Positions 1 to 64,000 of a stretch of DNA of 64,000 nucleotides are shown here, piece by piece. The notes beneath the pieces are model-generated. The model was not told where the DNA came from. It was given only the letters and a program-made list of their open reading frames with translations, and ran no database searches. Position numbers and translations under genes: made by a program. This DNA comes from Patescibacteria group bacterium. Its GTDB lineage: Bacteria > Patescibacteriota > Patescibacteriia > Patescibacteriales > JBAZCA01. The stretch spans positions 464 through 64,463 of the forward strand of contig JBAZUL010000009.1 of the NCBI GenBank assembly GCA_041661405.1, in the 5' to 3' direction. Each line of letters begins with the position of its first letter. Positions within the stretch are counted from its first letter, which is position 1.

Positions 1-84
1 AGATTGTTTAATAAGGCTTTCCAGAGCGGCGTCAAGCTCTTTCGCGTGGTTATAGAGCGGAATTATTACGCTGATGACCGGCAT
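1..84 (-). CDS. glycosyltransferase family 2, N-terminal fragment (gene runs off the window start)
   Basis: The minus-strand ATG at 84-82 reads MPVISVIIPLYNHAKELDAALESLIKQS. The ISVIIPxYN opening is typical of GT2 enzymes. The fragment is too short for the ORF track. Confidence 0.5.
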   Translation of the reverse strand, partial: MPVISVIIPLYNHAKELDAALESLIKQS

Positions 85-110
85 ATAAAGACTTTTGCTT
101 AGTTTATTCC

Positions 111-146
111 AATAAAAATCCCCGCCTTACGCGGGGATTTTTTTGA
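111..146 (-). terminator. rho-independent terminator after hup
   Basis: Hairpin CCCCGC-cttac-GCGGGG at 120-136 is flanked by an A-run on one side and a T-run on the other, 17 nt below the hup stop. Confidence 0.7.
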
Positions 147-152
147 TTTGAC

Positions 153-434
153 TTAAAGGACTGCTTCCTTGGCCGCTTTAGCTACCCTGAACTTCACTAC
201 GGTTTTAGCCGGGATGTTTATGGATTCGCCGGTGGCCGGGTTGCGGCCGACGCGAGCCGCCCGTTGGACCTTTACCAGCTTGCCGATTCCCGGAACGACG
301 AATTCGCCGTTCTTTTTAACTTCAGTTAAAGCCAGATCGGTAAACTTGTCCATGAAATTACCGACTTCTTTTTTTGACATCCCGGTCTGGTTGGCCATTG
401 CCTCCAAAATCTGGGATTTAGTCAGTTTTGCCAT
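153..434 (-). CDS. hup: HU family DNA-binding protein
   Basis: The 93-aa product contains GFGxF-like VPGIGKLVKVQRAARVGRNPATGESINIPAKTVVKF, the classic HU/IHF arm. Confidence 0.92.
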   Translation of the reverse strand: MAKLTKSQILEAMANQTGMSKKEVGNFMDKFTDLALTEVKKNGEFVVPGIGKLVKVQRAARVGRNPATGESINIPAKTVVKFRVAKAAKEAVL

Positions 435-603
435 AATTGTAAATAGCGGGCTCTTCCTCGCTCCTTAAAGGCTCCTGGGGATTAAGGCAGCGCCCGAAAA
501 ACCGCGACGCGATTTTTTTAGGCAGTGCCCGGCCTGAAAGAGTTTGTATCCAGCCTCGCTTTTATTAAATTATATTTAAATTGATTTAAGGAGCTATACA
601 GGT

Positions 604-632
604 ATTATACACTAATTCCGAAGAAATGTGAA
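604..632 (-). promoter_or_regulatory. candidate sigma70-type promoter for hup
   Basis: The minus strand reads TTCACA-17 nt-TATAAT. This implies a leader of about 160 nt, so the assignment is tentative. Confidence 0.4.
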
Positions 633-675
633 TATTAAGGCATTTTTTAAACAACCGGCACGGGATTGACTAAAC

Positions 676-697
676 CCCTGCCTGCCGGCAGGCAGGG
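676..697. repeat. perfect 22-nt GC-rich palindrome just downstream of tRNA-Trp
   Basis: ccctgcctgcc|ggcaggcaggg is perfectly self-complementary. A near copy lies at 45527-45548. Confidence 0.8.
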
Positions 698-718
698 AAC
701 CCACGCCCGACTAATTCG

Positions 719-789
719 CACGGGTGGAGGGAATCGAACCCCCAGTTCAGCTTTTGGAGAGCTGTGGTTTACCATTAACCGACACCCGC
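719..789 (-). tRNA. tRNA-Trp (anticodon CCA)
   Basis: A hand-folded 71-nt cloverleaf has acceptor GCGGGTG/CACCCGT, D stem GGTT/AACC, anticodon stem CAGCT/AGCTG with loop CTCCAAA, T arm GGGGG-TTCGATT-CCCTC and discriminator G. No CCA is encoded. Confidence 0.85.
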
Positions 790-800
790 ATTAAACCCAA

Positions 801-1832
801 TCATTTTTCCAGTATATCTCCGTATTCAAGTTCGTAAATATGCAGGATCGTAACGGCCACCGATATTATCAGGGGTCCGAATACCACCCCCCAAAAACCG
901 AATACCGCGACACCGCCGATAATGGAAAATATGATAAAAAGCGGATGGACCTGAGCTTTACCCTTTATAATATAGGCTCTGATAATATTGTCAATAACGC
1001 TGATTACTCCGAAGCCCCAGATTAAAAGGAAAATTCCCTGCCAGATACTGCCGGTGAGAAGGAGATAAATAGCCGCCGGAAACCAAACCGCGGCCGAGCC
1101 GATATACGGCAGAGGCGACAATATTACCATCAGTACGCCTCCGAGAAAAGCCGGCAGTCCGACGATGAAAAATCCCAGCGCGCCGAGAGCGCCTTGCGTA
1201 ATACTAATGACAAACGTTGACACCATGGCTGAAAGGCTCACGTCCTTAAATTTGCGAAATATCCTTTCGTCGTACTTATTTGGCAAAGGCGTCCAGCGCA
1301 TGACCCTTTTTAGCATTGCTTCACCGTCTATGAGAAAAAAGAACAGGGAAAGTATTATAAGAACCAGGGAAAAAATAAAGCTGGTCGTGCCTTTAATCAG
1401 GCCGGTGGCCGCGGCAAAAATCCAGTTATTAACTTCTTTCAGCGCGTCAAGAAGATAACTTCTGAGAGCGGCGTCCGAGAAAGAAAAACGGGCGAGATAA
1501 CGGCTATGGATCAGCGCGTCAAGTTTGTCCTGACTTAAAAAAGCGGAAAGATCCGCGTATGCCTCAATGAGCTTTTGGGCGGCGTAAACGATAAAATTGG
1601 CAATCGGCGCCAACGCGAAAATCATAACAGCCAGACAAATGATTAAAGCCGACGTTTTTCTTCGTCCGCCCAGGAAAGCTGATAGCCAGATAAATAACGG
1701 ATAAAAAATTGAAGCAAGAACCCCGGCAACAATTATTTCAGGAAGCAACGGCCGAAAAACCGCGTAGCAAAGATAAAGGATACTGGCCAGTATCAGTAAA
1801 AGAAAAACCCTTGGGATTATGGATTTTTCCAT
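801..1832 (-). CDS. AI-2E family transporter (PerM/UPF0118-like permease)
   Basis: This 343-aa polytopic membrane protein has the length, TM layout and C-terminal G-rich helices characteristic of the AI-2E family. Confidence 0.7.
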   Translation of the reverse strand: MEKSIIPRVFLLLILASILYLCYAVFRPLLPEIIVAGVLASIFYPLFIWLSAFLGGRRKTSALIICLAVMIFALAPIANFIVYAAQKLIEAYADLSAFLSQDKLDALIHSRYLARFSFSDAALRSYLLDALKEVNNWIFAAATGLIKGTTSFIFSLVLIILSLFFFLIDGEAMLKRVMRWTPLPNKYDERIFRKFKDVSLSAMVSTFVISITQGALGALGFFIVGLPAFLGGVLMVILSPLPYIGSAAVWFPAAIYLLLTGSIWQGIFLLIWGFGVISVIDNIIRAYIIKGKAQVHPLFIIFSIIGGVAVFGFWGVVFGPLIISVAVTILHIYELEYGDILEK

Positions 1833-1857
1833 AATTTAGAATTGCAAAATAAAGTTA

Positions 1858-2013
1858 TTATTTGGTTTCTTTGTGCAACGTGTGTTTAACGCAATGTTTG
1901 CAGAATTTTTTTAACTGCAGACGATCTTTCAGCAGTTTTTTATTTTTACGGGAAAAGTAATTAACTCTCCTGCATTCGCCGCATTCCATTTTTATCATGT
2001 TATCCTGGGACAT
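1858..2013 (-). CDS. rpmG: 50S ribosomal protein L33
   Basis: [51 protein letters not shown] has the CxxC...CxxC zinc ribbon and the HKETK end. The track ORF start at 2055 is an extension through a heptamer repeat, so the start was moved to the ATG at 2013. Confidence 0.9.
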
Positions 2014-2021
2014 ATTCAAAA

Positions 2022-2051
2022 AATTTCCAATTTCCAATTTCCAATTTCCAA
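2022..2051. repeat. tandem heptanucleotide array (AATTTCC)x4, equal to (GGAAATT)n on the minus strand
   Basis: Four perfect 7-nt units lie directly upstream of the rpmG start codon. Confidence 0.9.
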
Positions 2052-2156
2052 ACAATACTTAAATTTCAATTTACCAAGAATATCAATTTATAATTTGACC
2101 CTTGAAATTTGTCTGGTTATGGTATTTTGTGTCTTGGAGTTTATATTAAAATTAAT

Positions 2157-3242
2157 TTATTCCGTTTTTACCGAATACCCGATCGGTACGATTTCTATCC
2201 AGGTTGTTCCCGGGTTAAGCTTAATTTCCCGGCCGTCAGTATAAAAATAGGCGGTTTTTAAATTATCGTTCTTCTTTTTCCAAACCGCTTCAGCGCAAAT
2301 CCCGTCGGCGCAAATTTTAGCCTTTCCTTCGCCAATATCCGTGATTGCCCTTCTTCCCTGCTCATCAATTATCGCGCTCCGGACAAAGCGGATTATGACG
2401 TTTTTCGCCCTAATTTCGCTTCCGTCTTCGTCAAGATGGGGTGTTCCGCCCTGCGCTCTCGCGTAATCGTTTCTAATCTTATCATACTTCCAGCTGGCTG
2501 TAAAATCGTTTCCTTTGTAAAATACGGTAATTTCGGAGCTTTCCGGCCGTTCGGCGGAAAGCGCTTCTTCTTTATATTTAAAAGGCGCTATTCCTTCCTG
2601 CCCGATATTCTCTATCTTTTTTCGCGTGGCATACTCTGACAATCTATCTCCGGATGTATAAACATTATGCGGCGCCGGCCGGGAGGTTTCTCTCCAAAAA
2701 CTTCCGGCGTTGTAGAATTCGTTTAGATCCTCAATATCAGCGCCATAAATTTTTTTCAGCGCTTCGGGACTGCCTCCGCAATGAACATAAAGCGCCTTGA
2801 ATTCATCCGCCCAGCCGACGTAATACGGCCGCGCGCTTCTAATCGGTCCGATCTTTGAAATACCATCGGTATCGGCAAAAATCGCCAGGAATCTCGTTAT
2901 TCCTCCTTCGGCTTCGGCCTCATATACCAAACTGGCTCGCGCTAAACCGGAAGAAGGCCGGGAATCGGGATGATTTTCAATCATCACCGCGGCAGGCAGT
3001 AAATTTTCCTTTCCCAAAGGAACTTTAACTCCGTCAATTATCCGGGCAACGGAAATTTCCGCGTTTTTATTATTCGGCGAACCGTTTTCGACGGCCAGCT
3101 CAGGCTGATTTTTGAAAAATCTTTCTTTAAAGAATCTGGCCCGCAATTCTCCACCGGCAAGAAATCCAAAAATAACAATTAAACCCAGGCCGGCGAAAAG
3201 GGGCCATATTCTTTTTAGCGTGCTTAATCCTCCGTATCGCAT
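2157..3242 (-). CDS. DUF3048 domain-containing membrane-anchored protein
   Basis: PAAVMIENHPDSRPSSGLARASLVYEAEAEGGITRFLAIFA and GPIRSARPYY are DUF3048 hallmarks. The start was moved to the ATG at 3242 (MRYGG...) because the track start overlaps the rplY 3' end. Confidence 0.7.
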   Translation of the reverse strand: MRYGGLSTLKRIWPLFAGLGLIVIFGFLAGGELRARFFKERFFKNQPELAVENGSPNNKNAEISVARIIDGVKVPLGKENLLPAAVMIENHPDSRPSSGLARASLVYEAEAEGGITRFLAIFADTDGISKIGPIRSARPYYVGWADEFKALYVHCGGSPEALKKIYGADIEDLNEFYNAGSFWRETSRPAPHNVYTSGDRLSEYATRKKIENIGQEGIAPFKYKEEALSAERPESSEITVFYKGNDFTASWKYDKIRNDYARAQGGTPHLDEDGSEIRAKNVIIRFVRSAIIDEQGRRAITDIGEGKAKICADGICAEAVWKKKNDNLKTAYFYTDGREIKLNPGTTWIEIVPIGYSVKTE

Positions 3243-3252
3243 CTTATGATAA

Positions 3253-3927
3253 TTATTTTTTTTCTCCGGCTTTTCCTTTTGCTTCTTCGCCTTCAGCTTT
3301 CTCTTCCTTTCCTTTGGTAACCACCTCAACATCTTCCACGCTCACCGGCGCTACCGGCTCTTCTTCAAGCTTAGGCGGTACGACGCTCGCGATAATGATT
3401 TCTCCGTCGGCCAGCGCTTTAATTCCTTTAGGAAGATCTATATCGCTCACCTTAAGGGAATCATCAAGGTTTTCCATCCGGGAAATATCAACCCGGATTT
3501 CATGTACCAAATCGTCAGGAAGACATTCAATCTCAATTGAGTCAAGATTTTTAATAAGTGATCCTCCCTGCTCTTTTACAGCCTTGGATTCACCGATGAA
3601 CGCGAGAGGAATTTCGGTAACCACTTTCTTTTTCATGTCAACCTGGAAAAAATCTACATGGCTTAAAAGGTCTTTTACGGGGTCTTTTTGCACATCGTAA
3701 ATAAGAACCTTGACCGGTTTTTCCGAATCAATCGCTAATTCTAAGAGGGTATTTTCACCCGCTTGGGCGTAAACTTTTTCAAATTCGTTTTTTAGGACTT
3801 TAAGCGTCCGGGTCGTCTGGCCGCCGCCGTAAAGCACGGCTGGCAAATAACCCGCTTTGCGAATAGCTTGGGCTTTGCCGTTTGTTTCTTCGCGTTTAAA
3901 AGCCTTTAGGTTTACTGTTTTTTCCAT
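3253..3927 (-). CDS. rplY: 50S ribosomal protein L25 / general stress protein Ctc
   Basis: RKAGYLPAVLYGGGQ, a beta-barrel region and an acidic/lysine-rich tail are typical of the long Ctc form. Confidence 0.9.
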   Translation of the reverse strand: MEKTVNLKAFKREETNGKAQAIRKAGYLPAVLYGGGQTTRTLKVLKNEFEKVYAQAGENTLLELAIDSEKPVKVLIYDVQKDPVKDLLSHVDFFQVDMKKKVVTEIPLAFIGESKAVKEQGGSLIKNLDSIEIECLPDDLVHEIRVDISRMENLDDSLKVSDIDLPKGIKALADGEIIIASVVPPKLEEEPVAPVSVEDVEVVTKGKEEKAEGEEAKGKAGEKK

Positions 3928-4026
3928 ATTTATATTTTTTACAAATTAACGAATCACGCGACAATAAGCGCGAATACAAGTTAACTATTCGTAAAATCGT
4001 TGTATAATCCGTTGATTCGTTAGTAT

Positions 4027-5133
4027 TTAATAATTTATCCGGCTTCTGATTATAATGCTTTCCATGATTCCGACAAGAATCAGGCTGGAAACCAGGGCTG
4101 ATCCGCCATAGCTTACGAAAGGTAAAGAAATACCGACCACCGGCAGGAGGCCTATGTTCATACCAATATTAATAAACATTTCAATAAAAATCAAGCTCAC
4201 GGCCCCTAAAATGAAAAAAATGCTTGAGTCGTCCTTTAAACGTTTAATCAAAATAGCGCCGCGGTAGAAAAAAACCGAGAAAAAAGTAAGCACCAGCGCG
4301 ACCCCCAAAAGACCGAGTTCTTCGGCTATTACCGCGAAAATAAAATCATTTTGGCTCTCCGGCAGGAATCTTAACTGCGATTGCGACCCGAAACCGATAC
4401 CCCGTCCGGTAAACCGACCCGCTCCGACCGCTATCATGGCCTGGTTGACGTTATAGCCTTCTTTAAGGCTTTTGGATTCGGGATTGGCAAAGGTCATAAC
4501 CCGTTCTTTTTGGTATGGCTTTAAATAAAAAAACCAGCCGCCGGCGGCAAGAATTCCTCCGATCAAAAAAATCGTTAAAAGATATTTTTTGCTGTAGCCG
4601 GAAAAAACGAGCATGGCGAGCCAAAGGAGAATCAATATCATGGCGGAGCCGAAGTCGGGCTGGGCCATAATCAGCCCGGCAAAAATTAAAAGGAAAAAAA
4701 AGGAGATGAAAAAATTTTTAAATGACTTCAGCCCAAAATTCATCCTTGAATAAAAATAAGAGAAAAACAGTATGGCCGCGATTTTGGCGATTTCCACCGG
4801 CTGGAAGCGGACTCCGGCGATATCAAACCAACCCTTAGTTCCTCTTATGGTCGCGCCGAAAAACAAAACCGCGAGAAGCGCTATCGCGGTTAAGCCATAA
4901 AGATAAGGCGCCAGTCCCCTTAAATCATTAAAATCCAGAAACGAAAAAACAAAAAGTAAAACCAGCCCGGCCAGAGCGAAAAACAGTTGTTTTTTAAAGT
5001 TATTCAGGCTCTGGTCCCCCTGTCCGAGCGATACGCTGAATATTTCAACAAGGCCGTAGATGACCAGAAGCATCACGGGAATAAAAAGTATCCAGTCAAA
5101 ATTTTTCAGACGGATGATTATTTTTTTTAGCAT
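4027..5133 (-). CDS. FtsW/RodA/SpoVE (SEDS) family peptidoglycan glycosyltransferase
   Basis: The 368-aa product has 10 TM segments, with QPDFGSAMI, ESQNDFIFAVIAEELG and LPFVSYGGSALV motifs. Confidence 0.9.
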   Translation of the reverse strand: MLKKIIIRLKNFDWILFIPVMLLVIYGLVEIFSVSLGQGDQSLNNFKKQLFFALAGLVLLFVFSFLDFNDLRGLAPYLYGLTAIALLAVLFFGATIRGTKGWFDIAGVRFQPVEIAKIAAILFFSYFYSRMNFGLKSFKNFFISFFFLLIFAGLIMAQPDFGSAMILILLWLAMLVFSGYSKKYLLTIFLIGGILAAGGWFFYLKPYQKERVMTFANPESKSLKEGYNVNQAMIAVGAGRFTGRGIGFGSQSQLRFLPESQNDFIFAVIAEELGLLGVALVLTFFSVFFYRGAILIKRLKDDSSIFFILGAVSLIFIEMFINIGMNIGLLPVVGISLPFVSYGGSALVSSLILVGIMESIIIRSRINY

Positions 5134-5151
5134 GTCCGAAAATCACAATAA

Positions 5152-6138
5152 TTAGTCGCGCTGGCCGGGACCGGGTTGCCCTTCAAAATCCATGTAAATG
5201 TCATTCCTCATAATATTCAGGCGGGGAATAATTTTTACTTCGGACGCGTAGGACGCGGACGTCGCCCAGCTTAAGGATATATCATGGCTTTCGCCGGACA
5301 TGAAATTCTCTTCAGTATATGAAGAAAGGCTTATAATCCGGCTTCCCTGATACAGAAGCGCCAAAAAATCAACGCTCCAGTAATTATAGGCGGTTTTGTT
5401 GGCGGCCGCAAACTGAACATTGGCAAAGTTGGTTTTTTTCGCGTTTTGGCCGTCTCCGCTGATGTCAAATTTCGGGTTTTCTATGGCAATATTCAGATGT
5501 TCATCTTTAAATTTCCGCCAGTCGGGTATTTCTTTAGCTTTAACCGGATGCCAGGCAATCTTATTTATTTTGAACTCCGCGCTGTAAGGGGTGGCTTCTG
5601 ATTCTTCGGACAGGGAGATGATAATTTTTTCCTCCCCGGGCAGGATGAAATCTTTTTTTTCGGACAGCTCTTCGCCGTTTACCCGAAACGTATAGGTAAA
5701 TTCGGCCCAATGTCTTGGGTTAGGATTTTTTGCTTCCAGTAAAAAATCGTAAGTTCCGGCCGAACCGTTGGCTAATGTTTGGACATCGCCGGTTTGGAGG
5801 GGTTCGGGCTGGTTGCTTTCAAAATATTCATGGCCCGCCACCCGGACGTTTGCCGCGTTATCCACCAAAGCCTGGTCTTCTTTCATGCCGACAAAAATAT
5901 AATAAACAAAACCGTAAAAGAAATAACCCCAGCCGAAAACCGAGACCGCGATTAAAAATCCGATCAAAGCCTTGCGCAGACGTTTAAGGTGCAAAATATA
6001 CCAAAGCCCGAAATTAAGTTTTTTGTCCGTTAACCCGGTCTGATCCGCGTAAGCGGGCGGACTTGCCTTGCGCGGTCCATCGGTGTCGCGGGACGAAGAA
6101 GGGCGGGTCTCAGCTTGGGATTCTTTTTTTGTTTGCAT
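5152..6138 (-). CDS. hypothetical membrane-anchored protein (disordered N-terminus, one TM region, extracytoplasmic domain)
   Basis: This is a long ORF. The start was set to the ATG at 6138 because the first 12 track codons translate the promoter at 6139-6174. Confidence 0.55.
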   Translation of the reverse strand: MQTKKESQAETRPSSSRDTDGPRKASPPAYADQTGLTDKKLNFGLWYILHLKRLRKALIGFLIAVSVFGWGYFFYGFVYYIFVGMKEDQALVDNAANVRVAGHEYFESNQPEPLQTGDVQTLANGSAGTYDFLLEAKNPNPRHWAEFTYTFRVNGEELSEKKDFILPGEEKIIISLSEESEATPYSAEFKINKIAWHPVKAKEIPDWRKFKDEHLNIAIENPKFDISGDGQNAKKTNFANVQFAAANKTAYNYWSVDFLALLYQGSRIISLSSYTEENFMSGESHDISLSWATSASYASEVKIIPRLNIMRNDIYMDFEGQPGPGQRD

Positions 6139-6174
6139 ATTAATCATAATAGCAAATTTACGAATTTCGTTCAA
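6139..6174 (-). promoter_or_regulatory. sigma70-type promoter abutting the start codon (leaderless architecture)
   Basis: The minus strand reads TTGAAC-17 nt (gaaattcgtaaatttgc)-TATTAT-7 nt-ATG. Confidence 0.65.
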
Positions 6175-6180
6175 TGGATT

Positions 6181-6231
6181 TTGACATCCAAACAGGTTTA
6201 ATGTAATCTTAAAACAGGTTTGCTAATCTTA
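6181..6231 (+). promoter_or_regulatory. promoter plus tandem direct-repeat operator of the toxin-antitoxin operon
   Basis: TTGACA(6181-6186)-17 nt-TAATCT is followed by two tandem copies of AAACAGGTTT..(G)TAATCTTA at 6190-6211 and 6212-6231. Confidence 0.5.
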
Positions 6232-6248
6232 TTTTAAATTTCAAAGCT

Positions 6249-6509
6249 ATGCTAAAGTCATTAACTTGCAATAAATCAATACCTCTGTCCTCGCTCAATG
6301 AAAAAACCGGACGCTTGCTTAAAGGCATAGCGAGCCTGACGGACGATAAGGGGGCGGTAAAGGGATTTTTTATTGACCTTAACTCATGGGAGGAACTTCT
6401 GGAAGATATGGAATCCGCCGCTCCGGAATTTTCCGAAGAAATGAGCCGTTCCAAGGCTTCGGGCCGGATTTCGGGCGCCAATATTAAAAAAACGTTTGGA
6501 ATCAAATAA
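6249..6509 (+). CDS. putative type II antitoxin
   Basis: This 86-aa ORF lies 6 nt upstream of a RelE/ParE toxin gene and has an acidic C-terminal half. The call rests on position and size only. Confidence 0.5.
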   Translation: MLKSLTCNKSIPLSSLNEKTGRLLKGIASLTDDKGAVKGFFIDLNSWEELLEDMESAAPEFSEEMSRSKASGRISGANIKKTFGIK

Positions 6510-6515
6510 AAATTT

Positions 6516-6794
6516 ATGCTCCGATTTGACTTTACCAAGGCCGCCAAAAAAGAGCTTGACCGGCTTCCGGCTGATACTGGAAAAAGGATTGTTGAAAAAA
6601 TAATCTTCTATTGTTCCCAATCCGAGCCGCTCAGGAATGCCAAGCATCTTTCCGCGGTCGGAGGAAAAATTTATCGTTTCCGGATCGGAGACTATCGGGT
6701 TGTTTTTGAGGCAGAAAAAAACGGTATTCTGATTACGAAAGTTGAACATCGGGGCAATATCTACAAAAGAATGCTTTTTGATGTTTTTCTTTAA
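6516..6794 (+). CDS. RelE/ParE family type II toxin
   Basis: The 92-aa product carries the characteristic RelE/ParE signature IYRFRIGDYRVVFEAEKNGILITKVEHRGNIY. Confidence 0.8.
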   Translation: MLRFDFTKAAKKELDRLPADTGKRIVEKIIFYCSQSEPLRNAKHLSAVGGKIYRFRIGDYRVVFEAEKNGILITKVEHRGNIYKRMLFDVFL

Positions 6795-6813
6795 ATAATA
6801 AAAAATTTTCCCG

Positions 6814-6848
6814 ACCACCCCGCGTTTGCTGGGTGGTTTTATTTTTTT
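6814..6848 (+). terminator. rho-independent terminator of the toxin-antitoxin operon
   Basis: Stem ACCACCC/GGGTGGT with a 10-nt loop is followed by TTTTATTTTTTT. Confidence 0.75.
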
Positions 6849-6850
6849 CC

Positions 6851-6912
6851 AAAAAAAAGCGGACAGGTGCGTTTAGTGTGATGCCAAAGCAAAACGCTAA
6901 ACGTCCCTGTCC
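6851..6912 (-). terminator. rho-independent terminator of the 6947-7825 gene (convergent with the previous terminator)
   Basis: A long stem (GGACAGG..GCGTTTAG / CTAAACG..CCTGTCC) is followed on the minus strand by T8. Confidence 0.7.
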
Positions 6913-6946
6913 CTATGTATTGGAGCTTGATGCCTATTTATTCATC

Positions 6947-7825
6947 TCATCTCCCGCCTGCTCCGGTCGGCGGCTGGCATATTTGGATACCGCCATACCC
7001 CCAGAAACAGAAGTTGCTTTGAGAGGATTTGCCGCTAATCGTGACCTCGGCGACCGGACAGGAATTTGCCAGGTTTTCGTAATAGTCGAGCGTCACTCTG
7101 AAAACGAACTGGAGCGTCCGGTTTCCCCACTGATCGGTTTTTTCTTCGACCGTTGACCCGGCCACGAAAGCGATTTGGTCGATAACAAGGCTGACCGGAT
7201 CGCCGACACGGATTGTTGTGTCGAAAAATGGTTGAAGAACAACCGCAATTTCCATATCCTGTGATCCGCGTCGACACGTTTTTATCACGTAGAACTGAAA
7301 CGGCTGGATGTCCATGACGCGGCTAGCCGAAAAGTAATAGCCCTTTGATATAGGAATACGAATTTCTATGAGGTAGCTCCCGTCTTCAGTGAAGTACTGC
7401 TGCCCGCTTCCTTTTCCTTCGGAGCCAACTACAGGGAAGCCAAAACTTCCCTCATTCATCCCCAACGGAAAAGAGCCAACACGGCGGCCATTCACAAAGA
7501 CTCGAGCTCGTTTCCCGGCCCAAAATTCCGACTGGAAGTTGACGTTGGCGGAAAAATACAGCCTGTTCACGGCTCCGCCCGTTTCCCAACCTCGCCAAAT
7601 ATCAACGACCGGTACATCCACATTTCCGCCAAACATTCCACTAACCGCGCTTGTGCCGACCGCTACCGTTGCGCCACTGGTGCTTTTTACAGCTACCTTT
7701 GCCGGAGGCGGGTTTTGCTCGCGACTATCACCCGCCAAGACCTCGGCGGGGTTGAAGGTTGCTAAAAAAGTAAACGAAAAAACGCCAATAACCATGGCCA
7801 GCAGAACACGTGTCAAACCTTTCAT
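6947..7825 (-). CDS. secreted hypothetical protein
   Basis: The ATG at 7825 is preceded by GGAGGA 5 nt upstream. The product starts with signal peptide MKGLTRVLLAMVIGVFSFTFLA. I recognise no family. Confidence 0.6.
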   Translation of the reverse strand: MKGLTRVLLAMVIGVFSFTFLATFNPAEVLAGDSREQNPPPAKVAVKSTSGATVAVGTSAVSGMFGGNVDVPVVDIWRGWETGGAVNRLYFSANVNFQSEFWAGKRARVFVNGRRVGSFPLGMNEGSFGFPVVGSEGKGSGQQYFTEDGSYLIEIRIPISKGYYFSASRVMDIQPFQFYVIKTCRRGSQDMEIAVVLQPFFDTTIRVGDPVSLVIDQIAFVAGSTVEEKTDQWGNRTLQFVFRVTLDYYENLANSCPVAEVTISGKSSQSNFCFWGYGGIQICQPPTGAGGR

Positions 7826-8014
7826 AACTTTCCTCCATTTCTTAATGTAAGGCACAGTTTTTGTTTTTTCCTCTCTTTCTTCCTCTTCGCTTCTAACCTC
7901 TTCCTTCCCGCTTCACCTCCCTTTCCGCCCAAAGTAAAAAATAGGCTTTAAATGTTAAAGATCAACGAAATTTGACAAAGACAACAAAAATCATTCCTTG
8001 CCAAATAACCGTTG

Positions 8015-8043
8015 AGCATAACAGAAGAAGAAGAGGAAGTCAA
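8015..8043 (-). promoter_or_regulatory. sigma70-type promoter with a leader of about 180 nt for the 6947-7825 gene
   Basis: The minus strand reads TTGACT-17 nt-TATGCT. The downstream leader contains a polypurine tract of about 70 nt (7862-7930). Confidence 0.5.
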
Positions 8044-8056
8044 GAGTGCCGAGCGC

Positions 8057-8164
8057 GTGAGCGAGACATCCCGCTGGCGAAGCTGGCGGGAACAACACCC
8101 CGTCCCGCAAGCGGGTCGGGATGATTTGCTCACACGCAAATCAAAAACCCCTTTTTTAAAGGGG
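8057..8164. repeat. 108-nt multi-hairpin intergenic repeat, copy A
   Basis: This is a direct repeat of 8539-8648. Its last ~70 nt are nearly identical to copy B (...gcgggtcgggatgatttgctcacacgcaaatcaaaaacccc...aaagggg). It contains four consecutive hairpins. Confidence 0.85.
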
Positions 8165-8233
8165 TATTAAAGATTTTTGGGTTGTATTTAACTTTAAATT
8201 TAGTTTTCAGCCAGACTGAAGTCCAATATTTCT

Positions 8234-8488
8234 TCATGCATATCTGGCGAAATAATGTTTAAAATAATTTTTTACTTCCGGGCGGTAGTTGCTTCGGGTT
8301 TTATTGGCCTCACTCGTGAAAATCCCGGCGATTTTTTTTATCCCCAGAATTTTGATTATTTCCTTTACATCCTTCCAGTCGCCGTAATTTAAAACAGCTT
8401 CAACAAGAGACTCGTCCGAAACGTTCTCAGGATTCTTTATATACCAAAACAAATATTTCCTTTTTTTGATAAATTCCTTGCGGGTCAT
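8234..8488 (-). CDS. hypothetical small protein (84 aa)
   Basis: MTRKEFIKKRKYLFWYIKNPENVSDESLVEAVLNYGDWKDVKEII... The start was moved to 8488 because the upstream track codons translate promoter and repeat sequence. Confidence 0.55.
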   Translation of the reverse strand: MTRKEFIKKRKYLFWYIKNPENVSDESLVEAVLNYGDWKDVKEIIKILGIKKIAGIFTSEANKTRSNYRPEVKNYFKHYFARYA

Positions 8489-8524
8489 ATATATAATTAT
8501 ATCAAATTTACGGATTTTATCCAA
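8489..8524 (-). promoter_or_regulatory. sigma70-type promoter abutting the start codon (leaderless architecture)
   Basis: The minus strand reads TTGGAT-17 nt (aaaatccgtaaatttga)-TATAAT-7 nt-ATG. Confidence 0.65.
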
Positions 8525-8538
8525 TGGTTTTTGAACGT

Positions 8539-8648
8539 GTGGGCGAGGCATCCCGCAGCCGCAAGACATGCGGGCACAACAACCCCGCCCCGTAAGCGGG
8601 TCGGGATGATTTGCTCACACGCAAATCAAAAACCCCATTTTAAAGGGG
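8539..8648. repeat. 108-nt multi-hairpin intergenic repeat, copy B
   Basis: See copy A. The first hairpin differs in its internal sequence but still folds (CCCGCA...TGCGGG). Confidence 0.85.
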
Positions 8649-8669
8649 CTTGCGGTTTCTAAAATCCGG

Positions 8670-9452
8670 TTATTTTATCGCGCTCCATTGCGCTAAAGTC
8701 GCTGCTATTTTGGATGAATGTTTAGACGAATAATACCCGAGCTCTTCGTCGGCTTCCCGCTCAATCCGCTCGGCCGCGTTCAGGGCTTTTAAAACTTCGC
8801 TTTTTAGTTTGCCGCTGCCTTCACCCATCCGGTCTTCTAAGGCGGCTTTTAACGCCCATGAATCTTTTCTTAATTTATTATACATCTCTACGCATTTTAC
8901 GTCTTCGCCCCGAGCCTCAAATTCATCGGCCTTAGTTCTTATCGCGTTAACCTGGCTATTGATATTTTCCATTGCCTGGCTAATTCCCCGCGCGGTTTTT
9001 TCCGCGTCGCCGCTTTTCTCGCCCTGGCCGGGTTTTGCAAGAGCCGAAATCTCGTTAATCCGCGCGTCAATCACCTTTTCCCGCAAACTGAATTTTTCAT
9101 CCTCGTTCCTGGTCATGGATATATTAAAATTATCACCCTGAATTTTAACCGGGTATAAAAGGTCGCCCGGAAGACTCGCTTTTGAAGCAAAAATCGTTCC
9201 CGCGCCGGAAAAAATGAAAATCACGAGCATAGCGAAAGTATAGGCCGGAGCAAATCTTTGGACAACAAACAAATCCTTAATATCCTGCCAATAACTTCTT
9301 CTCTCCGCATTCCGCTTAGTAGCTGATCCCTCATAAGGATAGGCTTTCATGTAATCCATTAAAACCTGCCGCGCGTCCGTAAGGCAATCCTCGTTAATCG
9401 GACAGCTCCGAAGATTCTCTAGCATTAATTTTAATCTTTTCTCGCTGGTCAT
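8670..9452 (-). CDS. putative anti-sigma factor (single TM, DUF5667-like extracytoplasmic domain)
   Basis: The gene lies immediately downstream of, and overlaps, a sigma-70 family gene. It has one TM segment (FAMLVIFIFSGAGTIF) followed by a helical domain beginning LPGDLLYPVK. Confidence 0.5.
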   Translation of the reverse strand: MTSEKRLKLMLENLRSCPINEDCLTDARQVLMDYMKAYPYEGSATKRNAERRSYWQDIKDLFVVQRFAPAYTFAMLVIFIFSGAGTIFASKASLPGDLLYPVKIQGDNFNISMTRNEDEKFSLREKVIDARINEISALAKPGQGEKSGDAEKTARGISQAMENINSQVNAIRTKADEFEARGEDVKCVEMYNKLRKDSWALKAALEDRMGEGSGKLKSEVLKALNAAERIEREADEELGYYSSKHSSKIAATLAQWSAIK

Positions 9453-9987
9453 ATTGTTCTTTAACCTTGTTTTTTAAGGTTTTCATTCCTCTATGTATAA
9501 TGACGTAAATGTTAGTCATTGTTTTACCGGTAATATCCGCGATTTCCTTTATGCTAAGCTGGTCAAGATATTTGTAGATTATCATCTGACGCTGGTCATC
9601 GGCTAATTCTGAGAGATACTTTTTTATCATTTTAAGATCCATGTCCCGGTCAATTTTATCTTCCAGCCTATCGTTTCCCTCGTCAGGCAGGTTAAAAGCC
9701 TCCTCTAAATCAACGGAGGGCGGTTTTTTCGTCCGGTAATGATCTATAACCATATTGCCCGCCACCCGGTAAAGAAGGCTCTTAAAGCTGTCAACTTTCT
9801 TCCCTTTCCGGAGATACTGCCAGGTTCGGAGAAAAGTTTCCTGGAGCATTTCCTCGGCTAAAGCGTTGTCGTTTACGCGGTAATATATGTGGCGGAGTAT
9901 GTCTTTGGAAAATTGGTCATAAGCGGCGATGAATTCTTTTTCAGCGATATTATTTTGTTCCATAACCCAATTATGCCTTTCTTTCAT
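9394..9987 (-). CDS. RNA polymerase sigma factor, sigma-70 (ECF-like) family
   Basis: Region 2 is LQETFLRTWQYL...LYRVAGNMVIDHYR. The region 4 HTH is LSIKEIADITGKTMTNIYVIIHRGMKTLK. Confidence 0.85.
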   Translation of the reverse strand: MKERHNWVMEQNNIAEKEFIAAYDQFSKDILRHIYYRVNDNALAEEMLQETFLRTWQYLRKGKKVDSFKSLLYRVAGNMVIDHYRTKKPPSVDLEEAFNLPDEGNDRLEDKIDRDMDLKMIKKYLSELADDQRQMIIYKYLDQLSIKEIADITGKTMTNIYVIIHRGMKTLKNKVKEQYDQREKIKINARESSELSD

Positions 9988-10096
9988 TAATATTTTATGA
10001 AGACTAGGAGAGGGCGTTAGCCGGACTGTAAGACATTTTTTAGCGCTTCGTCAGGATATTCAGTTAATTAATAAGCATAAAACTTGCAAAAATCAT

Positions 10097-10618
10097 ATGA
10101 ACAACTTAAAAAAGAAAATCGTATACCTTAGTCTTCTCGGCCTGCTGGCGGCGACCGGAACAGCGGCTCTCGCGAGCGAAGGAAGAAGAGGCGGAGAATT
10201 AAGGAGATCGGATGACGACGGAGTCCGGCAAAGAGTCCTTAGAGTAAGAGATTTAGGAAGAAGAGCTTTTGAGGATAATGACATATTCAGGTTTAGAAAC
10301 GACGACCGCCGCAGTTTTGATGACACTAACCTTACCCGGCAGGAAAAGATCAATCTTGAAATGCGAGCCGGAGACGATAAAGGAGGCTTAAGAAACACGG
10401 TTGAAACATCAGGCAGGGATAGCGTAAGAGTCTCGGATGATAGATTTGACGATAATAGCGGCCGGAGCGAAAGAACAATCTTTGATGACAACTCAGGACG
10501 CGGGAACGGATTGGATGATTCAGGCAGGCGGGTTGAAAACAGAATCTTTGATGATTCCGGACGCCATGGAGACGACTTCGGACTGAGGGAATTTGATGAC
10601 AGAGGCGGAAGAAGATAA
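10097..10618 (+). CDS. secreted Arg/Asp-rich low-complexity repeat protein
   Basis: A signal peptide (MNNLKKKIVYLSLLGLLAATGTAALA) is followed by repeats of the type (I)FDD(N)SGR. A terminator follows the gene. Confidence 0.6.
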   Translation: MNNLKKKIVYLSLLGLLAATGTAALASEGRRGGELRRSDDDGVRQRVLRVRDLGRRAFEDNDIFRFRNDDRRSFDDTNLTRQEKINLEMRAGDDKGGLRNTVETSGRDSVRVSDDRFDDNSGRSERTIFDDNSGRGNGLDDSGRRVENRIFDDSGRHGDDFGLREFDDRGGRR

Positions 10619-10633
10619 CAGGCATTTTAAAAG

Positions 10634-10668
10634 AAAAAACCGTCCCTAATAAAATGGGCGGTTTTTTG
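10634..10668 (+). terminator. rho-independent terminator
   Basis: Stem CCGTCC/GGGCGG (one G.U pair) is followed by TTTTTTG. Confidence 0.65.
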
Positions 10669-10691
10669 TTGCTCTTAAACATTAGCGAGCC

Positions 10692-10720
10692 TTGCAATAG
10701 GGCGGTATTTTTGATAGAAT
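10692..10720 (+). promoter_or_regulatory. candidate gyrB promoter
   Basis: TTGCAA-17 nt-TAGAAT lies about 50 nt upstream of the gyrB ATG. Confidence 0.5.
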
Positions 10721-10769
10721 TAAGCAAGAATATTTACCCTGAATCGGGTTATTTTTATTTTATTTTTTT

Positions 10770-12809
10770 ATGGCTAAAGACAAAACAAAAATCAGCAATT
10801 ACGATGCCAGCTCCATAACCGTCCTGGAAGGGCTTGATCCGGTTCGGAAGCGGCCGGGCATGTATATCGGTTCAACCGGCGCGACCGGCCTCCACCATCT
10901 TATCTGGGAAGTCGTTGACAACGGAATTGACGAAGCCATGGCCGGGTTTGCCGATGAAATTATCGTTACCCTTACCGAAGACGGCATGGTCTCGGTTTAC
11001 GACAACGGCCGCGGCATTCCGGTCGGCATCCATAAAGTTACCGGCGTTTCGGCTCTGGAAACGGTTTTGACAAAACTCCACGCCGGCGGAAAATTCGGCG
11101 GCTCGGGCTATAAAGTTTCCGGCGGTTTGCATGGCGTCGGCGTAAGCGTTGTTAACGCTCTAAGCGACTATCTTAAAGCCGAAGTTTTTCAGGCCGGAAA
11201 AATCTGGACCCAGGAATATAAGCGCGGCATACCAATAAAAAAAGTAAAACCGACCGGGACGACAAAAAAAACCGGAACGCAAATTACTTTTAAGCCGGAT
11301 TCGCAAATTTTTACCGAAACAACCGAATTCAGCTGGGGAACTATTATTGACCATTTCCGCCAGCAGGCTTATTTAAACCGCGGGGTTTCCATAAAAATCC
11401 ATGATAAAAGAAAAAACCACCGCCCTAAAGAATATGTCTATTATTTTGAAGGCGGCATCAAAGCCTATATTAATTCTTTAAACCGGAGCAAGAACGTAAA
11501 AAATCCGACCATATTTTACGTGGAAAAGGATATAAACAGTTCGGTCGTTGAAATCGCCCTGCAGTATAATGATGAGTACAACGAAACCGTGCTTGCTTTT
11601 GCCAACAATATTTACAATCCTGAAGGCGGGACGCATCTTGCCGGTTTCCGCGCCGCCCTGACCCGGACTTTAAATAATTACGCGCGGGCTCAAAACCTCT
11701 TAAAAGAAAAAGAAGAAAATCTTACCGGCGAGGATGTCCGCGAAGGCCTTACCGCTATCGTAAGCGTTAAATTGACTGAGCCGCAGTTTGAGGGTCAGAC
11801 TAAAGGAAAGCTCGGCAACGCTGAAATGAAAGGCCATACTGAGCAGGTTTTTTCCGAAAGTTTCGGCGCATTTTTAGAAGAACATCCGCGCGAAGCCGAA
11901 GCCATAATCGCCAAATGCATCTTGTCGGCGCAGGCTCGTATTGCCGCCCGCACCGCCCGGGCTACTATCCTCCGGAAAGGCGCTCTTGAAGGAATTACTT
12001 TGCCCGGAAAACTGGCAGACTGCTCCAGCCGCAAAGCCGAAGAATCCGAACTCTTTATTGTTGAGGGAGATTCGGCCGGCGGAAGCGCGAAACAGGGTCG
12101 CAACCGGCGTTTTCAGGCCATCCTTCCCCTGCGCGGAAAAATCTTAAACGTTGAACGCGCCCGGCTGGATAAGATGCTCGCTAATAATGAAATTAAAAAT
12201 TTGGTTATTGCCATGGGAACGAATATTCAGGATCAGTTTGACATAACTAAGCTCCGCTACGGCCGGATAATTATCATGACCGATGCCGATGTTGACGGCG
12301 CCCATATCCGTACTCTTCTCCTTACCCTTTTCTTCCGGCATTTTCCCGATATAATAACCCAAGGCCATCTCTTTATCGCCCAACCGCCGCTTTACCAGGT
12401 TAAAAAAGGAACTACCGGCAAATACGCTTACTCGGATAATGAAAAAGACGAACTCATAAAAGAATTCGGCGGAACCGCTAAGGACATGGAGATTACCGAA
12501 GAGGCCGGCGAAGAGTCGCCGGAAGAAACTGAAGCCGGAGAAGAAGCTGAGGCTGGCGAAGAAAATAAGGCGATTAAACAGAAAGTCGCCAAAATCAATA
12601 TCCAGCGCTATAAAGGTCTTGGAGAAATGAACCCTGGACAGCTTTGGGAAACGACCATGGATCCGGAAAAAAGGATCATGTTGCAGGTTACTATTGAAGA
12701 CGCGGTTCGGGCGGATGAAACTTTTGACATGCTCATGGGCGGCGATGTCGCTCCGAGAAAACATTTTATCCAGACCCACGCGAAAAAAGTGCAGAATCTG
12801 GATATATAA
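10770..12809 (+). CDS. gyrB: DNA gyrase subunit B
   Basis: The 679-aa product has GHKL ATPase motifs (LEGLDPVRKRPGMYIG, HHLIWEVVDNGIDEA), a Toprim domain (ELFIVEGDSAGGSAKQGR, IMTDADVDGAHI) and a C-terminal QRYKGLGEM. An acidic insert E/A/G-rich lies near residue 580. Confidence 0.97.
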   Translation: MAKDKTKISNYDASSITVLEGLDPVRKRPGMYIGSTGATGLHHLIWEVVDNGIDEAMAGFADEIIVTLTEDGMVSVYDNGRGIPVGIHKVTGVSALETVLTKLHAGGKFGGSGYKVSGGLHGVGVSVVNALSDYLKAEVFQAGKIWTQEYKRGIPIKKVKPTGTTKKTGTQITFKPDSQIFTETTEFSWGTIIDHFRQQAYLNRGVSIKIHDKRKNHRPKEYVYYFEGGIKAYINSLNRSKNVKNPTIFYVEKDINSSVVEIALQYNDEYNETVLAFANNIYNPEGGTHLAGFRAALTRTLNNYARAQNLLKEKEENLTGEDVREGLTAIVSVKLTEPQFEGQTKGKLGNAEMKGHTEQVFSESFGAFLEEHPREAEAIIAKCILSAQARIAARTARATILRKGALEGITLPGKLADCSSRKAEESELFIVEGDSAGGSAKQGRNRRFQAILPLRGKILNVERARLDKMLANNEIKNLVIAMGTNIQDQFDITKLRYGRIIIMTDADVDGAHIRTLLLTLFFRHFPDIITQGHLFIAQPPLYQVKKGTTGKYAYSDNEKDELIKEFGGTAKDMEITEEAGEESPEETEAGEEAEAGEENKAIKQKVAKINIQRYKGLGEMNPGQLWETTMDPEKRIMLQVTIEDAVRADETFDMLMGGDVAPRKHFIQTHAKKVQNLDI

Positions 12810-12860
12810 ATTAGAGAACAGAGAATATACAACAGACAACAGATTTTTTTAAAAGAGAAA

Positions 12861-12884
12861 GAGCATGGCCGCGTGGCCATGCTC
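12861..12884. terminator. bidirectional hairpin terminator between gyrB and the convergent operon
   Basis: A perfect 10-bp stem GAGCATGGCC/GGCCATGCTC with loop gcgt has T-rich flanks on both strands. Confidence 0.65.
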
Positions 12885-12889
12885 TTTAA

Positions 12890-12988
12890 TTATATTCCCG
12901 CCCTGACCAATATCAGCCAGCCGACAATCGCGAGAAAAATCCCCATTAATACCATGACTAATTTTTTTAATTCGCGGATTAAGCTCAT
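12890..12988 (-). CDS. 32-aa single-TM micro-protein, translationally coupled to the upstream dehydrogenase
   Basis: The ATG overlaps the TGA of the 12985-14286 gene (ATGA). The product is MSLIRELKKLVMVLMGIFLAIVGWLILVRAGI, the stop is at 12890-12892, and a terminator follows directly. It is not in the ORF track because it is under 60 aa. Confidence 0.45.
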   Translation of the reverse strand: MSLIRELKKLVMVLMGIFLAIVGWLILVRAGI

Positions 12989-14286
12989 ATTTTTTCCACC
13001 CTATAAATAACTCCCCGGTTATCGTCAGTTATAAAAATCGCCTTGTCCGGGCCGATTTTAATATCAACCGGCCGACCCAGGACTTCTTCTTTGACGGTGA
13101 GCCAGCCAGTAATAAAATCTTCAATTTGCCCCTCGCCCTTTTCATTTATTTTTATCATGACGACTTTATATCCGGTTTTTCTACTCCGGTTCCAGGAGCC
13201 ATGAAAAGCGACGAGTAGGTTGCCGGCAAGATCATTACCAAAACCTTCTTCAGGAATAAAAGCCAGGCCGAGCGGAGCTGAATGAGCCGGCAGGTCAATA
13301 AGCGACGGCGTCTCAAAAGGCTCGGCGCAGGGATTTCTAATGTAGGTATTTTTATCAAAAACCGTGTCATGGATATTTTTGCCGTAGCAAATCGGCCAGC
13401 CGTAGTTGCCTTTGTCTTTAATTATGTTTATCTCGTCCGGCGGCAGGTTGTCGCCCAGTAAATCCCGCCCCATTTCCGTAGCGTAAATTTCCCCGGTTTT
13501 TGGATGAAGCGCCATAAAGACTGAGTTGCGAAGTCCGCGGGCGTATTCGCGGAAGTCGCTCCCGTCCTTATTCATGGAAAAAATTTTCGCCCGCCGGTTG
13601 TCGGCCTCATTGCAGACATTGCAGGATGATCCGATGGAAACGTATAACCGCCCGTCCCGGCCGAAAATTAGCGTCCTGGTTGAATGCCCGGCGCCAAACG
13701 GTAAATCCGCGATTTTTTCCGGATTAACTTTTTCGCCGGCCAAAAGTTTTCCGGCGTCAACGCGGGAAATTCTATTTTCTTCGGCAAAATATAAAATTTC
13801 TGGCTTTTCCGGATCAAAAGCCAGGCCATGAGGACCGTCTAAACCGGAAAAAATATCTTTTTGAGAAACTTTTTTTCCGTCCTTGATTTCAATAAAAGTG
13901 ATTCTTCCTTCTCCTGTTCGGGAAAGATAAATATTTCCCGCCCGGTCAAATTCAATCACTCTCGCGCCCGGCAGATTGTCGGCAAAGATTGAAATAGAAA
14001 AACCGGCCAAAAGACTGAGCGGCAGGCCGGTTAAATTGGATGCCGGACTGGGCGCTGGTTTTTTAGTGTTATCGGAATTCTTTGCGTTTTCATTCGCGTC
14101 AGACTGGGCGATGCTCGCGGAATCTCCCGCGGGCGCGTTGTCCGGAACATACCCGGTAATATCGCTAAGGCGAAAATTTCCTTTTGTGAACGCGAGCCAC
14201 GCTCCGGCGAAGATAACCAGAAGACCCAAAAAAATCGCGCCTACGAGCTTTATGTTTATATTTTTTTCAATTATCTTTAGCATCAT
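12985..14286 (-). CDS. PQQ-dependent sugar (sorbosone/aldose) dehydrogenase family protein, membrane-anchored
   Basis: The product has a beta-propeller family signature: GLRNSVFMALHPKTGEIYATEMGRD...DEINIIKDKGNYGWPICYG. Confidence 0.75.
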   Translation of the reverse strand: MMLKIIEKNINIKLVGAIFLGLLVIFAGAWLAFTKGNFRLSDITGYVPDNAPAGDSASIAQSDANENAKNSDNTKKPAPSPASNLTGLPLSLLAGFSISIFADNLPGARVIEFDRAGNIYLSRTGEGRITFIEIKDGKKVSQKDIFSGLDGPHGLAFDPEKPEILYFAEENRISRVDAGKLLAGEKVNPEKIADLPFGAGHSTRTLIFGRDGRLYVSIGSSCNVCNEADNRRAKIFSMNKDGSDFREYARGLRNSVFMALHPKTGEIYATEMGRDLLGDNLPPDEINIIKDKGNYGWPICYGKNIHDTVFDKNTYIRNPCAEPFETPSLIDLPAHSAPLGLAFIPEEGFGNDLAGNLLVAFHGSWNRSRKTGYKVVMIKINEKGEGQIEDFITGWLTVKEEVLGRPVDIKIGPDKAIFITDDNRGVIYRVEKI

Positions 14287-14308
14287 ATATTTAATTATGT
14301 TACCAGTC

Positions 14309-15592
14309 TTAAAGCCTGCCTAAGAGTCTCAATGCTTCTTCAATCTTTTTTAGAGACTTGATGTAAGCCGCCTGTCGGGGGCTTACTCTGTATTCCCGGC
14401 TCACTCTTAAGACATCCTCGTAAGCGTTTTGCATGGCTTCTTTTAACCGGCCGAGCACTTCTTCCTCTTTCCACATTATTCCCGAATGATTCTGCGCCCA
14501 TTCGTAATAACTGCCGATTACTCCGCCCGAATTAGCGATCACGTCCGGGATAACCGCCACTCCCCTTTCCATGAGAATTTTATCAGCCTCTTTCGTCGTC
14601 GGGCCGTTGGCCATTTCAAGAATAACCTTGGCTTTTATTTCCCCGGCGTTTTTTTCCGTAATCTGATTCTCTAGCGCCGCGGGAATAAGAATATCAACCG
14701 GAAGTTTTAAAAGTTCGTCGTTCGTCATGAGCTTGCATTCCACTTCCAGTTTTCTGAGCTCAGCCGGATAGCATGATTTTGAAACCAGCCGACCCATTTT
14801 TTTCTGGGTTTCAATTATTTCGTTTATGTTTAATCCGCCAGGGTCGTAAAGCGCGTTGTTGACGTCAGACACGGCGACAATTTTATAGCCAGCGGCGAAA
14901 AGCAGTTTTGCCATGTTGCCGCCGACATTGCCGAAACCTTGAATAGCGACAGTAATTTCTTTTTTCGGCTTGGCTTTAAATTCCTCTGATCGGTTTAAAA
15001 ATGCTTCCAGGACAACCATGCCGCCGTAAGAGGTTGAAATCTCCCGGCCTTGGCTACCGCCGATGATTATCGGTTTCCCGGTGAAAGCCGCGAGCGACGA
15101 ATAGCCCCGGATTTTACTGAATTCGTCATACATCCAGGCCATGATCTGCGCGTTTGTATTGACATCCGGAGCGGGCACGTCCTTCTCCGGGCCGATATAA
15201 AAATAGACTTCATTGACAAAAGCCCGCGAAAGCCGTTCCAGCTCGGAAAAAGAGAGTTTTTGCGGATCAACTTTTATTCCGCCTTTGGCGCCGCCGTAGG
15301 GGATATCCATGGCCGCGTTTTTTAAGGTCATGAGCATGGCGAGCGCTTTTACCTCGTCAAGGTCAACGTCCCTGTGGAAGCGGATGCCGCCTTTGAACGG
15401 CCCTAAAGCGTCCGAATGCTGAACCCGGTAGCCTAAAAATACTTCCACTTCGCCCGAATCTTTTTTCAGCGGCACGCTGAATTCAATCACCCGCCTCGGG
15501 GTTAAAAAAATTTTCATGAGCGCGGGCGACGCCTTAATAATTCCAGCGGCTTCATGCAGTTCTTCTTCCACGGTTTGTAAAAATTGGTTCAT
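14309..15592 (-). CDS. gdhA: Glu/Leu/Phe/Val dehydrogenase family (glutamate dehydrogenase)
   Basis: KGGIRFH and PYGGAKGGI match the catalytic Lys region, and GFGNVG matches the Rossmann motif. Confidence 0.9.
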   Translation of the reverse strand: MNQFLQTVEEELHEAAGIIKASPALMKIFLTPRRVIEFSVPLKKDSGEVEVFLGYRVQHSDALGPFKGGIRFHRDVDLDEVKALAMLMTLKNAAMDIPYGGAKGGIKVDPQKLSFSELERLSRAFVNEVYFYIGPEKDVPAPDVNTNAQIMAWMYDEFSKIRGYSSLAAFTGKPIIIGGSQGREISTSYGGMVVLEAFLNRSEEFKAKPKKEITVAIQGFGNVGGNMAKLLFAAGYKIVAVSDVNNALYDPGGLNINEIIETQKKMGRLVSKSCYPAELRKLEVECKLMTNDELLKLPVDILIPAALENQITEKNAGEIKAKVILEMANGPTTKEADKILMERGVAVIPDVIANSGGVIGSYYEWAQNHSGIMWKEEEVLGRLKEAMQNAYEDVLRVSREYRVSPRQAAYIKSLKKIEEALRLLGRL

Positions 15593-15618
15593 ATGTTTTT
15601 CGCGTAACGCGTAACGTT

Positions 15619-16242
15619 CTAAAAACCAAGTTTTTCCTTAACCAAAATCACGGTAATCCGTCCGGGGTTTACTTCCTTATTCAGGATTAAAATCTTATTT
15701 ATTCCGCTGCCCATGCCGTAAGCCTTAAGCGCCCGTTCGTTTTCTAAGGGAAATACATACTCGCGAATCCTCTCCATACCTTCTTCAAAATCTTTTACAA
15801 TCTTCTGCGTTCCGGCGATAAAAACAATTTTATCCGCGCCGTAAGCGTAAGCCGGAAGCTGGGAGCCGGTGGCTGATGCGATTATTATTTCGCCGTTTTT
15901 AGTTATGGCGTGAACTGAACCAACGGCGTATTCATGAGCCGCGCCAAACCTGAGTTTTTTAATTTTTTCTTCCTCACCAAGACTCTCTAGTTCTTTCCTT
16001 ACTGCCCGGTATTTTCCGGATTCCAAAATTTCATTGTCCAGCCCGAGTTCCATGAGCGTCGTAGAAGTCATGTTCATGACTTCGCTTCCTTCGGGAATTA
16101 ATTTTCTAAATTCAACAATCGCCACGTCCCGGTTATCAGCGATAATCGCTTTAATGCCGTTTTTTTCCAGGCCGACTGCCGCCGCTTTGATTGCTTCATC
16201 ATCGGCCAATCGGCCGAATTTTTCGTTTATTTTCAGTTCCAT
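15619..16242 (-). CDS. LUD (lactate utilisation, DUF162) domain protein
   Basis: The 207-aa product shows an LUD-type pattern: AVGSVHAITKNGEIIIASATGSQLPAYAYGADKIVFIAGTQKIV. Confidence 0.6.
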   Translation of the reverse strand: MELKINEKFGRLADDEAIKAAAVGLEKNGIKAIIADNRDVAIVEFRKLIPEGSEVMNMTSTTLMELGLDNEILESGKYRAVRKELESLGEEEKIKKLRFGAAHEYAVGSVHAITKNGEIIIASATGSQLPAYAYGADKIVFIAGTQKIVKDFEEGMERIREYVFPLENERALKAYGMGSGINKILILNKEVNPGRITVILVKEKLGF

Positions 16243-16315
16243 AGTTTTAATGGCTTATTAAAAAAGCCGTGATTATTTATCACAGCCATTATCGCTCTGG
16301 AAGATGAAGATTGTA

Positions 16316-17677
16316 TTAAAGGGAAAACTTTTCGTAATGAAGTTGATTCTGGTTAAAACCCGCTCCCTTAAGCTCTTTTTTTATTGATTCCATCATAGGC
16401 GGCGGTCCGCATAAAAAGATATCGCGATCCCGGAAATCAGGAACCAGCCGGCTGATTTTTTCCGCGTCAATCCTGCCTTGCTCGCCTTTCCAGTTTTCCT
16501 CGGCGCTTAAAATATGGACGATTTTTACCGGGTTCAACTCGGATAGTTTTTCCAGCTCATCTTTAAAAATAATGTCTTTTTTCGTCCGGTTGTTATATAA
16601 AAGTATTGCGTCCCGGCCTTTTTTTGCCATGGATTCAACTAAAGCCCGAAGCGGAGTAATCCCGACCCCGCCGGCTATTAGGAGAGCCTTTTCTTTTTTA
16701 ATCGCCTTTTCCGAAAATACGCCGTGCGGTCCGTCAATTAGAACCCGGGTGCCGAGTTTTAATTCCTTTGCTTTATTGGTAAAATCGCCAAGCATTTTTA
16801 TTGTAATCCGGATGTCGTTATTATCCAGGCGGCCGGAAAGTGAAAAAGGATGAGCTTCAAAGATATACCCTTGGGCGAGAAAGCGAAAAATCATGAACTG
16901 GCCGGGCATGACTTTAAAACGCTCCATATTTTTTCCGCTGATACGGATTGAGACCGCGCTTTTAGTCTCCAAACGGACTGATTTTACGTAAAAACGGTGT
17001 TGATAAAAATAAAAAAGCGGGCGGCCAAAACGGAATATGAAAAAATTAAAAAAGGCGAAAACGTAAAGTCCGGCAAAATAAAAGTGAAAAATTTGCTCCT
17101 GAAGATCAGAGCCGACCGCGAACTGGTGCCCCATAGCCGCTATTATGGCAAGATAAGTGAATAAGTGAGTGAAAAGCCAGAATTCATATTTCAATCTTTT
17201 CCTTACTATAGCCAAGGAAAAAATCATGACACTGAGAAAAATTCCGGCTGATAAAAAAGCTCCGACCACATCCTCCCAGCCGTTAAGAAAAATAAATATC
17301 TGTCTGAAGTAGGAATTGCCGGTAAGGGCGCCGTAGCCGAAACCGAGAAAAACCGGATGCAGGAGAATAAAAAAAAGCGCGAGAAAACCGTTTAGGTGAT
17401 GGACGCGCGAAAGCTTATCCAGGCCGAAAACTTTTTCCGCCCAGCCGACCCGGCCGATTAAAATCAGCTGACTAAGAATAAAATAAGTCGCTAAAAGTCC
17501 GAAAAGACGACCGAGCGCTATAATCATCTGCGTGAAATTTTCTCCGGCGCCGAACGCGACCGCGTTTTTTTCCCAAACAAAAATAATATAAGCCAGATTG
17601 AGTATTCCGAATAAAATCACGGCGATTTTTTTTAGCTTATCCATAAATTTTTCGCGCCATCCAATCATTATACTCAT
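16316..17677 (-). CDS. ferric-reductase/NOX-type membrane flavocytochrome (FRD TM domain plus FAD- and NAD(P)H-binding domains)
   Basis: Six TM segments carry paired His residues (HHLNG...LLHP, THLF...GHQF). HPFSLS is the FAD motif and GGVGITP plus CGPPPM are NAD(P)H motifs. The track start is TTG, so I used the ATG one codon later. Confidence 0.75.
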   Translation of the reverse strand: MSIMIGWREKFMDKLKKIAVILFGILNLAYIIFVWEKNAVAFGAGENFTQMIIALGRLFGLLATYFILSQLILIGRVGWAEKVFGLDKLSRVHHLNGFLALFFILLHPVFLGFGYGALTGNSYFRQIFIFLNGWEDVVGAFLSAGIFLSVMIFSLAIVRKRLKYEFWLFTHLFTYLAIIAAMGHQFAVGSDLQEQIFHFYFAGLYVFAFFNFFIFRFGRPLFYFYQHRFYVKSVRLETKSAVSIRISGKNMERFKVMPGQFMIFRFLAQGYIFEAHPFSLSGRLDNNDIRITIKMLGDFTNKAKELKLGTRVLIDGPHGVFSEKAIKKEKALLIAGGVGITPLRALVESMAKKGRDAILLYNNRTKKDIIFKDELEKLSELNPVKIVHILSAEENWKGEQGRIDAEKISRLVPDFRDRDIFLCGPPPMMESIKKELKGAGFNQNQLHYEKFSL

Positions 17678-17741
17678 CAATTATAAATTATCATAAGCAT
17701 CCGAGAATAAGATTAATATAGCATTAACATCTCGCGTAAAT

Positions 17742-18368
17742 TCATATTTCTTCGGGCTTTACGGTCCGGGGGATTAACCTGATAAAAGGCGAGGAGAGTC
17801 CGCTAATAACCGCTTTTATCATAATATTGGAAATAATTACGCTTACCACGACGCTAAAAGGCATGACCCCTAAAAACGCGATCAGGCAAAAAATCAGACT
17901 GTCTAAAATAAGAGAGATAAAATTTGAAATCAGCGATCCGGCGACATCATTCATCCTTTTATAAACAGCGCTAAAAATTTCCGTGTCAGCCAGTTCGGAT
18001 ATCACCTGGGCAATAATGCTCGCCAAAGTTATCCGGGCGATTGGCCGGAGGATGTTGTCGTAAGATTCCTGGAATGGCCAGGTTGGATCGGCCGGCATGT
18101 TGCCCACCAGCCAGAAAGACGCGAAAGCGACGAGGCTTAAGCTGGCCGCGAAAATAACCACCAGCCGGGAATTTTTCTTGCCGCAGGTTTTATGGACAAA
18201 ATCCCGCAAAGTAAAAGTAAGGGGATAAATTACAGTTCCGCCATCCATAGACAAACCAAGAATCGGCAGAAGCGTAATTTTCGTTGAAAGCACGTTGGCG
18301 ATAATCTGCGCCGCCGTGTAGGCTGAGGCGCTCATTAGCGCCAGATTGATTTTTTTGTCATTATTCAT
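17742..18368 (-). CDS. queuosine-precursor transporter (YhhQ/VUT, DUF165 family)
   Basis: AAQIIANVLSTK...YPLTFTLRDFVHKTCGK is the family signature. The protein is polytopic. The start was moved from GTG to the ATG at 18368. Confidence 0.75.
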   Translation of the reverse strand: MNNDKKINLALMSASAYTAAQIIANVLSTKITLLPILGLSMDGGTVIYPLTFTLRDFVHKTCGKKNSRLVVIFAASLSLVAFASFWLVGNMPADPTWPFQESYDNILRPIARITLASIIAQVISELADTEIFSAVYKRMNDVAGSLISNFISLILDSLIFCLIAFLGVMPFSVVVSVIISNIMIKAVISGLSSPFIRLIPRTVKPEEI

Positions 18369-18455
18369 ACTTAACCATATTAGCGGTTTCACCGGAAAAA
18401 CACAATTTTAGCTTATTATATTATATCGCCACCGGAAGCAACCGAGTCTTACCCC

Positions 18456-18490
18456 TTGACAAACAGATTAGTTAACTGATAAACTAGTTT
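18456..18490 (+). promoter_or_regulatory. marR promoter region with two perfect palindromes (candidate MarR operator)
   Basis: TTGACA lies at 18456-18461, followed by AGTTAACT (18470-18477) and AAACTAGTTT (18481-18490). TAATAT-6 nt-ATG lies directly before the CDS. Confidence 0.5.
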
Positions 18491-18511
18491 AATATTTTTT
18501 AATATGCGCCT

Positions 18512-19036
18512 ATGCATCCATTAAAAGAAAAATCCATCGCCAGGCTTATAATTTTTACCGCGGCGCGGCTGGAACAATTCGCAAACGCCCATATATTTAA
18601 ACCAATCGGCCTGAACATGACAGCGGCCAAAATCATGGGGCTTTTATACATCCATAAAAAAATCACCCCTTCCGACATTCTAAAGATAACCGGAGGAACC
18701 AAATCCAATATTACCCAACGCCTCAATTACCTGGAAAAAAAGGGTTATATTAAAAGGTTCATACCGAAAAACGTCGCAATGGATAAGAGAAAAATCTTTA
18801 TCAGCCTGACCGAAAAAGGAAAAAATAAGTTCGGACAAGCGCGCGGATTAATCAGCGAAAAAAGCCTTGATCTTGAAAAAGAATTCAGCCAAAAAGAAAA
18901 CGATTTTCATTTTGAATTTTTGAAAAAAATAAACATACTATTAAACCAACATGAATATGAACAACCTGAAAAAAACATCAATCATAAAGATAATTTCCAC
19001 AAGCTCGCTTCTTCTTGTTGTTCTCTTGACGATTAG
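18512..19036 (+). CDS. MarR family transcriptional regulator
   Basis: The winged HTH is LNMTAAKIMGLLYIHKKITPSDILKITGGTKSNITQRLNYLEKKGYIKR...DKRKIFISLTEKG. The 3' end overlaps the next gene by 86 nt. Confidence 0.85.
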   Translation: MHPLKEKSIARLIIFTAARLEQFANAHIFKPIGLNMTAAKIMGLLYIHKKITPSDILKITGGTKSNITQRLNYLEKKGYIKRFIPKNVAMDKRKIFISLTEKGKNKFGQARGLISEKSLDLEKEFSQKENDFHFEFLKKINILLNQHEYEQPEKNINHKDNFHKLASSCCSLDD

Positions 19037-20957
19037 CGCCTGCGGCAAAAGCGGCGCGCAAACCGGCGAAGAATTAAAAGAACCAGCCGCGGTTAGCGCC
19101 CGGAGCATCAAAGAAAGCTCCACCTTAAAAGAAAAACTTACCTACTCGGGACTGGTTTCTTCCGTGGAAGAGGCGAAAATAATCGCCAGGACTTCCGGGC
19201 ACGCCGAGGAAATAAATTTTAACGTCGGCGATGAAGTTAATATGGGGGATACTCTCGCGAGAATTGACGACGTTGACGGAAGCTCTTCTTCCGCCGGTTT
19301 TAATTCAAATCAGGTTCGTCAAGCCCAAATCGCGGTCTCGCAAGCCTTAGCTTCATACCGGATGGCGGAAACCAATTATGAAAATCTGCTTGTCTCTACC
19401 CAAAAAGACCTTAATCAGGCCGAGATCGCCAAAAATCAGTCATTAACCGGCAAAGGCAATACCGCTAGCTCAGTTGAAGAAAATTTTAAATCCGCCGAAC
19501 TGGCCTTGGAAACCGCCCAGGCCGCGGCCGAAAGCGCGAAAATTTCTCTTGAGAACCGCAGAAAAACCGCCAGCCAGGGAGAGGTGGACGCGAAAGACAA
19601 CGCCGAAACAACGGCTGACGGAGCCGCCAATATTGCCGCTTCAATTATTTCCTCAATTAATAACATTGCTTCTTTAGACGACCAAAACCCGGTGAGCCTT
19701 AATTATAAAAGTAACCTCGGCGCCCTTGACCCGAGCGCCCTTTCCGCGGCTAAAAACAATTTCGCTTTGGCCAAAACCGCCAGCCAAAAATATTCGGCGG
19801 GCGGATTTAAAAGTCTCAATGAAAAAATTGACTCAGCGGACGACTTGGCGGAGAAAACCAAACGTTTGGCTGACAGCGCGAAAACCCTTTTTGAGAAAAC
19901 CATGACTTCAGTTGATCTGCCGCAGACTTCGCTTACCGGCGCTTCCCTTTCCGGACTGCAGTCGCAAGCCGCCGGCTTCCAATCGCAAATCAGCGCCGCG
20001 ATCGCCCAGATTAACGGCGCTAAACAGCTTCTGGCCAACACTCCTTTAAATAATACTTCTACTTTGGACGCTTTGGAAAAAGCTTACGATCTCGCTAAAA
20101 AACAGGAAGCCCAGGCCGCCCAAAATTTAAACAGCCTGAAAGCCGGAAATAAAAGCCAGTCTGACGCGGCCGATTTTGGCTACCAGTCAGCGGCTAACCA
20201 ATACGCGACCTTAAAAACAAAACTGGATTCCCAAATTTCCGTGGCCAAAAGCCAGCTTGACATCGCGAGCTTCCAATACCAGAGCGCCGGAACCGTCTTG
20301 CAGGGGCTCTACGATATTCATCTGGCTATCGCCCCGATTGACGGAACAGTCACGCAAAAACTCGTTTCAGCAGGCGACGCGGTTTCCGCCGGACAGCTTT
20401 TAGCCGTTGTCAGCCGCCCCGAAGACGTTAAAATTGTATTTTATACCGACCAGGACAACCTTTTTTATTTCCGGCTCGGACAGGCGGCGGAAATTAAAGA
20501 CAATGACGGAAAATCTTATGCCGGAAAAATTACGGCGATTACCCCGCAGGCCGACAGCCTTACCCGTCGCTTCCAGATTGAAGTCCGCCCTGAACGGACT
20601 GATTTACCCGCTTCACCCGCGGGTGATAAAAACGCTAAACCGCCCCTAGCGGCCGAAACCGGCGCTTCCGGCGTGTTCGTTCTCGGAACTGTCATGGATG
20701 TTATTATCCCGATAACTAAAACCGCGAAAAATCCCGATACGGCCATCCTTCCGCTTTCGGCCATAGAAGTCGGGCAAAGCGGCAATTATGTTTTTATCAT
20801 TGAAAACGGCATCGCCAAAAAAACCCAGGTTGAAATAGTGAAGGTTGAAGGCGAAAACGCCGAAGTAAAAATTGATTTACCCGAAGAAACCCTCGTAATC
20901 GTTGACGGCAATAAACTCCTGGCCGACGGCGACCCGGTAGTTGTTAAAAGTGAATAA
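18951..20957 (+). CDS. efflux RND periplasmic adaptor (membrane fusion protein), lipoprotein, with a very long coiled-coil hairpin
   Basis: The lipobox is LLTISAC. The lipoyl halves are IIARTSGHAEEINFNVGDEVNMGDTLARID and IAPIDGTVTQKLVSAGDAVSAGQLLAVV. About 330 aa of Ala/Gln/Ser-rich coiled coil lies between them. Confidence 0.8.
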   Translation: MNMNNLKKTSIIKIISTSSLLLVVLLTISACGKSGAQTGEELKEPAAVSARSIKESSTLKEKLTYSGLVSSVEEAKIIARTSGHAEEINFNVGDEVNMGDTLARIDDVDGSSSSAGFNSNQVRQAQIAVSQALASYRMAETNYENLLVSTQKDLNQAEIAKNQSLTGKGNTASSVEENFKSAELALETAQAAAESAKISLENRRKTASQGEVDAKDNAETTADGAANIAASIISSINNIASLDDQNPVSLNYKSNLGALDPSALSAAKNNFALAKTASQKYSAGGFKSLNEKIDSADDLAEKTKRLADSAKTLFEKTMTSVDLPQTSLTGASLSGLQSQAAGFQSQISAAIAQINGAKQLLANTPLNNTSTLDALEKAYDLAKKQEAQAAQNLNSLKAGNKSQSDAADFGYQSAANQYATLKTKLDSQISVAKSQLDIASFQYQSAGTVLQGLYDIHLAIAPIDGTVTQKLVSAGDAVSAGQLLAVVSRPEDVKIVFYTDQDNLFYFRLGQAAEIKDNDGKSYAGKITAITPQADSLTRRFQIEVRPERTDLPASPAGDKNAKPPLAAETGASGVFVLGTVMDVIIPITKTAKNPDTAILPLSAIEVGQSGNYVFIIENGIAKKTQVEIVKVEGENAEVKIDLPEETLVIVDGNKLLADGDPVVVKSE

Positions 20958-21028
20958 TGAATAAAGAATTATGAATTATGCTAATTTAAATCCCATTATT
21001 CATTATTCATGATTCAAATCAATTTTGT

Positions 21029-24000
21029 ATGCCAGACGAAAAGCAAGAAAACGCAAACCACAAATCCTCTGATCATCTCTATCTCGAGCAACTAACATTC
21101 CGTCCGGAGCTAAGAAAAACCTGGCTGAATTTTTTTGTCGTAAACTTTCGGGTGGTCATATTAATGATTCTCCTTATTTCCGCCTGGGGAATTTATTCTT
21201 TCTTAAAACTTCCCCGCGAATCCAATCCGGAAGTAAAAATCCCCATCGCCGTAGTTGTCACGGCTTATCCGGGCGTTTCGCCGTCTGATATTGAAGAGTT
21301 GGTTACTAAAAAAATTGAAACCGGCGTGTCGGGAATTTCAGGAATCAGCAAGCTTTCTTCCAGCTCTTCCAATTCCCTTTCAACGGTTACAGTTGAGTTT
21401 GACGCTAACGAAGACCTTGAGGATTCCCTGCGAAAACTCCGCGACCAGGTGAATAACCTGAAAAAAGACCTGCCCGAAGACGCTAATGACCCCGTTGTGC
21501 AGGAAATATCTTTTGACGACCAGCCGATCCTGACTATCGCTTTGACCGGACCTTTTGACGGCCTGACGCTCCGAAAATACGCCGACGACATAAAAGACGA
21601 GCTGGAAAAGATTCCCGGCGCGCGCGAGGTGAACGTTTCGGGCGGCGACGAACGGGAATTTGAAGTCGCCTACGATCCGCAAAAACTCACCTTTTACAAT
21701 ATATCGCCGGACGACGCAAACCGGATTATCGCGGCGACCAACCTGGCTTTCCCGGCCGGAACTTTTAAAGGCAGTCAGTATAATTATCCGGTCCGAACTG
21801 ATGCCCGATTTTTTGACGCGAAAAAATTAGGCGACATTCCGATTTTTCATACTGAAGAGGGCGCTATTATATATCTGCGCGACATAGCCTCGGTTAAGGA
21901 AAAATCCATAGAAAAATCAGTCCTTTCCCGCTTTTCCATCAAAGCCTCTTCGCCCGACGAGGCCGTAACCATTTCTATTGTTAAAAAGACCGGCGGCTCG
22001 GTTCTCGCTACGGTTGACGAGGCGAAAAAAATTCTTGACAGTGAAATTTCTAAACTGCCAGAAGGGGCGAAATACGACACTATCGTTGACATGGCAAAAT
22101 ATATCCGCATGGATTTTGACCAGCTCACCCATGATTTTATCCTTACCTTAATCCTTGTTTTTGGCATCCTTTTTTTAATCGTCGGCTTAAAAGAAGCTCT
22201 GGTCGCCGGACTGGCTATCCCTCTCGTATTCTTTACCAGTTTTGGCGTTATGTTGTCGGCCGGCCTTACCTTAAACTTCCTTTCCATCTTTTCTTTGCTT
22301 TTATCGCTAGGACTTTTAGTTGACGACGCTATCGTCGTTGTTTCGGCGACAAAGCAATATCTCCGAACCGGAAAATTTACGCCTGAAGAAGCAGTGCTCC
22401 TCGTCTTAAACGATTTTAAAGTCGTGCTGACGACAACGACTCTGACGACCGTCTGGGCTTTCCTGCCGCTAATTTCCTCCTCAGGCATCATCGGCGAATT
22501 CATCAAATCCATCCCGATTACTGTTTCAGTTACCCTGATCGCTTCCCTCTTTATCGCCTTAATGATAAACCATCCTTTAGCCGCGGTTTTAGAGCGGATC
22601 CGGCTGACGAGAAATCTTTTATTTTTCTACATCGTCCTGCTTTTAGGCGTATCCGGGATTTTAGCCATACAGGGAAAAATTTTATATTACGTTCTCGCCG
22701 GCTTGCCAGCCTTAACCGCCCTTTTTATTTTCCGCTGGTACCGGAAACAAGGCAGAGAAAAACTAATTCAAAACGAGGAGCTTTCTAACAGGGAGTGGAA
22801 AGATGATAACCTTATTAAAAAAAAACTGCGGAACGCCGGGGCCCATGAAAAAAAATCGCTTTGGAACCGGCTCCAGCACGGCATTATTAATTTTAACGCC
22901 ATCCTGCCGCTTTATGAAAAATACTTAAAAATGGCTCTTTCCTCGCGAAAAAGAAGATTCCAGGTAATTGGCTTTACTTTTATCATGTTCATAATCGCGG
23001 TTCTCTTGCCCGTTACCGGCGTAGTTCCTATGGAATTTTTTCCGGTCTCGGATCAGGAATTCGTTTACATAAACTTCCGCGCTCCGACCGGATTAGCGCT
23101 TGAAAAAACCAACGAAATTGTCGGAGCGATTGAAGAAAAACTCCTCGCTTATCCGGACATCGCCAATTTTTCCACTATTGTCGGCCAGCAAGGCGCGGGC
23201 GGAGATTTCGCTATCGGCCTTTCCAGTTCATCTCATCTCGCGTCAATCACCGTCACTCTCTCGGATCCGGACGAAAGGGATATTACCTCTTACGAACTCG
23301 CCGAAAAAATGCGCGAAGAATTTAAAGAGATAAAAGAAGCGGAAATTACTATCTCAACCCCATCGGGCGGACCGCCGGCCGGCTCGGCTTTTGAAGCCCG
23401 GATTGTCGGCGATGATTTAGAAACCCTTGACAGCGTCGCTAATGATTTAAAACCTCTGCTCGCCGCTATTCCCGGCGTGATCAATACTAACGTGTCGCTG
23501 AAAGATTCGCCGGCTGAATATACTTTTACCCTGGATCCGGCGCGGCTGGAACTCTATAACCTAAACGCCGCTTACGTCGGCTCAATCCTTAGGATGGCTA
23601 TTTCCGGCAATGAAGTAAGTAAAATAATCCGGGACGGCAAAGAAATAAAGATCATGGCTCGTTTTGACAAAAGCCGTCTGCCGACCCTGGAATCGGTGCA
23701 GAATATCCAGATTTTAAACTTAAGAAAACAGCCGGTCTTTTTAAAGGATGTCGCGAAAATTGAATTAAAACCGTCGGTTGATACGATCTCCCGGATTGAC
23801 CAAAAGCGCGTGGTTCTTTTATCAGCCGGGGCCGCGGGAAAAACCCGGCCAGCCGCGATTCTCTCCGAATTCCAGAAGAAAGCCGAAGAATATAAAATGC
23901 CGGCTGGTTATTCAATTGTTTACGGCGGCGAGAACGAGGAAAATACCGAATCTGTCCTCTCAATAATCCGGGCCATGGTTATCGCCGGACTCTTGATTAT

Positions 24001-24439
24001 TTCTACCATGATTATCCAGTTCAATTCCTTTAAAAAATCCGTGATCGTTTTAATCGCCATCCCGCTCGCTTTAATCGGCGTGTTCTTCGGCCTGGCAATC
24101 ATGCGGATTAACTTAAGCTTCCCGGGCTTAATCGGCATCCTCGCTCTCTTCGGCATTGTCGTAAAAAACGCCATTATCCTTATTGATAAAATCAATCTGA
24201 ACTTAAAAAGCAATATTCCTTTTAACGACGCTGTTATTGACGCGGGAAAATCGCGGATGGAAGCGATTTTCATAACCTCAATTTGCACGATTTTCGGCAT
24301 CATCCCGATTACCCTTTCCAATGAAATGTGGATGGCTCTCGGCTCGGCCATTATTTTTGGCCTCATGCTTTCCTCTTTCATGACCCTTTTTATGGTCCCG
24401 GTACTCTTCGTTACGTTTATTAAAGATCCGAATAAATAA
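21029..24439 (+). CDS. efflux RND transporter permease (AcrB/AcrD/AcrF family)
   Basis: The 1136-aa product has 12 TM segments in two halves, with LSLGLLVDDAIVVV and ALFGIVVKNAIILID motifs. Confidence 0.92.
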   Translation: MPDEKQENANHKSSDHLYLEQLTFRPELRKTWLNFFVVNFRVVILMILLISAWGIYSFLKLPRESNPEVKIPIAVVVTAYPGVSPSDIEELVTKKIETGVSGISGISKLSSSSSNSLSTVTVEFDANEDLEDSLRKLRDQVNNLKKDLPEDANDPVVQEISFDDQPILTIALTGPFDGLTLRKYADDIKDELEKIPGAREVNVSGGDEREFEVAYDPQKLTFYNISPDDANRIIAATNLAFPAGTFKGSQYNYPVRTDARFFDAKKLGDIPIFHTEEGAIIYLRDIASVKEKSIEKSVLSRFSIKASSPDEAVTISIVKKTGGSVLATVDEAKKILDSEISKLPEGAKYDTIVDMAKYIRMDFDQLTHDFILTLILVFGILFLIVGLKEALVAGLAIPLVFFTSFGVMLSAGLTLNFLSIFSLLLSLGLLVDDAIVVVSATKQYLRTGKFTPEEAVLLVLNDFKVVLTTTTLTTVWAFLPLISSSGIIGEFIKSIPITVSVTLIASLFIALMINHPLAAVLERIRLTRNLLFFYIVLLLGVSGILAIQGKILYYVLAGLPALTALFIFRWYRKQGREKLIQNEELSNREWKDDNLIKKKLRNAGAHEKKSLWNRLQHGIINFNAILPLYEKYLKMALSSRKRRFQVIGFTFIMFIIAVLLPVTGVVPMEFFPVSDQEFVYINFRAPTGLALEKTNEIVGAIEEKLLAYPDIANFSTIVGQQGAGGDFAIGLSSSSHLASITVTLSDPDERDITSYELAEKMREEFKEIKEAEITISTPSGGPPAGSAFEARIVGDDLETLDSVANDLKPLLAAIPGVINTNVSLKDSPAEYTFTLDPARLELYNLNAAYVGSILRMAISGNEVSKIIRDGKEIKIMARFDKSRLPTLESVQNIQILNLRKQPVFLKDVAKIELKPSVDTISRIDQKRVVLLSAGAAGKTRPAAILSEFQKKAEEYKMPAGYSIVYGGENEENTESVLSIIRAMVIAGLLIISTMIIQFNSFKKSVIVLIAIPLALIGVFFGLAIMRINLSFPGLIGILALFGIVVKNAIILIDKINLNLKSNIPFNDAVIDAGKSRMEAIFITSICTIFGIIPITLSNEMWMALGSAIIFGLMLSSFMTLFMVPVLFVTFIKDPNK

Positions 24440-24457
24440 TTTTTAGCCAAAAGAAAA

Positions 24458-24480
24458 CCCGGATACCAACTGGTTCCGGG
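24458..24480. terminator. hairpin between the convergent RND gene and the 24508-24852 gene
   Basis: CCCGGATACCA/TGGT(-)TCCGGG forms the stem. On the minus strand it is followed by TTTTCTTTT. Confidence 0.55.
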
Positions 24481-24507
24481 CTTGGAGGATTGAACTCGCT
24501 CATATTA

Positions 24508-24852
24508 TCAGGGTGTCCTCCTCACCCAGATCTTTGAGATTTTGTGTTGGGCTGTAAGAACCAGCCCGCTACCGTCCTCGCGTTGGAGCACGCAAAGCCC
24601 TTCGGGGTCACAGGCTCTGCCTACGAGACTAATAGGTACTATCCTTTCTATCCTACCTCTAAAATGCTTTCTAATGCCTGGACCATGGATATTAACCCCC
24701 TTCCCGATCAGATCCTGAAGAGATTGAATGTATTGGTTGTCTAAGTGGCGAATGTCCTCGTAGTCCAGATAACCATTTTCTCTTAGCTTCTGGATCTCGG
24801 CATCCCACTTTGCAACCAAACTCGCGATTCCAGCCTTAGATAGCTGATCCAA
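24508..24852 (-). CDS. hypothetical protein (114 aa), possibly co-transcribed with dinB
   Basis: A TTG start is preceded by AAAGGAGAAAAT. I recognise no family. Only a T-run, with no hairpin, separates it from dinB. Confidence 0.5.
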   Translation of the reverse strand: MDQLSKAGIASLVAKWDAEIQKLRENGYLDYEDIRHLDNQYIQSLQDLIGKGVNIHGPGIRKHFRGRIERIVPISLVGRACDPEGLCVLQREDGSGLVLTAQHKISKIWVRRTP

Positions 24853-24950
24853 ATTTTCTCCTTTCCAACTTGAATGTACGAAAAAAGAAGCCTGTCCTCT
24901 TGACTAACTTACGCTAGCTATCCGTAGCTTAATAAATATCACAAAAAAAA

Positions 24951-26240
24951 TCAATTCTTCAGCCCGATTGTCTTCCTAAACCCAATCCGGTCGCGGGCGA
25001 GATTATCCGCGCCAAACATCAAACCCCGGACAACCGTGTATTCGCCGTATTTGTCGTTTAATTTGTCCATAGCCAGGCTTATGCTCCGCGGTTTCAGGTT
25101 ATCGCGAAAAAGGTTAGCCTGGCCGGAGATTGGCGCGAGCCTCGCAACTGAGACGGCGAGCAATCTCACCGGCAGCAGCATTTCCGTTTTCATGATAAAG
25201 TCATGGATCGGATTAAAAATCTCTTCGGTTGTAAAAACTTTGTCCCTGGGCGTGAATAGCTTATTCAGCCCGCTTACTGTCGGACGGTTTGCCCATCCGC
25301 CCGGTGATGCTATTTTTCCATCGTCCGCTTCGGCCGGCTTATTGCCCGACCATCTCGCGTAACCGGCGTAAAAATTTATTTTTCGCGCTTCTAGCCCGAG
25401 CGAACGCAGCCGACGGCCGGTCTTTTCGCATAACTTGTACATGATTTTTAAAAGATACTTTTTGTCTTTGGTCTTTTTTGGAAGGCAGTATGAATGGCCG
25501 ATGGATTTTGGCAAGGCTTCTTCTCGCGCCACGCTGGAAATCTCCCGGCCGTTAACGTTTGCCCAAAGGTAATATCCGTAGCTTCCAAGCTGTCTTTTTA
25601 TATCAACCGGGTCATAATTTTTTAGCTCCAGCAGATTATTTATCCTCAAAGTCTTAAGCCGCGCCTCCATGCGGTAATTAATTCCCCAAGCGTCCTTCAA
25701 ATCCCGGCCTTTTAAAATCGTTTCCAGATTACCTCTCTCTATTACTATTATTCCGTCTTTTTCCGCGATGTCGCCGGCAAACTTGGCTAAAAACTTAGTA
25801 AAAGAAATGCCGATTGAGCATTTTAGCCATTCGCCGATTTCCGCTTTTATCCTCGCTTTAATTTCCAAAGCGAGGTTTTTTGCTTCCCTATAATTTTTCA
25901 CCCAGCCGGATAAATCCAAAAACGCTTCGTCAATACTGTAAGGCTCTAGCGCATCAGAATACTCGGCTAGGAGTTTAAATATTTTTTCCGTAGTAGACCG
26001 GTATTTAGCCGGTTCGTTTTCCACCAATATCGCGCCAGGATCCAGTTTTAAGGCATCTGACACCCGGCAGCCGGTTTTTATGCCCTTAGCTTTAGCTTCG
26101 GCTGATGACGCGATAATACAGCCGCCGGGAGACAGATAGGCGCAGACTCCGACGGATTTTCCCCGCAAAAAAGGATTGGCCTGCTGTTCCACACTGGCGA
26201 AATAGCTATTCATGTCAATGTGAAGGATAATTCTTTCCAT
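24951..26240 (-). CDS. dinB: Y-family DNA polymerase IV
   Basis: ILHIDMNSYFASVEQ and SIDEAFLDL are the catalytic motifs, and the little-finger region is present. A Gly/Pro-rich insert of about 35 aa lies near residue 300. Confidence 0.9.
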   Translation of the reverse strand: MERIILHIDMNSYFASVEQQANPFLRGKSVGVCAYLSPGGCIIASSAEAKAKGIKTGCRVSDALKLDPGAILVENEPAKYRSTTEKIFKLLAEYSDALEPYSIDEAFLDLSGWVKNYREAKNLALEIKARIKAEIGEWLKCSIGISFTKFLAKFAGDIAEKDGIIVIERGNLETILKGRDLKDAWGINYRMEARLKTLRINNLLELKNYDPVDIKRQLGSYGYYLWANVNGREISSVAREEALPKSIGHSYCLPKKTKDKKYLLKIMYKLCEKTGRRLRSLGLEARKINFYAGYARWSGNKPAEADDGKIASPGGWANRPTVSGLNKLFTPRDKVFTTEEIFNPIHDFIMKTEMLLPVRLLAVSVARLAPISGQANLFRDNLKPRSISLAMDKLNDKYGEYTVVRGLMFGADNLARDRIGFRKTIGLKN

Positions 26241-26248
26241 ATAAGTTC
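26234..26248. promoter_or_regulatory. candidate LexA site overlapping the dinB start codon
   Basis: TTTC-catataa-GTTC has the same half-sites and spacing as the lexA operator TTTC-gctattt-GTTC. It is the weakest of the three sites. Confidence 0.35.
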
Positions 26249-26315
26249 ATACCTGCCCCGCAAAATGAGCGAAGCGAATTTGTGCGGGGTCAATATGAAG
26301 AATGATTCTTTCCAT
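26247..26315 (-). CDS. 22-codon upstream ORF duplicating the first 9 codons of dinB
   Basis: The uORF encodes MERIILHIDPAQIRFAHFAGQV*. Its stop lies 6 nt before the dinB ATG. Its first 27 nt match the dinB 5' end except for 3 changes, all synonymous. Confidence 0.4.
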   Translation of the reverse strand: MERIILHIDPAQIRFAHFAGQV

Positions 26316-26480
26316 AAAAGCCAAGCAAGTTTTAAACCCAACCCTAAATTAGCCAAAGCTCTTCGCCTTGAATACAAGAGTCCAAATTTATTCTTATTCC
26401 AACTCCAATAGCTCAAAAATATCAATCACTGGTTCTTCGTAAGGATGGACTTTTTACGAGGTTTTTGGATCTCATACGCT

Positions 26481-26840
26481 TTAATCTTTATCTTCCGAGT
26501 AAGCCCTTGGTATTTTTCTTACTTTATCAATGATTTCTCTAACCCTTTCTTCGCTTATGCTATAAGTTTCGGCCGCCACCTGGCGAACCCTTTTTTCTAA
26601 AAGGTCATAAACCCTTTCTTGTTCTTCGCCGCAAAGATCTTCAATAAAAGGCATATTTTTTTGAACCCATACATTAGCAAAAAAGTAAATTTCCAGCTCG
26701 CTCATAGTTATTACTCCTTTATCAACCGCTTTTCTGCGTCCCAATTCGTGCTTATAGATGGCTTGGGCGAATTCAGCGGCCTCCTCCCTTGAATAGCTTT
26801 TTTCTTCTCCAATTTGATTTTTTATTTCTTCCATGGACAT
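26481..26840 (-). CDS. hypothetical protein (119 aa) downstream of dinD
   Basis: A 34-nt gap separates it from dinD on the same strand. I recognise no family. Confidence 0.5.
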   Translation of the reverse strand: MSMEEIKNQIGEEKSYSREEAAEFAQAIYKHELGRRKAVDKGVITMSELEIYFFANVWVQKNMPFIEDLCGEEQERVYDLLEKRVRQVAAETYSISEERVREIIDKVRKIPRAYSEDKD

Positions 26841-26874
26841 AAATTTTATCTTGTTTATTCATAATTTTTATCTT

Positions 26875-27723
26875 TCATCTGTTTAGCTTATCTCTATCCA
26901 AATCTTTTAAATTTTTCTTTTCCTCTGACTTTAATTTTCTCTCTACTTTTTTAACATCCTCTATTGCCGGCAGATTTTCCGGATAAATACCTCGAGAAAT
27001 CAAAGTTTTTCTGACACTGCGATTATTAGTGATATGCTCCTCGGAAATGCTTTGCTCTGTATTTAGCTGTTTATTCTTTGTGTTAAAAATAGTAATCTCT
27101 GTGGCAAAATCTTTTGCTTTCAAAATAATTGTCGGCTGAAAATCGGATAATGGTCTGGATCGCGGGACTTTTAATCTACCTTTCATCTCTTGAGTTGTAT
27201 AACCAAATAATGCCTTGTCTCCCTTACTTCTAATTAAAGCAAAATTTCTATCGCTGCCTGTTTGCTGAAAAATAACTCCTGACAATTGTTTTTCTGTAGT
27301 AGAAAGTTTTTGTCTTGCCTGCAATCTCTCAATCTCTTGTATTTTCTTCTCTATAATTTCAAATTTTCTTGTTTGAACGGCAAAGTATGTCTGCGCAAAA
27401 GCTATTTCTTCTTTGCGCGGGTCGCCATTTTGGGCGATTAAATAACAAGCATAGCGAGTGAGCATAATATCCTGAACTTCTCTTTCGCTTCCAGAGCCAA
27501 GTTTGACCATTTTCCCGACGCCGGCAAAATGGTAGGAAATCACATGACCAGTATTTTCACAGGCAATTTTTGCCTTGGAAATAACGCCGATAAAATTATC
27601 CCACTTGTCATAACCCAATAATTGTTGCAAATCGCGCGCCAACCAAAACTCAATTCCATTTTCTGTTTTATGGGCGTATGACTCAAAATTATTTGTTAAC
27701 GATTGTATAATTTCCGTTTTCAT
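26875..27723 (-). CDS. dinD: DNA damage-inducible protein D-like (Bro-N/KilA-N-type N-terminal domain)
   Basis: NGIEFWLARDLQQLLGYDKWDNF...MLTRYACYLIAQNGDPRKEEIAFAQTYFAVQTR matches my recollection of the DinD family. Confidence 0.65.
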   Translation of the reverse strand: MKTEIIQSLTNNFESYAHKTENGIEFWLARDLQQLLGYDKWDNFIGVISKAKIACENTGHVISYHFAGVGKMVKLGSGSEREVQDIMLTRYACYLIAQNGDPRKEEIAFAQTYFAVQTRKFEIIEKKIQEIERLQARQKLSTTEKQLSGVIFQQTGSDRNFALIRSKGDKALFGYTTQEMKGRLKVPRSRPLSDFQPTIILKAKDFATEITIFNTKNKQLNTEQSISEEHITNNRSVRKTLISRGIYPENLPAIEDVKKVERKLKSEEKKNLKDLDRDKLNR

Positions 27724-27896
27724 AAATGTTTTTATTATTCAATTCATTATGAATTCCTCAATCTTAATCTCGCTGTCTGCGGAGTTGTAAATAATGATTT
27801 GATTATTCTTAGATTGTTTGTTCGGCATAATTATTGAAGATTTTATAACCTCAATATATCTATTTATCCCTAATATTAGTATAGTTGATTTTTCGT

Positions 27897-28142
27897 TTAC
27901 TCGCAATAAACCTCCTCCAGCCGCCAGGAAAGGTCGCGGGTAAAAAAGGCCAGGCGGAAAAAATTCAGGCTGTCGGAAACGCTGAAATAATAAATTTTGT
28001 CGTCACCGGATTTTTCGTTGTGCACTAAATTCAGCTTATCAATTTTATAAGTCCGGCCGTGCCATTTAAAAAAAGTCGGCAAAACCTGATTTTGGGAAAA
28101 TTTTACCAGGACATCCACTGGTTCATTGATTTTTTCATGCAT
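27897..28142 (-). CDS. small hypothetical protein (81 aa) divergent from lexA, behind an operator-bearing promoter
   Basis: MHEKINEPVDVLVKFSQNQVLPTFFKWHGRTYKIDKLNLVHNE...SWRLEEVYCE. The F-W-GR-Y...W-L pattern resembles small proteins found beside SOS mutagenesis genes (weak recollection). Confidence 0.55.
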   Translation of the reverse strand: MHEKINEPVDVLVKFSQNQVLPTFFKWHGRTYKIDKLNLVHNEKSGDDKIYYFSVSDSLNFFRLAFFTRDLSWRLEEVYCE

Positions 28143-28251
28143 ATTTTTATTCGCGATTAACGCGTTATTTATGGTCCCCGCGCGACGCGGGGTTATGTTT
28201 TTATTATCGGACCGTCATAAATTGCCGGCCTGTTGATAACTTAATACTATT

Positions 28252-28280
28252 ATTATACCGAACAAACAACGAACAGTAAA
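28252..28280 (-). promoter_or_regulatory. promoter of the 81-aa gene with an embedded GTTC-N7-GTTC operator (28260-28274)
   Basis: The minus strand reads TTTACT-gttcgttgtttgttcgg-TATAAT. Confidence 0.65.
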
Positions 28281-28331
28281 CACATCAACTAATTTAGCTG
28301 TAATTAGCCATAATAAAGTCAATCTAACAAT

Positions 28332-28360
28332 TTGACTTTCGCTATTTGTTCGTATATAAT
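28332..28360 (+). promoter_or_regulatory. lexA promoter with an embedded TTTC-N7-GTTC operator (28337-28351)
   Basis: TTGACT-ttcgctatttgttcgta-TATAAT. The spacer sequence TTCGcTaTTTGTTCG matches TTCGtTgTTTGTTCG of the divergent promoter. Confidence 0.7.
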
Positions 28361-28408
28361 TAATATAGCTGTGGATAACTAATCAATTAATAATTATCAA
28401 TTAAATCT

Positions 28409-29023
28409 ATGTCCATCAACCTTACAAAACGTCAAAGGCAAATCCTGGATTTTATCAATGACTTTACGAAGAAGCATAATTTCGCGCCGAGCTACCGGGA
28501 AATCGGCGAATATTTTGAGCTCCGCTCCCCGGCGACGATTCATGACCATGTCCAGTCTTTAAAGAAAAAAGGTTTTTTAAAAACTTCTTACAATGAAGCC
28601 CGTTCCATTGAACTGGTTGAAGCGGCTGATTTTGACGTTAACAAGAATATTGAACTGCCGCTCGTTGGCTACATTGCCGCCGGCGAACCGATTGAAGCGA
28701 TTGAGCAGACCGAAACAATCGCCATTCCGGCTCAATTCAAAGTTGACCGTTTTAACAGTTATGTCCTAAAAGTTAAAGGCGAATCCATGATTGACGAAGG
28801 CATTATGGACGGCGATTACGTCATAATTGAGCGCAACCCTTCCCCAAAAAACGGCGATGTCGTCGTAGCGCTCTTAAATAACGCTTACGCCACCTTAAAA
28901 AAATTCTACCGCGAAGCCGACCGGATCAGGTTACAGCCCGCTAACCCGGCGCTAAAGCCGATTTATGTCCGCGATCCGCTGATTCAGGGAATTGTCAAAG
29001 GCGTGATCAGGAAGTTTGACTAA
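28409..29023 (+). CDS. lexA: LexA repressor
   Basis: An N-terminal winged HTH is followed by the cleavage region VGYIAAGEP and S24 peptidase motifs (VKGESMIDEGI..GD, LKKF with the catalytic Lys). Confidence 0.93.
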   Translation: MSINLTKRQRQILDFINDFTKKHNFAPSYREIGEYFELRSPATIHDHVQSLKKKGFLKTSYNEARSIELVEAADFDVNKNIELPLVGYIAAGEPIEAIEQTETIAIPAQFKVDRFNSYVLKVKGESMIDEGIMDGDYVIIERNPSPKNGDVVVALLNNAYATLKKFYREADRIRLQPANPALKPIYVRDPLIQGIVKGVIRKFD

Positions 29024-29024
29024 A

Positions 29025-29049
29025 TCAAAAAATCCGCTCTTTCAGCGGA
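29025..29049 (-). terminator. rho-independent terminator of the 29076-30554 gene
   Basis: Stem TCCGCT/AGCGGA is followed on the minus strand by TTTTTTGATTT. Confidence 0.6.
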
Positions 29050-29075
29050 ATTAATAGCGCGGCGGACTGGACTCT

Positions 29076-30554
29076 TCACAGATAATTTTTTAATTTGGGA
29101 AGAATTATTTTCAGCCAGACAGAAAACTTTTCAGGATTATTTTTTATTTCTTTTTCCAGGTCGCGAAGTTTAATCCATCTCCAATCCTCAACTTCTTCGC
29201 GATTTAAAACCGGCCTGGCGTTATGCTTCCCGATTAAAACGTGATCGTGCTCGTTTTCCTTTAAGCCATGATCAAGCTTAACCCGGTAATTAAAAGAAAA
29301 ACATTCTTTCAGCCTGCAGGAAAACCCCATTTCTTCTTTTAACCTTCTTTCACCGGCGCTGATGACTGATTCGCCCGGTCGCGGGTGCGAACAGCAGGCG
29401 TTAGACCAGGTTCCGCCGGAATGGTATTTTTTCTTCGCTCGTTTTTGAAGGAGAAATTCGCCTTTGGAATTAAATATCACAATTGAAAACGCCCGGTGTA
29501 AGAGTCCTTTTTTATGGGCTTTTATTTTTTCCTCGCTTCCCTTTTCCCGGTTTTTCCCGTTAAGGAGAATAAGTCTTTCAGGGATTGGCGGGGCTTCATC
29601 AAGGTCTTCAAGAAATATCCTTTTTACGCGTTTAAAATTATCGGATTTTTTCAGGTCATAATAAAAGTAATGCATCCGCTCGGCCGATTTTATGAGGTGC
29701 AAACCGTATTCAAGGATTTTTAGCTCATTCTCGTCGTAAGGCACCTTGCCATAACCCCGAAAAAAAACCTGGCGAGCGAGCTTCTGCTTTTTTTTATCCT
29801 GCCAGGACTTAAGATGCCGCCACCACCAGGAAAGCTCAATAAAATCCCAAAGCCAGATTCCGGACCAGGCGTTATCCCAGTCAATTAATATCAGCCCCTG
29901 GCCTTTGGTCCAGATAGTATTTTTTCCGGTCGCGTCGCCATGAACAAGTACCGGCTTAAAGTCTTTTTTAAAAGGCTCTAAAGCCTGCCGAACTCTTAAA
30001 CCCATTTTTTTAGATATCCCTTCTTCAATCAGCCCGTCAGCGATCATCCGTTTTAAAAAACCGTCCGCCCGCTTTAGTTTGTAGCCAATAAAATCATGCG
30101 ACTTGCCTTCGCCTTTCCGCAATGGGCCGAATTTTTTTACTTTAATTTCATGAATTTTACGAAGAATTTTTCCTTTTTCAAAATATGATTTTTTATAGTC
30201 CAAAAGTCCTTTTTTAACCGCTTCTGATCCGTCAATCCCTTCGGCGTACTCGGCAACCATGAACCCGTGCGGAAAATATTTTTTATCCCGGGTAAAATGA
30301 ACCAGCTTGGCGTGCGCTATGCCGCGCCGGCTAAGTTCTTTTTCAATCCATTCCAGCTTGCCGTTTTCCGGCCAGTTTTCAAAATTAAAAACCCGGACAA
30401 TGTAATTTCCAGCTGATGTTTTTATTTTATAGACATGGTTGATTGAGCCGTTTTTTGTTTCTTCCAAACTAAAAATTTTAATTTTTAAGGCTTCCTCAAC
30501 CGCCGATACTATATTTTTTTTCAGTTTTTTCAGGCCGCTTTTGGTATTTTTCAT
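29076..30554 (-). CDS. fusion protein: N-terminal APH/choline-kinase-type phosphotransferase plus C-terminal type 1 isopentenyl-diphosphate delta-isomerase (Nudix fold)
   Basis: The kinase motifs are LVHGDATGKNTIW and LIDWDNAW. The IDI-1 motifs are LLHRAFSIVIFNSKGEFLLQKRAKKKYHSGGTWSNACCSHP and RRLKEEMGF. It is one uninterrupted 492-aa ORF. Confidence 0.75.
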   Translation of the reverse strand: MKNTKSGLKKLKKNIVSAVEEALKIKIFSLEETKNGSINHVYKIKTSAGNYIVRVFNFENWPENGKLEWIEKELSRRGIAHAKLVHFTRDKKYFPHGFMVAEYAEGIDGSEAVKKGLLDYKKSYFEKGKILRKIHEIKVKKFGPLRKGEGKSHDFIGYKLKRADGFLKRMIADGLIEEGISKKMGLRVRQALEPFKKDFKPVLVHGDATGKNTIWTKGQGLILIDWDNAWSGIWLWDFIELSWWWRHLKSWQDKKKQKLARQVFFRGYGKVPYDENELKILEYGLHLIKSAERMHYFYYDLKKSDNFKRVKRIFLEDLDEAPPIPERLILLNGKNREKGSEEKIKAHKKGLLHRAFSIVIFNSKGEFLLQKRAKKKYHSGGTWSNACCSHPRPGESVISAGERRLKEEMGFSCRLKECFSFNYRVKLDHGLKENEHDHVLIGKHNARPVLNREEVEDWRWIKLRDLEKEIKNNPEKFSVWLKIILPKLKNYL

Positions 30555-30632
30555 GCCGGGTTTACGCTTAGTAATCCTTTAACGCCGTCCCTAGCAATTA
30601 TCCCATACCAGGGGCATTAAGTCTATCTCGGC

Positions 30633-31073
30633 TCACAGTTTTGAAGCCGCGGCCAAGCCGGCTTTAATAATCAATTCGGCTGGAACGATTTCATGCGATT
30701 CCCCATCTATTTCCACGGTTCGGCATTCCTCGTCCCCGCAAACGTCACAGCATTGGCTTTGTCCGGTTTTTGCCCTGACTAAGTCCTCCAGCAATTCGCC
30801 GTTAAAGCTGATGCTGTTTGATTTAACCGGATTATTTTTAAATTCTTCCAGCGTCAATTCAGTTTTTCGCAATTCCACTTTTATTTTTAGCGGACTGAGC
30901 GCGCTGGTCAGCCGTTCAACGGCCTCGTTCAGTTCATTTTCAGTTGATCCGCATCTTGGGCAGGTGCTTCCGTCCGATATCAATCTTTGCCAGCTTATTA
31001 TTAAAGTCTTTTCATTTTCTTTTCCAGGTTCGCAGTTCCCGCCCTGACAGCCGCATTGATTTTTTGTATTCAT
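30633..31073 (-). CDS. DUF2703-like cysteine-rich protein
   Basis: The product has CPRCGST...CCDVCGDEC cysteine pairs and lies next to a DUF318/ArsP-type permease, as is typical for this family (recollection). Confidence 0.5.
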   Translation of the reverse strand: MNTKNQCGCQGGNCEPGKENEKTLIISWQRLISDGSTCPRCGSTENELNEAVERLTSALSPLKIKVELRKTELTLEEFKNNPVKSNSISFNGELLEDLVRAKTGQSQCCDVCGDEECRTVEIDGESHEIVPAELIIKAGLAAASKL

Positions 31074-31107
31074 AATATTAATTACGGTTAGCTAATAATC
31101 GCGCGGG

Positions 31108-32085
31108 TTAGTTTAAATTTAATAAGTAATTAAGCATATAGCCGGTAAACATAATTCCGATTCCGACTACGCTCGCGAAAATAATAATCAGCCGGATTTT
31201 CATGACTTTTTTTAAAATCATAAATTCAGGAAGCGACAGAGCCGTAACCGCCATCATAAAAGCCAGAGCCGTTCCCATGGCTACGCCTTTTTCGGTTAAA
31301 GCGCTAACCAAAGGGATTATACCGGCCGCGTTGGAATAAAGCGGAATGCCGATTAAAGTCGCGACAGGCACGGCGTACCATTTATCGGCGCCAGCGTAAC
31401 TCGCGAGAAAATCGGTCGGCGCGTAGCCATGGATCCATGCTCCTAATCCGATACCGGCAATTACATATGGCCAAACTTTTTTAATAATGCTTTTAACGTA
31501 ATTTCGGGCGTACTTCCGCCGATCCTTAAATGTCATTTGCAGTAGCGGCATGGCGTTCTGGCTGGCTCGGTTTTTATTGATAAAATCCGCTAAAAGCCGC
31601 TCAGCATTAAAAAAGCCGATAGCGATCCCGGAAAAAATGGCGATTAAGAGTCCGCTTAAAACATAAAGAACGGCAATTTTCCAGCCGAACATGCTAAAAA
31701 GTAAAACCAGAGCCACCTCATTGATCATGGGTGAAGACACTAAAAACGAAAAGGTCACGCCTAGGGGCACACCGGCTTCCACAAATCCTAAAAACAATGG
31801 CACCGCGCTGCAGGAGCAAAACGGCGTAATTATGCCAAGCAGGCCAGCCAATACATGGCCGAAATATTTATTTTTACGCGACAAAATATTCTGGATTTTC
31901 TTCGGCGGTAAATAGGTGCGGATAAATGACACGATATAAATAATAACCGCTAGCAATAAAAAAACTTTGATCGTGTCAAAGATAAAATAATTAACCGCTT
32001 CTCCTGCCAGGGTTTCAGGCGCCAGGCCGAAAAGGTCAAAAGAAACCCAGTCGGCTAATAATCGCGCGGGGTAAAATATGCTCAT
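31108..32085 (-). CDS. DUF318/ArsP-family permease
   Basis: The 325-aa polytopic protein carries the family motif ITPFCSCSAVPLF. Confidence 0.7.
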   Translation of the reverse strand: MSIFYPARLLADWVSFDLFGLAPETLAGEAVNYFIFDTIKVFLLLAVIIYIVSFIRTYLPPKKIQNILSRKNKYFGHVLAGLLGIITPFCSCSAVPLFLGFVEAGVPLGVTFSFLVSSPMINEVALVLLFSMFGWKIAVLYVLSGLLIAIFSGIAIGFFNAERLLADFINKNRASQNAMPLLQMTFKDRRKYARNYVKSIIKKVWPYVIAGIGLGAWIHGYAPTDFLASYAGADKWYAVPVATLIGIPLYSNAAGIIPLVSALTEKGVAMGTALAFMMAVTALSLPEFMILKKVMKIRLIIIFASVVGIGIMFTGYMLNYLLNLN

Positions 32086-32142
32086 AAATTAATATTGTCA
32101 GATGTAGTTTTTAAAAATGATCCTTTAAGCTCATTTTTATAG

Positions 32143-32164
32143 TTTGCTCGGGGGCTTGGATTCG
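32143..32164. repeat. distal att-like copy of the tRNA-Gln 3' end
   Basis: It is identical over 22 nt to 37731-37752. Weaker similarity extends to 32129. Confidence 0.85.
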
Positions 32165-32239
32165 CCCAAGCATGCGCTGGGCGGTTTAGCGACGAATTCT
32201 TTTTTATTTTTATAGTTTGATATCGTATTATAAGTAATT

Positions 32240-33334
32240 TTATCCTGGAGGTTTATTTAAATATCGCTCTAAAATAGATAAAAATTCTTTTGTATCAAGA
32301 AAATAATTAGGATAAGCCTTTCTAAGATCTTTAGCGGTATCGGCTTCAACAAGGACTATATCTTTATTGAGTTTTTCTTGGTTTGCTTTTTTCTGGGCTT
32401 CTGAATAGGCGAGATTAGCTTCCTCTTCGTTGCTCTTTTCAAAAGTTGTGACAGTTAATTCTTTGGTATCAATGCTCAAACTTAAAAGGTAAAAATGTGA
32501 TTTATGTTTTTGTTCTAGCTGCCCAATTATTCTGACTAATTTTGCCCAGCTTGTAATTTTATCTACAACCCTAAGTTCAGCAGAAAGACGCTTAACCTGA
32601 GAATGTAACTCAAATTTATCTTCGGGCGTATTAAGGACTTTGGGTGTTTTTTCAAAATCAGCAAACACAGAACTTATTAACCTAAAAAAATCTTTCCACT
32701 CTTTTTCTCCCTCGTTAGATTTTAATGCCTGTTTTGTGAAGTGATCCACCGTTTCAATAGCGGTTGCCCAAAAATGTTGAAGTTTTGATCTGACTTGAAT
32801 TTCAATCAGTAAACCGTTATATTTTTTCTGCTTCTTGTCGCTATTATATTTATAAATTAAGTGAATACCCCTATAACCATCAGGCTTGGGGCTAGTAATG
32901 TAATCTTTTTTGTTTTTAAAATGATGTTTAAGGTCGCAGTGTTTACCTTTTATATTTTTATCTACATGGTAATATTCATCACAAAGTTGTATTACTTTTT
33001 TAACATCTGAAAGCACCGCCCTACAGCCACCTATATCTTGCATCTGGGAAAGTTTCATCGTAGGCTCGCGCCCCTCATATTTACGTTGTAATTTTTTAAT
33101 AATTGCGGGCGTACGTTTAAGACGTTGAACAACTAAAGCCCCCTGGTCAACCTGCACAGACACACGCTTTAATCTTATTTTAAAGGTATGCAATGGAAAA
33201 CTATGAGAAGATCTCCAATTATCTAAAATAGCTGTAGCATTTTCCGTGTACTCTTTAGAAGAATTTTTGTTTATTAAGACTTCTCCTGCTTGATTTACCT
33301 CGCTCTTTTTATATTTAATTTCAGTCCAGGCCAT
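32240..33334 (-). CDS. RelA/SpoT (RSH) nucleotide pyrophosphokinase-domain protein with an uncharacterised C-terminal domain of about 150 aa
   Basis: The synthetase motifs appear in order: VQRLKRTPAIIKKL, DIGGCRAVL, PDGYRGIHLIY, EIQVRSKLQHFWATAIE. There is no hydrolase (HD) domain and no separate small partner ORF. Confidence 0.75.
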   Translation of the reverse strand: MAWTEIKYKKSEVNQAGEVLINKNSSKEYTENATAILDNWRSSHSFPLHTFKIRLKRVSVQVDQGALVVQRLKRTPAIIKKLQRKYEGREPTMKLSQMQDIGGCRAVLSDVKKVIQLCDEYYHVDKNIKGKHCDLKHHFKNKKDYITSPKPDGYRGIHLIYKYNSDKKQKKYNGLLIEIQVRSKLQHFWATAIETVDHFTKQALKSNEGEKEWKDFFRLISSVFADFEKTPKVLNTPEDKFELHSQVKRLSAELRVVDKITSWAKLVRIIGQLEQKHKSHFYLLSLSIDTKELTVTTFEKSNEEEANLAYSEAQKKANQEKLNKDIVLVEADTAKDLRKAYPNYFLDTKEFLSILERYLNKPPG

Positions 33335-33352
33335 ACGATTTTTAATAAAAAC

Positions 33353-34051
33353 TTATCTTATTGTAGCATACTGAAAATGCATAGCGTCAAAACTGCCAAT
33401 CCACCTGCCGCCCCACACAAACCCAACATCTTCAAAACATTTTACTAGATCTTCACCCATCTCAAAATTCTTTTGTCCAAATTGGTTCCATTGAGCATTT
33501 AAATCTATCGCGATTCCCCACGAGTGCATTGACCAAGTATTACCACCCCGCATTAAACGTTTATTTAAGCAGCCGCCAAAGGTTTTTATTTTATCGGCTA
33601 AATTTCTGTCAATAACATTTTTAAAGGCGAGTTGGAATTTAGGAGCAACGAGTCTATGGCAAGTAAAACCAAACCAACCTTTATGAGCAAAGGAATAATT
33701 ATCTACATGACCTAATTTATCGGCAAAAGCCGATAAATTACACCTAACCATATTTTGCTCATCCCAGCCAGATAGCTGGTGATTCCCGTAAACTTCAAAA
33801 CAGCGAGCTTGCGAAGGTGGATTATCTAAAGATGGGACTTTTGGAATCTGCTCTTGAAATAATGAACTCCAAGTCTGATCTCCAACTACTCCATCAGCGT
33901 GCAGTATTTTATCAATTTGATATTTTAATACTGCCGCTTCAGTTCTTGGACCGAATACTCCGTCAACAAAGCCAATATTATATCCAATTTCTGATAATTT
34001 TTGCTGTAATTTTTCTACTAATTGACCTTGAGAATTTTTTTGTAGCATCAT
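33353..34051 (-). CDS. peptidoglycan-binding domain plus M15 (VanY/endolysin-type) zinc peptidase, no signal peptide
   Basis: The N-terminus has a PG_binding_1 pattern (LQQKLSEIGYNIGFVDGVFGPRTEAAVLKYQ...DGVVGDQTW). The C-terminus has SMHSWGIAIDL and GFVWGGRW...DAMHFQ metal-ligand motifs. Confidence 0.75.
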   Translation of the reverse strand: MMLQKNSQGQLVEKLQQKLSEIGYNIGFVDGVFGPRTEAAVLKYQIDKILHADGVVGDQTWSSLFQEQIPKVPSLDNPPSQARCFEVYGNHQLSGWDEQNMVRCNLSAFADKLGHVDNYSFAHKGWFGFTCHRLVAPKFQLAFKNVIDRNLADKIKTFGGCLNKRLMRGGNTWSMHSWGIAIDLNAQWNQFGQKNFEMGEDLVKCFEDVGFVWGGRWIGSFDAMHFQYATIR

Positions 34052-34068
34052 AAAAAATTTTTTTATAA

Positions 34069-34470
34069 TTAAATCTTTATATCAAGAGCATTTTTTAGAA
34101 TCTCCATATTTGATGATTTTAATTTATGCTCCCAAATTCTGATAATTTCCCAGCCAATTTTTTTATAATACTTATTTACTTCTTTGTCTCTTTTCTTGTT
34201 TCTTTCAATTTTCGTAATCCAGTATTTTTTATTAGTCGCTGGCAACCGGCAATGTTTTTTGCAACCGTGCCAAAAACATGAATCAAGAAAAATAACCGTT
34301 CTATACTTTTTTAATACTATATCCGGCTTGCCGAAATAATTTTTTACGTTTTTTCTGTATCTGTATCCGGCTTTCCAAAGAGCTTTTCTAAAATTTACTT
34401 CAATTTTGCTATCTTTACTTTTAACTCGGCTCATTATTTCGCTCCTTTGTTTTTTGGAAACCGTATCCAT
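34069..34470 (-). CDS. vsr: very short patch repair endonuclease
   Basis: RSEIMSRVKSKDSKIE...GKPDIVLKKYRTVIFLDSCFWHGC are canonical Vsr motifs. Confidence 0.9.
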   Translation of the reverse strand: MDTVSKKQRSEIMSRVKSKDSKIEVNFRKALWKAGYRYRKNVKNYFGKPDIVLKKYRTVIFLDSCFWHGCKKHCRLPATNKKYWITKIERNKKRDKEVNKYYKKIGWEIIRIWEHKLKSSNMEILKNALDIKI

Positions 34471-34474
34471 ATTT

Positions 34475-35533
34475 TTACCAATCGCTGATTTTTTTAAGTT
34501 TATTATATCCGCGTTTTTTAATAAATGGCAGCAATTCGGAATTAGACGGAAACTCTAGATTAAATTCCCTTTCCACGTCTTTTAATAAATTTTTACCCAA
34601 ATTATTTTTATACTTGTCGCTTAAGCAAATTTTATACCATTGATCTAAATCGTTCATAGTTATTATGCCTTGAATTTTTTCTCCCCAGCCCACTTGAGAC
34701 AATAAATTTTCTATCGCATCTTTTTCAGAGTCAATACAAACTACCACAATTCTATCGGCAGAAATTCCATTCGCGACATCTTCAATCAATTCTGGAGTTA
34801 AAGTTAAATGTTTAACCTGGATAGCCAAACCAAAATTGGCCCACATATCCAAGCCCCTATCGGCCGCGTTGGCTACGCCCGCCCTGTATAGAGCGGCTGG
34901 CAATATTATCTTAGTATTATTGGCATCAATTCCCATAACCATTTTGATAAAAGGCTGAAAATCCTTAAGTAGTTGTTCATCTTTGTTTAAAATTTCCAAC
35001 GTTATTTGCGCGCGCAAAGCTCTTACTATGGCAGAAAACAAAGCATACACTAAAATTTCATATATTTTATCAATGCTTCTTTTTAAACCGGGGTTATTTT
35101 TAAATAAACTTACTAATTTTTTTAAATCAAAGGAAGCTGCCGTTGAACCGCAAATATAATTACTGACTCCATAAACTGACGATAATCTTTCATTTAGAGC
35201 ATTATAAACATAAGCCTCCACCAATCCCCCGCGCGACTTATTGAAGCGACCCAAATCGCGAAGCAACCTAGGCGGTATCGCATTTTCATCAAAAATGTTG
35301 TCTTGAAATTTTTGGCTTGAAGTGCAAACTCTTCCTACTAAACGATTTGAGACCTCATCCCGCCATCTTTTAGAAACATTACGGTATGACTCCATGTCCG
35401 CCAAATCCCAACGTCGTTTATCGATTCTATGGTGATATAAAATTTCGGCGATTTGAATCGGTTTATATAAATGAACGCGCGATTTGCGTATTATTGCGTC
35501 GAGAGCTTTCTTTGAAATATTAATGTTAGGCAT
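34475..35533 (-). CDS. type II restriction endonuclease (HaeII-like by recollection)
   Basis: The gene lies between a C5-methyltransferase and vsr and overlaps the methyltransferase gene by 8 nt. The N-terminal SRVHLYKPIQIAEILYHHR resembles the HaeII family. Confidence 0.5.
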   Translation of the reverse strand: MPNINISKKALDAIIRKSRVHLYKPIQIAEILYHHRIDKRRWDLADMESYRNVSKRWRDEVSNRLVGRVCTSSQKFQDNIFDENAIPPRLLRDLGRFNKSRGGLVEAYVYNALNERLSSVYGVSNYICGSTAASFDLKKLVSLFKNNPGLKRSIDKIYEILVYALFSAIVRALRAQITLEILNKDEQLLKDFQPFIKMVMGIDANNTKIILPAALYRAGVANAADRGLDMWANFGLAIQVKHLTLTPELIEDVANGISADRIVVVCIDSEKDAIENLLSQVGWGEKIQGIITMNDLDQWYKICLSDKYKNNLGKNLLKDVEREFNLEFPSNSELLPFIKKRGYNKLKKISDW

Positions 35534-37301
35534 AAATTTTTTTTGATTTTATATTTAATGAATCAATTGCGCTTAATTCATTTTTCGGCGGCCGACTCAT
35601 CGCTTCTACCATGGCGCGTGCGACTGCCTGAATTTTAGGAATAACCACGCTATTTCCGGCCTGCTTTCTAGCTTGCGTATCAGGGACGACTATTTTATAA
35701 TTATCCGGGAATCCTTGCAGGCGAAACATTTCTCGCGGCGTAAGCCTCCTTTCTCCATTGACGGTTAAGTAATTATACGATCCATTCGCTCTTAGCGCGC
35801 ATGAATATGGGTGCATTCCGATGTTGCCTCCTTTATTTTCATGCCAAACAGAAGGACTTTGTGCGGGCTTTTTGCCCTGTTCTTTCAGGCGAACCTGCAG
35901 TTTTTGCTTAAAGCTATCGCTTAAATAATGTTTTTTATCAATTTTTCTATATGATTCTAAAATTTCGGCTAAAGTTTTTGTCTCCGAGCCGCTTGTCGGG
36001 AATTCAAATGGATAATTTTCTTTAAAGCCAACGATTATTATTCGCTCTCTTTTTTGAGGCACGCCAAAATCAAGACCATTTAAAACTTTATGATGCACAA
36101 AATATCCAAGATTTTTTAAGGCGTCTAAAATCACTTTAAATGTTCGCCCGCCATCATGGGAAGTAAGTTGTTTTACATTTTCCAAAAGAAAAGCTTTCGG
36201 TTGTTTGGCTTTTAGTATTCTCTCCACATCAAAAAATAAAGTTCCGCGAGTATCCGCGAACCCTCGTTTTTTGCCGATTATACTAAATGATTGGCAGGGA
36301 AAACCGCCAGTTAAAATATCATGATCAGGTATTTCATCGGCGGAAATTTTTGTTATATCGCCGTGCGGCCTTTCGCCAAAGTTAAATTCATACATCTCTT
36401 GGCACGGTTTATCAAATTCGGATGTAAAAACGCATTGACCTCCGTTACGTTCAAAGGCAATTCTAATGCCGCCGATACCCGCGAATAAATCTATAAAACG
36501 AAAAGGTTTGTTATTAGAAGATAAATTTTCACATAAATCATTTCCATAAAAATAGGTCTGTCTTGTTTCAGTTAACAGACTGAATAACGAAGCCTGCACT
36601 CCTTCCGCCGCATATTCTATGTTTGATAATTTTTTATTATTTATTTCGCTTAGCGCGCTATGCGCTCCATTCTTTGCGATAATAATAAAATCCACAACAT
36701 TCACTCCCATTAATTGACCCGCTTCAATAATTCTTTTTGCAACTTGCTTGTCCGATTCGCTTGGATTTGCATCTCCGGACGGATGATTATGAACTAAAAT
36801 TATGCCTGCCGCCCGCAACTCTAAACCTAACGCAAAAATTTCTCGCGGATGAACAATATTTTTATCAAGAGTGCCTATAAAAATTGTTTCTTTTTTAATT
36901 AAAGCGTTACGAGCGTTTAAATATAGACAAACCAAATGCTCTTGTTTTTTTTCTTTCAAGTCTGAAGCTAATTTTATCGCATCTTGCGCTGACAACACCA
37001 AATTGTCGGATGCATTTTGTCTGTCATATACTCTTTTTGCCAAAGCCAACACAGAAGTAATTTGCAGAGCTTTTGCTTGACCGATTCCAGAAATTTTCGT
37101 CAAATCGTCAACCGAAGCATTTATAAAATTATCGCCGAATCTTCTAAGTATTTTTTGCGATAAAACTTTAACATTAGTTCCTTTAATTCCGCTGCCAAGT
37201 AATATAGCTAAAAGTTCGCTATCGGTAAGCGCATCAGGCCCTTTTTCCAGAAATTTTTCTCTTGGGCGGTCAAATTTTGGAATATCTTTTAATTTTGTCA
37301 T
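35526..37301 (-). CDS. fusion protein: RadC-like JAB/MPN domain (about residues 1-225) plus DNA (cytosine-5)-methyltransferase
   Basis: The RadC part has DSELLAILLGSG, a HhH segment (ISGIGQAKA) and the JAMM motif ILVHNHPSGDANPSESD. The Dcm part has FIDLFAGIGG (motif I), GFPCQSFS (IV), ENV (VI), QKRERIIIVG (VIII) and GNSVVIP (X). Confidence 0.85.
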   Translation of the reverse strand: MTKLKDIPKFDRPREKFLEKGPDALTDSELLAILLGSGIKGTNVKVLSQKILRRFGDNFINASVDDLTKISGIGQAKALQITSVLALAKRVYDRQNASDNLVLSAQDAIKLASDLKEKKQEHLVCLYLNARNALIKKETIFIGTLDKNIVHPREIFALGLELRAAGIILVHNHPSGDANPSESDKQVAKRIIEAGQLMGVNVVDFIIIAKNGAHSALSEINNKKLSNIEYAAEGVQASLFSLLTETRQTYFYGNDLCENLSSNNKPFRFIDLFAGIGGIRIAFERNGGQCVFTSEFDKPCQEMYEFNFGERPHGDITKISADEIPDHDILTGGFPCQSFSIIGKKRGFADTRGTLFFDVERILKAKQPKAFLLENVKQLTSHDGGRTFKVILDALKNLGYFVHHKVLNGLDFGVPQKRERIIIVGFKENYPFEFPTSGSETKTLAEILESYRKIDKKHYLSDSFKQKLQVRLKEQGKKPAQSPSVWHENKGGNIGMHPYSCALRANGSYNYLTVNGERRLTPREMFRLQGFPDNYKIVVPDTQARKQAGNSVVIPKIQAVARAMVEAMSRPPKNELSAIDSLNIKSKKIYA

Positions 37302-37303
37302 AT

Positions 37304-37511
37304 TTATTTTATCAACTCGTCAACGCCGGTATTTAAACTAGACGCGATTTTTTGAACCGTCTGAATGCTCGGTTTGGTAATAACATCCGATTCTATCTTG
37401 GCGATAGCGCTATAAGGCATTTTAGCAGTTTTAGCTAAAGCGTCTTGGGTCAAATTTTTTTTTCGCTCTCCACTTCTTTATTTTTTCCCCGATTGTTTTC
37501 TTTTCTTCCAT
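37304..37511 (-). pseudogene. XRE-family HTH (R-M controller-like) gene interrupted by a +1 frameshift in an A9 tract
   Basis: MEEKKTIGEKIKKWRAKK is followed by the A9 run (37455-37463). Continuing in the +1 frame gives LTQDALAKTAKMPYSAIAKIESDVITKPSIQTVQKIASSLNTGVDELIK*. The stop lies 2 nt before the methyltransferase ATG. Confidence 0.65.
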
Positions 37512-37513
37512 AG

Positions 37514-37534
37514 CATCTTAGTATATATAAGATG
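37514..37534. promoter_or_regulatory. C-box-like palindrome overlapping the -10 of the HTH gene
   Basis: CATCTTA-gtatata-TAAGATG has 7-bp arms. On the minus strand TATACT is followed by 8 nt and then the ATG. Confidence 0.5.
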
Positions 37535-37693
37535 GCTGATAGCCTACCTCTCATAACAAAAGTATACCATTTCTGCGGCCCCAAATCAACAAAAAATCGG
37601 CCTGAAGAAATAAATCAAAGAGATTAGGACTTAAGTTAAATTAGGAGCAAAATGCCAAAAATAACTTCAAACCGCCGATTATTATCTAACATG

Positions 37694-37717
37694 AAAAAAC
37701 AGGCTCATTTGAGCCTG
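37694..37717 (-). terminator. rho-independent terminator after tRNA-Gln
   Basis: Stem CAGGCTC/GAGCCTG with a 4-nt loop is followed by T6 on the minus strand, 17 nt past the tRNA 3' end. Confidence 0.75.
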
Positions 37718-37730
37718 CTCATTCCTGTAA

Positions 37731-37752
37731 TTTGCTCGGGGGCTTGGATTCG
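37731..37752. repeat. proximal att-like repeat (tRNA-Gln 3' end plus 4 nt)
   Basis: It is identical to 32143-32164. Confidence 0.85.
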
Positions 37753-37805
37753 AACCAAAATTCTCAGGTTCAGAGCCTGATGTCCTGCCGTTAGACGACC
37801 CCCGA
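37735..37805 (-). tRNA. tRNA-Gln (anticodon CTG)
   Basis: A hand-folded 71-nt cloverleaf has acceptor TCGGGGG/CCCCCGA, anticodon stem TCAGG/CCTGA with loop CTCTGAA, and T arm TTTGG-TTCGAAT-CCAAG. Confidence 0.85.
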
Positions 37806-37874
37806 ATATGTATACTCAATTACTATAATAATTCCGTATAATACCCCGAAGCATAAAGCGAAGGGGTATAAAAT

Positions 37875-38696
37875 TTATTTCTCCGCGTATTCTTTTATCC
37901 TTTTCCTGATCTCCGGCATGGCCGCTTCGGCCGCTGTTTCTCCCGCCCGGATAAACCGTTCAATATCATGGAAACGGAATGCGTTAACCGCGCCGGAAAT
38001 TTTCGGCCGGATGATAATCGCGCCGTTTTCCGCCCGTCCGTAGCAATACATCGCCCCCTGATTGCGAATTATTTCGTAAGACAGGAGCAAGGTCGTAATT
38101 AGGGAAGGATTTTCAATCTTATCAACGCTTCGTTTTATTAAGTCAACTCCGATAACGATATCGGCTCCCATTTTTTCCGCTTTTTCCGTCGGGGTCGGGT
38201 TAATTATCCCGCCGTCAACCAGGTATGAATCGCCGTATTTTACCGGCGGAAAAATTCCCGGCACGCTGATTGATGCCCGGATCGCTTTAGCGATATTGCC
38301 GGACTTTATAATTATTTCCTTTCCGTTCCCAAGGTCAGCCGCGAGAATTTCAAAAGGAATTTTCAGGTCTTTGAAATCAGCCTCGCCGAACATTTTCTCA
38401 ATATATTTCTGGACTTTTTTTCCGCGCAGAACTGAATGCCGGAATGTTGAAAGGTCAACGAGCCGGCTTAGAGCTTTTCTCTTATTAAAACTCAAAGCTT
38501 CCCGCTCCAGTTCGGAAAGGTTGCGGCCGAGAGCGAAATAAGCGCCGATAAGCGAACCAATGCTTACGCCGACCCCCATGTCAATCTCTATCCCTTCCCG
38601 GAGAAGAACTTTTAACACTCCGAGATGAGCCAGCCCGCGCGCCCCTCCGCACCCGAGCGCGATTCCGATCTTTGGTCTTTTTTCAGTCATAATCAT
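37875..38696 (-). CDS. patatin-like phospholipase
   Basis: The motifs are GCGGARGLAHLGVL (oxyanion), GVSIGS (the GxSxG nucleophile) and DGG (catalytic Asp). The start overlaps the dnaX stop (ATGA). Confidence 0.88.
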   Translation of the reverse strand: MIMTEKRPKIGIALGCGGARGLAHLGVLKVLLREGIEIDMGVGVSIGSLIGAYFALGRNLSELEREALSFNKRKALSRLVDLSTFRHSVLRGKKVQKYIEKMFGEADFKDLKIPFEILAADLGNGKEIIIKSGNIAKAIRASISVPGIFPPVKYGDSYLVDGGIINPTPTEKAEKMGADIVIGVDLIKRSVDKIENPSLITTLLLSYEIIRNQGAMYCYGRAENGAIIIRPKISGAVNAFRFHDIERFIRAGETAAEAAMPEIRKRIKEYAEK

Positions 38697-40483
38697 CCGA
38701 CGATCCGTCCGCCAAAGGTTTTTAAAAGGTTGGACATTATATCCCCGCCCTCGGCGCCGGAAAGTTTTTCCGGAGCGTCTTTGGTTTTATTCCCTTCCGG
38801 CTGGTTCGCGTCTTCTTTTTTTACCTGCTGTCCGCCCGACTGAACCGGAGCGTCCGGATCACCCTGAATTATTTCCAGGGCGGCGTCAACCACGGTTCCT
38901 ACTTTTAAGGGTATATTATACACTTCTTTTAAAGTTTTTTCAACTATGGCCTTAATGCTCGGATTGTCAATCCGGTCTTTATGGAATTTATACTTAAAAG
39001 CGAGGCAGACTGACCCGTCCCGGCTTTCGCGCGGCTGGCAGACCCGGAGAATGAATGAAAGCGAGTGGTTGTGCTTTTTGATTTTCGCGAGCACCTCATT
39101 CCACTTTGAAAGCAATTCTTCGGCGCCCAGCCGCGCGCCGATATTTGCCGCGCCTGCTTTTGAATCCAGCGATTTTTCGGCGGCAATCTTATTTTCCGTT
39201 TTAGCATCCGATATAACCTTATTTACCTCGTTGCCCGGACGTTCTTTTCCCAGAGCATTATCCCTCGCGCCATAGCTGTTAAGGCTTTCCGAGACCCGGC
39301 CTGGCTCGCTTTTATCCGCTCTCCGGCCTGCCGCTTCCGGTCTTGGGGCGGACATGCCCTGCCGCTCGCAGATCCGGACTATTGCCAGTTCTAGGGGAAG
39401 CTGGGTAATAAATGAATTTCTGGTTTCATTTCTGGCTTTAACTAGCTCCTCAATCATAAAAGCGATACGCTCCGTGTCAAGACTGCCAGCCGCTCCCCTA
39501 AGTTCAATTTCCAGCTGATCCCCGAGTTCCCGGCCGAAGTTTTCAGCCAGTCCCGGATTAACCTTGCTTAAAAGCGACTTCCTTAATATTTCAACGGCGT
39601 TAGTGGCAAAATTTTTAAGGTCAACGCCCTCATCAGCTAAATTATTAACAAGCCGGATAGCGCCGCCCGCGTCTTTTCTGGAAAGAAAGCCTATAAGGTT
39701 TATAGTTTCCCCGAGATTGCTTCTCGGAATGACCAGACTAGCCTCTTCGTCGGTAATTTCCTTAACATTTTTTCCGGTTTCGCCCGAAGATTCGCCGGCA
39801 ATGGCGACGAGCTGGCCTAAAAGGCTCTCGGCATCACGCATGTGGCCTTCGGAGCGGCGGGCGATTTCTTCAAGAATACCGACGGAAATCCTGACGCCTT
39901 CTTCCCCGGCAATCCGTTGGAGTTTTTTTACGATTTCAGCGACCCCGATTTTTTTAAAGTCAAAGCGCTGACAGCGGGAAATAATCGTGGCCGGGACTTT
40001 ATGAATTTCAGTGGTGCAAAAAATAAACATAACAAATCCGGCCGGCTCTTCAATGGTTTTTAAAAGCGCGTTAAACGCCGATGGCGAAAGCATGTGCACT
40101 TCGTCAATTATAAAAACTTTATATTTCAACCGGGACGGCGCGACTCTGGCCGACTGGATAACATTCTCCCGGACGTTGTCAACGCCCGTATGGCTGGCCG
40201 CGTCAATTTCAATTATGTCCATACTCCGGCCCTCTTTTATTTCCAGGCAGGCTTTGCAGCTGTCGCAAGGTTCGTACTTGCCTTTAGCGAGCGTCTCGCA
40301 ATTTATGGCTTTAGCAAACACGCGGGCCAGCGTAGTCTTGCCGATTCCTCTCGGGCCGCAAAAAAGATAAGCGTGGGCGATTTTCCCCGCCGCGATTTCC
40401 TGCTGAAGAGTATTTTTAACGTGATTTTGGTTAACAACCTCGCTAAACGTCTGAGGCCTGTGTTTTCTGTATAATGTCGCCAT
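38693..40483 (-). CDS. dnaX: DNA polymerase III subunit gamma/tau
   Basis: YRKHRPQTFSEVVNQ, the Walker A site GPRGIGKTT, a zinc module (CxxC..CxxC), DEVHML and SRCQRF are all present. Confidence 0.93.
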   Translation of the reverse strand: MATLYRKHRPQTFSEVVNQNHVKNTLQQEIAAGKIAHAYLFCGPRGIGKTTLARVFAKAINCETLAKGKYEPCDSCKACLEIKEGRSMDIIEIDAASHTGVDNVRENVIQSARVAPSRLKYKVFIIDEVHMLSPSAFNALLKTIEEPAGFVMFIFCTTEIHKVPATIISRCQRFDFKKIGVAEIVKKLQRIAGEEGVRISVGILEEIARRSEGHMRDAESLLGQLVAIAGESSGETGKNVKEITDEEASLVIPRSNLGETINLIGFLSRKDAGGAIRLVNNLADEGVDLKNFATNAVEILRKSLLSKVNPGLAENFGRELGDQLEIELRGAAGSLDTERIAFMIEELVKARNETRNSFITQLPLELAIVRICERQGMSAPRPEAAGRRADKSEPGRVSESLNSYGARDNALGKERPGNEVNKVISDAKTENKIAAEKSLDSKAGAANIGARLGAEELLSKWNEVLAKIKKHNHSLSFILRVCQPRESRDGSVCLAFKYKFHKDRIDNPSIKAIVEKTLKEVYNIPLKVGTVVDAALEIIQGDPDAPVQSGGQQVKKEDANQPEGNKTKDAPEKLSGAEGGDIMSNLLKTFGGRIVG

Positions 40484-40499
40484 GATAAAAATGTAAAAT

Positions 40500-41330
40500 T
40501 TAATTTTTCCTCACGATATTCTCAACCGCCGCCCAGGCGCTTTCCCCGTATTTAGGGACTAAAATTATTGTCTCATCGCCCGGTTCGCCGCGGAAATAAG
40601 TAACGCTCGCCGAAAGGATCCGCCAGCGTTTTTCATCCAGCCGGACATAATGTATCCCCGAGTCATCCCTTTCCAGCCGGCCGATAACCCGGCCGCGCTC
40701 AACTGGCCCGATCTGCTTATAAAGAAAAGCTCCGCCCAGAGCGATAGTAAGCTTCATCATATCGCCTTCCACCAGTTTTGATTTTGAAGCGTAATTGGCC
40801 GGGACGCTGTAAGACTTGCCGTCCGGACCGATCATCCGCTCCCCGTCAAAAACGCCCTCAATTATTTTTTCCCCGCCGGCTTCGGCGGTTTTGCGGCCGG
40901 AGCTTAAATTCTCGTCCGCGAGCTGGCCGATGCTGATCCGCGCCTCATCTTCGCCGGAAAAAAGCGGCAAAATAAGCCGGTTTAGTTCATCGGCATTCTC
41001 TTTAACGTTTGAAATCAGTTTTTTTATGAGAAGAAATTTAGTTTTGGAAAGGGTGACGGATTCTTCCTTGCCGGCTTCCGGCGGCCGGGCAATAACCGAA
41101 CTTTCTTTTTGCTCCGGTTTTTTACTGTCATCCCCGGCGTGAATACCGCCGCTCGCGAAGTCCCGCTTTTCTCCCCGATCTTCCTGAGCGGCGTCGGGGG
41201 CGGGAGGCTTGCAGGTTTGGCCGGGAAACAACTGAAACTCGTCGTCCCGCGGTTCTGCCGATCCGAACGGAAGAGCGCTTTTTAAATCCATATCCAAATC
41301 GTCGCTTACGATGTTTTGGTCGTCTGGCAT
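40500..41330 (-). CDS. hypothetical protein (acidic disordered N-terminal half, conserved-looking C-terminal beta-rich domain)
   Basis: This 276-aa ORF lies in an operon between the ATPase and dnaX. I recognise no family. Confidence 0.5.
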   Translation of the reverse strand: MPDDQNIVSDDLDMDLKSALPFGSAEPRDDEFQLFPGQTCKPPAPDAAQEDRGEKRDFASGGIHAGDDSKKPEQKESSVIARPPEAGKEESVTLSKTKFLLIKKLISNVKENADELNRLILPLFSGEDEARISIGQLADENLSSGRKTAEAGGEKIIEGVFDGERMIGPDGKSYSVPANYASKSKLVEGDMMKLTIALGGAFLYKQIGPVERGRVIGRLERDDSGIHYVRLDEKRWRILSASVTYFRGEPGDETIILVPKYGESAWAAVENIVRKN

Positions 41331-41454
41331 ATTTTTGTTTTAAGGAATTATTTTTTATTTTCCGATTCAGCGCAAGACTGCTTTCGCGGCGTTTTTTAAC
41401 TATATATGAATTTTTTTCTTTTTACAAGGCGCGAAAAAAGCGTGTAAAATAGCC

Positions 41455-43947
41455 CTAAACCCCGATTTTTACCCGCCTTAAAATCTCCGCTTCTATGATA
41501 TGGCGATCCTGCCCGTATTTCAGGCGCGACAGGGATTTTATTTTTCCAGCCAGGTCTTTCCGCTCAATTCCGGGCAGCGGCCAGACCGGTTTTAGCGAAA
41601 AAGGCCGGGTTGGCGAATTATCAATAAGCATTTTCGCGTAGCAGGTGTATTTATCAACATTGATAAGGTCATACTGGTTAAAAACCGGCTCAAATTCCTT
41701 TACCAGTTTTTCCGCGTCTTCGGAACCGACCTTAAAAACAAACCATGATCCGGCGTTGCCGAAAACCGCGTCTTTGATCGTGGTCTCGTTTTTATGGATT
41801 AGCTGGCCGAGGTATTGGTGCGCCATGATGAGATTTAAGCGGTATTTCCGGGCTTCGGACAAAATCGTCGCGACCGAATCGGTGGTAAAATTATGGAACT
41901 CGTCAATGTAAAGATAAAAATCCTTCCTTTCTTCCAAGGGGATGTCGCCGCGGGAAAGCGCGTTCATTAAGACTTTACCGACAAGGATCATGCCGAGCAA
42001 AAAAGAATTCATCTCCCCGATCTGGCCTTTGGACAAATCAACGAGAAGAATTTTTTGCCGGTCCATAACGTCGCGCAGGTTAAAGGAGCTTTTCTGCTGG
42101 CCGATTATCGGCCGCATCATGTCGTTTGAGATGAATGAGGTGAGTTTTGACGTAACATAAGGAACGATGTTTGCGAGCGCCGCGTCCCCCCCGGCTTTTT
42201 CCGCTTCTTTTCTCCAGAAATCAACTACGGTCGGGTCAGAACATTTTAAAAGTTTTTGCCGCCGAAAAGTCGCGTCAGCGAGCACCTTCGGAATTTCCAT
42301 GAGCGTTGAACCCGAATCCGGATCGCTCATGACTAAGAGCATGGCGTTTCTCATATACTGTTCAAAAATCGGACCGCCAGTCGCTTTTAAGTCGTATAGT
42401 TTGTCAAAAATCCGGATCATCTCGTTAATGACAAAAGTTTTTTGCTCGGGATAACGCTCGTCATATTCCATGAGATTTAAAGCCAAAGGCCGCTTTATGT
42501 CCGACGGAGCGAATAAAATTACGTCCTCCACCCGCTCGGGCGGGATGCGCGAGAGGATGTCGGCAATCAAGTCGCCGTGCGGATCAATTACTCCGACACC
42601 TTCGCCGTTTATGATGTCCTGGATGGCGAGACCGGCGAGAAACTGCGATTTACCCACGCCGGATTTACCAATGGCGTACATATGCCGCCTCCGGTCGTCG
42701 CGCTTAATATGGATTTGTTTGGCCATGCCCCGAAAAACGTTATTGCCGACGACGATTCCTTCTTCCGGCGTTCCGGCCGGCGCCGGGGCGTGTTTCGCTA
42801 AAAGCCAGAGGATGTTCGGCGTATCGTTCCAGCGCAGGGGAAAATGGTAAAGCGAGGTAAGCTCTTCGGAATTCAAAAGGATCTTTATCCGCTCGCCGAA
42901 GCGGCGGTGGATAAAATCGTTTATGAGCTGGTTCTGGATAAATTGGTTATTCTGCCACCACCTTAAAACTTTATTGTCAAAATAATTGCCGTATTCGTAA
43001 AAATTATACTGGGAAAAAACCGCGCCGGCGTCCATAAGATGCATTTTCGCGTGCTCCAGTTTTTCCGAACTGATAACCACCCGGATATTCACGTCCAAAC
43101 CGGATTTTGAATTTTTTTCTTCAATGCCTTTTAAAATGTCCTCTTCCATGGCTGAATTCCGTTTTGGCTTATTTTCGTCAAAAGGCTTATTGGGCTTTGA
43201 AGCGCTTACGAGATCCAAGACAAACGATATGACGCTCCCGGTCAAATTAAAATTCAGAGCTTCATGGATCTGCTTGCCACTCATTACTTTGCGGATCACC
43301 TTTCGCGCCCGTTTATGCCATCTGCCGTGGGCGCTCCGGACAACGTACTGGACGGCCATGCCCTCGTCCGGCTCCAGCTTGCTCATAACATTAGTGATGG
43401 AATTCAACGGATCCACTTCCATTTTCTTGTAGGTCTTTAAAGGGAAAATAAAATCTTTCTTCACCCTTAAATAGCCGGCAATCACTTTTGATCCCGGGCT
43501 GAAAATATTGTAGTCTTCAACCGGCTCAATCGCGGCTTCGGGAAAATGGGCCTGGACCTGCTGGAGGAGATAATCGCTCATTCCCCGCGGACAGGCCATG
43601 TAAAAAGAAATTATTTTTTTATGGGCGACAATTTCAAAAGAAAAATGGTCGTTCCGCCCAAAAAACCAGGCCGCGATCCCGCGGCCCGCCCGGAGGCCGC
43701 CGATGGCGGAAAACAAAGTCTCGCATTTGGCGATTTCCTCGTGAAGCTTCTGCACCCGCTGGTAGTTCATTTCTTTCTGGTCTTCCCCTGGTTTTTCCTT
43801 CGGCAGTTTAATCTGGAAAATCGCGTGGTCAAAATAACTGCTGTTTTTGGATAACCAGCGGAAAATTTTTCTCATGCCCAAAACAAAGCCGCATAAAACG
43901 ACCAGCCACAGGATGGAAAATGTCCAGATATTTACGAGCAGTCCCAT
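41455..43947 (-). CDS. membrane-anchored FtsK/HerA-superfamily P-loop ATPase (TraD/VirD4/DUF87-like)
   Basis: An N-terminal TM segment is followed by Walker A (GKSGVGKS), Walker B (FYLYIDEFHNF) and LIMAHQYLGQL. The start was moved to the ATG at 43947, which is preceded by TGTTATAAT-9 nt. Confidence 0.6.
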   Translation of the reverse strand: MGLLVNIWTFSILWLVVLCGFVLGMRKIFRWLSKNSSYFDHAIFQIKLPKEKPGEDQKEMNYQRVQKLHEEIAKCETLFSAIGGLRAGRGIAAWFFGRNDHFSFEIVAHKKIISFYMACPRGMSDYLLQQVQAHFPEAAIEPVEDYNIFSPGSKVIAGYLRVKKDFIFPLKTYKKMEVDPLNSITNVMSKLEPDEGMAVQYVVRSAHGRWHKRARKVIRKVMSGKQIHEALNFNLTGSVISFVLDLVSASKPNKPFDENKPKRNSAMEEDILKGIEEKNSKSGLDVNIRVVISSEKLEHAKMHLMDAGAVFSQYNFYEYGNYFDNKVLRWWQNNQFIQNQLINDFIHRRFGERIKILLNSEELTSLYHFPLRWNDTPNILWLLAKHAPAPAGTPEEGIVVGNNVFRGMAKQIHIKRDDRRRHMYAIGKSGVGKSQFLAGLAIQDIINGEGVGVIDPHGDLIADILSRIPPERVEDVILFAPSDIKRPLALNLMEYDERYPEQKTFVINEMIRIFDKLYDLKATGGPIFEQYMRNAMLLVMSDPDSGSTLMEIPKVLADATFRRQKLLKCSDPTVVDFWRKEAEKAGGDAALANIVPYVTSKLTSFISNDMMRPIIGQQKSSFNLRDVMDRQKILLVDLSKGQIGEMNSFLLGMILVGKVLMNALSRGDIPLEERKDFYLYIDEFHNFTTDSVATILSEARKYRLNLIMAHQYLGQLIHKNETTIKDAVFGNAGSWFVFKVGSEDAEKLVKEFEPVFNQYDLINVDKYTCYAKMLIDNSPTRPFSLKPVWPLPGIERKDLAGKIKSLSRLKYGQDRHIIEAEILRRVKIGV

Positions 43948-43957
43948 ATGGGATATA

Positions 43958-45040
43958 TTATAACATTTTTTCTCCGGCTTGAACACGCGACATCAGTCGG
44001 CGCAACTCGCTGGCGTCCCCGGGAGTAAAGAGCGCGCCGCCGCATTTTTCAATCAATTCGGGAATTCCTCCGATCCGCGACGCAATAACCGGCAGTCCGG
44101 CCCGGCAGGCTTCAAAAATTACGGCCGGAGCGTTTTCATAGCAAAGCGAAGGGACAACAAGGCAATCCGCAACGGCCATGATTTTTTCTACTTCTTCGCG
44201 GCTTTTGCGCCCAAAGAATTTAATCCGCGAGTTTTGGCCAGCCCTTTCTTTCAGGCTGGCCAAAAATCCGCCTTCCCCGACAATCAATAATTCCGCGTTT
44301 CCTTTTGATCCGCCGAACGCCTCAATAAGAGTTTCAACACCTTTATGCTTTTCCACTTGCCCGACAAAAAGAAAATTAAAACCACCGTTCTCGTCTTTTG
44401 TCCTTAATATTGAATCTCCAATTGCCGATTTCTTAACTTCAATTTTTGAATTTGAAAAGAATCCTCTTTCCTGATGCAGATTTATAAGCCAATTCGTCGG
44501 GGAAATAACCTTATTAGGCGATCCGAGCAATTGGGCGCAGATACGCTGGTAAAATATAGCCGCCGCGCTGTCCAGTTTTTTTTCTTCGCCAAAATATAAA
44601 AGCCCGGAAGGGTAAACAAGCTGAATATCATGCAAATAGTGATAATGTTCAATTTCCAACTTTCTTATCATCCCAGGGATAAGATAGCCGATGCCTTTCA
44701 GGTTGTGCGTAACAATCAAATCCGGCTTTTCTTTTTCCAGAATTCTTTTTACCCGATAGCATGAAACAGCGTCAAACATGTCCCAAACATGCCAAGTCAA
44801 GCGCGAAATTAAGGGCAGTTTTGACAGATTATAGTACAATCCCGGGATTTGAAATATTTTTATATTTTCATTGGAAATTGGAAATTGGAAATTGGAAATT
44901 TTATTGGAATACGGTTTTGTCGTAATTACAATAATTTCATGCCCCTCCTTGATGTATGCCTCAGACATGATTTCTACCACCCGCTCGGCTCCCCCTCGGT
45001 CGTATGGCTTGTATAAGTTGTTTATTAAGCAGATTTTCAT
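43958..45040 (-). CDS. glycosyltransferase family 4 (GT-B)
   Basis: YKPYDRGGAERVV opens the protein, and the C-terminus has E..PAVIFEA.A.GLPVIAS...GIPE (an EX7E region). A heptamer array lies inside the ORF. Confidence 0.85.
   Translation of the reverse strand: MKICLINNLYKPYDRGGAERVVEIMSEAYIKEGHEIIVITTKPYSNKISNFQFPISNENIKIFQIPGLYYNLSKLPLISRLTWHVWDMFDAVSCYRVKRILEKEKPDLIVTHNLKGIGYLIPGMIRKLEIEHYHYLHDIQLVYPSGLLYFGEEKKLDSAAAIFYQRICAQLLGSPNKVISPTNWLINLHQERGFFSNSKIEVKKSAIGDSILRTKDENGGFNFLFVGQVEKHKGVETLIEAFGGSKGNAELLIVGEGGFLASLKERAGQNSRIKFFGRKSREEVEKIMAVADCLVVPSLCYENAPAVIFEACRAGLPVIASRIGGIPELIEKCGGALFTPGDASELRRLMSRVQAGEKML
44870..44900. repeat. tandem heptanucleotide array (ATTGGAA)x4 plus a partial unit, inside the GT4 coding sequence
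   Basis: Four perfect units span 44870-44897, and another copy lies at 44903-44909. The array is translated as [13 protein letters not shown]. Confidence 0.9.
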
Positions 45041-45079
45041 TCATTTATCGCCCCCTGTTTCCATTTTTAAAACTACATT

Positions 45080-46249
45080 TTACGCCTTTATCGCTTTCTC
45101 CAGCTCATCCCCGGTTTTCTCCCAATCATATTTCATTTCAACCAGCTTTCTCCCGGCCCGGCCCATTTTCCTCCGCAGTTCATCATCCGCCAATATTTTT
45201 TCCATTTTTTCCGCAAGGTCTTTCGCGTCTCCGGCCCGAGCGAGATACCCTTGAATTCCATCCTGAAAAACGCTTCTTACTCCCGGCAGGTTTGACGCGA
45301 TTACTGGCGTTCCCGAGGCCATGGCTTCCAGAAGGACCAACCCGAAAGCCTCGCCTTTGGCAACGGACGGCAGGACAAAAATGTCCGCTGACCGGTATAA
45401 TTTCGGTAATTCATCGGATGAAACCGAACCCAGGAACTTCGTCTTATCCGCAATGCCCAGATTTTCCGCCATCTTTTCGTAATGCGCTTTTAAATCGCCG
45501 CTACCAACGATTTGTAATTCATAATTTGCCTGCCTGCCGGTAGGCAAGGTAATTCGTAATTCACTCATTGCATCCAGCAACGTGTCCAGCCCTTTAAAAT
45601 AGTGCGCCCGGTCAAGGCCGGCGACGAATAAAATGGTCTTAGCTTTACCTGCGCTTTCTGTTTTCGCGTTTTCAGCTTCCGCGGCCGCTGGATAAAATCT
45701 TTTTAAATCAACTCCGAACGGCAGTTCAATAAATTTCTCCCGGCGCCTGGCGTACGAACTTTTAATATCGCTATTTTTAACATAATCCAAACTGGCGGTT
45801 AATACCGCGTCCGAACGCCGGATCAGGCCGGGCAATATGAACTTTGACGGCAGGCTCATCATTCCGGCAAAAGGCGAAAGTCCGGAGACGTCCATATGAT
45901 ACTGAAAAATTAATTTCCCCTTAAACATCCCGAATATCCGGGCGAGCCAGACCACTTCAGCGGTTCCGAAAAACGGATAATGCAAAATTACGGCGTCAAA
46001 ATTTCTCAGCTTAAAAAAAATCCGCGGGAGAAAAGCCGCGTTGCCGTATTTTAAAACCGGTTTCAAACGCGCAACCTTTTTATATCCGCTCAAGCCATCT
46101 GATTCCAAAGTATTTAATTTTCCGCGGAGCGGGGTGAAAGTTGTGATGCTATGCCCCCTCTCTGCTAAAAGCCGGGCGTAATTCAGAGCGACATTCCCCA
46201 TGCCGCCTTTATACGGCGGAAAGGTGCTGATAATTTGGGCGATTTTCAT
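45080..46249 (-). CDS. glycosyltransferase family 4 (GT-B)
   Basis: PYKGGMGNVA opens the protein, followed by PSVAKGEAFGLVLLEAMASGTPVIASNLPGVRSV. Confidence 0.85.
   Translation of the reverse strand: MKIAQIISTFPPYKGGMGNVALNYARLLAERGHSITTFTPLRGKLNTLESDGLSGYKKVARLKPVLKYGNAAFLPRIFFKLRNFDAVILHYPFFGTAEVVWLARIFGMFKGKLIFQYHMDVSGLSPFAGMMSLPSKFILPGLIRRSDAVLTASLDYVKNSDIKSSYARRREKFIELPFGVDLKRFYPAAAEAENAKTESAGKAKTILFVAGLDRAHYFKGLDTLLDAMSELRITLPTGRQANYELQIVGSGDLKAHYEKMAENLGIADKTKFLGSVSSDELPKLYRSADIFVLPSVAKGEAFGLVLLEAMASGTPVIASNLPGVRSVFQDGIQGYLARAGDAKDLAEKMEKILADDELRRKMGRAGRKLVEMKYDWEKTGDELEKAIKA
45514..45561. repeat. 22-nt GC palindrome flanked by 13-nt direct repeats, embedded in-frame in the GT4 gene
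   Basis: The sequence is gtaattcataatt | tgcctgcctgccggtaggcaag | gtaattcgtaatt. The core closely matches the intergenic palindrome at 676-697. Confidence 0.7.
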
Positions 46250-46256
46250 ATTTATT

Positions 46257-46332
46257 CCTCACCCCAACGGGCTCAAGGCAAGCTCCCCTCGCCCGCGACG
46301 ATTAGGAGCGGGAGAGGGGTTTGGGGGTGAGG
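46257..46332 (-). promoter_or_regulatory. two-tier GC hairpin whose outer stem pairs the Shine-Dalgarno region of the 45080-46249 gene
   Basis: In the mRNA sense the outer stem is CCUCACCCC (46332-46324) paired with GGGGUGAGG (46265-46257), followed by 7 nt and the AUG. The inner stem is 12 bp with one mismatch. Confidence 0.45.
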
Positions 46333-46339
46333 GGAATTA

Positions 46340-48274
46340 TCAAACAATAAGCAGAATTACTAAAAGCGCGATAAGCCCCAGAGTCTTAAAAATGACATGC
46401 GGGTGCTGTTTTTTTATGTTGATAAAAATTTTTAACAGGAGGGAGATGGATGCGATAATAATAAGCAGAGTATAGTAAATTGAATTGAAGTTAAAAATCC
46501 GCCTTATGCCGGCGCCCTGATGGCTCTTTAAAAAGGAATACTGGTCAATAAGGGAAGTTTCGGCCGGAATGATATTCTTCCAGTTTATGTCTTCCGCGAT
46601 CGTATTGCCGGCGAAATCGATGGCCGTTAAGGTAGCCGGCACTATTGGATCAAAAACATCTTTTTCATCACTGCCGAAAATCAAAAGGCTGCCGGTCCAT
46701 TTATTCGGGTCGCCCGGGTCTTGGGTGAGGCTGATCCTGTTGTTTAAAAAATTTATTTCCGCCCGGGCCGTATCCGGACTTAAATACGCGGTGGCCATGA
46801 CCAGCTTTTCATTTTTCCCTTGCGGGGAATCAACGGTTATGAAAGTCCTTTCGGCGTCAATCACCGGAGGAGTCAAATCAATAAAAAACGGCTTTTCCTC
46901 GGAAGTTGAAGATAGTCCGGCTTTTTCCGCCGCGACCCGGAATTTATGCGGCCCTTCGCCGATTTCAAGCGTAAATTTTACGTAATCAACATCTGCTTCC
47001 TTAACCGCTGAATAAATTTCCAGGCCATTATCATAAAGCGCTACCCGTTCGGATCCCGGAGAAAATATTTCAAAATCAATATTTTTTTCATTACCATAGT
47101 CGTTGGCCGGCAATACAATATTCGGAGCGGACGGAGGAACAGGCGCGGGCTCATTTTCTGCCGGTACGCTTTCCGCCGGTTTGGCCGGAACATCAACACC
47201 ATCTTTTTTCGCGGGTTTTTGAGGAGTAATGCTTTCCGAAGCGACTTTCGGCGCCGGTTTCTCCTCGTTCTTAACGGCCGGTAAAACCGGTTGAGAATCT
47301 TTTACCGGCTGATCCGCCGGAATTATAGCGGAAGCTGATGCCCCGAAATACTGGGCGACAAAAATAGTCTCATATTTTTCATACATACCCGTTGTCATTC
47401 CGACCCCGATTTCAGTAAAATCTTTGTCAATAATATTGGCGTAATGGGTTTTTGAAGCCACCCAGGCGTTTACCACCTCTTCGGCCGAAGAAAATCCCAT
47501 GGCCAGGTTTTCACCGGCTACGCTAAAGCCATACTTAACGCCGACGAGCCAGTCGGAGAGCTTCCGGTTGTCCGGCCCGGTATGGGAAAAATACTGTTTA
47601 ATAAGCATGTCCTCGGCTTTATTGTAAGCCGCCTGGTTTAATACGCTGCTTTCAGTAAGACTCGGAAGCGCAAGCCCGGTACGGACTTTATTAGTAAGCT
47701 CAATTATTTTCCGGCTTTGTTCAACCAGTATGTCCGGAGTCAGCCAGGCCGAAAGCGGAACGGAAATAAGAAAGGCAACGGATATTATTTTTACAACGAC
47801 CGCGCCCGCCGCCCAGAACGCGAGGCGCCGAGGATGCAGTACCCGGGGAAGGTAATTATTCCCTTCATGGGGGATAAAAAAATTCTTGAGCGGCCCGGCT
47901 CCGAGAGGATTGGTTCCGGCCTTAACTTCGGTACCGTCCAAAATTCCGTCCCCGTCAGTATCGGGATTATTCGGATCAGTCCCGTAAACAAAAACTTCTT
48001 CATAATCACCGATCCCATCATTGTCGCTGTCAACCCTAAAAGGGTCTGTACCGAGTTTTTCTTCAAGCGAATCGGGGATTCCGTCCGCGTCCGAATCTTT
48101 TACCGCTAACCCCGCGTCCTCTTCCAATTCTAAAACCGCTTCGCTTTCCGGCGACTCGTCCGGTCTTTTGCCCTCCGGATTTTTCTCATCCTCGCGACCC
48201 CGCGGAACGTGGGACGCTGGAGGAGTAAGATTCCTTACTTTTATAAAATTTATTCTTTTCTTTTTCCTCGCCAT
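46340..48274 (-). CDS. membrane-anchored CAP/SCP (PR-1-like) domain protein with TSP3-type acidic repeats
   Basis: The acidic repeats read DSDADGIPD...DSDNDGIGD...DTDGDGILD. The CAP region is GENLAMGFSSAEEVVNAWVASKTHYANI. The start is the ATG at 48274, with AGGAAAG upstream. Confidence 0.7.
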   Translation of the reverse strand: MARKKKRINFIKVRNLTPPASHVPRGREDEKNPEGKRPDESPESEAVLELEEDAGLAVKDSDADGIPDSLEEKLGTDPFRVDSDNDGIGDYEEVFVYGTDPNNPDTDGDGILDGTEVKAGTNPLGAGPLKNFFIPHEGNNYLPRVLHPRRLAFWAAGAVVVKIISVAFLISVPLSAWLTPDILVEQSRKIIELTNKVRTGLALPSLTESSVLNQAAYNKAEDMLIKQYFSHTGPDNRKLSDWLVGVKYGFSVAGENLAMGFSSAEEVVNAWVASKTHYANIIDKDFTEIGVGMTTGMYEKYETIFVAQYFGASASAIIPADQPVKDSQPVLPAVKNEEKPAPKVASESITPQKPAKKDGVDVPAKPAESVPAENEPAPVPPSAPNIVLPANDYGNEKNIDFEIFSPGSERVALYDNGLEIYSAVKEADVDYVKFTLEIGEGPHKFRVAAEKAGLSSTSEEKPFFIDLTPPVIDAERTFITVDSPQGKNEKLVMATAYLSPDTARAEINFLNNRISLTQDPGDPNKWTGSLLIFGSDEKDVFDPIVPATLTAIDFAGNTIAEDINWKNIIPAETSLIDQYSFLKSHQGAGIRRIFNFNSIYYTLLIIIASISLLLKIFINIKKQHPHVIFKTLGLIALLVILLIV

Positions 48275-48317
48275 AAAAATCTTTCCTTGTGTTAAGAAAT
48301 TGGCTAAATCTGCTATT

Positions 48318-48345
48318 AGTATAACAAATTTACCAGCAATGGCAA
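48318..48345 (-). promoter_or_regulatory. candidate promoter of the CAP-domain gene
   Basis: The minus strand reads TTGCCA-16 nt-TATACT. Confidence 0.4.
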
Positions 48346-48374
48346 ACAAATATAAAACCGCCAATCAAGGCGGT
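48345..48374 (-). terminator. rho-independent terminator after the hydrolase gene
   Basis: Stem ACCGCC/GGCGGT with a 6-nt loop is followed by TTTTATATTT on the minus strand. Confidence 0.55.
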
Positions 48375-48457
48375 CTCTTTGTCCCGGCAAATTACAGTTG
48401 CTTCACCGCGTGCTTCTTTGTCGGGAAATTAAAATATATTCGCTTCATTCGCGTTTC

Positions 48458-49243
48458 CTAAATCTTACTGAGAAACTCATGGATTTTTTCCATGGTGATT
48501 ATTTTTTCTTTTTCATCAAAGAGATCAAGGTCATGGTTGTCCAAAGGAAGATATTCAACCCTTTTTATCCGGGATAAAACATTATCGTAAACGAATCTGG
48601 CGCTTTTCTTGCTAATGAGATCGCTTTTCCCGGCTTGGAGGATATATAACGGCGCGACAATCCGTTTTACTTCCTTTTTGGTCCTTTGATTAATGAAGTC
48701 AAAAATTTTTCCCGATGTTTTTACCGGAATATACTCATAGCTATGACTGTCCGCCACGTAATTCTTGCGGTAAAAAAAACTGTTTTTACTGACTTTCTCT
48801 ACGCCAAAAAGCTCCAGTATGGGCTGAATTATTTTTAAAAGCAAAAATATCCATAAATTAAAAAAAACCGGGGTTTCCAGGGTGACAACGCCTCTGATTT
48901 TTTCCGGATACCGGGCCGCCAGGGACAGGCATAAATTTCCGCCGAAAGAAGCGCCCACCAGGTAGACGCGACCATGTTTTTCAATAATTCCGCTGAGCAT
49001 TTTTTCCGTCTGCGCGAGCCAATCCTCGGGAAAAAAATTATTAATGGCTTCGTAATTATTTTCATGCCCTAAAAGAATCGGGGTATATATCTCGTAACCT
49101 TTAACCCTGAGGTATCTCAAAAGAAAATCCACGGTTTCGGGCTTTCCGCCAAACCCATGCAAAAATAAAACAGCCGGTTTTTCGCGGCAATTTTGTTCTG
49201 TTGGTTTTTCTTCGTTACTATTGGATGGATTGGGGTTTTCCAT
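48458..49243 (-). CDS. alpha/beta hydrolase (carboxylesterase-like)
   Basis: The product has LFLHGFGG and the nucleophile elbow GASFGG. Confidence 0.8.
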   Translation of the reverse strand: MENPNPSNSNEEKPTEQNCREKPAVLFLHGFGGKPETVDFLLRYLRVKGYEIYTPILLGHENNYEAINNFFPEDWLAQTEKMLSGIIEKHGRVYLVGASFGGNLCLSLAARYPEKIRGVVTLETPVFFNLWIFLLLKIIQPILELFGVEKVSKNSFFYRKNYVADSHSYEYIPVKTSGKIFDFINQRTKKEVKRIVAPLYILQAGKSDLISKKSARFVYDNVLSRIKRVEYLPLDNHDLDLFDEKEKIITMEKIHEFLSKI

Positions 49244-49364
49244 ATCTCGGTCAAAACTGCTAATATAACTTATTAGTATGTCATAAATAAATAGTTATGT
49301 CAATACAAATAGCTAATTTTCATCTAAAATTAGCAAATTTACTTATATTTGGAGAAAAATAATC

Positions 49365-49676
49365 TTATCTTCCGTTCTTTTTGCCTTTATATTTCTGAAT
49401 AGCCATGCGCAAATGGTCTTTCACTTTATCAATAGACTTCAAAATATCTTTTTCGGTTTTTTCCACCCGGATAAGTTCGCCCGGCAGTTTTAAGTTCACT
49501 TCTGTCCGGTAAATTCTGCCGTTTAATTGTCCGCCGACCGCGAGGCCGATTTCAACGTCGCAATTAGTCGGTTTAAAATTTCCGAGATATTTATCCAGCA
49601 TGTCCATTTTTTTCTGGACATACTCTTTAATCTCGGGAGTAAGTTTGATTTTTGTCGCTTTGATTTGGATGTTCAT
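49365..49676 (-). CDS. hpf: ribosome hibernation factor (HPF/RaiA/YfiA family)
   Basis: MNIQIKATKIKLTPEIKEYVQKKMDMLDKYL...YRTEVNLKLPG is the family pattern. The start was moved to the ATG at 49676. Confidence 0.85.
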   Translation of the reverse strand: MNIQIKATKIKLTPEIKEYVQKKMDMLDKYLGNFKPTNCDVEIGLAVGGQLNGRIYRTEVNLKLPGELIRVEKTEKDILKSIDKVKDHLRMAIQKYKGKKNGR

Positions 49677-49694
49677 AATCAATTTACAATTATT

Positions 49695-49714
49695 CAATCT
49701 ACAATCTACAATCA
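49695..49714. repeat. tandem heptamer (CAATCTA)x~3
   Basis: The array lies directly upstream of the hpf start. Confidence 0.8.
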
Positions 49715-49773
49715 TTAAATTACGAATTTCTAATCATTTTTTTTCCTCGCCCTAAATTCGTTGGCGAATTCGT

Positions 49774-49806
49774 GATTGAAGATTGAAGATTGACTGATTG
49801 AAGATT
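49774..49806. repeat. tandem heptamer (GATTGAA)x4, imperfect
   Basis: The sequence reads gattgaa gattgaa gattgac t gattgaa gatt and abuts the response-regulator stop codon. Confidence 0.8.
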
Positions 49807-50176
49807 ATTTTAAGTATTCTTTCGCTTTCGCCGCCACTTCTTTCGGGATGAATTCGCTTTTGTTTAAAAAATCAAAAGCGCCCTCTTTTTTCACCGTCGC
49901 GGGCAGGTCTTTCTGGTTGAAGTTGGATAAAATTATCACCTTTGTCGCTTTCATTTCCGCGTCCGCTTTTATCGCCGCTAGAATATCCCTTCCCTTTTCC
50001 GGGCCTAAGAGAAGGTCAAGGAAAACCAAATCCGGCTTTTCCTTTTTAATTATGCCAAAAGCCTCGTCCCCGCATCTGGCGGTGAATACGTTAAAGCCCG
50101 CCTTGGTCAGTTCCATCTCGTACATTAATAACTGGTCCGGGTCATCTTCAATCATTAAAATTTTTTTTGAAGGCAT
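49805..50176 (-). CDS. single-domain response regulator (CheY-like receiver)
   Basis: The product has MPSKKILMIEDDPD, the phospho-acceptor region PDLVFLDLLL and a conserved Lys region. Confidence 0.88.
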   Translation of the reverse strand: MPSKKILMIEDDPDQLLMYEMELTKAGFNVFTARCGDEAFGIIKKEKPDLVFLDLLLGPEKGRDILAAIKADAEMKATKVIILSNFNQKDLPATVKKEGAFDFLNKSEFIPKEVAAKAKEYLK

Positions 50177-50192
50177 AAGTATTATAATTACT

Positions 50193-50311
50193 AATTTCAA
50201 ATTTCCAATTACTAATAAAAACTCCAATGTCCATAAATTTAATAAATGCGGTTTATATTATTGAGGCATTAGGCATTTTATTGGAAATTAGATATTGGGA
50301 ATTGGAAATTT
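50193..50311. repeat. inverted GGAAATT-type heptamer clusters in the kinase/regulator intergenic region
   Basis: aatttcaaatttccaatt (50193-50210) faces ttggaaatta...gggaattggaaatt (50281-50311). Confidence 0.7.
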
Positions 50312-50328
50312 TTACGCTTAAACCATTA

Positions 50329-52476
50329 TCAAACAGCCAAAGTAATAAGAAATGTCGTCCCCTTCCCCTCCTCGGTTTTTTCAACGCAGACTTTTCCGCC
50401 TTTATGTTCTTCAATAATCCTTTTTACGATAAAGAGTCCGAGGCCGGTTCCGTCGGTGTACATGGCGATCGCGTTTGACGCGCGGGAAAATTTTGAAAAA
50501 AGCTTGGGAAGATCTTCGGCCGGAATCCCGATTCCCGTATCGCTCACCCTTATCTCAATGTTTTTTCCGTTCACTCGGGCGGAGACTTCAACCTTTCCAT
50601 TCTTCGGCGTGTACTGGAAAGAATTGTTAATCAGGTTGCCGACCGATTGCTCAAGATAGCGCTCATCCCCCTGGATAGCCGGCAATGATTCTTTCGGCAG
50701 ACTTAATTTCAACTCTATTTCCTTGCCTTTGGCCTGGATTTGCTTATCATCAACCAATTTGGTTAAAAAAGCGTTAAGGTCAACTTTAGCGAACTTCAGG
50801 AGCACCTTTTCCGAATCCATCTCCGACGCCCTTAAAATATCGTTGATGATTTCCGCGAGCTTGCCGGATTTATCAAGCATGGCCTTTAAAAATTCATTGA
50901 TTTTTTCCTTGGACATGCCGCCCTCTAAAATCATAGACGTCATACCCCGGATAACCGTTACCGGCGTCCGGAGCTGGTGCGACGCGATGTCCAAGAATTC
51001 CGAACGCATCACCAGCAATTTTTCCAAATATTCGTTTTTATCCCTTAGTTCGGTTGTTTTTTCTTCTACCTTTTTTTTAAGATTCAAGTTCATTTCCCCG
51101 ATTTCCTTGTACAAAAGGGCGTTTTCTATGGCTATTGTCGCCTGGGTACCGACTATATTCAGCACATTAATATCTTCATCATTATACATATCTCCCGACT
51201 CTTTTTCTCCTAAAGCAATTAACCCTGTTACCTGCCCCTCAATTCCCAGCGGGGATAAGGCGGCCATTCCGTAATCCTCCAGCAATTTTATGGATTTATA
51301 TTTTTTAGCCGAATTTTCCCTCTTTAATTCCTCTACGATAACCGGGAATAAATCTTTGCCATTTTGGCGATAAAGGCTTTTGCTGGCCAAAAATAATTTT
51401 TTACCGTCTATTTTACCGTTAAAATTGTCCTCCACTATAAAATTATTATTCCTATCCTTTACTAAAATCAGCATTGATTTAACGTGGAAAGCGTCGTTTA
51501 TCGTGCTAAAAATAATATTGTAAATTTTATTTTGTTCCAGGGTTGATTTTAACTTGTCGCCTAATCCGGTTATTAGGGCGTTGCTGTCATAGAGAGAGGT
51601 AAAAAAATATTTGTTGGAAATATTTTGAAAATAATCTTTGATATTGGGAAGTAAAAATATTACAACGGAAAAAGTCGTTAATTGGGAGAATAATTTATGC
51701 CCGGCAAAATACTTGTTAAATACAAATCCCACGCCAAAAGCTATTGCCAAGGCCGAAAATAAAGTCAGTAAAAACACCGTCCATTTGCGAAGCACCAGCC
51801 TGATGTCCATGAGGTGATGGACGATAATTGAGTAGCCGAAGACTATGGAATACGCGATTACCAGCGGGCTTCCAAGCGGGGGAAACCAGTCCTTGCCCAT
51901 CATCAGCGGAAAATTCGTGGAGCCGCCCAAAAAACCCAGTATTGACCCGAATAAAACGTATTTAATCTGCTCCCGATATACTCCGGTCGCGCGGCTTAAT
52001 TCTTTTAAAAGCAAAAATATCCCGAAGACTATCACGCTTAACCAGCAGACTATCAAAAAAGTTATGTAGACCCATCCGGCCTGAGGAAAAAAAATAAAAT
52101 AAAAAATTTCTTTTGTCCCGCTTATGTAATATTTACTGTAACTGAATAACAAGAATATTGAGGTAACGAGATAATAAAAAATCAAAGTCTTCTTTTTTTT
52201 CTTACCGAGAACATTTAAAATCCAGCTAATATAAAAAACCGGAATTAAAGTCGCTCCCATATTTAAAGTTCTTGCCCAAAAGAGGGCGGATTCCTGATTT
52301 TTGCATAAAAGCCAGACGCCATAGGCGAAACTCCAAATCACCACTCCAAGCGACAACAACCCAAAAGACCTGTTAACCGGATTTTTAATGTCTTTGCGCA
52401 AAACCGAAAACCCCAAAAGCACGGCGACAACGGCAATTACAAAATGACTGATGATGAAAAAATTTAAATCCGGCAT
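50329..52476 (-). CDS. sensor histidine kinase (multi-TM sensor, GAF-like domain, HisKA, HATPase_c)
   Basis: The H-box is FLDIASHQLRTPV, the N box is LINNSFQY, and the G boxes are DTGIGI and GTGLGL. Confidence 0.9.
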   Translation of the reverse strand: MPDLNFFIISHFVIAVVAVLLGFSVLRKDIKNPVNRSFGLLSLGVVIWSFAYGVWLLCKNQESALFWARTLNMGATLIPVFYISWILNVLGKKKKKTLIFYYLVTSIFLLFSYSKYYISGTKEIFYFIFFPQAGWVYITFLIVCWLSVIVFGIFLLLKELSRATGVYREQIKYVLFGSILGFLGGSTNFPLMMGKDWFPPLGSPLVIAYSIVFGYSIIVHHLMDIRLVLRKWTVFLLTLFSALAIAFGVGFVFNKYFAGHKLFSQLTTFSVVIFLLPNIKDYFQNISNKYFFTSLYDSNALITGLGDKLKSTLEQNKIYNIIFSTINDAFHVKSMLILVKDRNNNFIVEDNFNGKIDGKKLFLASKSLYRQNGKDLFPVIVEELKRENSAKKYKSIKLLEDYGMAALSPLGIEGQVTGLIALGEKESGDMYNDEDINVLNIVGTQATIAIENALLYKEIGEMNLNLKKKVEEKTTELRDKNEYLEKLLVMRSEFLDIASHQLRTPVTVIRGMTSMILEGGMSKEKINEFLKAMLDKSGKLAEIINDILRASEMDSEKVLLKFAKVDLNAFLTKLVDDKQIQAKGKEIELKLSLPKESLPAIQGDERYLEQSVGNLINNSFQYTPKNGKVEVSARVNGKNIEIRVSDTGIGIPAEDLPKLFSKFSRASNAIAMYTDGTGLGLFIVKRIIEEHKGGKVCVEKTEEGKGTTFLITLAV

Positions 52477-52524
52477 AGTTAAAGCGAGGGAAAAATATAT
52501 AATCAGGCTAAAACCGCTAAAAGA

Positions 52525-53484
52525 TTAATTGAGTTGGGCTACTGTCATTTTGTGATGGCGCAATGGCTCGTCATAAAATTCACCGATCGGTTTCCAGCCG
52601 GTTGCGCTGAGGATGCGCGATACATCCTGGTCAGTCTTGTAATCCATATACCAGCCCGTAATTTTCATTAAAAAATCAGTCAAAGGATCATCATAAATTA
52701 ATTCCTTCTGGGCGGTACTGCAGATTATCAGCCCTCCCGGCTTGCTGAAAAGCCTCATGCTTTTCATGACTCTTATGCTGATTTCCATCGGCAATGGGCA
52801 TAGTACGCCGACTAAAATCACCAAATCAGCCTTACGTAATTCGGCTTTTGAATATTTTTTGCATTCAAAGCTGAAATTTTCTTCAAGGCCGTATTCTTTT
52901 ACCAGCCTTTTTCCGATATCAATGGCGGCCGGATCAATATCAATATTTCTCACTTGCACTTTTTTTCTCCATCCGGGAAACTTTTTTAAAACTTCTATCA
53001 TATCTCTCCCCGGGCCGGAAGCAATATTATCAATCAATAGCTTCTTTCCTTTGTAAATTTTTTCCAGCCAGAAAGGAATATTGTCCCTTAAGGCAGTCAG
53101 CCGCCGATGAATCTGGATCCCGGCTTTGCTTTTAAGGTAGTACCGGTCAACCGGTGATATTTTATTCGGATCATAAGCCAGGTATAAATACTCAAAGGCC
53201 TCGGCAGAGCCCGGAAACCTTTTAATAATTTTTGCCGTTTCGGAATTTTTCAGCAGAAAATCAAGAATGTCTTTAATTTTTGGATTATCCGGCTCAAACA
53301 AGCATTCTCTGAATTTTTGCTTAATATCGGCCGGAAAAGCATCTAATAAATATTTCGCTTCTTCAGTATCAAGTATCCTCTGTTTTAAACAATAAACCAA
53401 CTCCCTGGAATACGCTAATTGGTTAAAACCAAAATCTAACGTTTTTTTCTTTTTTAAAAAAGGTAAATTCATCATAAAATTCAT
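52525..53484 (-). CDS. class I SAM-dependent methyltransferase (putative)
   Basis: LLIDNIASGPGRDMIEVL is a motif I-like sequence, and ADLVILVGVL with a Rossmann-type alternation follows. Confidence 0.5.
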   Translation of the reverse strand: MNFMMNLPFLKKKKTLDFGFNQLAYSRELVYCLKQRILDTEEAKYLLDAFPADIKQKFRECLFEPDNPKIKDILDFLLKNSETAKIIKRFPGSAEAFEYLYLAYDPNKISPVDRYYLKSKAGIQIHRRLTALRDNIPFWLEKIYKGKKLLIDNIASGPGRDMIEVLKKFPGWRKKVQVRNIDIDPAAIDIGKRLVKEYGLEENFSFECKKYSKAELRKADLVILVGVLCPLPMEISIRVMKSMRLFSKPGGLIICSTAQKELIYDDPLTDFLMKITGWYMDYKTDQDVSRILSATGWKPIGEFYDEPLRHHKMTVAQLN

Positions 53485-53560
53485 GGACTATTTATTTACA
53501 ACAATCTAAATTAAAAACCTTTATCATAATGCCTATATCTTACTATATCCACGCCATAAA

Positions 53561-54244
53561 TCAAAACAGCTTCGGAGCGCGCTCCAATCCCGCCAGTCCG
53601 GCGATTTTATCCATTACCTCGTCCGTTGCCTCGCGATAAGCCGCGGGGTTATCCTGCCGGCCGCGATATTCTGATAAATTCATGGGCGCGCCGATATTGA
53701 TTTCAACCATCTTTTTCAATTTCGGCCTTTTCGCGCCGGGCGGAAAAACCTCGTAAGTTCCGCGTATCCCTACCGGGACAACCTTCGCTCCGGTCATTAA
53801 AGCAAAGCGGGCGACTCCGGTGCGGGTCTTTTCTATTTTTCCGTTGCGGCTAAGGCCGCCTTGGGGAAAAATCGCGACCGTCCGGCCGATATTTAAAGCC
53901 GTAATAACTTCTTCTATGGTTTCGCTCTTATCTTTGGCGCTCCTGTCAACCCTTATGTGGCCGAGACGCTTCAATATCGGCCCGCAAAGGCGCGAATCAA
54001 AAAATCTTTCAGCCGCGAGAAAAGTGAGCCGGGCCGGCATAACCGCCTGAATACAGAGAAAATCAAGGTAGCTTTGATGGTTAGCCGCGATTATATAAGC
54101 GCCGGACTTTGGCAGGTTTTCCCGGCCTTTAACTTCCTTAATCCAAATCAGCCTTATCAAAGGCGCGAAAAAAATCCTAAGAAAGCAATATAATAGCTTT
54201 CCCCGGAGAGTGTTTTCTTCGGCAATTGGAAATTGACCGGCCAT
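53561..54244 (-). CDS. plsC: 1-acyl-sn-glycerol-3-phosphate acyltransferase
   Basis: The product has AANHQSYLDF (the HX4D motif) and IFPQGGLSRNG. Confidence 0.88.
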   Translation of the reverse strand: MAGQFPIAEENTLRGKLLYCFLRIFFAPLIRLIWIKEVKGRENLPKSGAYIIAANHQSYLDFLCIQAVMPARLTFLAAERFFDSRLCGPILKRLGHIRVDRSAKDKSETIEEVITALNIGRTVAIFPQGGLSRNGKIEKTRTGVARFALMTGAKVVPVGIRGTYEVFPPGAKRPKLKKMVEINIGAPMNLSEYRGRQDNPAAYREATDEVMDKIAGLAGLERAPKLF

Positions 54245-54410
54245 TGTTTTAACAGTTGCTTCGGATTAAACTTCAGCCTTAATGCCTTTATTTTACTATA
54301 ACCCGGACTTAATTCCAATAGCCTGTACATGATGAGCACATAGCCAGCGCTTCACTTAAGTTAACTAACTGATTTTTAGAGGCAGTTGGCCGCCAGCCTA
54401 TCTATAAAAC

Positions 54411-54451
54411 CCGCAAAAATAAATTCAGGGCTGTTTGGAAAAACAGCCCTG
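54411..54451 (-). terminator. rho-independent terminator after the small secreted protein gene
   Basis: An 11-bp stem CAGGGCTGTTT/AAACAGCCCTG with loop ggaa is followed by AATTTATTTTT on the minus strand. Confidence 0.6.
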
Positions 54452-54475
54452 TTTGCCCGCGGCTTGCGCGGGACT

Positions 54476-54775
54476 TTATCGGCACCGGATTGCTCCTTGG
54501 TATCCGGTGCCGGTTCGGCATCGCGCCTCGCGAGGATGAGAAATTACATCATAATCCCTCCCGTTGCAAGCTGATGCCGCTTCCTGAAGCCAACCCTGCA
54601 GTCCCTGTCGACCGCAGTAGCTGACTCCAACGGCTCCCCCTCCGCCGGAGGAGGAGCCACTTTGGCTCCAATCTGAGAGGGCGCGTTTTGCGACCCCTCC
54701 CCAGTTGAAGCCACCGGCGGTGGCGGTGGTTGCGATAAGCAACACCACCACCACAACTACCAAACATCTCTTCAT
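54476..54775 (-). CDS. small secreted Gly/Cys-rich protein (99 aa) in a GC-rich islet
   Basis: A strong SD (AAAGGAGG) lies 7 nt before the ATG. The signal peptide is MKRCLVVVVVVLLIATTATA. The mature part has 4 Cys and Gly/Ser runs. Confidence 0.55.
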   Translation of the reverse strand: MKRCLVVVVVVLLIATTATAGGFNWGGVAKRALSDWSQSGSSSGGGGAVGVSYCGRQGLQGWLQEAASACNGRDYDVISHPREARCRTGTGYQGAIRCR

Positions 54776-54884
54776 GAGAGACCTCCTTTTGTTTTGCCCC
54801 TTTCGGGGCGTTTGAGTTGAAAAGACCGCCTATACTGTATTTATTGAAGCATATTAAGGCTTAGATAGCAAGGCTACAACTTCT

Positions 54885-54919
54885 AAAAAACCAACTAAAA
54901 AACGGCCGGTTTAGGCCGT
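54885..54919 (-). terminator. rho-independent terminator
   Basis: Stem ACGGCC/GGCCGT is followed by TTTTTTAGTTGGTTTTTT on the minus strand. Confidence 0.65.
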
Positions 54920-54953
54920 CTGACTGCGTTCAAATAAATGTTAAAAAATTTTC

Positions 54954-55193
54954 TTAAGCGCTAACTGGCCGAACGCCGGTTTTCTCTTCCAGTGTTCCGA
55001 TCCTTCTCTCAAACCGGTCGTGCGCGGCCTGATTCATTGTGAAATTTTCGTTATTTTTTTTCAATTCTGCCATTAATTCGTCATTTGATTTTAAAATTTC
55101 ATCTTTCCAGTTAACCAGATCATCTTTGGTTGGCAGATTTTTTAGATCGTCTTTTGTAACAAGTTTGTTAAATTCCTCGGGTGTTAAGGTCAT
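54954..55193 (-). CDS. hypothetical coiled-coil protein (79 aa)
   Basis: This ORF has its own terminator. I recognise no family. Confidence 0.45.
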   Translation of the reverse strand: MTLTPEEFNKLVTKDDLKNLPTKDDLVNWKDEILKSNDELMAELKKNNENFTMNQAAHDRFERRIGTLEEKTGVRPVSA

Positions 55194-55210
55194 ATTATTG
55201 CGATTATTTA

Positions 55211-55408
55211 TTATTTATTATTTTTTAAAATCTCAGGGAAAATTTTAACCAATGCTTTAGATGACTTCTTAAAACAATTCTCGCAAAATTCAAAATTTTT
55301 ATAGTAGTGCCCGTCTTCAAAAAATTTTTCCGGACTGTTTATGCTAATATCCCCCTTTTTACCTTTAATAACCTTTTTACATTTATCGCATTTAAATATT
55401 TTGGCCAT
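55211..55408 (-). CDS. hypothetical zinc-ribbon protein (65 aa)
   Basis: The product has CDKC...CENC cysteine pairs. Confidence 0.45.
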   Translation of the reverse strand: MAKIFKCDKCKKVIKGKKGDISINSPEKFFEDGHYYKNFEFCENCFKKSSKALVKIFPEILKNNK

Positions 55409-55468
55409 ACATTTAAATATTAAATTAAATATTTCGTATCGCCATTATATCACCGGTCTGGCTCAAGG

Positions 55469-57706
55469 TCAATTTCCAAGCTCGCGGATAAATTGGTCAG
55501 CCGCTTCTTTTACCCCCGGGTCAATTTCTCCGGCTTTTTTTGCCGCGGCTTTGGCGTTTTCCCGGTCGCCCATGGCCACGTAAACCTTCGCCAACTCAAT
55601 TTGGTAAGCGGAATTTTTTGGATCCAGTTCCGCCGCCCGATTAAAGAGCATTATCTCCCGGGCGTAACTCCCTGCTTCGGCGTAATGGCCGGCCGCCCCT
55701 AAAATAAACTGCAGGCTTCCGATTGATCCGGCGCCCCCGAGGTCAAGGCACTTATCAAGTTTAGCGAATGATTTTTCCTCATCCTTCTTAAAAAGATAAA
55801 TCCGGGAAAGGTGGCAGTAGCCGTCCGGGTAATTTTCGTTCAGGCCAACGGCGTAGAGAAGAATATTTATGGCTTCATCAATATCGCCGCGGGTAAGGTA
55901 AATCTGCGCTTTCTCAAAATAGATCGGCGCCCGACCCGGGCTGGCTTCTATTGATTTATTAATCGCTTCTTCAGCCCGGAGCGAATATTGTTTAGCCGAA
56001 TTTTCATCTTTAATCGCGCCGGAAGCCATGTTTAATATCTGCCCGAAAGTCATCTGGTTCATGCTGTCGTCCGGATTATAACGGACATTTTTTTCCGCCT
56101 GCTCTATGGCGTAATTGATTATTCCGGCTTTTTTTTCTTCGCTCATGGAATCCAATTGGCTGAAATTCTGCATTACTGAGCGAACAAAAGTATTTCTCGC
56201 GTCGCGATCAAGCGGCGTATCGTAGCTTAAAGCCTTTTTATATTTTTCCGCGGCCGCTTCCAGCCCCTCGCCGGCCGCGATCGCGTACTGGCCGTCAATC
56301 GTCCCTTTGAGCATGTATAAAGGCTTAATATTATACTGATAAACGATGAACAGGGCGATAAGGCCGATTACTACAGCCGGAAAAGGGCTTTGTCCTGATT
56401 TAATATTTATGGCTTTGGCATTAATATTATCCTCGCCATCTCGGCTTAAAAAATAAATATAACTAAGCATTATCATTAAAGGGATGTAAGTCGCGAGCGC
56501 GTCAAAGACTACGAGATTCTGGATAAAATAGGCGATGATTAGCGTTGTCATCAGGCTAAAATCATTTAAGCTGATTTTCTCTTTTTTAAAACCTGAAACT
56601 AAATAATAACCGGCGGCGGCGAATATGAATAAATAAGTTAAGAGGCCGAGAAGCCCAGCGGTTGAAGCGATGTCAATTAAATTATTATGAGCCCGGTCAA
56701 AGTAAGTTTCCGCTTTTGTGTAGTCGTAAAATTTCGGATCAAAATATTTGTCAAAGGTTATGGCATAGTTTCCGAAGCCGGTGCCGAGGATTGGATGGTT
56801 GGGAAAATCCTTTAAGGCGGCTTGCCAGGAAATAAAACGGGTGTTCAAAGTCGGATCGCTTAAGGAAATATGTGTTACCCGGGAAAGGAAAGGACTTCCC
56901 TTTATAGCCTCGCTATTTTTAAACGCCAATAATAGGGATATGGCAATAATGATAATAATCGCTCCGGAAAGGCTCGCGATTTTCAGTTTTTGGTTTTTCC
57001 CGAAAAGCGCGTTGATAAAAAAAGCCAGGGTTAAACCAACGGCGAATCCGAGATAAGCTCCCCGGGTGCCGGAATAGATGAGCACCAATAGCATGGCCAG
57101 GCTGGCTAAACCGTAAAGGATTTTTAAACCGGCGGCTTTTTCTCTTAAAAAAAGGACGGCCGTGAAATAAAGGCTGAAAATCGCGAACGAACCAACGTAA
57201 GCCGCGTTGCCGATGACAGAAGTGACCCGCGCCGATCCATAAGGACTTTCCATAATTCCAAAATGCTGAAAAATTCCGACCATGCTCGCGTAAAAAGCCG
57301 TAAGAGTAAAAGCGATAAAGAGCCGGCGCCAGTCTTTTTCATCCCGGAAAACCGTAACGATTATGAAATAAAAAATTAGAAAATGAAAAAGGTGGAACCA
57401 GCCGAGCATCCGCTCAATGTCGCCCCAGAAGCTTAAATTAAAATCCACGCCGAAAATCGTTGAAACGAGGAGCGCGAAAAAGAAAGCGCCGAGCCCGAAA
57501 GAGATATAGGAAAATTTCGGGCGAAAGGGCGGGTATTGAATTATGAAAACCAGCCAGACTGCCCCGAGAATTTCCATCATGATGTTAAAAGGAATCTGCT
57601 TGGACGTTATGTAGGGAAATAAAAGGCTCGTAAAAACGAATAAAATACAGAGTAAACTGGCGTAAATCCCGCCTCTTAGGATGTTTAAGTAGGTTTTTGG
57701 CGTCAT
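55469..57706 (-). CDS. O-antigen ligase (Wzy_C)-like polytopic membrane protein with C-terminal TPR repeats
   Basis: A region of about 12 TM segments includes the SGTRGAYLG loop. The C-terminal ~300 aa are TPR-like. The start was moved to the ATG at 57706 (GGAG upstream) to avoid overlap with the M23 gene. Confidence 0.75.
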   Translation of the reverse strand: MTPKTYLNILRGGIYASLLCILFVFTSLLFPYITSKQIPFNIMMEILGAVWLVFIIQYPPFRPKFSYISFGLGAFFFALLVSTIFGVDFNLSFWGDIERMLGWFHLFHFLIFYFIIVTVFRDEKDWRRLFIAFTLTAFYASMVGIFQHFGIMESPYGSARVTSVIGNAAYVGSFAIFSLYFTAVLFLREKAAGLKILYGLASLAMLLVLIYSGTRGAYLGFAVGLTLAFFINALFGKNQKLKIASLSGAIIIIIAISLLLAFKNSEAIKGSPFLSRVTHISLSDPTLNTRFISWQAALKDFPNHPILGTGFGNYAITFDKYFDPKFYDYTKAETYFDRAHNNLIDIASTAGLLGLLTYLFIFAAAGYYLVSGFKKEKISLNDFSLMTTLIIAYFIQNLVVFDALATYIPLMIMLSYIYFLSRDGEDNINAKAINIKSGQSPFPAVVIGLIALFIVYQYNIKPLYMLKGTIDGQYAIAAGEGLEAAAEKYKKALSYDTPLDRDARNTFVRSVMQNFSQLDSMSEEKKAGIINYAIEQAEKNVRYNPDDSMNQMTFGQILNMASGAIKDENSAKQYSLRAEEAINKSIEASPGRAPIYFEKAQIYLTRGDIDEAINILLYAVGLNENYPDGYCHLSRIYLFKKDEEKSFAKLDKCLDLGGAGSIGSLQFILGAAGHYAEAGSYAREIMLFNRAAELDPKNSAYQIELAKVYVAMGDRENAKAAAKKAGEIDPGVKEAADQFIRELGN

Positions 57707-57710
57707 ATTA

Positions 57711-58124
57711 TCACTCCCCGTTAAAAAACTTTTCCGGGTCAATGAAGTTTTTAAAACTCTTAATCATTACCTTATTCCTGCTTATGTCCGTATGAAGATG
57801 CGGGCAGGTTGTAAGCAGTCCGGTATTGCCGGTATATCCGATAATCTCTCCTTCCTTGTATTTTCCTTTTTGACCCGGCTTTTTTAAATGCATAAACCGG
57901 ATAACGAGCGGTCCGTATTTTTTATCGCGAAAAAAAGCCCAGATCGTATTCCCGCCCTGCAGTCCGCGCCCCGAGTAAATAATTTCGCAATCCGCGGGCG
58001 CGAAAATTCCGGTTCCGGCCGGAACGATATGGTCAACCCCGAGATGGCGCGAAGAATAAAAAGTTTTTTCTCCGAACCAATATCCCCTTTTCGCTTTTAC
58101 CCAGTCTTTGAGAGGGAAAGTCAT
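57711..58124 (-). CDS. M23 (LytM-type) peptidase domain protein
   Basis: The metal-ligand motifs HLGVDH and CPHLHTDI are present. Confidence 0.75.
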   Translation of the reverse strand: MTFPLKDWVKAKRGYWFGEKTFYSSRHLGVDHIVPAGTGIFAPADCEIIYSGRGLQGGNTIWAFFRDKKYGPLVIRFMHLKKPGQKGKYKEGEIIGYTGNTGLLTTCPHLHTDISRNKVMIKSFKNFIDPEKFFNGE

Positions 58125-58143
58125 ATTTTCTCAACCATCTCAA

Positions 58144-60513
58144 TTACATCTTGCCAAAATCGCTATTACTTATTCCAAGACCCAAATTTCTCATTACATT
58201 AAACGCGTCAGCCGGGCGGCCGAGAAAATAGCGCTTGCCGTCCGCCGGGTTAATATACCAAGCTTCGCCTTTTCCTTCAACCTGCAAAAATATTTTTCCT
58301 TTCTGCTTCGCGGAAAAACCGGAATCAAGATTCATTTTAGCGTTCTTTATTTTTGGCGAATACCCGGAATTGAGTTCCGCTTTATCATCAAATCCGTCAG
58401 CGTCAGTATCCTTTTTGCTCTTATCTGTCCCCAAAGCGTCTTCAAATATGTCCGACAGTCCGTCCGCGTCAGAATCAGTCCCGGTCAAACTCGCTAGCCC
58501 CAAAGGAATTTTTTCCAGATCCGCGGTTTTAATTCCAATTCCCCGCTCCCGCATGACGGAAAAAGCGTCATCCGGCCGACCGAGAGAATACATTTTTTCC
58601 GTTCCCGGATCAACCCAGTAAGCCTCGCCCTTGCTTTCAACTTTCAGAATAATCTTTCCCTTTAGGTTTTTATAAAGAGAGGAGTTTTTTATGGACAGGG
58701 CGGTTTGGGATTGGGAGGCGGAGGAGGATGGAGATGTCGGGGGTGAGATGCTTCCGTTACCGCTTTCATTTCCCGAGCCGGATTGTCCCTGTCCGGCTGC
58801 TGAAATAATAAAAGTTTTAACCGTTGATTTATAGGCGGTACCCGGCGAGCTTGTTCCGGTTACGAAATACTCGTAATTTCCCGGAGCTAAATTTTTTATT
58901 TCCGCGGCATGCGAGGCATTCATCTCGTCCGAGCCGACCTTAACCCAATCCCCGCCTTTCTTATAATAAACCCAGCCGCTAGCGCGCAAACTCGTATCCC
59001 AGGAAATTTTTACCGAACTCCCCGCGGCCGTTGCCACAGGCTCTTTCGTAAGTAAAACCGCGTCGTTTAACGGGGTGGTAAAAGAAAGATAGGCGGTTTC
59101 TTTGGTAGTCGCGTTTAGCGACGAGATTACCCTGTAATTATATTTTGTTCCAGCCTTTAACCTGGTTAATTTTATTTCATGGTTAGAGGCATTATTGGAA
59201 TCCGAAACATTCTCAAGAGACACTGGAGGATCTTGGTTATATTCAACTTTGCTTGAGGCGGCTTTGGTAGTTTTCCAGACAATCGCGGCCGATGACGAAC
59301 TGATTAGAGATAGCGCCGTGTCAAAAATAGTAAAGCTGTTTTTTTCTTCCTGGCTCAGATAAACATAAACTGGGGTTGACGTGGAGTTGTTGGTTTCGTC
59401 CTTTTCCAAAAGACGTTCCACTTTATCAATTGTAAACTCAATTTTATTACTGCCAGCTTTAATAAATTCTCCCGTATATGAATATTTGAATTTTTCACCG
59501 GGTTCAAGAGGATTGTTAATATCCGGATAGTCGTCATAAGTTTTTGTTTTTATATCAAACCCCGATAGGTTATAAAAAATATCGTCTTCATGCAATCCGG
59601 TACTAGTGTTAATAGCTGAATCGCCGGCATTTTTTAACCATACATTTATAGTAATCGCCGAGTTTACAATCGGATCAAGAGGGACTAATTCTATCAAATC
59701 AAAAGCTAAATCGGTTTTTCCGGCCTCAAACACCTTGATAGTCTCTTCAAGACTGTTATTGATTTTTTCGTTGCTTTCATAAACTTCATCATTTTGGTCT
59801 ATGTTAAAAGAAATCTTTCGCTCTCCCGCTCCGGTAAACTTACCTTTAACAATATAATAGAATTCACCATCCGGAAGTATAACATTGTTTAACGAAGGCG
59901 CGGGCGCGCTAAAAGATTCAACTTCAAAGCCGGGCAGGCTGTACGCGTAAGCCGTTAAGCCAGCGGTAGTATAAATATTTTTTGTCCCGTTATTTTTTAT
60001 CTTAAATCTCACGTTGCAGGTCTGTCCGGCGGATAATTTTTCCGGCTCGGTAATTATATCCGTTACCGCTAAATCATTTCCCTGGACGGTTATCTCCTTG
60101 CTCAGGGTATTATTATTCTCATCCGTCTCCTCAAGCACATTGGCGGTATCTATGGAAAAAGTGAGATTTTGTTTCTTAATTTCTTTGAATTTACCGGTAA
60201 AAACATAAGTCTGCTCGCCGCCGGCCGCGAGCGAAACCAGAGGAAAAGTATAACTTTTCGTATCAATTTCAAAATTCGGGAATGAGTAGCTAAACGCGCG
60301 GAAGAATTCTTCCAAAGCCGCTCCGGATCCGAGATTTTTCGCTTTCACCGTAATAGTCGCCGCCTGGTTATAATCCGGACTTTCGGGATTCACGGAAATT
60401 GAGGTTACGGCAATGTCCGACCCGACCAGCGCGCGGGATTCTTTTATACCGGTTATCGCGGAAGCAACTATCAAGAAAGCGAAAAAAGCTAAAAAGGAAC
60501 GAAATTTTGTCAT
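58144..60513 (-). CDS. large secreted surface protein (repeated CARDB/Ig-like modules, Fn3-like region, TSP3-type acidic repeats, duplicated C-terminal domain of about 55 aa)
   Basis: A signal peptide is followed by recurring N(L/N)G..A modules. The acidic repeat is DSDADGLSD...DTDADGFDD. Two copies of KGKI.L.VE.KGEA.....G...Y.LGRP.DAF.VMR lie at the C-terminus. Confidence 0.7.
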   Translation of the reverse strand: MTKFRSFLAFFAFLIVASAITGIKESRALVGSDIAVTSISVNPESPDYNQAATITVKAKNLGSGAALEEFFRAFSYSFPNFEIDTKSYTFPLVSLAAGGEQTYVFTGKFKEIKKQNLTFSIDTANVLEETDENNNTLSKEITVQGNDLAVTDIITEPEKLSAGQTCNVRFKIKNNGTKNIYTTAGLTAYAYSLPGFEVESFSAPAPSLNNVILPDGEFYYIVKGKFTGAGERKISFNIDQNDEVYESNEKINNSLEETIKVFEAGKTDLAFDLIELVPLDPIVNSAITINVWLKNAGDSAINTSTGLHEDDIFYNLSGFDIKTKTYDDYPDINNPLEPGEKFKYSYTGEFIKAGSNKIEFTIDKVERLLEKDETNNSTSTPVYVYLSQEEKNSFTIFDTALSLISSSSAAIVWKTTKAASSKVEYNQDPPVSLENVSDSNNASNHEIKLTRLKAGTKYNYRVISSLNATTKETAYLSFTTPLNDAVLLTKEPVATAAGSSVKISWDTSLRASGWVYYKKGGDWVKVGSDEMNASHAAEIKNLAPGNYEYFVTGTSSPGTAYKSTVKTFIISAAGQGQSGSGNESGNGSISPPTSPSSSASQSQTALSIKNSSLYKNLKGKIILKVESKGEAYWVDPGTEKMYSLGRPDDAFSVMRERGIGIKTADLEKIPLGLASLTGTDSDADGLSDIFEDALGTDKSKKDTDADGFDDKAELNSGYSPKIKNAKMNLDSGFSAKQKGKIFLQVEGKGEAWYINPADGKRYFLGRPADAFNVMRNLGLGISNSDFGKM

Positions 60514-60599
60514 AAATTATTTTAAAAATTAGTTTCGCGCTTTATTCACTCCACTGATTCGCGCAAATTTAGGAGAGAGTAATCTCGTACATTAAAGCA

Positions 60600-61211
60600 T
60601 TATTCCCCGTGCCTTAAAAGATAGTCGTCTTTTCTTCCCCGCAGAATCCGGGGGTCAAGCACTCTTTTAATTCCCTGCTCATACACGGCGATTATATCTT
60701 CTCTGGATCTTTTCATGCTGTATTCATAAAGTTCGGCGAGCATTAGATAATAGGTCGTTTCGCCGGGCGAAATTGCTATGGCTTCTTTGTAATATTCCTC
60801 TGATAATTTATAATCGCCCAAATATTTTGCCATATTTCCGGCATTAACCATTAAAACGGTATTCTTCCTTTGCCCGGCTTCAATTCCTTCCTGATAAATT
60901 TTAAGCGCCTCCCGGTAATACTCTTTTCCATCGCCGATTTTTTGCGCCTGAACGTCTTCAGCCAGAGTCTTCCAAGCCATTCCCAAAGAAATATACGTCT
61001 TAATATTATTCTTATCCGCCTTTAAAATATTTTGCTCTTTTATTATTTCATCTACTGAAGCCGACAATCCGGGATAATTATTTTTTAATCGGTTCAAGCC
61101 AATGTCCGATCCTCCGCCCTTGTAAAAATACATTATCGCTCCAATGCTAGCGGTTAAAACGATAATTACGCTAAAAATTATTAAATTTTTTTTGCTAAAA
61201 ATAGCGCTCAT
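60600..61211 (-). CDS. membrane-anchored TPR-repeat protein
   Basis: An N-terminal TM segment is followed by three or four TPR-like helices (YYREALKIYQEGIE..., YYKEAIAISP...). Confidence 0.6.
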   Translation of the reverse strand: MSAIFSKKNLIIFSVIIVLTASIGAIMYFYKGGGSDIGLNRLKNNYPGLSASVDEIIKEQNILKADKNNIKTYISLGMAWKTLAEDVQAQKIGDGKEYYREALKIYQEGIEAGQRKNTVLMVNAGNMAKYLGDYKLSEEYYKEAIAISPGETTYYLMLAELYEYSMKRSREDIIAVYEQGIKRVLDPRILRGRKDDYLLRHGE

Positions 61212-61288
61212 ATCTTTAAATTTTAGATATTAATTAGTTATCATCTTAAATTATCGCATTATTACCCTTAAATTTCAACGGCGTTTAT

Positions 61289-63505
61289 CTACATTTCCAC
61301 TCCGTTATCCTTTAAGAAGTTTATCGCTTCTTCTCTTAAAGCCGGGTTTAGCTCTACGGCTTTTTCTATGTATTCCTTTGCCATAATTTTATCGCCCAAA
61401 ATCATGTAGGTAGCGGCCAGACTGGCGTAATTTTGGGCGTTTTGAGGTTCCCGCGCTATCAAATTTTCGTAAAGCGGGACTATTTTTTCGTAACTTTTAT
61501 CCTGAGCGTAAATGTCAATTAAATAGCGAGTGTTTGTCGTTATGGACAAGGCGAATCCCGCGCCTTTTTCCAGCTCTGTAATCCCTTCGGTCCGCTTTTT
61601 ATTCTGCATCAAGGCCAAGCCATAATACCAGTGCGGTTCGGGGTAATCAGGATTCTTAAAAGCCAGCTCGCCGAGTACAGCTTCGCTTTTTCCTGATTCG
61701 CCGGTTAAAAAATATAATTTTCCCAGCAATAGCGGTATCTGCTGGCGGTCATGGTTGATGCTTTTTGCAGAGAACAAAACTTCTTCGGCTTTTTTATAAT
61801 AAACATTGTCAAGATACTCGCCCATGAAAGTATAAAGTTGCCCCAGCCAAAATTTATAAATGTAGGTATTCGGATATTTTTCAACGTCAGCTTTAAATTC
61901 TTTTTCAATTTCATAAGCTACCGGCTCAAGAGTTTCCCTATCCAGTTTTCCCCAGCCGTCAAAAGAAGTAAGATCCATGGTTAAATTAACAGCCACGTCC
62001 CATTTAAAAGGCGCCGGAGTTTCCATTGCCTTTAGGGCGTATTTTTCCCAGATAAAATTAGACTGGATAGCTTTAGCGTCCCGGGCAAGGCTCGTATAAT
62101 AGGAGGCCTTAAGCATCCGGTAGCCGATGAAAGCCGAGACTAGAAAAAAAACAAAAAAGGCGATTACCATTAAATTTAAATGCCAATCTTTAATCGGCCG
62201 GTCTTCCTTTTTATCGGATTCAACTATCCAGACGACCAAAGCTAAAATCAAAAACCAAAGCTGGAGCGAATTTGAAGTTTCAAAAGAAAAAAGCAGGGCA
62301 ATAACGTAAGCGCCAATCCCGGCAAAAATAAAAATTAACCCGGCGCGATCTTTCCTATTTTCCTCCGCCCTGATTTTTTTATAGAGTCCAATAAAAATAA
62401 ATCCGAGCAGAACCAAGTAAGAAATAACGCCAATAATGCCGGCGGAGTTAGCGATATCCAAAACATAATTATGGGGCTGATCCCAGACAGTCTCCTGAAA
62501 TGAATAGGCTAGAAATTTAGGATTATAATATTTATCGTATATCGCCTGGTAACTCTCCAGTCCGTGTCCGATTATCGGCGAATCCTTTAAGCCTTTTAAG
62601 GCGATTTGCCAAGCCATGATCCGGGTTTTAGCGGTCGTGTCATTCAGGCTGATGCTATAAACAAAAGAGATAGACGGGGGCAAAAAATTTCTTACGGCCG
62701 GAAAAGCAAGTCCCGAGCTCCAGATAATTATAGCGAGCGCGGCGCCGGCTATAAGGCCGATTCTAAGTCTCTTACCGGCCTGAAAAATAAAATATAATAT
62801 TATAGCGAGCGCGGCGCCGGCTATTATACCGATAAAAACACCCCTTGTTTTGGTGCCAAAAATCGTAATTAGCGAAACCAGCGCCGATAAAAGGCCGAGC
62901 CATTTCCAGGCCGAATCCCTAAAACGCAGAAAATAAAAAATTCCGATGAATATCGGAAGCATTAAATAGTTGGCTAAAAAGATAGGATTGCCGATTAAGC
63001 CCGATAACCGGGTTCCATCTAAGATGTAATTCTTAATTCCGGGGATATAAAGTCCGAACCAGGCAATAAGCGATGATAATAGCGCGACTGCCAAAGCCAT
63101 GCCTAAAAACTTTTTCCAGTCGTCGCGAGAAACAATAAATTGCCTAAAAAGAAAATAAAAAATTATGAAATGCGCCAGCGTAAAGAGCCCCTGAACCCGT
63201 GACTGGTCGCTCCAGAAACTGCGGTTAAAATTATCTCCGAAAAAAGAAGTAGCTAATAAAACAAGAAAAAAAATAATAACTGCCCAGTCAATTTTACTAA
63301 AAACAAAAAATTTCTCTTTTTTTACGGCAACTAAAATTACGCCAAGAAGGCCGAGTAAAGCGATTAAAATTTGAAAAAAAACCGTCTTCCCGAAATGGGC
63401 CGGATACATGGTCCAGGAAATAAAAGCAAGCGGCAAAATAAGCGAAAAGTTAAGCCCGAATTTTATTATTTTATTCAGCATATTTTTCAAAACAACTGCT
63501 TTCAT
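61289..63505 (-). CDS. O-antigen ligase (Wzy_C)-like membrane protein with C-terminal TPR repeats (paralog of 55469-57706)
   Basis: It has the same architecture as its paralog, with a GTKTRGVFIG loop and a TPR tail. Confidence 0.75.
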   Translation of the reverse strand: MKAVVLKNMLNKIIKFGLNFSLILPLAFISWTMYPAHFGKTVFFQILIALLGLLGVILVAVKKEKFFVFSKIDWAVIIFFLVLLATSFFGDNFNRSFWSDQSRVQGLFTLAHFIIFYFLFRQFIVSRDDWKKFLGMALAVALLSSLIAWFGLYIPGIKNYILDGTRLSGLIGNPIFLANYLMLPIFIGIFYFLRFRDSAWKWLGLLSALVSLITIFGTKTRGVFIGIIAGAALAIILYFIFQAGKRLRIGLIAGAALAIIIWSSGLAFPAVRNFLPPSISFVYSISLNDTTAKTRIMAWQIALKGLKDSPIIGHGLESYQAIYDKYYNPKFLAYSFQETVWDQPHNYVLDIANSAGIIGVISYLVLLGFIFIGLYKKIRAEENRKDRAGLIFIFAGIGAYVIALLFSFETSNSLQLWFLILALVVWIVESDKKEDRPIKDWHLNLMVIAFFVFFLVSAFIGYRMLKASYYTSLARDAKAIQSNFIWEKYALKAMETPAPFKWDVAVNLTMDLTSFDGWGKLDRETLEPVAYEIEKEFKADVEKYPNTYIYKFWLGQLYTFMGEYLDNVYYKKAEEVLFSAKSINHDRQQIPLLLGKLYFLTGESGKSEAVLGELAFKNPDYPEPHWYYGLALMQNKKRTEGITELEKGAGFALSITTNTRYLIDIYAQDKSYEKIVPLYENLIAREPQNAQNYASLAATYMILGDKIMAKEYIEKAVELNPALREEAINFLKDNGVEM

Positions 63506-63523
63506 ATTATCACAACCTTCTCT

Positions 63524-63562
63524 AAAAACAACCCCGTCCCGCCCAATTAAGGCGGGACGGGG
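63524..63562 (-). terminator. rho-independent terminator
   Basis: A perfect 12-bp stem CCCCGTCCCGCC/GGCGGGACGGGG is followed by TTGTTTTT on the minus strand. Confidence 0.8.
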
Positions 63563-63616
63563 AGTTTATTTCAGTCGTATTAACCGAAATCTAAAACCAA
63601 TACTCTAACTAAATGA

Positions 63617-64000
63617 TTAGTTATAAGTAAGAGTTTTGGCCGACAAAGGCAGGGAGTCGCTGGTAGCAATATCAGTAGTTATTACACCGTCTCTCCAGGC
63701 CAGGTCAGTCGCGGCCATACCAATACCGATAGATTCGGCAGTAGTGTCAGTGGCGATTTCCAGCTGGTTAGTATCCATGGTTACAACAAAGGTCATGGAC
63801 TGGCCGGACGCGATTTCAACGTCAACGAAGTTGGTCGTGTTGCTGGTTCCGTTGGTGAATTCGGTATCGCCAACATTGCGGTTTTCTCCGGCGGCAAAGC
63901 TAGTGGTAGCAACAAGGTTCGCGGATGAAACAGTTCCATTCTTGTAAACCTTGATTTCCACCGCCTGATTAACAGTTTTTGATGTACCACTCTGGCTGAT
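63617..64000 (-). CDS. C-terminal part of a larger secreted/surface protein (open to the window edge)
   Basis: The reading frame stays open from 63961 to 64000 (...ISQSGTSKTVNQAVEIKVYKNG...). The track 'start' is an internal GTG. The composition is Thr/Asn-rich and beta-type. Confidence 0.5.
   Translation of the reverse strand: MSQSGTSKTVNQAVEIKVYKNGTVSSANLVATTSFAAGENRNVGDTEFTNGTSNTTNFVDVEIASGQSMTFVVTMDTNQLEIATDTTAESIGIGMAATDLAWRDGVITTDIATSDSLPLSAKTLTYN

Follow-up and report, generated by a model that had tools for sequence, protein, structure and literature searches.

A repeated ~115-nt hairpin-bearing module on both sides of a small DUF6922-family gene in a Patescibacteria genome

Background

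What is a structured intergenic segment doing twice, once on either side of a single small gene, in the genome of a Patescibacteria group bacterium? A sequence-only reading of this locus had described a directly repeated element of four hairpins, and had proposed that it is a modular terminator/insulator, a REP/BIME-like repeat or the source of a small structured RNA. Here we consider whether the repeat is real, which of its parts are conserved, how the locus differs from that of relatives, and which of these readings the evidence favours. The window to which we refer throughout is the whole 64-kb stretch of contig that was analysed.

The repeat and its authenticity

The two segments are copies of one intergenic module of ~115 nt, here called copy A and copy B. 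Alignment with blastn gave 86.3% identity over 117 nt (E=1.6e-27), which bears out the direct repeat originally placed at 8057-8164 and 8539-8648 and extends it slightly. A 67-nt block common to both copies is 93% identical, and a 41-nt core (GCGGGTCGGGATGATTTGCTCACACGCAAATCAAAAACCCC), for which 0 matches are expected by chance in shuffled sequence, is exact in both. According to a repeat finder, this is the longest repeat in the whole window, and its copies lie 485 nt apart. All local genes are on the minus strand, in the following order:

9987-9394, minus strand: ECF sigma factor
9452-8670, minus strand: DUF5667 anti-sigma factor
8533-8648, minus strand: copy B, between the anti-sigma stop codon (8670) and the small-gene promoter; R1 covariance model 85 bits
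8496-8524, minus strand: small-gene promoter, TTGGAT-17-TATAAT
8234-8488, minus strand: small gene of the DUF6922 family, 84 aa, 195 homologues, start at 8488
8051-8164, minus strand: copy A, following the small gene and preceding the promoter of the 302-aa gene; R1 covariance model 81.6 bits
8015-8043, minus strand: promoter-like site before the 302-aa gene, TTGACT-17-TATGCT
7855-6947, minus strand: 302-aa gene, secreted-looking, within the insertion described below

Read on the minus strand, each copy begins 22-70 nt past the stop codon of the upstream gene. The spacing from its end to the next -35 box, which had been called fixed, is indeed near-identical in the two copies: 7-8 nt from the last aligned base, or 13-14 nt by the narrower coordinates of the earlier reading, to the promoter-like sites at 8043-8015 and 8524-8496. 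An ECF-sigma promoter inside the element was considered and rejected, as inspection by eye revealed no consistent -35/-10 motif, and what lies upstream of the sigma gene does not resemble the element. The flanks of copy A and copy B are unrelated on both sides, and we are therefore dealing with a repeated unit with sharp ends. The divergence between the copies is very uneven, with differences at 0 of 43 core positions and at 23 of 79 positions elsewhere (Fisher p=1.6e-5), so that a plain recent local duplication also fits poorly.

An assembly artefact is ruled out as the source of the repeat. An ENA assembly made independently (L004), which matches the window over 9.5 kb at 99.99% identity, has both copies. 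A third run yielded a Logan contig (L085) with the anti-sigma gene and the first part of copy B; it breaks off within the shared core, as an assembly graph that branches at a repeat would lead one to expect. Exact-protein look-ups for variants with one copy missing turned up nothing but this arrangement and contigs that break at the repeat.

Hairpins, folding and covariation

In minus-strand order, each copy consists of hairpin 1 followed by a T5 run, hairpin 2, which is a palindrome, hairpin 3 followed by TGTTGTT, and hairpin 4:

8147-8165, minus strand: hairpin 1 of copy A, ACCCCTTT-AAA-AAAGGGGT, 8 pairs in the terminator scan, dG -9.8 kcal/mol
8630-8651, minus strand: hairpin 1 of copy B, CCCC-TTTAAAAT-GGGG with weak extensions, then a T5 run; 7 pairs in the terminator scan, dG -10.3 kcal/mol
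8122-8143 (copy A) and 8607-8628 (copy B), minus strand: hairpin 2, perfect AT-rich palindrome TGATTTGC-N6-GCAAATCA, dG -9.5 kcal/mol
8098-8120, minus strand: hairpin 3 of copy A, CCCGACCCGC-TTGC-GGGACGGGG, then TGTTGTT
8583-8605, minus strand: hairpin 3 of copy B, scored terminator-like by the terminator scan
8070-8090 (copy A) and 8552-8574 (copy B), minus strand: hairpin 4, of which only the outer 5 bp are conserved, the interior diverging without compensation

The terminator-like hairpin with a T-run that had been noted on the minus strand is predicted in both copies, in copy B more weakly. In copy A, the site (8165-8147, TTTTGATTTG) lies 70 nt past the stop codon of the small gene, and the T5 run occupies 8147-8143, its first T being the last base of the stem. 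In copy B, the site (8651-8630, TTGATTTGCG) lies 22 nt past the anti-sigma stop codon and has only four G-C pairs and an 8-nt loop, making it a weaker terminator-like site than that of copy A. Hairpin 3, with its GC-rich stem (dG -15.4 and -15.7 kcal/mol in the two copies), looks like a second, back-up terminator. As a prediction from sequence, then, the modular layout of terminator and promoter is supported, with a hairpin and U-tract after the stop codon in both copies.

Each hairpin is stable when folded alone (-9.5 to -15.7 kcal/mol), and the whole element folds better than shuffled sequences (z -3.2 to -7.5). The four successive hairpins of the sequence-only reading nevertheless represent one possible fold: the minimum-free-energy fold lacks hairpin 2 and has instead a long-range stem of GCGUGUGAGC with GCUCACGCGC, in which the loop region of hairpin 2 is paired with the 3' tail and which is mutually exclusive with the four-hairpin fold.

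The same reading had seen in one hairpin a difference of interior sequence with pairing kept, and from this a hint of selection on structure; the first does not hold, and the second is unsupported. In hairpin 4, the outer CCCGC/GCGGG pairs are invariant and are the only ones to form in both copies, while the interior of copy A is not complementary and is a direct repeat, GCTGGCG...GCTGGCG, with 2 mismatches. When the covariation check was run on the two copies with RNAalifold, none of the 31 predicted pairs had changed on both sides. Hairpin 2, an 8+8 palindrome, is unchanged between the copies, loop included.

A strain-specific insertion

Three relatives (L008, L009 and L010), whose anti-sigma protein is 76-83% identical to that of the window, share a simple gene order: the sigma gene, the anti-sigma gene, immediately a promoter (ATTGGATAAAGTCCGAGAATTTGCTATAAT), a 319-aa gene and then ftsW/rodA. 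Their 319-aa gene is the counterpart of the 340-aa ORF at 6174-5152 of the window, and none of the three has the element, or any terminator, between the anti-sigma gene and the next gene. Because the anti-sigma stop codon of the relatives abuts the promoter of the next conserved gene, 6175-8669 of the window is an insertion. The features concerned are:

6175-8669, no strand: strain-specific insertion of ~2.5 kb; the blastn synteny break lies between 8670/8684 and ~6060
6249-6794, plus strand: parDE-like genes, within the insertion
6136-6184, minus strand: second ancestral promoter region, which over 49 nt shares 79.6% identity with 8486-8534; it now precedes the conserved 340-aa gene

Copies B and A, the small gene between them, the 302-aa gene and the parDE-like pair all lie in the insertion, which is a mosaic of toxin-antitoxin genes outside the conserved backbone of the locus. 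Copy B sits within a 145-nt stretch (8525-8669) with weak terminal inverted repeats, which separates the anti-sigma stop codon from an ancestral-type promoter and is missing from all three relatives. That promoter, now serving the small gene, matches at 26 of 30 positions the one that directly follows the anti-sigma stop codon in the relatives. The two promoter copies (8486-8534 and 6136-6184) bracket most of the island, with copy A inside and copy B outside this boundary, and they share changes that are absent from the relatives, which indicates that the duplication arose in this lineage.

In another Patescibacteria genome (L005/L006), a toxin-antitoxin island matches parts of this one at 76-81% identity: the small gene and the -10 box before it, the 302-aa gene at its 3' end with the terminator, and parDE. 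The element is absent from that other island. We also observed that L005/L006 retain just the final codons and terminator of a 302-aa-like gene, fused to a truncated AbiEii gene that precedes them (L006 5539-5721 against window 6847-6973). L005/L006 and the window are different deletion derivatives of a similar toxin-antitoxin island.

Another small intergenic hairpin insertion/deletion in the same lineage lies ahead of the sigma gene, where a GC-rich hairpin of L008 (GCCCGCCCC...GGCGGGGCGGGG, L008 3143-3175) is missing from the window at ~10010-10030.

The small DUF6922-family gene

The gene between the copies encodes a member of a family conserved in Patescibacteria (195 homologues, 84-85 aa), with a weak match to Pfam DUF6922 (E=2e-4, below the curated cutoff). 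All 195 homologues begin MT(R/I)xxFIKK and are ~84-85 aa long; we thus concur with the earlier suspicion that the ORF at 7948-8139 and a 27-codon N-terminal extension of the small gene are spurious. In four other loci (L007, L011, L014 and the P0006 locus), the small-gene homologue is followed by an AbiEii toxin gene with an 8-nt overlap, and in L005/L006 just a 96-aa AbiEii remnant follows. The window retains less:

8200-8241, minus strand: AbiEii toxin gene remnant of 13 codons; homology to L006 stops at 8224

With 13 codons of the toxin gene left in the window, the small gene is an orphan, antitoxin-like partner. The AlphaFold model of its product is all-helical (pLDDT 95, pTM 0.85), and a comparison of the model with the PDB gave no match at E<2 and no significant DNA-binding fold.

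The -10 box of the small gene lies 7 nt before its ATG, and the distance is 7-8 nt in three DUF6922 loci (window 8496-8488, L006 4985-5003 and L007 4988-5003), which suggests that the mRNAs of DUF6922 genes may be leaderless.

Distribution of the element

No further copy of the element was found in the 64-kb window by blastn, by a repeat finder or by a covariance model with filters off. The model of hairpins 2 and 3, run over the whole window in this manner, returned the two copies (85 and 81.6 bits) and a site at 63525-63595 (27.5 bits), which is an ordinary terminator with a similar GC stem. A dispersed family of 'CCCGNCCCG' hairpins was likewise considered and rejected, as only ordinary terminators match it in the window. 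Three other sets of repeats were observed in the window. A 36-nt direct repeat, 89% identical, occurs at 32129-32164 and 37717-37752, the second overlapping the 3' end of tRNA-Gln (37734-37805, minus strand); the pair looks like attL/attR of an integrated element of ~5.6 kb. Runs of 4-5 units of the heptamer GGAAATT occur at 2019-2063, 44859-44902 and 50276-50313, one run being on the opposite strand. At 676-699 and 45526-45549 stand two palindromes that are nearly the same, rich in GC and terminator-like (CCCTGCCTGCCGGCAGGCAGGG), one of them just past tRNA-Trp.

Outside the window, the covariance model of hairpins 2 and 3 found nothing in the syntenic and DUF6922 loci searched (L005-L014), and the element is absent from beside the other DUF6922 genes in L005-L007 and L011-L014. 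Searches of viral contigs with three patterns yielded nothing, 67 matches to a 15-mer all failing the covariance model, and blastn against phage and plasmid collections gave nothing relevant. The element translated in six frames, a protein query of low sensitivity, had no match at E<=10. In Rfam, at the gathering threshold, the window contains two tRNAs only; the best sub-threshold match over the element (29.6 bits against a threshold of 75, a plant-virus element) is a chance one, permissive scans of both regions and of the homologue described below assigned no family, and no tRNA or tmRNA gene overlaps the element.

A search for an exact 20-mer of the core in species-representative genomes and JGI metagenomes, collections that did not return the source contig itself, gave one relevant match (L003); a Bdellovibrionales match (L001/L002) falls in a coding region and was discarded as chance. 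L003 is a 1.4-kb contig of Patescibacteria-like sequence with unrelated genes, which shares with the element 27 exact nt comprising hairpin 2, loop included, and the foot of hairpin 3. The remainder of hairpin 3 is rebuilt there, with one G-C/C-G swap and one mismatch turned into a wobble pair. Beyond the core, L003 resembles the flanks of copy A only marginally (p ~0.017) and those of copy B not at all. The relevant part of the contig is:

1237-1365 of L003, plus strand: promoter-like site TTGACG-17-TATAGT, then three hairpins; the last stem is terminator-like, and the contig ends 45 nt later

This strong promoter-like site lies ~40 nt ahead of the shared core, and a terminator-like score was obtained for hairpin 3 with the AGTTCTTT behind it; together they delimit a candidate RNA of ~90 nt that contains the core. 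Folding of L003 is significant (z -4 to -5); its hairpin 2 is one pair longer, and the long-range stem has no partner there. With L003 added to the covariation analysis, which then comprises only three sequences, 1 of 17 pairs is compensatory, a value that 162 of 500 shuffles also reach. G-U wobbles at the base of hairpin 3, on the gene strand, are tolerated in all three sequences, which fits a role at the RNA level on the sense strand.

Weighing the explanations

The repeat is real and low-copy, and is probably an ordinary intergenic repeat. As to what it does, we see an even prospect that it is a portable terminator/insulator module, belonging to a small low-copy repeat family and spread by recombination; termination activity, insulation and the mode of spread are all things that we infer from the DNA itself. 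Hairpin 1 with its U5 run would be the intrinsic terminator of the upstream gene, and hairpin 3 with UGUUGUU would serve as its back-up. Acting as terminator/insulator and structured 3' end, the module would separate genes with promoters of their own that recombination had made neighbours, and both copies would have arrived through recombination or insertion of a pre-existing module, in the events that built the island. Constraint within the family would fall on the 43-nt core, above all on hairpin 2 and one half of hairpin 3. This invariant core coincides with the 27-nt exact match and the structurally conserved hairpin 3 of L003, which argues for constraint or for a wider family. We stress that, with two known copies at such close quarters, the word family refers to these and to one partial homologue. 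Moreover, efficient termination at hairpin 1 would leave hairpins 2-4 seldom transcribed, and their conservation would then not be explained by termination alone. Nor does termination explain an invariant AT-rich palindrome downstream of the terminator, and for this reason we retain three rivals.

The repeat may instead be a functionless by-product of the building of the island, in which one copy was duplicated locally, or gene conversion took place, as the small-gene cassette was inserted, for example by integration of a circle through a single crossover at the element or by unequal recombination; the hairpins would then be no more than the terminator region that got copied. The sequence-only reading had regarded local duplication as the simpler explanation should there be two copies without covariation, and this is nearly what we find: the copies are adjacent, bracket a single cassette, have no others in 64 kb and show no compensatory changes. 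The locus also contains another small duplication, that of the promoter, and an identical core with divergent arms is an outcome of crossover or gene conversion between diverged alleles. However, the ancestral-type promoter between the copies is awkward for simple circle integration, the flanks are unrelated on both sides, and, besides the uneven divergence, the invariant part is the very one that recurs in L003 in an unrelated context, as constraint or a wider family would have it. We regard such a by-product as doubtful, while according it more weight than the two rivals that follow. A protein-binding or recombination site at the DNA level, with the palindrome as an operator or the module as a MITE-, att- or attC-like target or end, strikes us as improbable. 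The invariance of the perfect 8+8 palindrome in three sequences, even in its loop, would suit such a site, as would the ~20-nt imperfect inverted repeats, matching at 16 of 20 positions, that the module has when hairpin 1 is left aside, the weak terminal inverted repeats of the 145-nt insertion that holds copy B, and the succession element-gene-element, which is the layout left by site-specific integration. Yet neither attC box (RYYYAAC, GTTRRRY) is present, the target site is not duplicated, the inverted repeats do not coincide with the ends of the repeated unit, genes for an integrase or transposase are lacking within 7-9 kb, and the palindrome is missing from the other DUF6922 loci examined. 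The last point, together with the failure of the confidently modelled small protein (pLDDT 95) to match any DNA-binding fold in the PDB at E<2, led us to reject the palindrome as an operator of the small protein in particular.

The least probable of the rivals, in our judgement very improbable, is a small structured RNA or cis-acting RNA element with hairpins 2 and 3 as its functional core. The promoter-like site and terminator-like hairpin 3 of L003, which could yield a ~90-nt RNA, keep the small-RNA reading alive for that locus, and the folding z-score there and the compensatory pair and wobble in hairpin 3 point the same way. For the copies in the window it is unsupported: neither has a conserved promoter, on the gene strand the core comes after the terminator, which occupies the 5' end of the element, the plus strand is without a terminator, and no Rfam family matches. 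The covariation, reached by so many shuffles, is not significant, and hairpin 2 is conserved as sequence down to its loop, which is uninformative on RNA structure. A somewhat broader conjecture is that the 45-nt core of two hairpins, the invariant palindrome and the GC hairpin, is an undescribed, Patescibacteria-specific small RNA or mobile RNA-like module, of which L003 would be a ~90-nt gene with its own promoter and terminator, and the window copies promoterless versions that supply terminators and mark cassette boundaries within a toxin-antitoxin island; to this we grant hardly more probability.

If the portable-module reading is true, the locus would be a small example of how candidate phyla radiation genomes keep new genes transcriptionally separate, with a portable terminator block that comes with or beside inserted toxin-antitoxin cassettes. 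It would matter more only if the core were a widespread RNA or mobile element, or if the copies were recombination points at which such islands are assembled. For annotation, the value lies in two spurious ORF calls, the start of the small gene at 8488 and the recognition of the locus as a strain-specific insertion.

Comparison with known systems

REP/BIME of E. coli, BOX/RUP of S. pneumoniae and the Correia elements of Neisseria are, like the element, ~100-150 nt long, intergenic and near gene ends, and built of modular hairpins, with possible terminator/insulator effects and differences in presence or absence between related genomes. These families have tens to hundreds of dispersed copies with defined ends, a REP ending in GTAG and a Correia element in terminal inverted repeats with a TA duplication. 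The element differs from them in having two adjacent copies in 64 kb in place of many dispersed ones, no such ends and no associated transposase. The 5' GTAG that is conserved in the ~35-nt imperfect palindromes of REP stands at the foot of none of the hairpins, and no Pfam match to a RAYT (Y1 transposase) was found among the called genes within 7-9 kb, so that the suggestion of a REP/BIME-like repeat is not upheld. As for MITEs, the only candidate inverted repeats (GCGTGTGAGC...CATCCCG with CGGGATG...GCTCACGCG, ~20 nt) are imperfect and have their left arm 30 nt inside the unit, and comparison with the empty sites of L008 and L010 revealed no target-site duplication.

A toxin-antitoxin-type gene with its own promoter between direct hairpin repeats of ~110 nt also recalls integron attC sites and the toxin-antitoxin cassettes of chromosomal integrons. 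In contrast to an attC site, the element forms several sense-strand hairpins, not one bulged hairpin with terminal R boxes, and it brackets a single gene. A regular-expression search for R'' (RYYYAAC) and R' (GTTRRRY) core sites 40-130 nt apart found none on either strand of both copies or in the whole island, and no intI/integrase Pfam match was present among the called genes 7 kb upstream and 9 kb downstream; an attC site was accordingly rejected. The bracketed gene itself resembles AbiE type IV toxin-antitoxin systems, in that its homologues lie directly upstream of an AbiEii nucleotidyltransferase toxin gene, with the 8-nt overlap, a pairing seen at L007, L011, L014 and the P0006 locus and reduced in the window to the 13-codon toxin remnant. 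The small protein is not a canonical AbiEi, given its weak DUF6922 match and its lack of a PDB match.

The element departs from ordinary terminators in being repeated as a 115-nt unit of which 43 nt, the core, are invariant. It is otherwise close to intrinsic terminators: a stem-loop with a U-tract past the stop codon is predicted in both copies, at dG ~-10 kcal/mol and weak in copy B, and the element is placed as such terminators are, in the gap between same-strand genes each of which has its own promoter. Intrinsic terminators in which several hairpins cluster behind a stop codon have been described as a class (PMC8355165), and with these tandem or 'cluster-hairpin' terminators the element shares a GC-rich stem-loop and U-run past the stop codon with more hairpins behind.

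Follow-up and report, generated by a model that had tools for sequence, protein, structure and literature searches.

The arrangement described here comes closest to two groups of known elements, neither of which fits it fully. Elements that replace the end of a gene, such as phage 21 and e14 in icd and SXT/R391 in the 5' end of prfC, are bounded by direct repeats that duplicate the gene terminus, with an extra copy that differs only at synonymous positions and a gene that is left intact. The second group comprises small palindromic elements, namely MITEs, REP/REPIN sequences, Rickettsia palindromic elements, mitochondrial GC clusters and mycobacterial MIRUs. These are tiny non-coding hairpin inserts that are GC-richer than their surroundings, polymorphic for presence and absence, and tolerated in or beside coding sequence; MIRUs also create small ORFs that overlap or abut neighboring genes. 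All of these features recur at the start of dinB in the window, the 64-kb stretch of DNA that was analyzed, where a gene terminus is duplicated in direct repeats whose coding mismatches are synonymous (three of three coding differences at dinB, and four of four at a permease gene in a second genome). However, the gene-end-replacing elements are kilobases long, encode an integrase and use one fixed target, whereas here the repeats enclose only 43-44 nt, with no recombinase gene or cargo between them, at two unrelated genes. The palindromic elements generate target duplications of 0-10 bp and are present in many copies per genome, in contrast to the duplication of ~32 nt and the one copy in 64 kb found here. 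The likeness to MITEs extends to the hairpin itself and to the occurrence of filled and empty sites at both loci (filled at dinB in the window, L002 and L014, and filled at the permease gene in L005 and L013); the 2-10 bp target duplication of DDE transposases was not seen at either locus, and the copy number was one in the 64 kb of the window and one in 17 kb at the permease locus.

The dinB gene (24951..26240, minus strand), encoding DNA polymerase IV, is an intact ORF of 429 aa that starts with an ATG at 26240 and gives Pfam matches to the IMS family. The best homologs of its product are DNA polymerase IV proteins of Parcubacteria/Falkowbacteria-type candidate-phyla bacteria, and it is 93% identical to P0001, the protein of the closest relative (contig L001). 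Between the window and L001 the synonymous divergence of dinB is 0.22 and the pN/pS ratio is 0.17, which indicates purifying selection. Upstream of dinB is an ORF of 22 codons and a TGA (uORF; 26247..26315, minus strand), which encodes the peptide MERIILHIDPAQIRFAHFAGQV, is in frame with dinB and was absent in all relatives examined. Its ATG is at 26315-26313 and its TGA at 26249-26247, followed by 6 nt (ACTTAT) and the dinB ATG. The 27 nt at 26289-26315 and those at 26214-26240 differ at three third-codon positions, all synonymous, and both encode MERIILHID. Direct reading of the sequence thus bore out two claims of the preliminary description, a 27-nt repeat with three synonymous third-position differences and a 22-codon uORF that stops 6 nt 5' of the dinB ATG. 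The repeat is in fact longer than 27 nt, since it includes a further 5 nt 5' of each ATG (CTTTT versus CTTAT); in full it spans 32 nt (26289-26320 versus 26214-26245), of which 28 are identical, at a spacing of 75 nt. No comparable 27-mer pair arose in 100 shuffles of the window.

We refer to the two repeats as the L and R copies. The R copy (26214..26245, minus strand) is the authentic dinB start, consisting of 5 nt of upstream sequence and codons 1-9 attached to the gene body, and its variable positions, ATT ATC CTT CAC, are those of the relatives with empty sites, L001, L003 and L004. The L copy (26289..26320, minus strand) is the extra dinB start, CTTTT plus codons 1-9 with ATC ATT CTT CAT, and is joined to the native upstream region; its ATC, ATT and CAT states are those of L008 and L009, relatives with 74% identity. 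The uORF opens in the L copy, crosses a hairpin, and reaches its stop codon just ahead of the R copy's ATG.

The closest relative carries the same upstream genes and intergenic DNA, with ~95% nucleotide identity on both sides of the site. In L001 this upstream DNA joins directly to a single ATGGAAAGAATTATCCTCCACATTGAC-ATGAAT, and 75 nt of the window (43 unique and 32 duplicated) are absent. A metagenome scan with the 27-mer, with third positions made degenerate, recovered two further contigs, L003 and L004, and both are of the empty type, with the same upstream DNA fused to one dinB start and without the 75 nt. The empty site is therefore present in three independent metagenome contigs of the closest relatives, and this supports one of the three explanations that had been offered for the repeat, the scar of a small insertion with a duplication. 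A single dinB start is also found in L006, L008 and L009 (74% identity) and in L016 (57% identity). The filled allele is identical in three assemblies: the window, the Logan contig L002 and the MEGAHIT k141 contig L014. In principle the empty alleles could be secondary, formed by deletion between the repeats, and the direction of change would then be reversed. Two other candidates for similar insertions were rejected. DinB homologs that start with MNSYF proved to be TTG-start miscalls, as shown by L006, and the GC-rich N-terminal extension of P0104 corresponds to a different, GC-rich upstream region with no duplication.

The unique part of the 75 nt is a 43-nt segment (26246..26288, minus strand) made up of a hairpin and a 10-nt tail, CAGGTATGAA. 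It is absent from L001, L003 and L004 and is homologous to positions 7128-7173 of L005. The core hairpin, CCCCGCA(C)AAAT-11 nt-ATTTTGCGGGG, is bulged, 34 nt long and present in a single copy in the window; it lies at 26256..26289 (minus strand), so that the bulged hairpin of the preliminary description is present, although at a position slightly different from the 26251-26288 given there. Its arms are 11-12 nt long, and its DNA fold has a z score of -2.9, compared with -5.1 for the L005 element. As RNA, an extended stem spanning 26246-26299 is predicted at -23.1 kcal/mol (z = -3.6), with the uORF stop codon inside the 3' arm of the hairpin and the hairpin ending 6 nt before the dinB AUG. The region has no Rfam match, either at gathering thresholds or at E values up to 10. 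The 48-nt spacer with its tail was also considered as a native dinB leader, given a resemblance to L008, L009, L016 and the region upstream of the L copy, and was rejected on the shuffling p values of 0.06-0.54.

Both hairpin arms were used to scan one genome per GTDB species. The scan gave one match, in the candidate-phyla (CPR) MAG L005 (CAYIEH010000002.1). The likeness between the window and L005 hairpins extends well past the arms used in the scan. In all, 38 of ~42 positions are identical: both arms, the base before the stem and 11 of the 12 loop bases are the same, and the stem is followed in both by CA(G/A)GT. The L005 stem is longer by a compensatory 2+2-nt paired insertion (AAATCT/AGATTT), which adds two base pairs. 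Covariance model scores are 66.9 and 71.4 bits for the two elements, and nothing else scored above 16 bits. With covariance model R1 and filters off, no further copies were detected in the window or in the 17 kb of L012, and R1 found none in any other locus examined. Three scans of viral contigs did not recover the element, and a phage BLAST was also empty.

The L005 element lies just 3' of a gene encoding an FtsX/MacB-type ABC permease. The permease gene ends with GAAGCTTTAAGATATGAATAG, and a second copy of this end, GAAGCGCTTAGATATGAATAA, is found beyond the element; both encode EALRYE followed by a stop. The duplication thus comprises the last six codons of the permease gene plus the stop codon, and the four differences between the copies, TTA to CTT and TAG to TAA among them, are all synonymous. 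The L005-type element is also present in L012, and the same structure is found in an independent assembly, L013, whereas L010 (84% identity) and L011 (78% identity), which are relatives at the permease locus, lack both the element and the duplication. The dinB and permease loci share one polarity, in the order extra copy, hairpin, short tail and authentic gene-attached copy. Across both loci the insert between the repeats is 43-44 nt, and the flanking repeats are ~32 nt long and non-identical.

We consider it likely that the uORF is a by-product of a recent, lineage-specific 75-nt insertion of a small CPR hairpin element, with a duplication that rebuilds the gene terminus and with copies that come from diverged alleles. 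The 75 nt would be the sum of the 43-nt hairpin segment and a 32-nt direct duplication of the target. Such an element would be tolerated at gene ends, where the long flanking duplication would restore a complete start or stop and leave the gene intact, and the uORF would represent the upstream copy of the dinB start, now cut off from its gene and open into the element as far as the first stop. We know of no enzyme that would generate a duplication of ~32 nt. Mobility of the element is something we infer from presence and absence at two sites only.

The differences between the repeats bear on how the two copies arose. If changes were random, both peptides would be kept with a probability of 0.007 in the window and 0.002 in L005. 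The differences at both loci are synonymous only, and therefore both copies diverged while serving as gene termini. Selection on a uORF peptide is not the cause of the synonymous-only pattern, because the extra copy in L005 follows a stop codon. The L copy has no changes at non-synonymous positions despite the synonymous divergence of 0.22 in dinB, and therefore it is not an old, drifting relic. The recoded copy probably came from a diverged allele by recombination, as the sequence states of the two copies suggest. The L and R copies would then descend from two diverged, functional dinB alleles that were joined, and a single crossover inside the shared TATGGAAAGAAT would fit all four L/R differences: the L copy would be host-like at -3 and foreign at +12, +15 and +21, and the R copy would be the reverse. 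The 40 nt immediately 5' of the L copy contain five differences from L001 (9 of 67 positions when L is included), and the next ~80 nt contain none. The mode of recombination could be either Campbell-like integration of an element that carried a copy of the gene end, or a later allelic replacement extending up to a heterology boundary. A predicted donor or resident allele would have ATGGAAAGAATCATTCTTCATATTGAC as its only dinB start; no allele with ATC ATT CTT CAT was found in JGI metagenomes, where the degenerate 27-mer scan gave only empty-type alleles.

A related reading takes the locus as the footprint of site-specific or Campbell-type integration, in which a circular or ends-in intermediate brought a ~32-nt copy of the dinB start from a previous host and the repeats are attL/attR-like hybrids. 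It is a variant of the insertion reading that differs in mechanism, having no target duplication via staggered cuts. One reciprocal crossover between -3 and +12 fits all four L/R differences, for the L005 repeats one crossover within the shared AGATATGAATA is enough, and the same synonymous mismatches are seen with prophages and ICEs that replace gene ends (phage 21/e14 in icd and SXT in prfC). Yet the repeats are separated by just 43-44 nt that include no recombinase gene, and on physical grounds a double-stranded circle of 75 nt is implausible. A single hairpin family occurs at two targets that are unrelated to each other, unlike what is seen with site-specific integrases, and the origin of the first copy at a new gene is left unexplained; we regard integration of this kind as rather unlikely. 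Cas1-Cas2 integration duplicates about 28-36 bp of target around an insert of 33-45 bp, and at both loci the ~32-nt duplication and 43-44-nt insert match that reaction, as they match the ~30-nt target duplication of spacer integration. Off-target integration by a Cas1-Cas2-like integrase is nevertheless very improbable, since the insert is the same conserved hairpin in two genomes rather than a random fragment and the repeats are non-identical. TRF and a repeat search found no CRISPR array in the window, and there was no obvious cas gene among its ORFs, which were annotated in the dinB-lexA neighborhood and merely listed elsewhere. A CRISPR-like reading of the locus itself, with the 32 nt as "spacer" and the hairpin as "repeat", was rejected: there is no array, and the same "repeat" occurs with different "spacers" at only two places. 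A direct repeat that is in frame at a spacing of 75 nt could also be accounted for by a simple local event at the dinB start, either tandem duplication or replication slippage, after which the copies diverged in place. However, local alignment of the 48-nt spacer with the flanking DNA, both upstream of the L copy and in dinB, gave nothing significant (shuffle p = 0.22-0.54), and the spacer is instead homologous to sequence of another genome. The spacer is not a diverged copy of neighboring DNA, and therefore a plain tandem duplication is ruled out; the synonymous-only differences and outgroup states of the L copy are likewise unlike the drift in place of a non-coding copy, and duplication with later divergence is extremely unlikely. 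An artifact of metagenome assembly that joined two strain variants deserves mention, because two further dinB lineages (P0003 and P0004) are present in the ENA assembly that contains the filled allele and the L and R copies resemble strain variants. Against it, the structure is identical in the window, the Logan assembly and the MEGAHIT k141 contig, for which reason we do not take the filled allele to be an artifact, and the second locus is found in two assemblies. Moreover, the unit formed by L, element and R is 107 nt, shorter than k = 141, and the shared stretch of ~14 nt is too short for a mis-join in the assembly graph; we consider an artifact exceedingly improbable.

The remaining rival would make the uORF and hairpin an evolved cis-regulatory leader that tunes DinB, whether by a leader peptide, an attenuation-type mechanism or a LexA operator at the dinB start. 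In its favor, the in-frame uORF starts in a good context, stops 6 nt from the AUG and contains a stable hairpin; a GAAC-N7-GAAA sequence lies over the junction; and differences confined to synonymous sites could point to selection acting on the peptide. The comparison of dinB upstream regions called for in the preliminary description speaks against leader-peptide control, since the uORF and its peptide are absent in every relative examined (L001, L003, L004, L006, L008, L009 and L016), including the closest ones, whose dinB is under the same purifying selection. Structure prediction at the uORF hairpin gave one stable hairpin, with no U-tract, no terminator/antiterminator pair and no competing fold. 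At L005 the hairpin and the recoded duplication follow a stop codon, where no peptide is possible. The GAAC-N7-GAAA sequence (26234..26248, minus strand; TGAACTTATATGGAAA) is present as first described, where the insertion tail meets dinB codons 1-2, but its role as a LexA operator did not hold up: the window has seven occurrences of the pattern where 4.3 would be expected by chance, and this copy lacks the CGAACAAA context of the real boxes and fails to match the local box CGAACAAAnAnCGAAC. The GAAC half of the site is contributed by the insertion tail and missing from the empty alleles; we judge the site to be a chance match. Non-conservation largely refutes a regulatory leader, on comparison of the sequences, and we rate it as highly unlikely.

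SOS control of dinB is likely to be exerted elsewhere, at 28252..28360, where divergent sigma-70-like promoters with real LexA boxes lie between lexA and a gene encoding 81 aa. The boxes are direct repeats, CGAACAAACAACGAAC at 28259-28274 on the plus strand and CGAACAAATAGCGAAA at 28337-28352 on the minus strand, and each overlaps one of the divergent promoters; in L008, too, lexA has a box of this type beside it. From 28142 to 26240, no terminator was predicted on the minus strand. Because the LexA-box promoter lies ~2 kb upstream without a predicted intervening terminator, dinB is probably the last gene of an SOS operon consisting of the 81-aa gene, a Bro-N gene, a 119-aa gene, a gene remnant and dinB. 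As regards dinB, the result is deflationary, with the uORF an insertion accident and SOS control at the operon promoter.

The insertion may nonetheless have changed how dinB is translated. The original A/U-rich initiation context now belongs to the uORF. The purine stretch upstream of dinB noted earlier is unsupported as a ribosome-binding site, because the genome hardly uses Shine-Dalgarno sequences: motifs of this kind precede 4 of 42 long ORFs, and the background rate is 8.5%. The hairpin, ending 6 nt 5' of the dinB AUG, would be expected to hinder direct loading of the 30S subunit. The geometry for termination-reinitiation is in place, with a TGA at 26249-26247, the dinB ATG at 26240 and no predicted terminator from the operon promoter to dinB, and dinB is probably translated in this way after the uORF. 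Transcription would start at the LexA-controlled operon promoter ~2 kb upstream; ribosomes would initiate in the old context, which now surrounds the uORF ATG, and unfold the hairpin (-23 kcal/mol); they would terminate at the UGA within its 3' arm and reinitiate at the dinB AUG 6 nt downstream. The arrangement recalls translational coupling and uORF-dependent unmasking of a start, in that the uORF stop lies 6 nt from the AUG and the hairpin could be melted by translation of the uORF, but it differs in being accidental, lineage-specific and non-conserved. Termination-reinitiation is plausible as a consequence of the insertion, rather than as an evolved regulator. There is also a likeness to programmed bypassing (T4 gene 60 and the Magnusiomyces mitochondrial byp elements), with a hairpin insert of 40-50 nt in coding sequence and a codon, GAC, that is shared by the possible take-off and landing sites. 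In contrast to those systems, no stop codon comes right after the take-off codon here, the downstream ATG is kept, and the second member of the family follows a stop codon. Bypassing was rejected as unnecessary, since the downstream dinB copy keeps its own ATG.

The locus is unremarkable as a regulatory feature of dinB, and its wider interest lies in the possibility of a new small element. Two distant candidate-phyla genomes carry the same tiny hairpin, each time flanked by a ~32-nt duplication by which a gene terminus is restored and whose copies differ at synonymous positions only. On the basis of two loci, the element family is a lead rather than a demonstrated class. If it is a family, it would represent a mobile element whose flanking repeats are unusually long and preserve the gene, and these repeats would directly record recombination between diverged strains of unculturable organisms. 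We put forward only tentatively, and think rather unlikely, an undescribed class of ~45-nt non-autonomous CPR elements that insert at the extreme ends of genes with a ~32-nt gene-end copy, possibly integrating by homology (Campbell-like or ends-in) and spreading between related genomes. In such a class the flanking repeats would resemble orthologous, synonymously diverged termini because the elements integrate via the copy they carry. There is also a warning for annotation, as uORFs that mimic the N-terminus of the following gene can be the footprints of insertions. A six-frame search with element peptides against 5.8 billion proteins gave one match, P0241 on contig L017. This contig is AT-rich and unrelated, with no informative Pfam, phage or plasmid match to its tandem-repeat sequence. 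It carries tandem 44-nt units with an identical 24-nt core, ATTCGCTTCGCTCATTTTGCGGGG, and this shared core hints at a wider hairpin family.

The gene content of the SOS operon, the probable operon that ends in dinB (DNA polymerase IV), differs among close relatives. A gene with a Bro-N domain (window 26875-27723, minus strand) lies between the genes for the 81-aa and 119-aa proteins in the window and in L014, a MEGAHIT contig with the same filled allele at the dinB start. The closest-relative contig L001 has no such gene at that site; the gene content of the operon therefore varies at this point. Just upstream of the operon, L001, which carries the empty allele, that is, a dinB start without the insertion, has genes for a transposase of the IS3 family (rve) and for a Shedu-like SduA_C protein (L001 1-1523), and neither gene was found in the corresponding stretch of the window (26841-28142). 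A second recent rearrangement directly upstream of dinB is a frameshifted CutA1-like gene remnant (26394-26475, minus strand), from which 248 nt have been deleted internally, with the junction near 26455/26456, versus an intact gene of 109 aa in L001 (2594-2923) and in the other empty-allele contigs, L003 and L004.

Two divergent promoters are found at window 28252-28360, each overlapped by one of two LexA boxes. The boxes are direct repeats, and the form in this candidate-phyla lineage is CGAAC-N6-CGAAC, equivalent to GAAC-N7-GAAC, a type known from Alphaproteobacteria. Boxes of the same type are present at about 1272-1290 and 1360-1378 in L008, a locus from a relative with 74% DinB identity.

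Translation initiation in this genome appears to be Shine-Dalgarno-independent, judging from the A/U-rich start regions across the window and from Shine-Dalgarno-like motifs that precede only 4 of the 42 long ORFs in the whole window, a frequency at or below background. For about one quarter of the listed DinB homologs, the annotation places the start at MNSYF, a position that would leave the protein without the HID motif's catalytic Asp. For L006 (1150-1200), another locus at 74% DinB identity, truncation of DinB was rejected: the protein actually begins at a TTG codon, nine codons before the annotated MNSYF, so that, at least in this locus, the MNSYF call is a start-codon error.

Within dinB itself, about 72 nt are inserted in frame (window ~25275-25350, minus strand) in the little-finger region, at residues ~298-322, and their GC content is 0.59 versus 0.47 for the gene. 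This insertion is missing from P0002/L008; P0001, a DinB 93% identical to that of the window, has the same length (429 aa) as the insertion-bearing window protein.

The very AT-rich 1-kb contig L017 (JGI 3300050517, Ga0495744_02367459), recovered by a six-frame peptide search with the element, gave no match in Pfam, phage, and plasmid comparisons. Tandem units of 44 nt and 54 nt make up a large inverted repeat in this contig (129-650). These units include ATTCGCTTCGCTCATTTTGCGGGG, whose 24 nt agree at every position with the loop and 3' arm of the hairpin that lies in the window's insertion before dinB.

What the first reader, a model, noticed from the sequence alone, without database searches (positions are those of the whole stretch)
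29076..30554. APH/choline-kinase-fold phosphotransferase fused to type 1 IPP isomerase
One 492-aa ORF joins a complete small-molecule kinase of the aminoglycoside/choline-kinase fold to a complete Nudix-type IDI. The kinase has the catalytic loop HGDATGKN and the metal-binding IDWD. The IDI has LHRAFS, WSNACCSHP with the catalytic Cys, and the glutamate-containing region. The known isopentenyl-phosphate kinases belong to a different (amino-acid kinase) fold. I do not recognise an APH-fold kinase physically coupled to IDI. In an organism expected to have reduced biosynthesis, this suggests salvage of an isoprenoid alcohol or monophosphate feeding directly into IPP/DMAPP interconversion. That interpretation is a hypothesis only.
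Basis: partly seen in the sequence, partly recalled or inferred. Interest (0 to 1): 0.55.

Follow-up and report, generated by a model that had tools for sequence, protein, structure and literature searches.

The report
Orphan kinase fused to IPP isomerase
A tiny Patescibacteria (CPR) bacterium carries a real, selectively maintained gene that joins an uncharacterised small-molecule kinase to a standard isoprenoid-precursor isomerase; this hints at, but does not prove, a natural route for salvaging five-carbon isoprenoid alcohols.

Summary
Window 29076-30554 (-) is one 492-aa ORF. It has an N-terminal APH/choline-kinase-fold kinase (aa 1-~320) with all catalytic positions present. It has a C-terminal type-1 IPP isomerase (aa ~326-492) that passes NCBIfam's IDI equivalog cutoff and keeps all 13 E. 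coli IDI catalytic and ligand residues.

The fusion is not an artefact. Two other lineages carry the same 492-aa architecture (92% and 81% identity). Both halves have dN/dS of 0.07-0.14, although synonymous sites are near saturation.

Three further lineages (55-62% identity) have the same kinase and IDI as separate adjacent genes in the order kinase, IDI, Amidohydro_2. On a tree the six linked lineages form one clade. About 15 more distant family loci have no IDI nearby.

The kinase family is small, mostly Patescibacterial, and equidistant from choline, aminoglycoside, macrolide and fructosamine kinases, so homology does not reveal its substrate. No MEP, mevalonate or IPK gene lies in the window.

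The salvage idea (C5 alcohol to monophosphate, feeding IDI) remains the most specific hypothesis. Its only support is one lineage-restricted linkage. An unrelated kinase fused by chance adjacency is almost as likely.

The parts
29076..30554 (-). Complete 492-aa fusion gene (kinase-IDI)
   Evidence: ORF; domains; purifying selection on both halves.
29595..30554 (-). N-terminal kinase half (aa 1-320). It is an orphan APH/ChoK-fold small-molecule kinase. Family signature: PE-x-GKLEWIE, PVLVHGD-x4-N, LILIDWDNA-SGIW.
   Evidence: PF01636. (invariant G36, H205, D207, N212, D225, D227; K/R at position 54). (AF2 pLDDT 91.3, pTM 0.88). (Foldseek hits to APH-fold kinases).
29577..29594 (-). Six-codon junction (APPIPE, aa 321-326). 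It replaces the stop codon, the 1-19 nt spacer and the ATG found in the split-gene relatives. The low-confidence AF2 segment (aa 329-338) lies just downstream of it.
   Evidence: DNA and three-frame comparison with L003 and L006. (pLDDT below 50 at aa 329-338).
29079..29576 (-). C-terminal type-1 isopentenyl-diphosphate Delta-isomerase half (aa ~327-492; Nudix fold)
   Evidence: NF002995 148.5 bits against cutoff 127. (E. coli IDI, E 2e-21). (1nfs, TM 0.73, 36% identity). (13 of 13 functional residues conserved).
29033..29049 (-). Terminator-like hairpin plus T-run, 27 nt after the stop codon (consensus match only)
   Evidence: The number of such sites in the region is not above the shuffled expectation.
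30597..30625 (-). Promoter-like site (TAGACT-17-GATAAT with an upstream TG) in the 78-nt spacer before the ATG (consensus match only)
   Evidence: The match is at background frequency, so this is weak evidence.

Best explanation
SHOWN. The gene is a real bifunctional fusion in a Patescibacteria bacterium. Its C-terminal half is a catalytically complete type-1 IDI, which interconverts IPP and DMAPP. Its N-terminal half is a catalytically complete ATP-dependent kinase of the APH/choline-kinase fold, from a small family found mainly in Patescibacteria that has no characterised member. The fusion arose once. In the ancestor, kinase, IDI and an Amidohydro_2 gene lay head to tail in an operon-like arrangement. 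In one sub-lineage the stop codon, spacer and start between kinase and IDI became a six-residue linker, and the Amidohydro_2 gene was lost.

INFERRED. The kinase phosphorylates the hydroxyl group of a C5 isoprenoid alcohol (isopentenol or prenol), or less likely the monophosphate IP/DMAP. This traps a membrane-permeable hemiterpene as IP/DMAP. A separate IPK-type kinase would complete the diphosphate, and the fused IDI would balance IPP against DMAPP. That would be a natural counterpart of the engineered isopentenol utilisation pathway (choline kinase + IPK + IDI). It would also be an APH-fold analogue of the IPK/IDI-I gene pairs already noted in CPR genomes.
For: Fusion in three diverged lineages and tight adjacency (1-32 nt, same strand) in two of three further lineages, all carrying a bona fide IDI. 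Both halves are under strong purifying selection while the reading frame is kept. The kinase active site is intact across the family. The kinase belongs to no known-substrate subfamily, so no competing assignment exists. At least 36 of the roughly 76 multi-domain IDI hits carry Pfam domains of known isoprenoid enzymes (polyprenyl synthase, phytoene synthase, mevalonate-diphosphate decarboxylase, IspH). A kinase of the same fold, yeast choline kinase, phosphorylates isopentenol and prenol in the engineered pathway, which also uses IPK and IDI (PMC8701039). [quoted passage not shown] An overlapping IDI-IPK pair was seen directly in L038.
Against: The linkage has a single origin and covers only kinases at least 55% identical to this one. 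The sister clade (44-48% identity) and all more distant members, about 15 loci, show no IDI or other isoprenoid gene in their flanks. In one linked lineage (L023) a K+ channel gene sits between kinase and IDI. IDI-I is also fused to partners with no obvious isoprenoid role, such as HhH-GPD, RuvX and tRNA-binding domains. Other members of the kinase family are fused to or adjacent to GNAT acetyltransferases, or clustered with other APH paralogues, which is the pattern of accessory or xenobiotic-modifying genes. No IPK, MVA, MEP or prenyltransferase gene lies near any linked locus or in the 64-kb window. The family is rare: a pattern-based scan of 185,579 species genomes found 9 loci. That does not fit a general CPR solution. 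No natural APH-fold isoprenoid kinase is known (own knowledge; none was found).
Confidence: 0.4

Rival explanations
1. The fusion is functionally unrelated. The kinase acts on a non-isoprenoid small molecule, such as an antibiotic or xenobiotic, an amino sugar, or a head-group alcohol. It merely happened to lie upstream of IDI in one lineage of a compact genome. Loss of the stop codon joined two independently folding enzymes, and each half is kept for its own function.
For: The linkage has a single origin and the local synteny is inherited (DnaX ... kinase-IDI ... LexA). No IDI lies near about 15 other family members. A K+ channel gene is inserted between the two genes in L023. The family has variable neighbours: one GNAT fusion (P0232), one GNAT adjacency (P0006), and three APH paralogues clustered in a Daviesbacteria genome. 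IDI tolerates many unrelated fusion partners. Full-length AF2 pTM is 0.67 against 0.88 for the kinase alone, with a disordered segment after the junction, so there is no evidence of a fixed inter-domain interface. Divergent aminoglycoside-modifying-like genes are reported to be common in CPR (PMC8651080).
Against: Fusions and tight operon pairs in prokaryotes usually join functionally related proteins (established comparative-genomics knowledge). The pair stayed together through divergence to 55% kinase identity and was then fused and kept. The kinase scores far below every resistance-kinase model (APH(3') 12.9 bits against cutoff 205). The two GNAT partners are not homologous to each other beyond the fold, so no alternative conserved link exists.
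Confidence: 0.38
2. The kinase is isoprenoid-related but has a different substrate. It could be a non-homologous replacement for a mevalonate-pathway kinase (mevalonate or phosphomevalonate), possibly working with the co-operonic Amidohydro_2 enzyme (a family that includes decarboxylases and lactonases). Or it could be a kinase for longer prenols such as farnesol, geranylgeraniol or undecaprenol taken from the host.
For: Kinase, IDI and Amidohydro_2 are arranged tightly, with overlapping stop and start codons, in all three split lineages. IDI-I normally sits at the end of MVA operons (L036).
Against: Amidohydro_2 is absent from the window and from the other fused lineages, so it is dispensable. 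It has no characterised close relative (best PDB hit 3irs, uncharacterised, E 1e-5). Known prenol kinases are CTP-dependent membrane proteins of another family (PMC10849223, listed, and own knowledge). This kinase model is a soluble globular protein.
Confidence: 0.12
3. Assembly or sequencing artefact: two separate genes were joined by an indel error.
For: None found. Split versions of the pair do exist in related genomes.
Against: The same 492-aa ORF occurs in independent assemblies from different samples at 81-95% identity. The linker is conserved (APPIPE / TAPYPE) and dN/dS is about 0.1.
Confidence: 0.02

Closest known systems
Type-1 isopentenyl-diphosphate Delta-isomerase (IDI-I; E. coli Idi, PDB 1NFS/1HX3)
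   Same: The C-terminal half has 36% identity and TM 0.73 to E. coli IDI and passes NCBIfam NF002995. All metal ligands (H25, H32, H69, E114, E116), the catalytic C67, E116 and Y104, W161, and the diphosphate-binding K21, R51, K55 and R83 are conserved.
   Different: It is covalently joined to a 320-aa kinase at its N-terminus. It is not embedded in an MVA operon or next to IPK, unlike its nearest stand-alone relatives.
Choline kinase LicA (S. pneumoniae, PDB 4R77/4R7B) and the wider APH/ChoK-like kinase superfamily (Pfam PF01636, clan PKinase)
   Same: It shares the bilobal fold, the catalytic loop H-x-D-x4-N, the metal-binding D in IDW(D/E), a beta3 basic residue and a conserved acidic residue in the alpha-C region. 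LicA gives the highest sequence identity among the structural hits (17-21%).
   Different: The window protein has no Pfam Choline_kinase hit, and only 5 of 20 relatives have a weak one. The family has its own signature (PE-x-GKLEWIE, G-x-G loop at 148-150, SGIW). It is equally close to APH(4), APH(9), APH(2''), Mph(2'), FN3K and YtaA, so it belongs to none of these subfamilies.
Engineered isopentenol utilisation pathway (S. cerevisiae choline kinase + A. thaliana IPK + IDI)
   Same: It combines an APH/ChoK-fold kinase with IDI. In the engineered pathway the kinase makes IP/DMAP from the C5 alcohols and IDI balances the products (PMC8701039).
   Different: That pathway is synthetic and relies on a promiscuous side activity. 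It needs IPK, which was not found near this gene. No activity has been shown for the protein studied here.
IPK/IDI-I gene pairs of CPR and archaea (amino-acid-kinase-fold IPK, PF00696)
   Same: These are two-gene kinase + IDI-I modules, reported as typical in CPR even without other MVA genes (PMC6107057). An overlapping IDI-IPK pair was seen in L038.
   Different: The kinase here has an unrelated fold, lies upstream rather than downstream of IDI, and shares no flanking synteny with IPK-IDI loci. Nothing shows that it phosphorylates a phosphate monoester.
Other IDI-I fusion proteins (MVD-IDI of Coxiella; IDI fused to polyprenyl synthase, phytoene synthase or IspH)
   Same: IDI-I is joined to another enzyme in one polypeptide. 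This is common in public data.
   Different: Those partners are known isoprenoid enzymes. Here the partner is an orphan kinase. Only this one 50%-identity cluster of the kinase family carries IDI.

Membership tests
Type-1 IDI (Nudix superfamily) | Sequence score above a curated equivalog threshold | tested here: met
   NF002995 scores 148.5 bits against cutoff 127. TIGR02150 scores 100.3, just under its cutoff of 105.8.
Type-1 IDI (Nudix superfamily) | Catalytic Cys67 and Glu116 (with Tyr104 and Trp161), and the metal ligands His25, His32, His69, Glu114, Glu116 and Glu87 | tested here: met
   All are conserved: H347, H353, C388, H390, E408, Y423, E433, E435 and W480.
Type-1 IDI (Nudix superfamily) | Fold matching solved IDI structures | tested here: met
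   Foldseek hit to 1nfs_A: E 3e-12, TM (target-normalised) 0.73, rmsd 1.8 A, 36% identity.
Type-1 IDI (Nudix superfamily) | IPP/DMAPP isomerase activity | not testable with these tools
   This needs an enzyme assay.
APH/ChoK-like small-molecule kinase superfamily (PF01636) | Pfam gathering threshold and bilobal kinase fold | tested here: met
   PF01636 scores 62.7 bits against cutoff 23.2. Foldseek TM is 0.55-0.73 to APH(4), LicA, APH(2'') and FN3K.
APH/ChoK-like small-molecule kinase superfamily (PF01636) | Catalytic loop H-x-D-x4-N, metal-binding Asp, and beta3 Lys/Arg | tested here: met
   H205, D207, N212, D225 and D227 are invariant in 20 of 20 members. Position 54 is R in 10 and K in 10.
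Choline/ethanolamine kinase (PF01633; LicA) | Match to the choline-kinase profile | tested here: not met
   The window protein has no PF01633 hit. Only 5 of 20 family members hit it, best E 4.7e-7. The LicA profile E-value is 7.6e-4.
Aminoglycoside/macrolide resistance kinases (APH(3'), APH(2''), APH(4), Mph) | Score above the NCBIfam resistance-model cutoffs | tested here: not met
   NF033068 APH(3') scores 12.9 bits against cutoff 205, and no other resistance model was reported. Identity to the solved enzymes is only 12-16%.
Homoserine kinase type II (ThrB2, TIGR00938) | Match to the ThrB2 model and linkage to threonine synthase | tested here: not met
   Neither the window protein nor P0004, P0007 or P0070 hits ThrB2. 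ThrC occurs near the kinase only in L003, separated from it by DnaX, and was not found in the window.
Isopentenyl phosphate kinase (amino-acid-kinase fold, PF00696) | AA_kinase fold | tested here: not met
   There is no PF00696 match and the fold is APH-type. Any IPK-like role would be by analogy, not homology.
Natural isopentenol-utilisation-type salvage module (hypothetical) | Kinase activity on isopentenol, prenol, IP or DMAP; a partner IPK; absence of de novo MVA/MEP in the genome | not testable with these tools
   Only 64 kb of the genome is available and it has no pathway genes. The rest needs the full MAG and biochemistry.

The most novel reading that the evidence does not exclude
The kinase half is a dedicated natural hemiterpene kinase of the APH fold, acting on isopentenol/prenol or on IP/DMAP. 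With the fused IDI, and an IPK encoded elsewhere, it would give some Patescibacteria a natural isopentenol utilisation pathway for scavenging C5 isoprenoid units from hosts or the environment. That would be the first natural enzyme of this kind. It would help explain how CPR bacteria without MVA or MEP pathways obtain IPP for undecaprenyl phosphate, and what the enigmatic CPR IPK/IDI-I modules are for.
Probability: 0.25. Interest if true: 0.75.

Novelty: new variant of a known kind. Interest (0 to 1): 0.45.

Why it matters
All bacteria with peptidoglycan need IPP and DMAPP for the lipid carrier undecaprenyl phosphate. Yet many CPR lineages are reported to lack most mevalonate genes and to have MEP genes only sparsely (PMC6107057). 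No dedicated natural C5-alcohol kinase has been identified, although physiological data suggest one exists and metabolic engineers currently borrow a promiscuous yeast choline kinase (PMC8701039).

A kinase of that same fold, physically fused to IDI in a reduced-genome bacterium, is a concrete and cheap candidate to test. If it is active, it would be a better enzyme for engineered terpenoid production and evidence for isoprenoid salvage in episymbiotic bacteria. If it is inactive, the case is a useful warning that Rosetta-stone fusions in compact genomes can join unrelated enzymes.

Tried and rejected
1. Frameshift or assembly artefact. Rejected, because independent assemblies carry the same ORF and dN/dS is about 0.1.

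2. Assigning a substrate by homology. The Pfam, NCBIfam, PDB-sequence profile and two Foldseek searches all place the kinase at equal distance from every characterised APH-fold subfamily.

3. A conserved GNAT partner, suggesting an AAC/APH-like resistance pair. P0232 is a GNAT-kinase fusion and P0006 has an adjacent GNAT, but the two GNATs show no similarity to each other and no other locus has one.

4. APH-fold homoserine kinase paired with threonine synthase. ThrC is present only in L003 and is not adjacent. The Daviesbacteria PALP gene is not ThrC. The family does not hit the ThrB2 model.

5. Recurrent ABC-exporter pairs near distant family members (six loci). They lie 2-4 kb away, often convergent, and occur mainly in related Doudnabacteria genomes. 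I judged this to be inherited synteny, not a functional link.

6. In-place displacement of IPK by the APH kinase. The nearest stand-alone IDI-I genes lie in a full MVA operon, next to IPK in an archaeon, or alone near MiaA. None shares synteny with this locus.

7. Pathway inventory. Thirty further window ORFs were scanned with Pfam and showed no MEP, MVA, IPK or prenyltransferase gene. About 20 mostly short ORFs were not scanned.

8. Literature. No paper in the held library combines IDI, aminoglycoside phosphotransferase and fusion. No natural C5-alcohol kinase was found.

9. Inter-domain interface from AF2. Only pLDDT and pTM are returned. The lower pTM of the full-length model (0.67 against 0.88) suggests a flexible arrangement, but it is not decisive.
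Full report
1. THE OBSERVATION

Window 29076-30554 (minus strand) is a single ATG-initiated ORF of 492 aa. Pfam finds an APH phosphotransferase domain at aa 33-247 (E 5.6e-17) and a NUDIX domain at aa 352-479 (E 1.6e-18). NCBIfam's IDI equivalog NF002995 scores 148.5 bits against a cutoff of 127 over aa 326-482. TIGR02150 scores 100.3, just below its cutoff of 105.8. The best solved relatives of the C-terminal half are E. coli, Salmonella and human IDI (E 2e-21 to 1e-15).

An alignment with E. coli IDI shows that all 13 residues I checked are conserved: K21, H25, H32, R51, K55, C67, H69, R83, E87, Y104, E114, E116 and W161, which map to K343, H347, H353, R372, K376, C388, H390, R404, E408, Y423, E433, E435 and W480. 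The identity of those functional residues is from my own knowledge of the E. coli enzyme.

In the kinase half, the glycine-loop G36, the catalytic loop H205-x-D207-x4-N212 and the metal-binding D225/D227 are invariant in 20 of 20 family members. The beta3 basic residue is R in ten and K in ten.

2. THE FUSION IS REAL AND MAINTAINED

A search of 5.8 billion proteins found two other 492-aa proteins with the same architecture: P0001 (92% identity) and P0002 (81% identity). NCBI annotates P0002 simply as isopentenyl-diphosphate Delta-isomerase of a Patescibacteria group MAG. Their contigs come from different samples. A fourth partial copy is in L021, and the GTDB representative contig is JBAZCA010000002.1.

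All three full-length genes are 1479 nt with no internal stop. At the junction only frame 0 is open. Nei-Gojobori dN/dS is 0.07-0.14 for each half. Synonymous divergence is 1.0-2.2 between the window and P0002. The frame has therefore been kept by selection over long divergence. AF2 models both halves confidently (mean pLDDT 89.6). The only low-confidence internal segment is aa 329-338, just after the junction.

3. ORIGIN OF THE FUSION

Stand-alone kinases of about 320 aa exist. The three closest are P0003 (62% identity), P0004 (59%) and P0005 (55%). Each lies just upstream, on the same strand, of a separate gene of about 170 aa. That gene passes both NCBIfam IDI cutoffs (163 and 160 bits on NF002995; 116.6 and 115.5 on TIGR02150) and is 58-70% identical to the window's IDI half.

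The spacing is 1 nt in L006 and 19-31 nt in L003/L004. An Amidohydro_2 gene follows, overlapping the IDI stop codon in L006. LexA lies convergent downstream in the fused loci and in the two split loci whose contigs extend that far. DnaX lies directly upstream in the split loci, and further upstream (beyond patatin and the ArsP genes) in the fused ones.

At the DNA level, the fused genes have a six-codon linker (APPIPE, or TAPYPE in P0002) where the split genes have a stop, a spacer and an ATG. In the split genes the kinase and IDI are in different frames, so an indel was required. In the fused lineages the Amidohydro_2 gene is gone.

A neighbour-joining tree of 73 family members puts the three adjacent-gene and three fused lineages in one clade, with the fused ones nested as a sub-clade. 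There was therefore one juxtaposition event followed by one fusion event.

4. HOW FAR THE LINKAGE EXTENDS

I fetched every locus I could for the kinase family: nine from 185,579 species genomes, twelve from metagenomes, and more through exact-protein look-ups. I then screened all of them with tblastn for IDI.

IDI is present only where the kinase is at least 55% identical to the window's kinase. There is no IDI in the available flanks of:
- the sister clade: P0007 (45%, next to FtsW and YceG), P0006 (46%, between a GNAT gene and a DUF2000 gene), P0106 (48%, next to BipA), and L025 (47%);
- the Doudnabacteria, Saccharibacteria, Daviesbacteria and soil members at 31-42% identity.

The NUDIX gene 2.4 kb from the Doudnabacteria kinase is NAD-diphosphatase-like, not an IDI. 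An exhaustive HMMER search of 1.84 billion cluster representatives found 109 family representatives at E <= 1e-30. Among the best 150 hits, only the cluster containing this fusion carries IDI. One distant member, P0232, is instead fused to a GNAT acetyltransferase.

5. WHAT THE KINASE IS

It is a catalytically complete APH/ChoK-fold kinase with its own signature: PE-x-GKLEWIE, a G-x-G loop at 148-150, PVLVHGD-x4-N and LILIDWDNA-SGIW.

A family profile against all PDB sequences gives nothing better than E 7e-4. The top hits are an uncharacterised APH-family protein (7s3l), LicA choline kinase (4r77), and 3dxp, which is deposited as a putative acyl-CoA dehydrogenase / putative aminoglycoside phosphotransferase. 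Foldseek with the kinase-only model (pLDDT 91.3, pTM 0.88) returns APH(4)-Ia, LicA, APH(9), YtaA, fructosamine-3-kinase, APH(2'') and macrolide kinases. All have TM 0.55-0.73 and 12-21% identity.

No NCBIfam resistance, choline, homoserine or protein-kinase model comes anywhere near its cutoff. The kinase is therefore an orphan. Equally, homology gives no positive clue to its substrate.

6. OTHER FUNCTIONAL LEADS THAT FAILED

- GNAT. The GNAT domain fused in P0232 and the GNAT gene adjacent to P0006 are not similar to each other, and no other locus has one.
- Threonine synthase. A real ThrC lies near the kinase in L003 only, separated from it by DnaX. It is missing from the window, and the family does not match the ThrB2 model.
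- ABC exporters. Pairs recur 2-4 kb from distant members, mostly in related genomes.
- IPK displacement. The nearest stand-alone IDI-I genes lie at the end of a complete HMGS-HMGR-MVK-PMVK-MVD-UbiA operon (L036), in an overlapping IDI-IPK pair next to prenyltransferases in an archaeon (L038), or alone near MiaA in a Parcubacterium (L037). None shares synteny with this locus, so there is no sign that the APH kinase replaced IPK in place.
- Window inventory. Pfam scans of 30 further window ORFs (about 20 mostly short ORFs were not scanned) found no MEP, MVA, IPK or prenyltransferase gene. The hits include FtsW, GyrB, ribosomal protein L25, glutamate dehydrogenase, an HlyD-type membrane-fusion protein, glycosyltransferases, a histidine kinase and a HaeII restriction-modification system. 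DnaX, LexA, DinB and the RND pump are assigned from homologous genes in the related loci.

7. INTERPRETATION

What is shown: a genuine two-enzyme polypeptide with an active-looking IDI-I and an active-looking orphan kinase. It was formed by fusion of neighbouring operon genes and has been kept under purifying selection.

What is inferred: the kinase's substrate.

The case for an isoprenoid substrate rests on the linkage itself and on context from the literature:
- At least 36 of the roughly 76 multi-domain IDI hits carry Pfam domains of known isoprenoid enzymes.
- A kinase of the same fold (yeast choline kinase) phosphorylates isopentenol and prenol in the engineered isopentenol utilisation pathway, which also needs IPK and IDI (PMC8701039).
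- That review notes physiological hints of natural C5-alcohol phosphorylation with no dedicated enzyme known.

APH-fold enzymes phosphorylate hydroxyl groups (own knowledge). So the alcohol-to-monophosphate step is more plausible than diphosphate formation, and a separate IPK would be required.

Against this:
- The linkage has a single origin in a narrow clade.
- One linked lineage has a K+ channel gene inserted between the two genes.
- Other family members associate with GNATs or with other APH paralogues, in the way accessory or xenobiotic-modifying genes do.
- IDI also fuses to clearly unrelated partners.
- The family is rare.
- No partner IPK was seen near any linked locus.

My estimates are about 0.40 for the C5 salvage reading, 0.38 for an unrelated substrate, 0.12 for another isoprenoid-related substrate, and 0.02 for an artefact.

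8. COMPARISON AND NOVELTY

The IDI half is an ordinary member of IDI-I. The kinase half is a member of the APH/ChoK superfamily, but of none of its characterised subfamilies. The APH-IDI architecture is present in public databases, where it is annotated only as IDI. I found no paper describing it.

I rate it a new variant of a known kind: an IDI fusion protein with a new, orphan partner. Interest is moderate (0.45). The hypothesis it suggests is attractive and cheap to test, but the present evidence is one lineage-restricted gene fusion.

Noticed in passing
window ~29080-29500 (3' part of the fusion gene): Divergence inside the gene is mosaic. Nucleotide identity between the window and P0001 falls from 0.96 at the 5' end to 0.75 at the 3' end, while identity between P0001 and P0002 rises from about 0.8 to 0.89. 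dS between the window and P0001 is 0.22 for the kinase half and 1.12 for the IDI half. This suggests homologous recombination with a breakpoint inside the IDI half, around gene nt 1050-1200.
   Followed up: partly
window ~31100-37730, next to tRNA-Gln at 37734-37805: This segment has no nucleotide homology to the otherwise syntenic loci L035 and L001. From about 32 kb onward its G+C is low (0.36-0.38, against 0.42-0.49 in most of the window). It carries a RelA/SpoT-like gene (32240-33334), a 232-aa ORF (33353-34051) not scanned against families, a HaeII restriction endonuclease (34475-35533), and a RadC-JAB domain fused to a C5 cytosine methylase (35526-37301). It is probably an integrated island at the tRNA gene.
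   Followed up: partly
L023:2186-2540 (between the kinase and IDI of P0003): A 117-aa ORF with a TVGYGD selectivity filter (Pfam Ion_trans_2, E 4e-25), which is a minimal K+ channel, is inserted between the kinase and IDI genes in this one lineage.
   Followed up: yes
L003:11532-12314, L006:1831-2613, L023:3037-3459: An Amidohydro_2 (PF04909) gene follows IDI in all three split-gene lineages and overlaps the IDI stop codon in L006. It is absent from the window and from the other fused lineages. Its best solved relative is an uncharacterised protein (3irs, E 1e-5). Its role, if any, alongside the kinase and IDI is unknown.
   Followed up: partly
P0232 (480 aa, from the exhaustive search): A distant member of the same kinase family (24% identity, keeps the WPEDGKL motif) is fused to an N-terminal GNAT acetyltransferase. 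P0006 (46% identity) has an unrelated GNAT gene 21 nt upstream and a DUF2000 gene downstream.
   Followed up: yes
L010 / L019 (Candidatus Daviesbacteria chromosome CP066688.1, ~784.5-801.5 kb): Three APH-fold paralogues cluster within 5 kb. One belongs to this family (P0070). One is weakly APH(2'')/APH(3')-like. One is weakly homoserine-kinase-like (71 bits against cutoff 271). A PALP enzyme, DUF5680 and a serine hydrolase lie among them.
   Followed up: partly
window 27897-28142 (-); L003:13160-13405; L006:3412-3657; L035:12421-12666: A conserved 81-aa ORF with no Pfam hit on record lies beside the LexA gene in the window and in at least three of the related loci. DinB (window 24951-26240) is also nearby. 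This may be a small SOS-related gene set. LexA boxes were not searched for.
   Followed up: no
window 30633-32085 (-): Directly upstream of the fusion gene are a Cys-rich 146-aa protein and an ArsP-type permease. Their homologues in L001 and L035 are called DUF2703 and ArsP_1. In the related fused loci these are preceded by ArsR and a thioredoxin-like gene. This cluster is absent from the split-gene loci, where DnaX lies directly upstream of the kinase.
   Followed up: partly
window 41455-43986 (-): An 843-aa protein with weak matches to T4SS coupling proteins (TrwB/VirD4-like) lies next to two GT4 glycosyltransferases. The same arrangement is conserved in L003 and L035 (there with DUF8128). 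It probably belongs to the Patescibacteria type IV secretion-like machinery.
   Followed up: no
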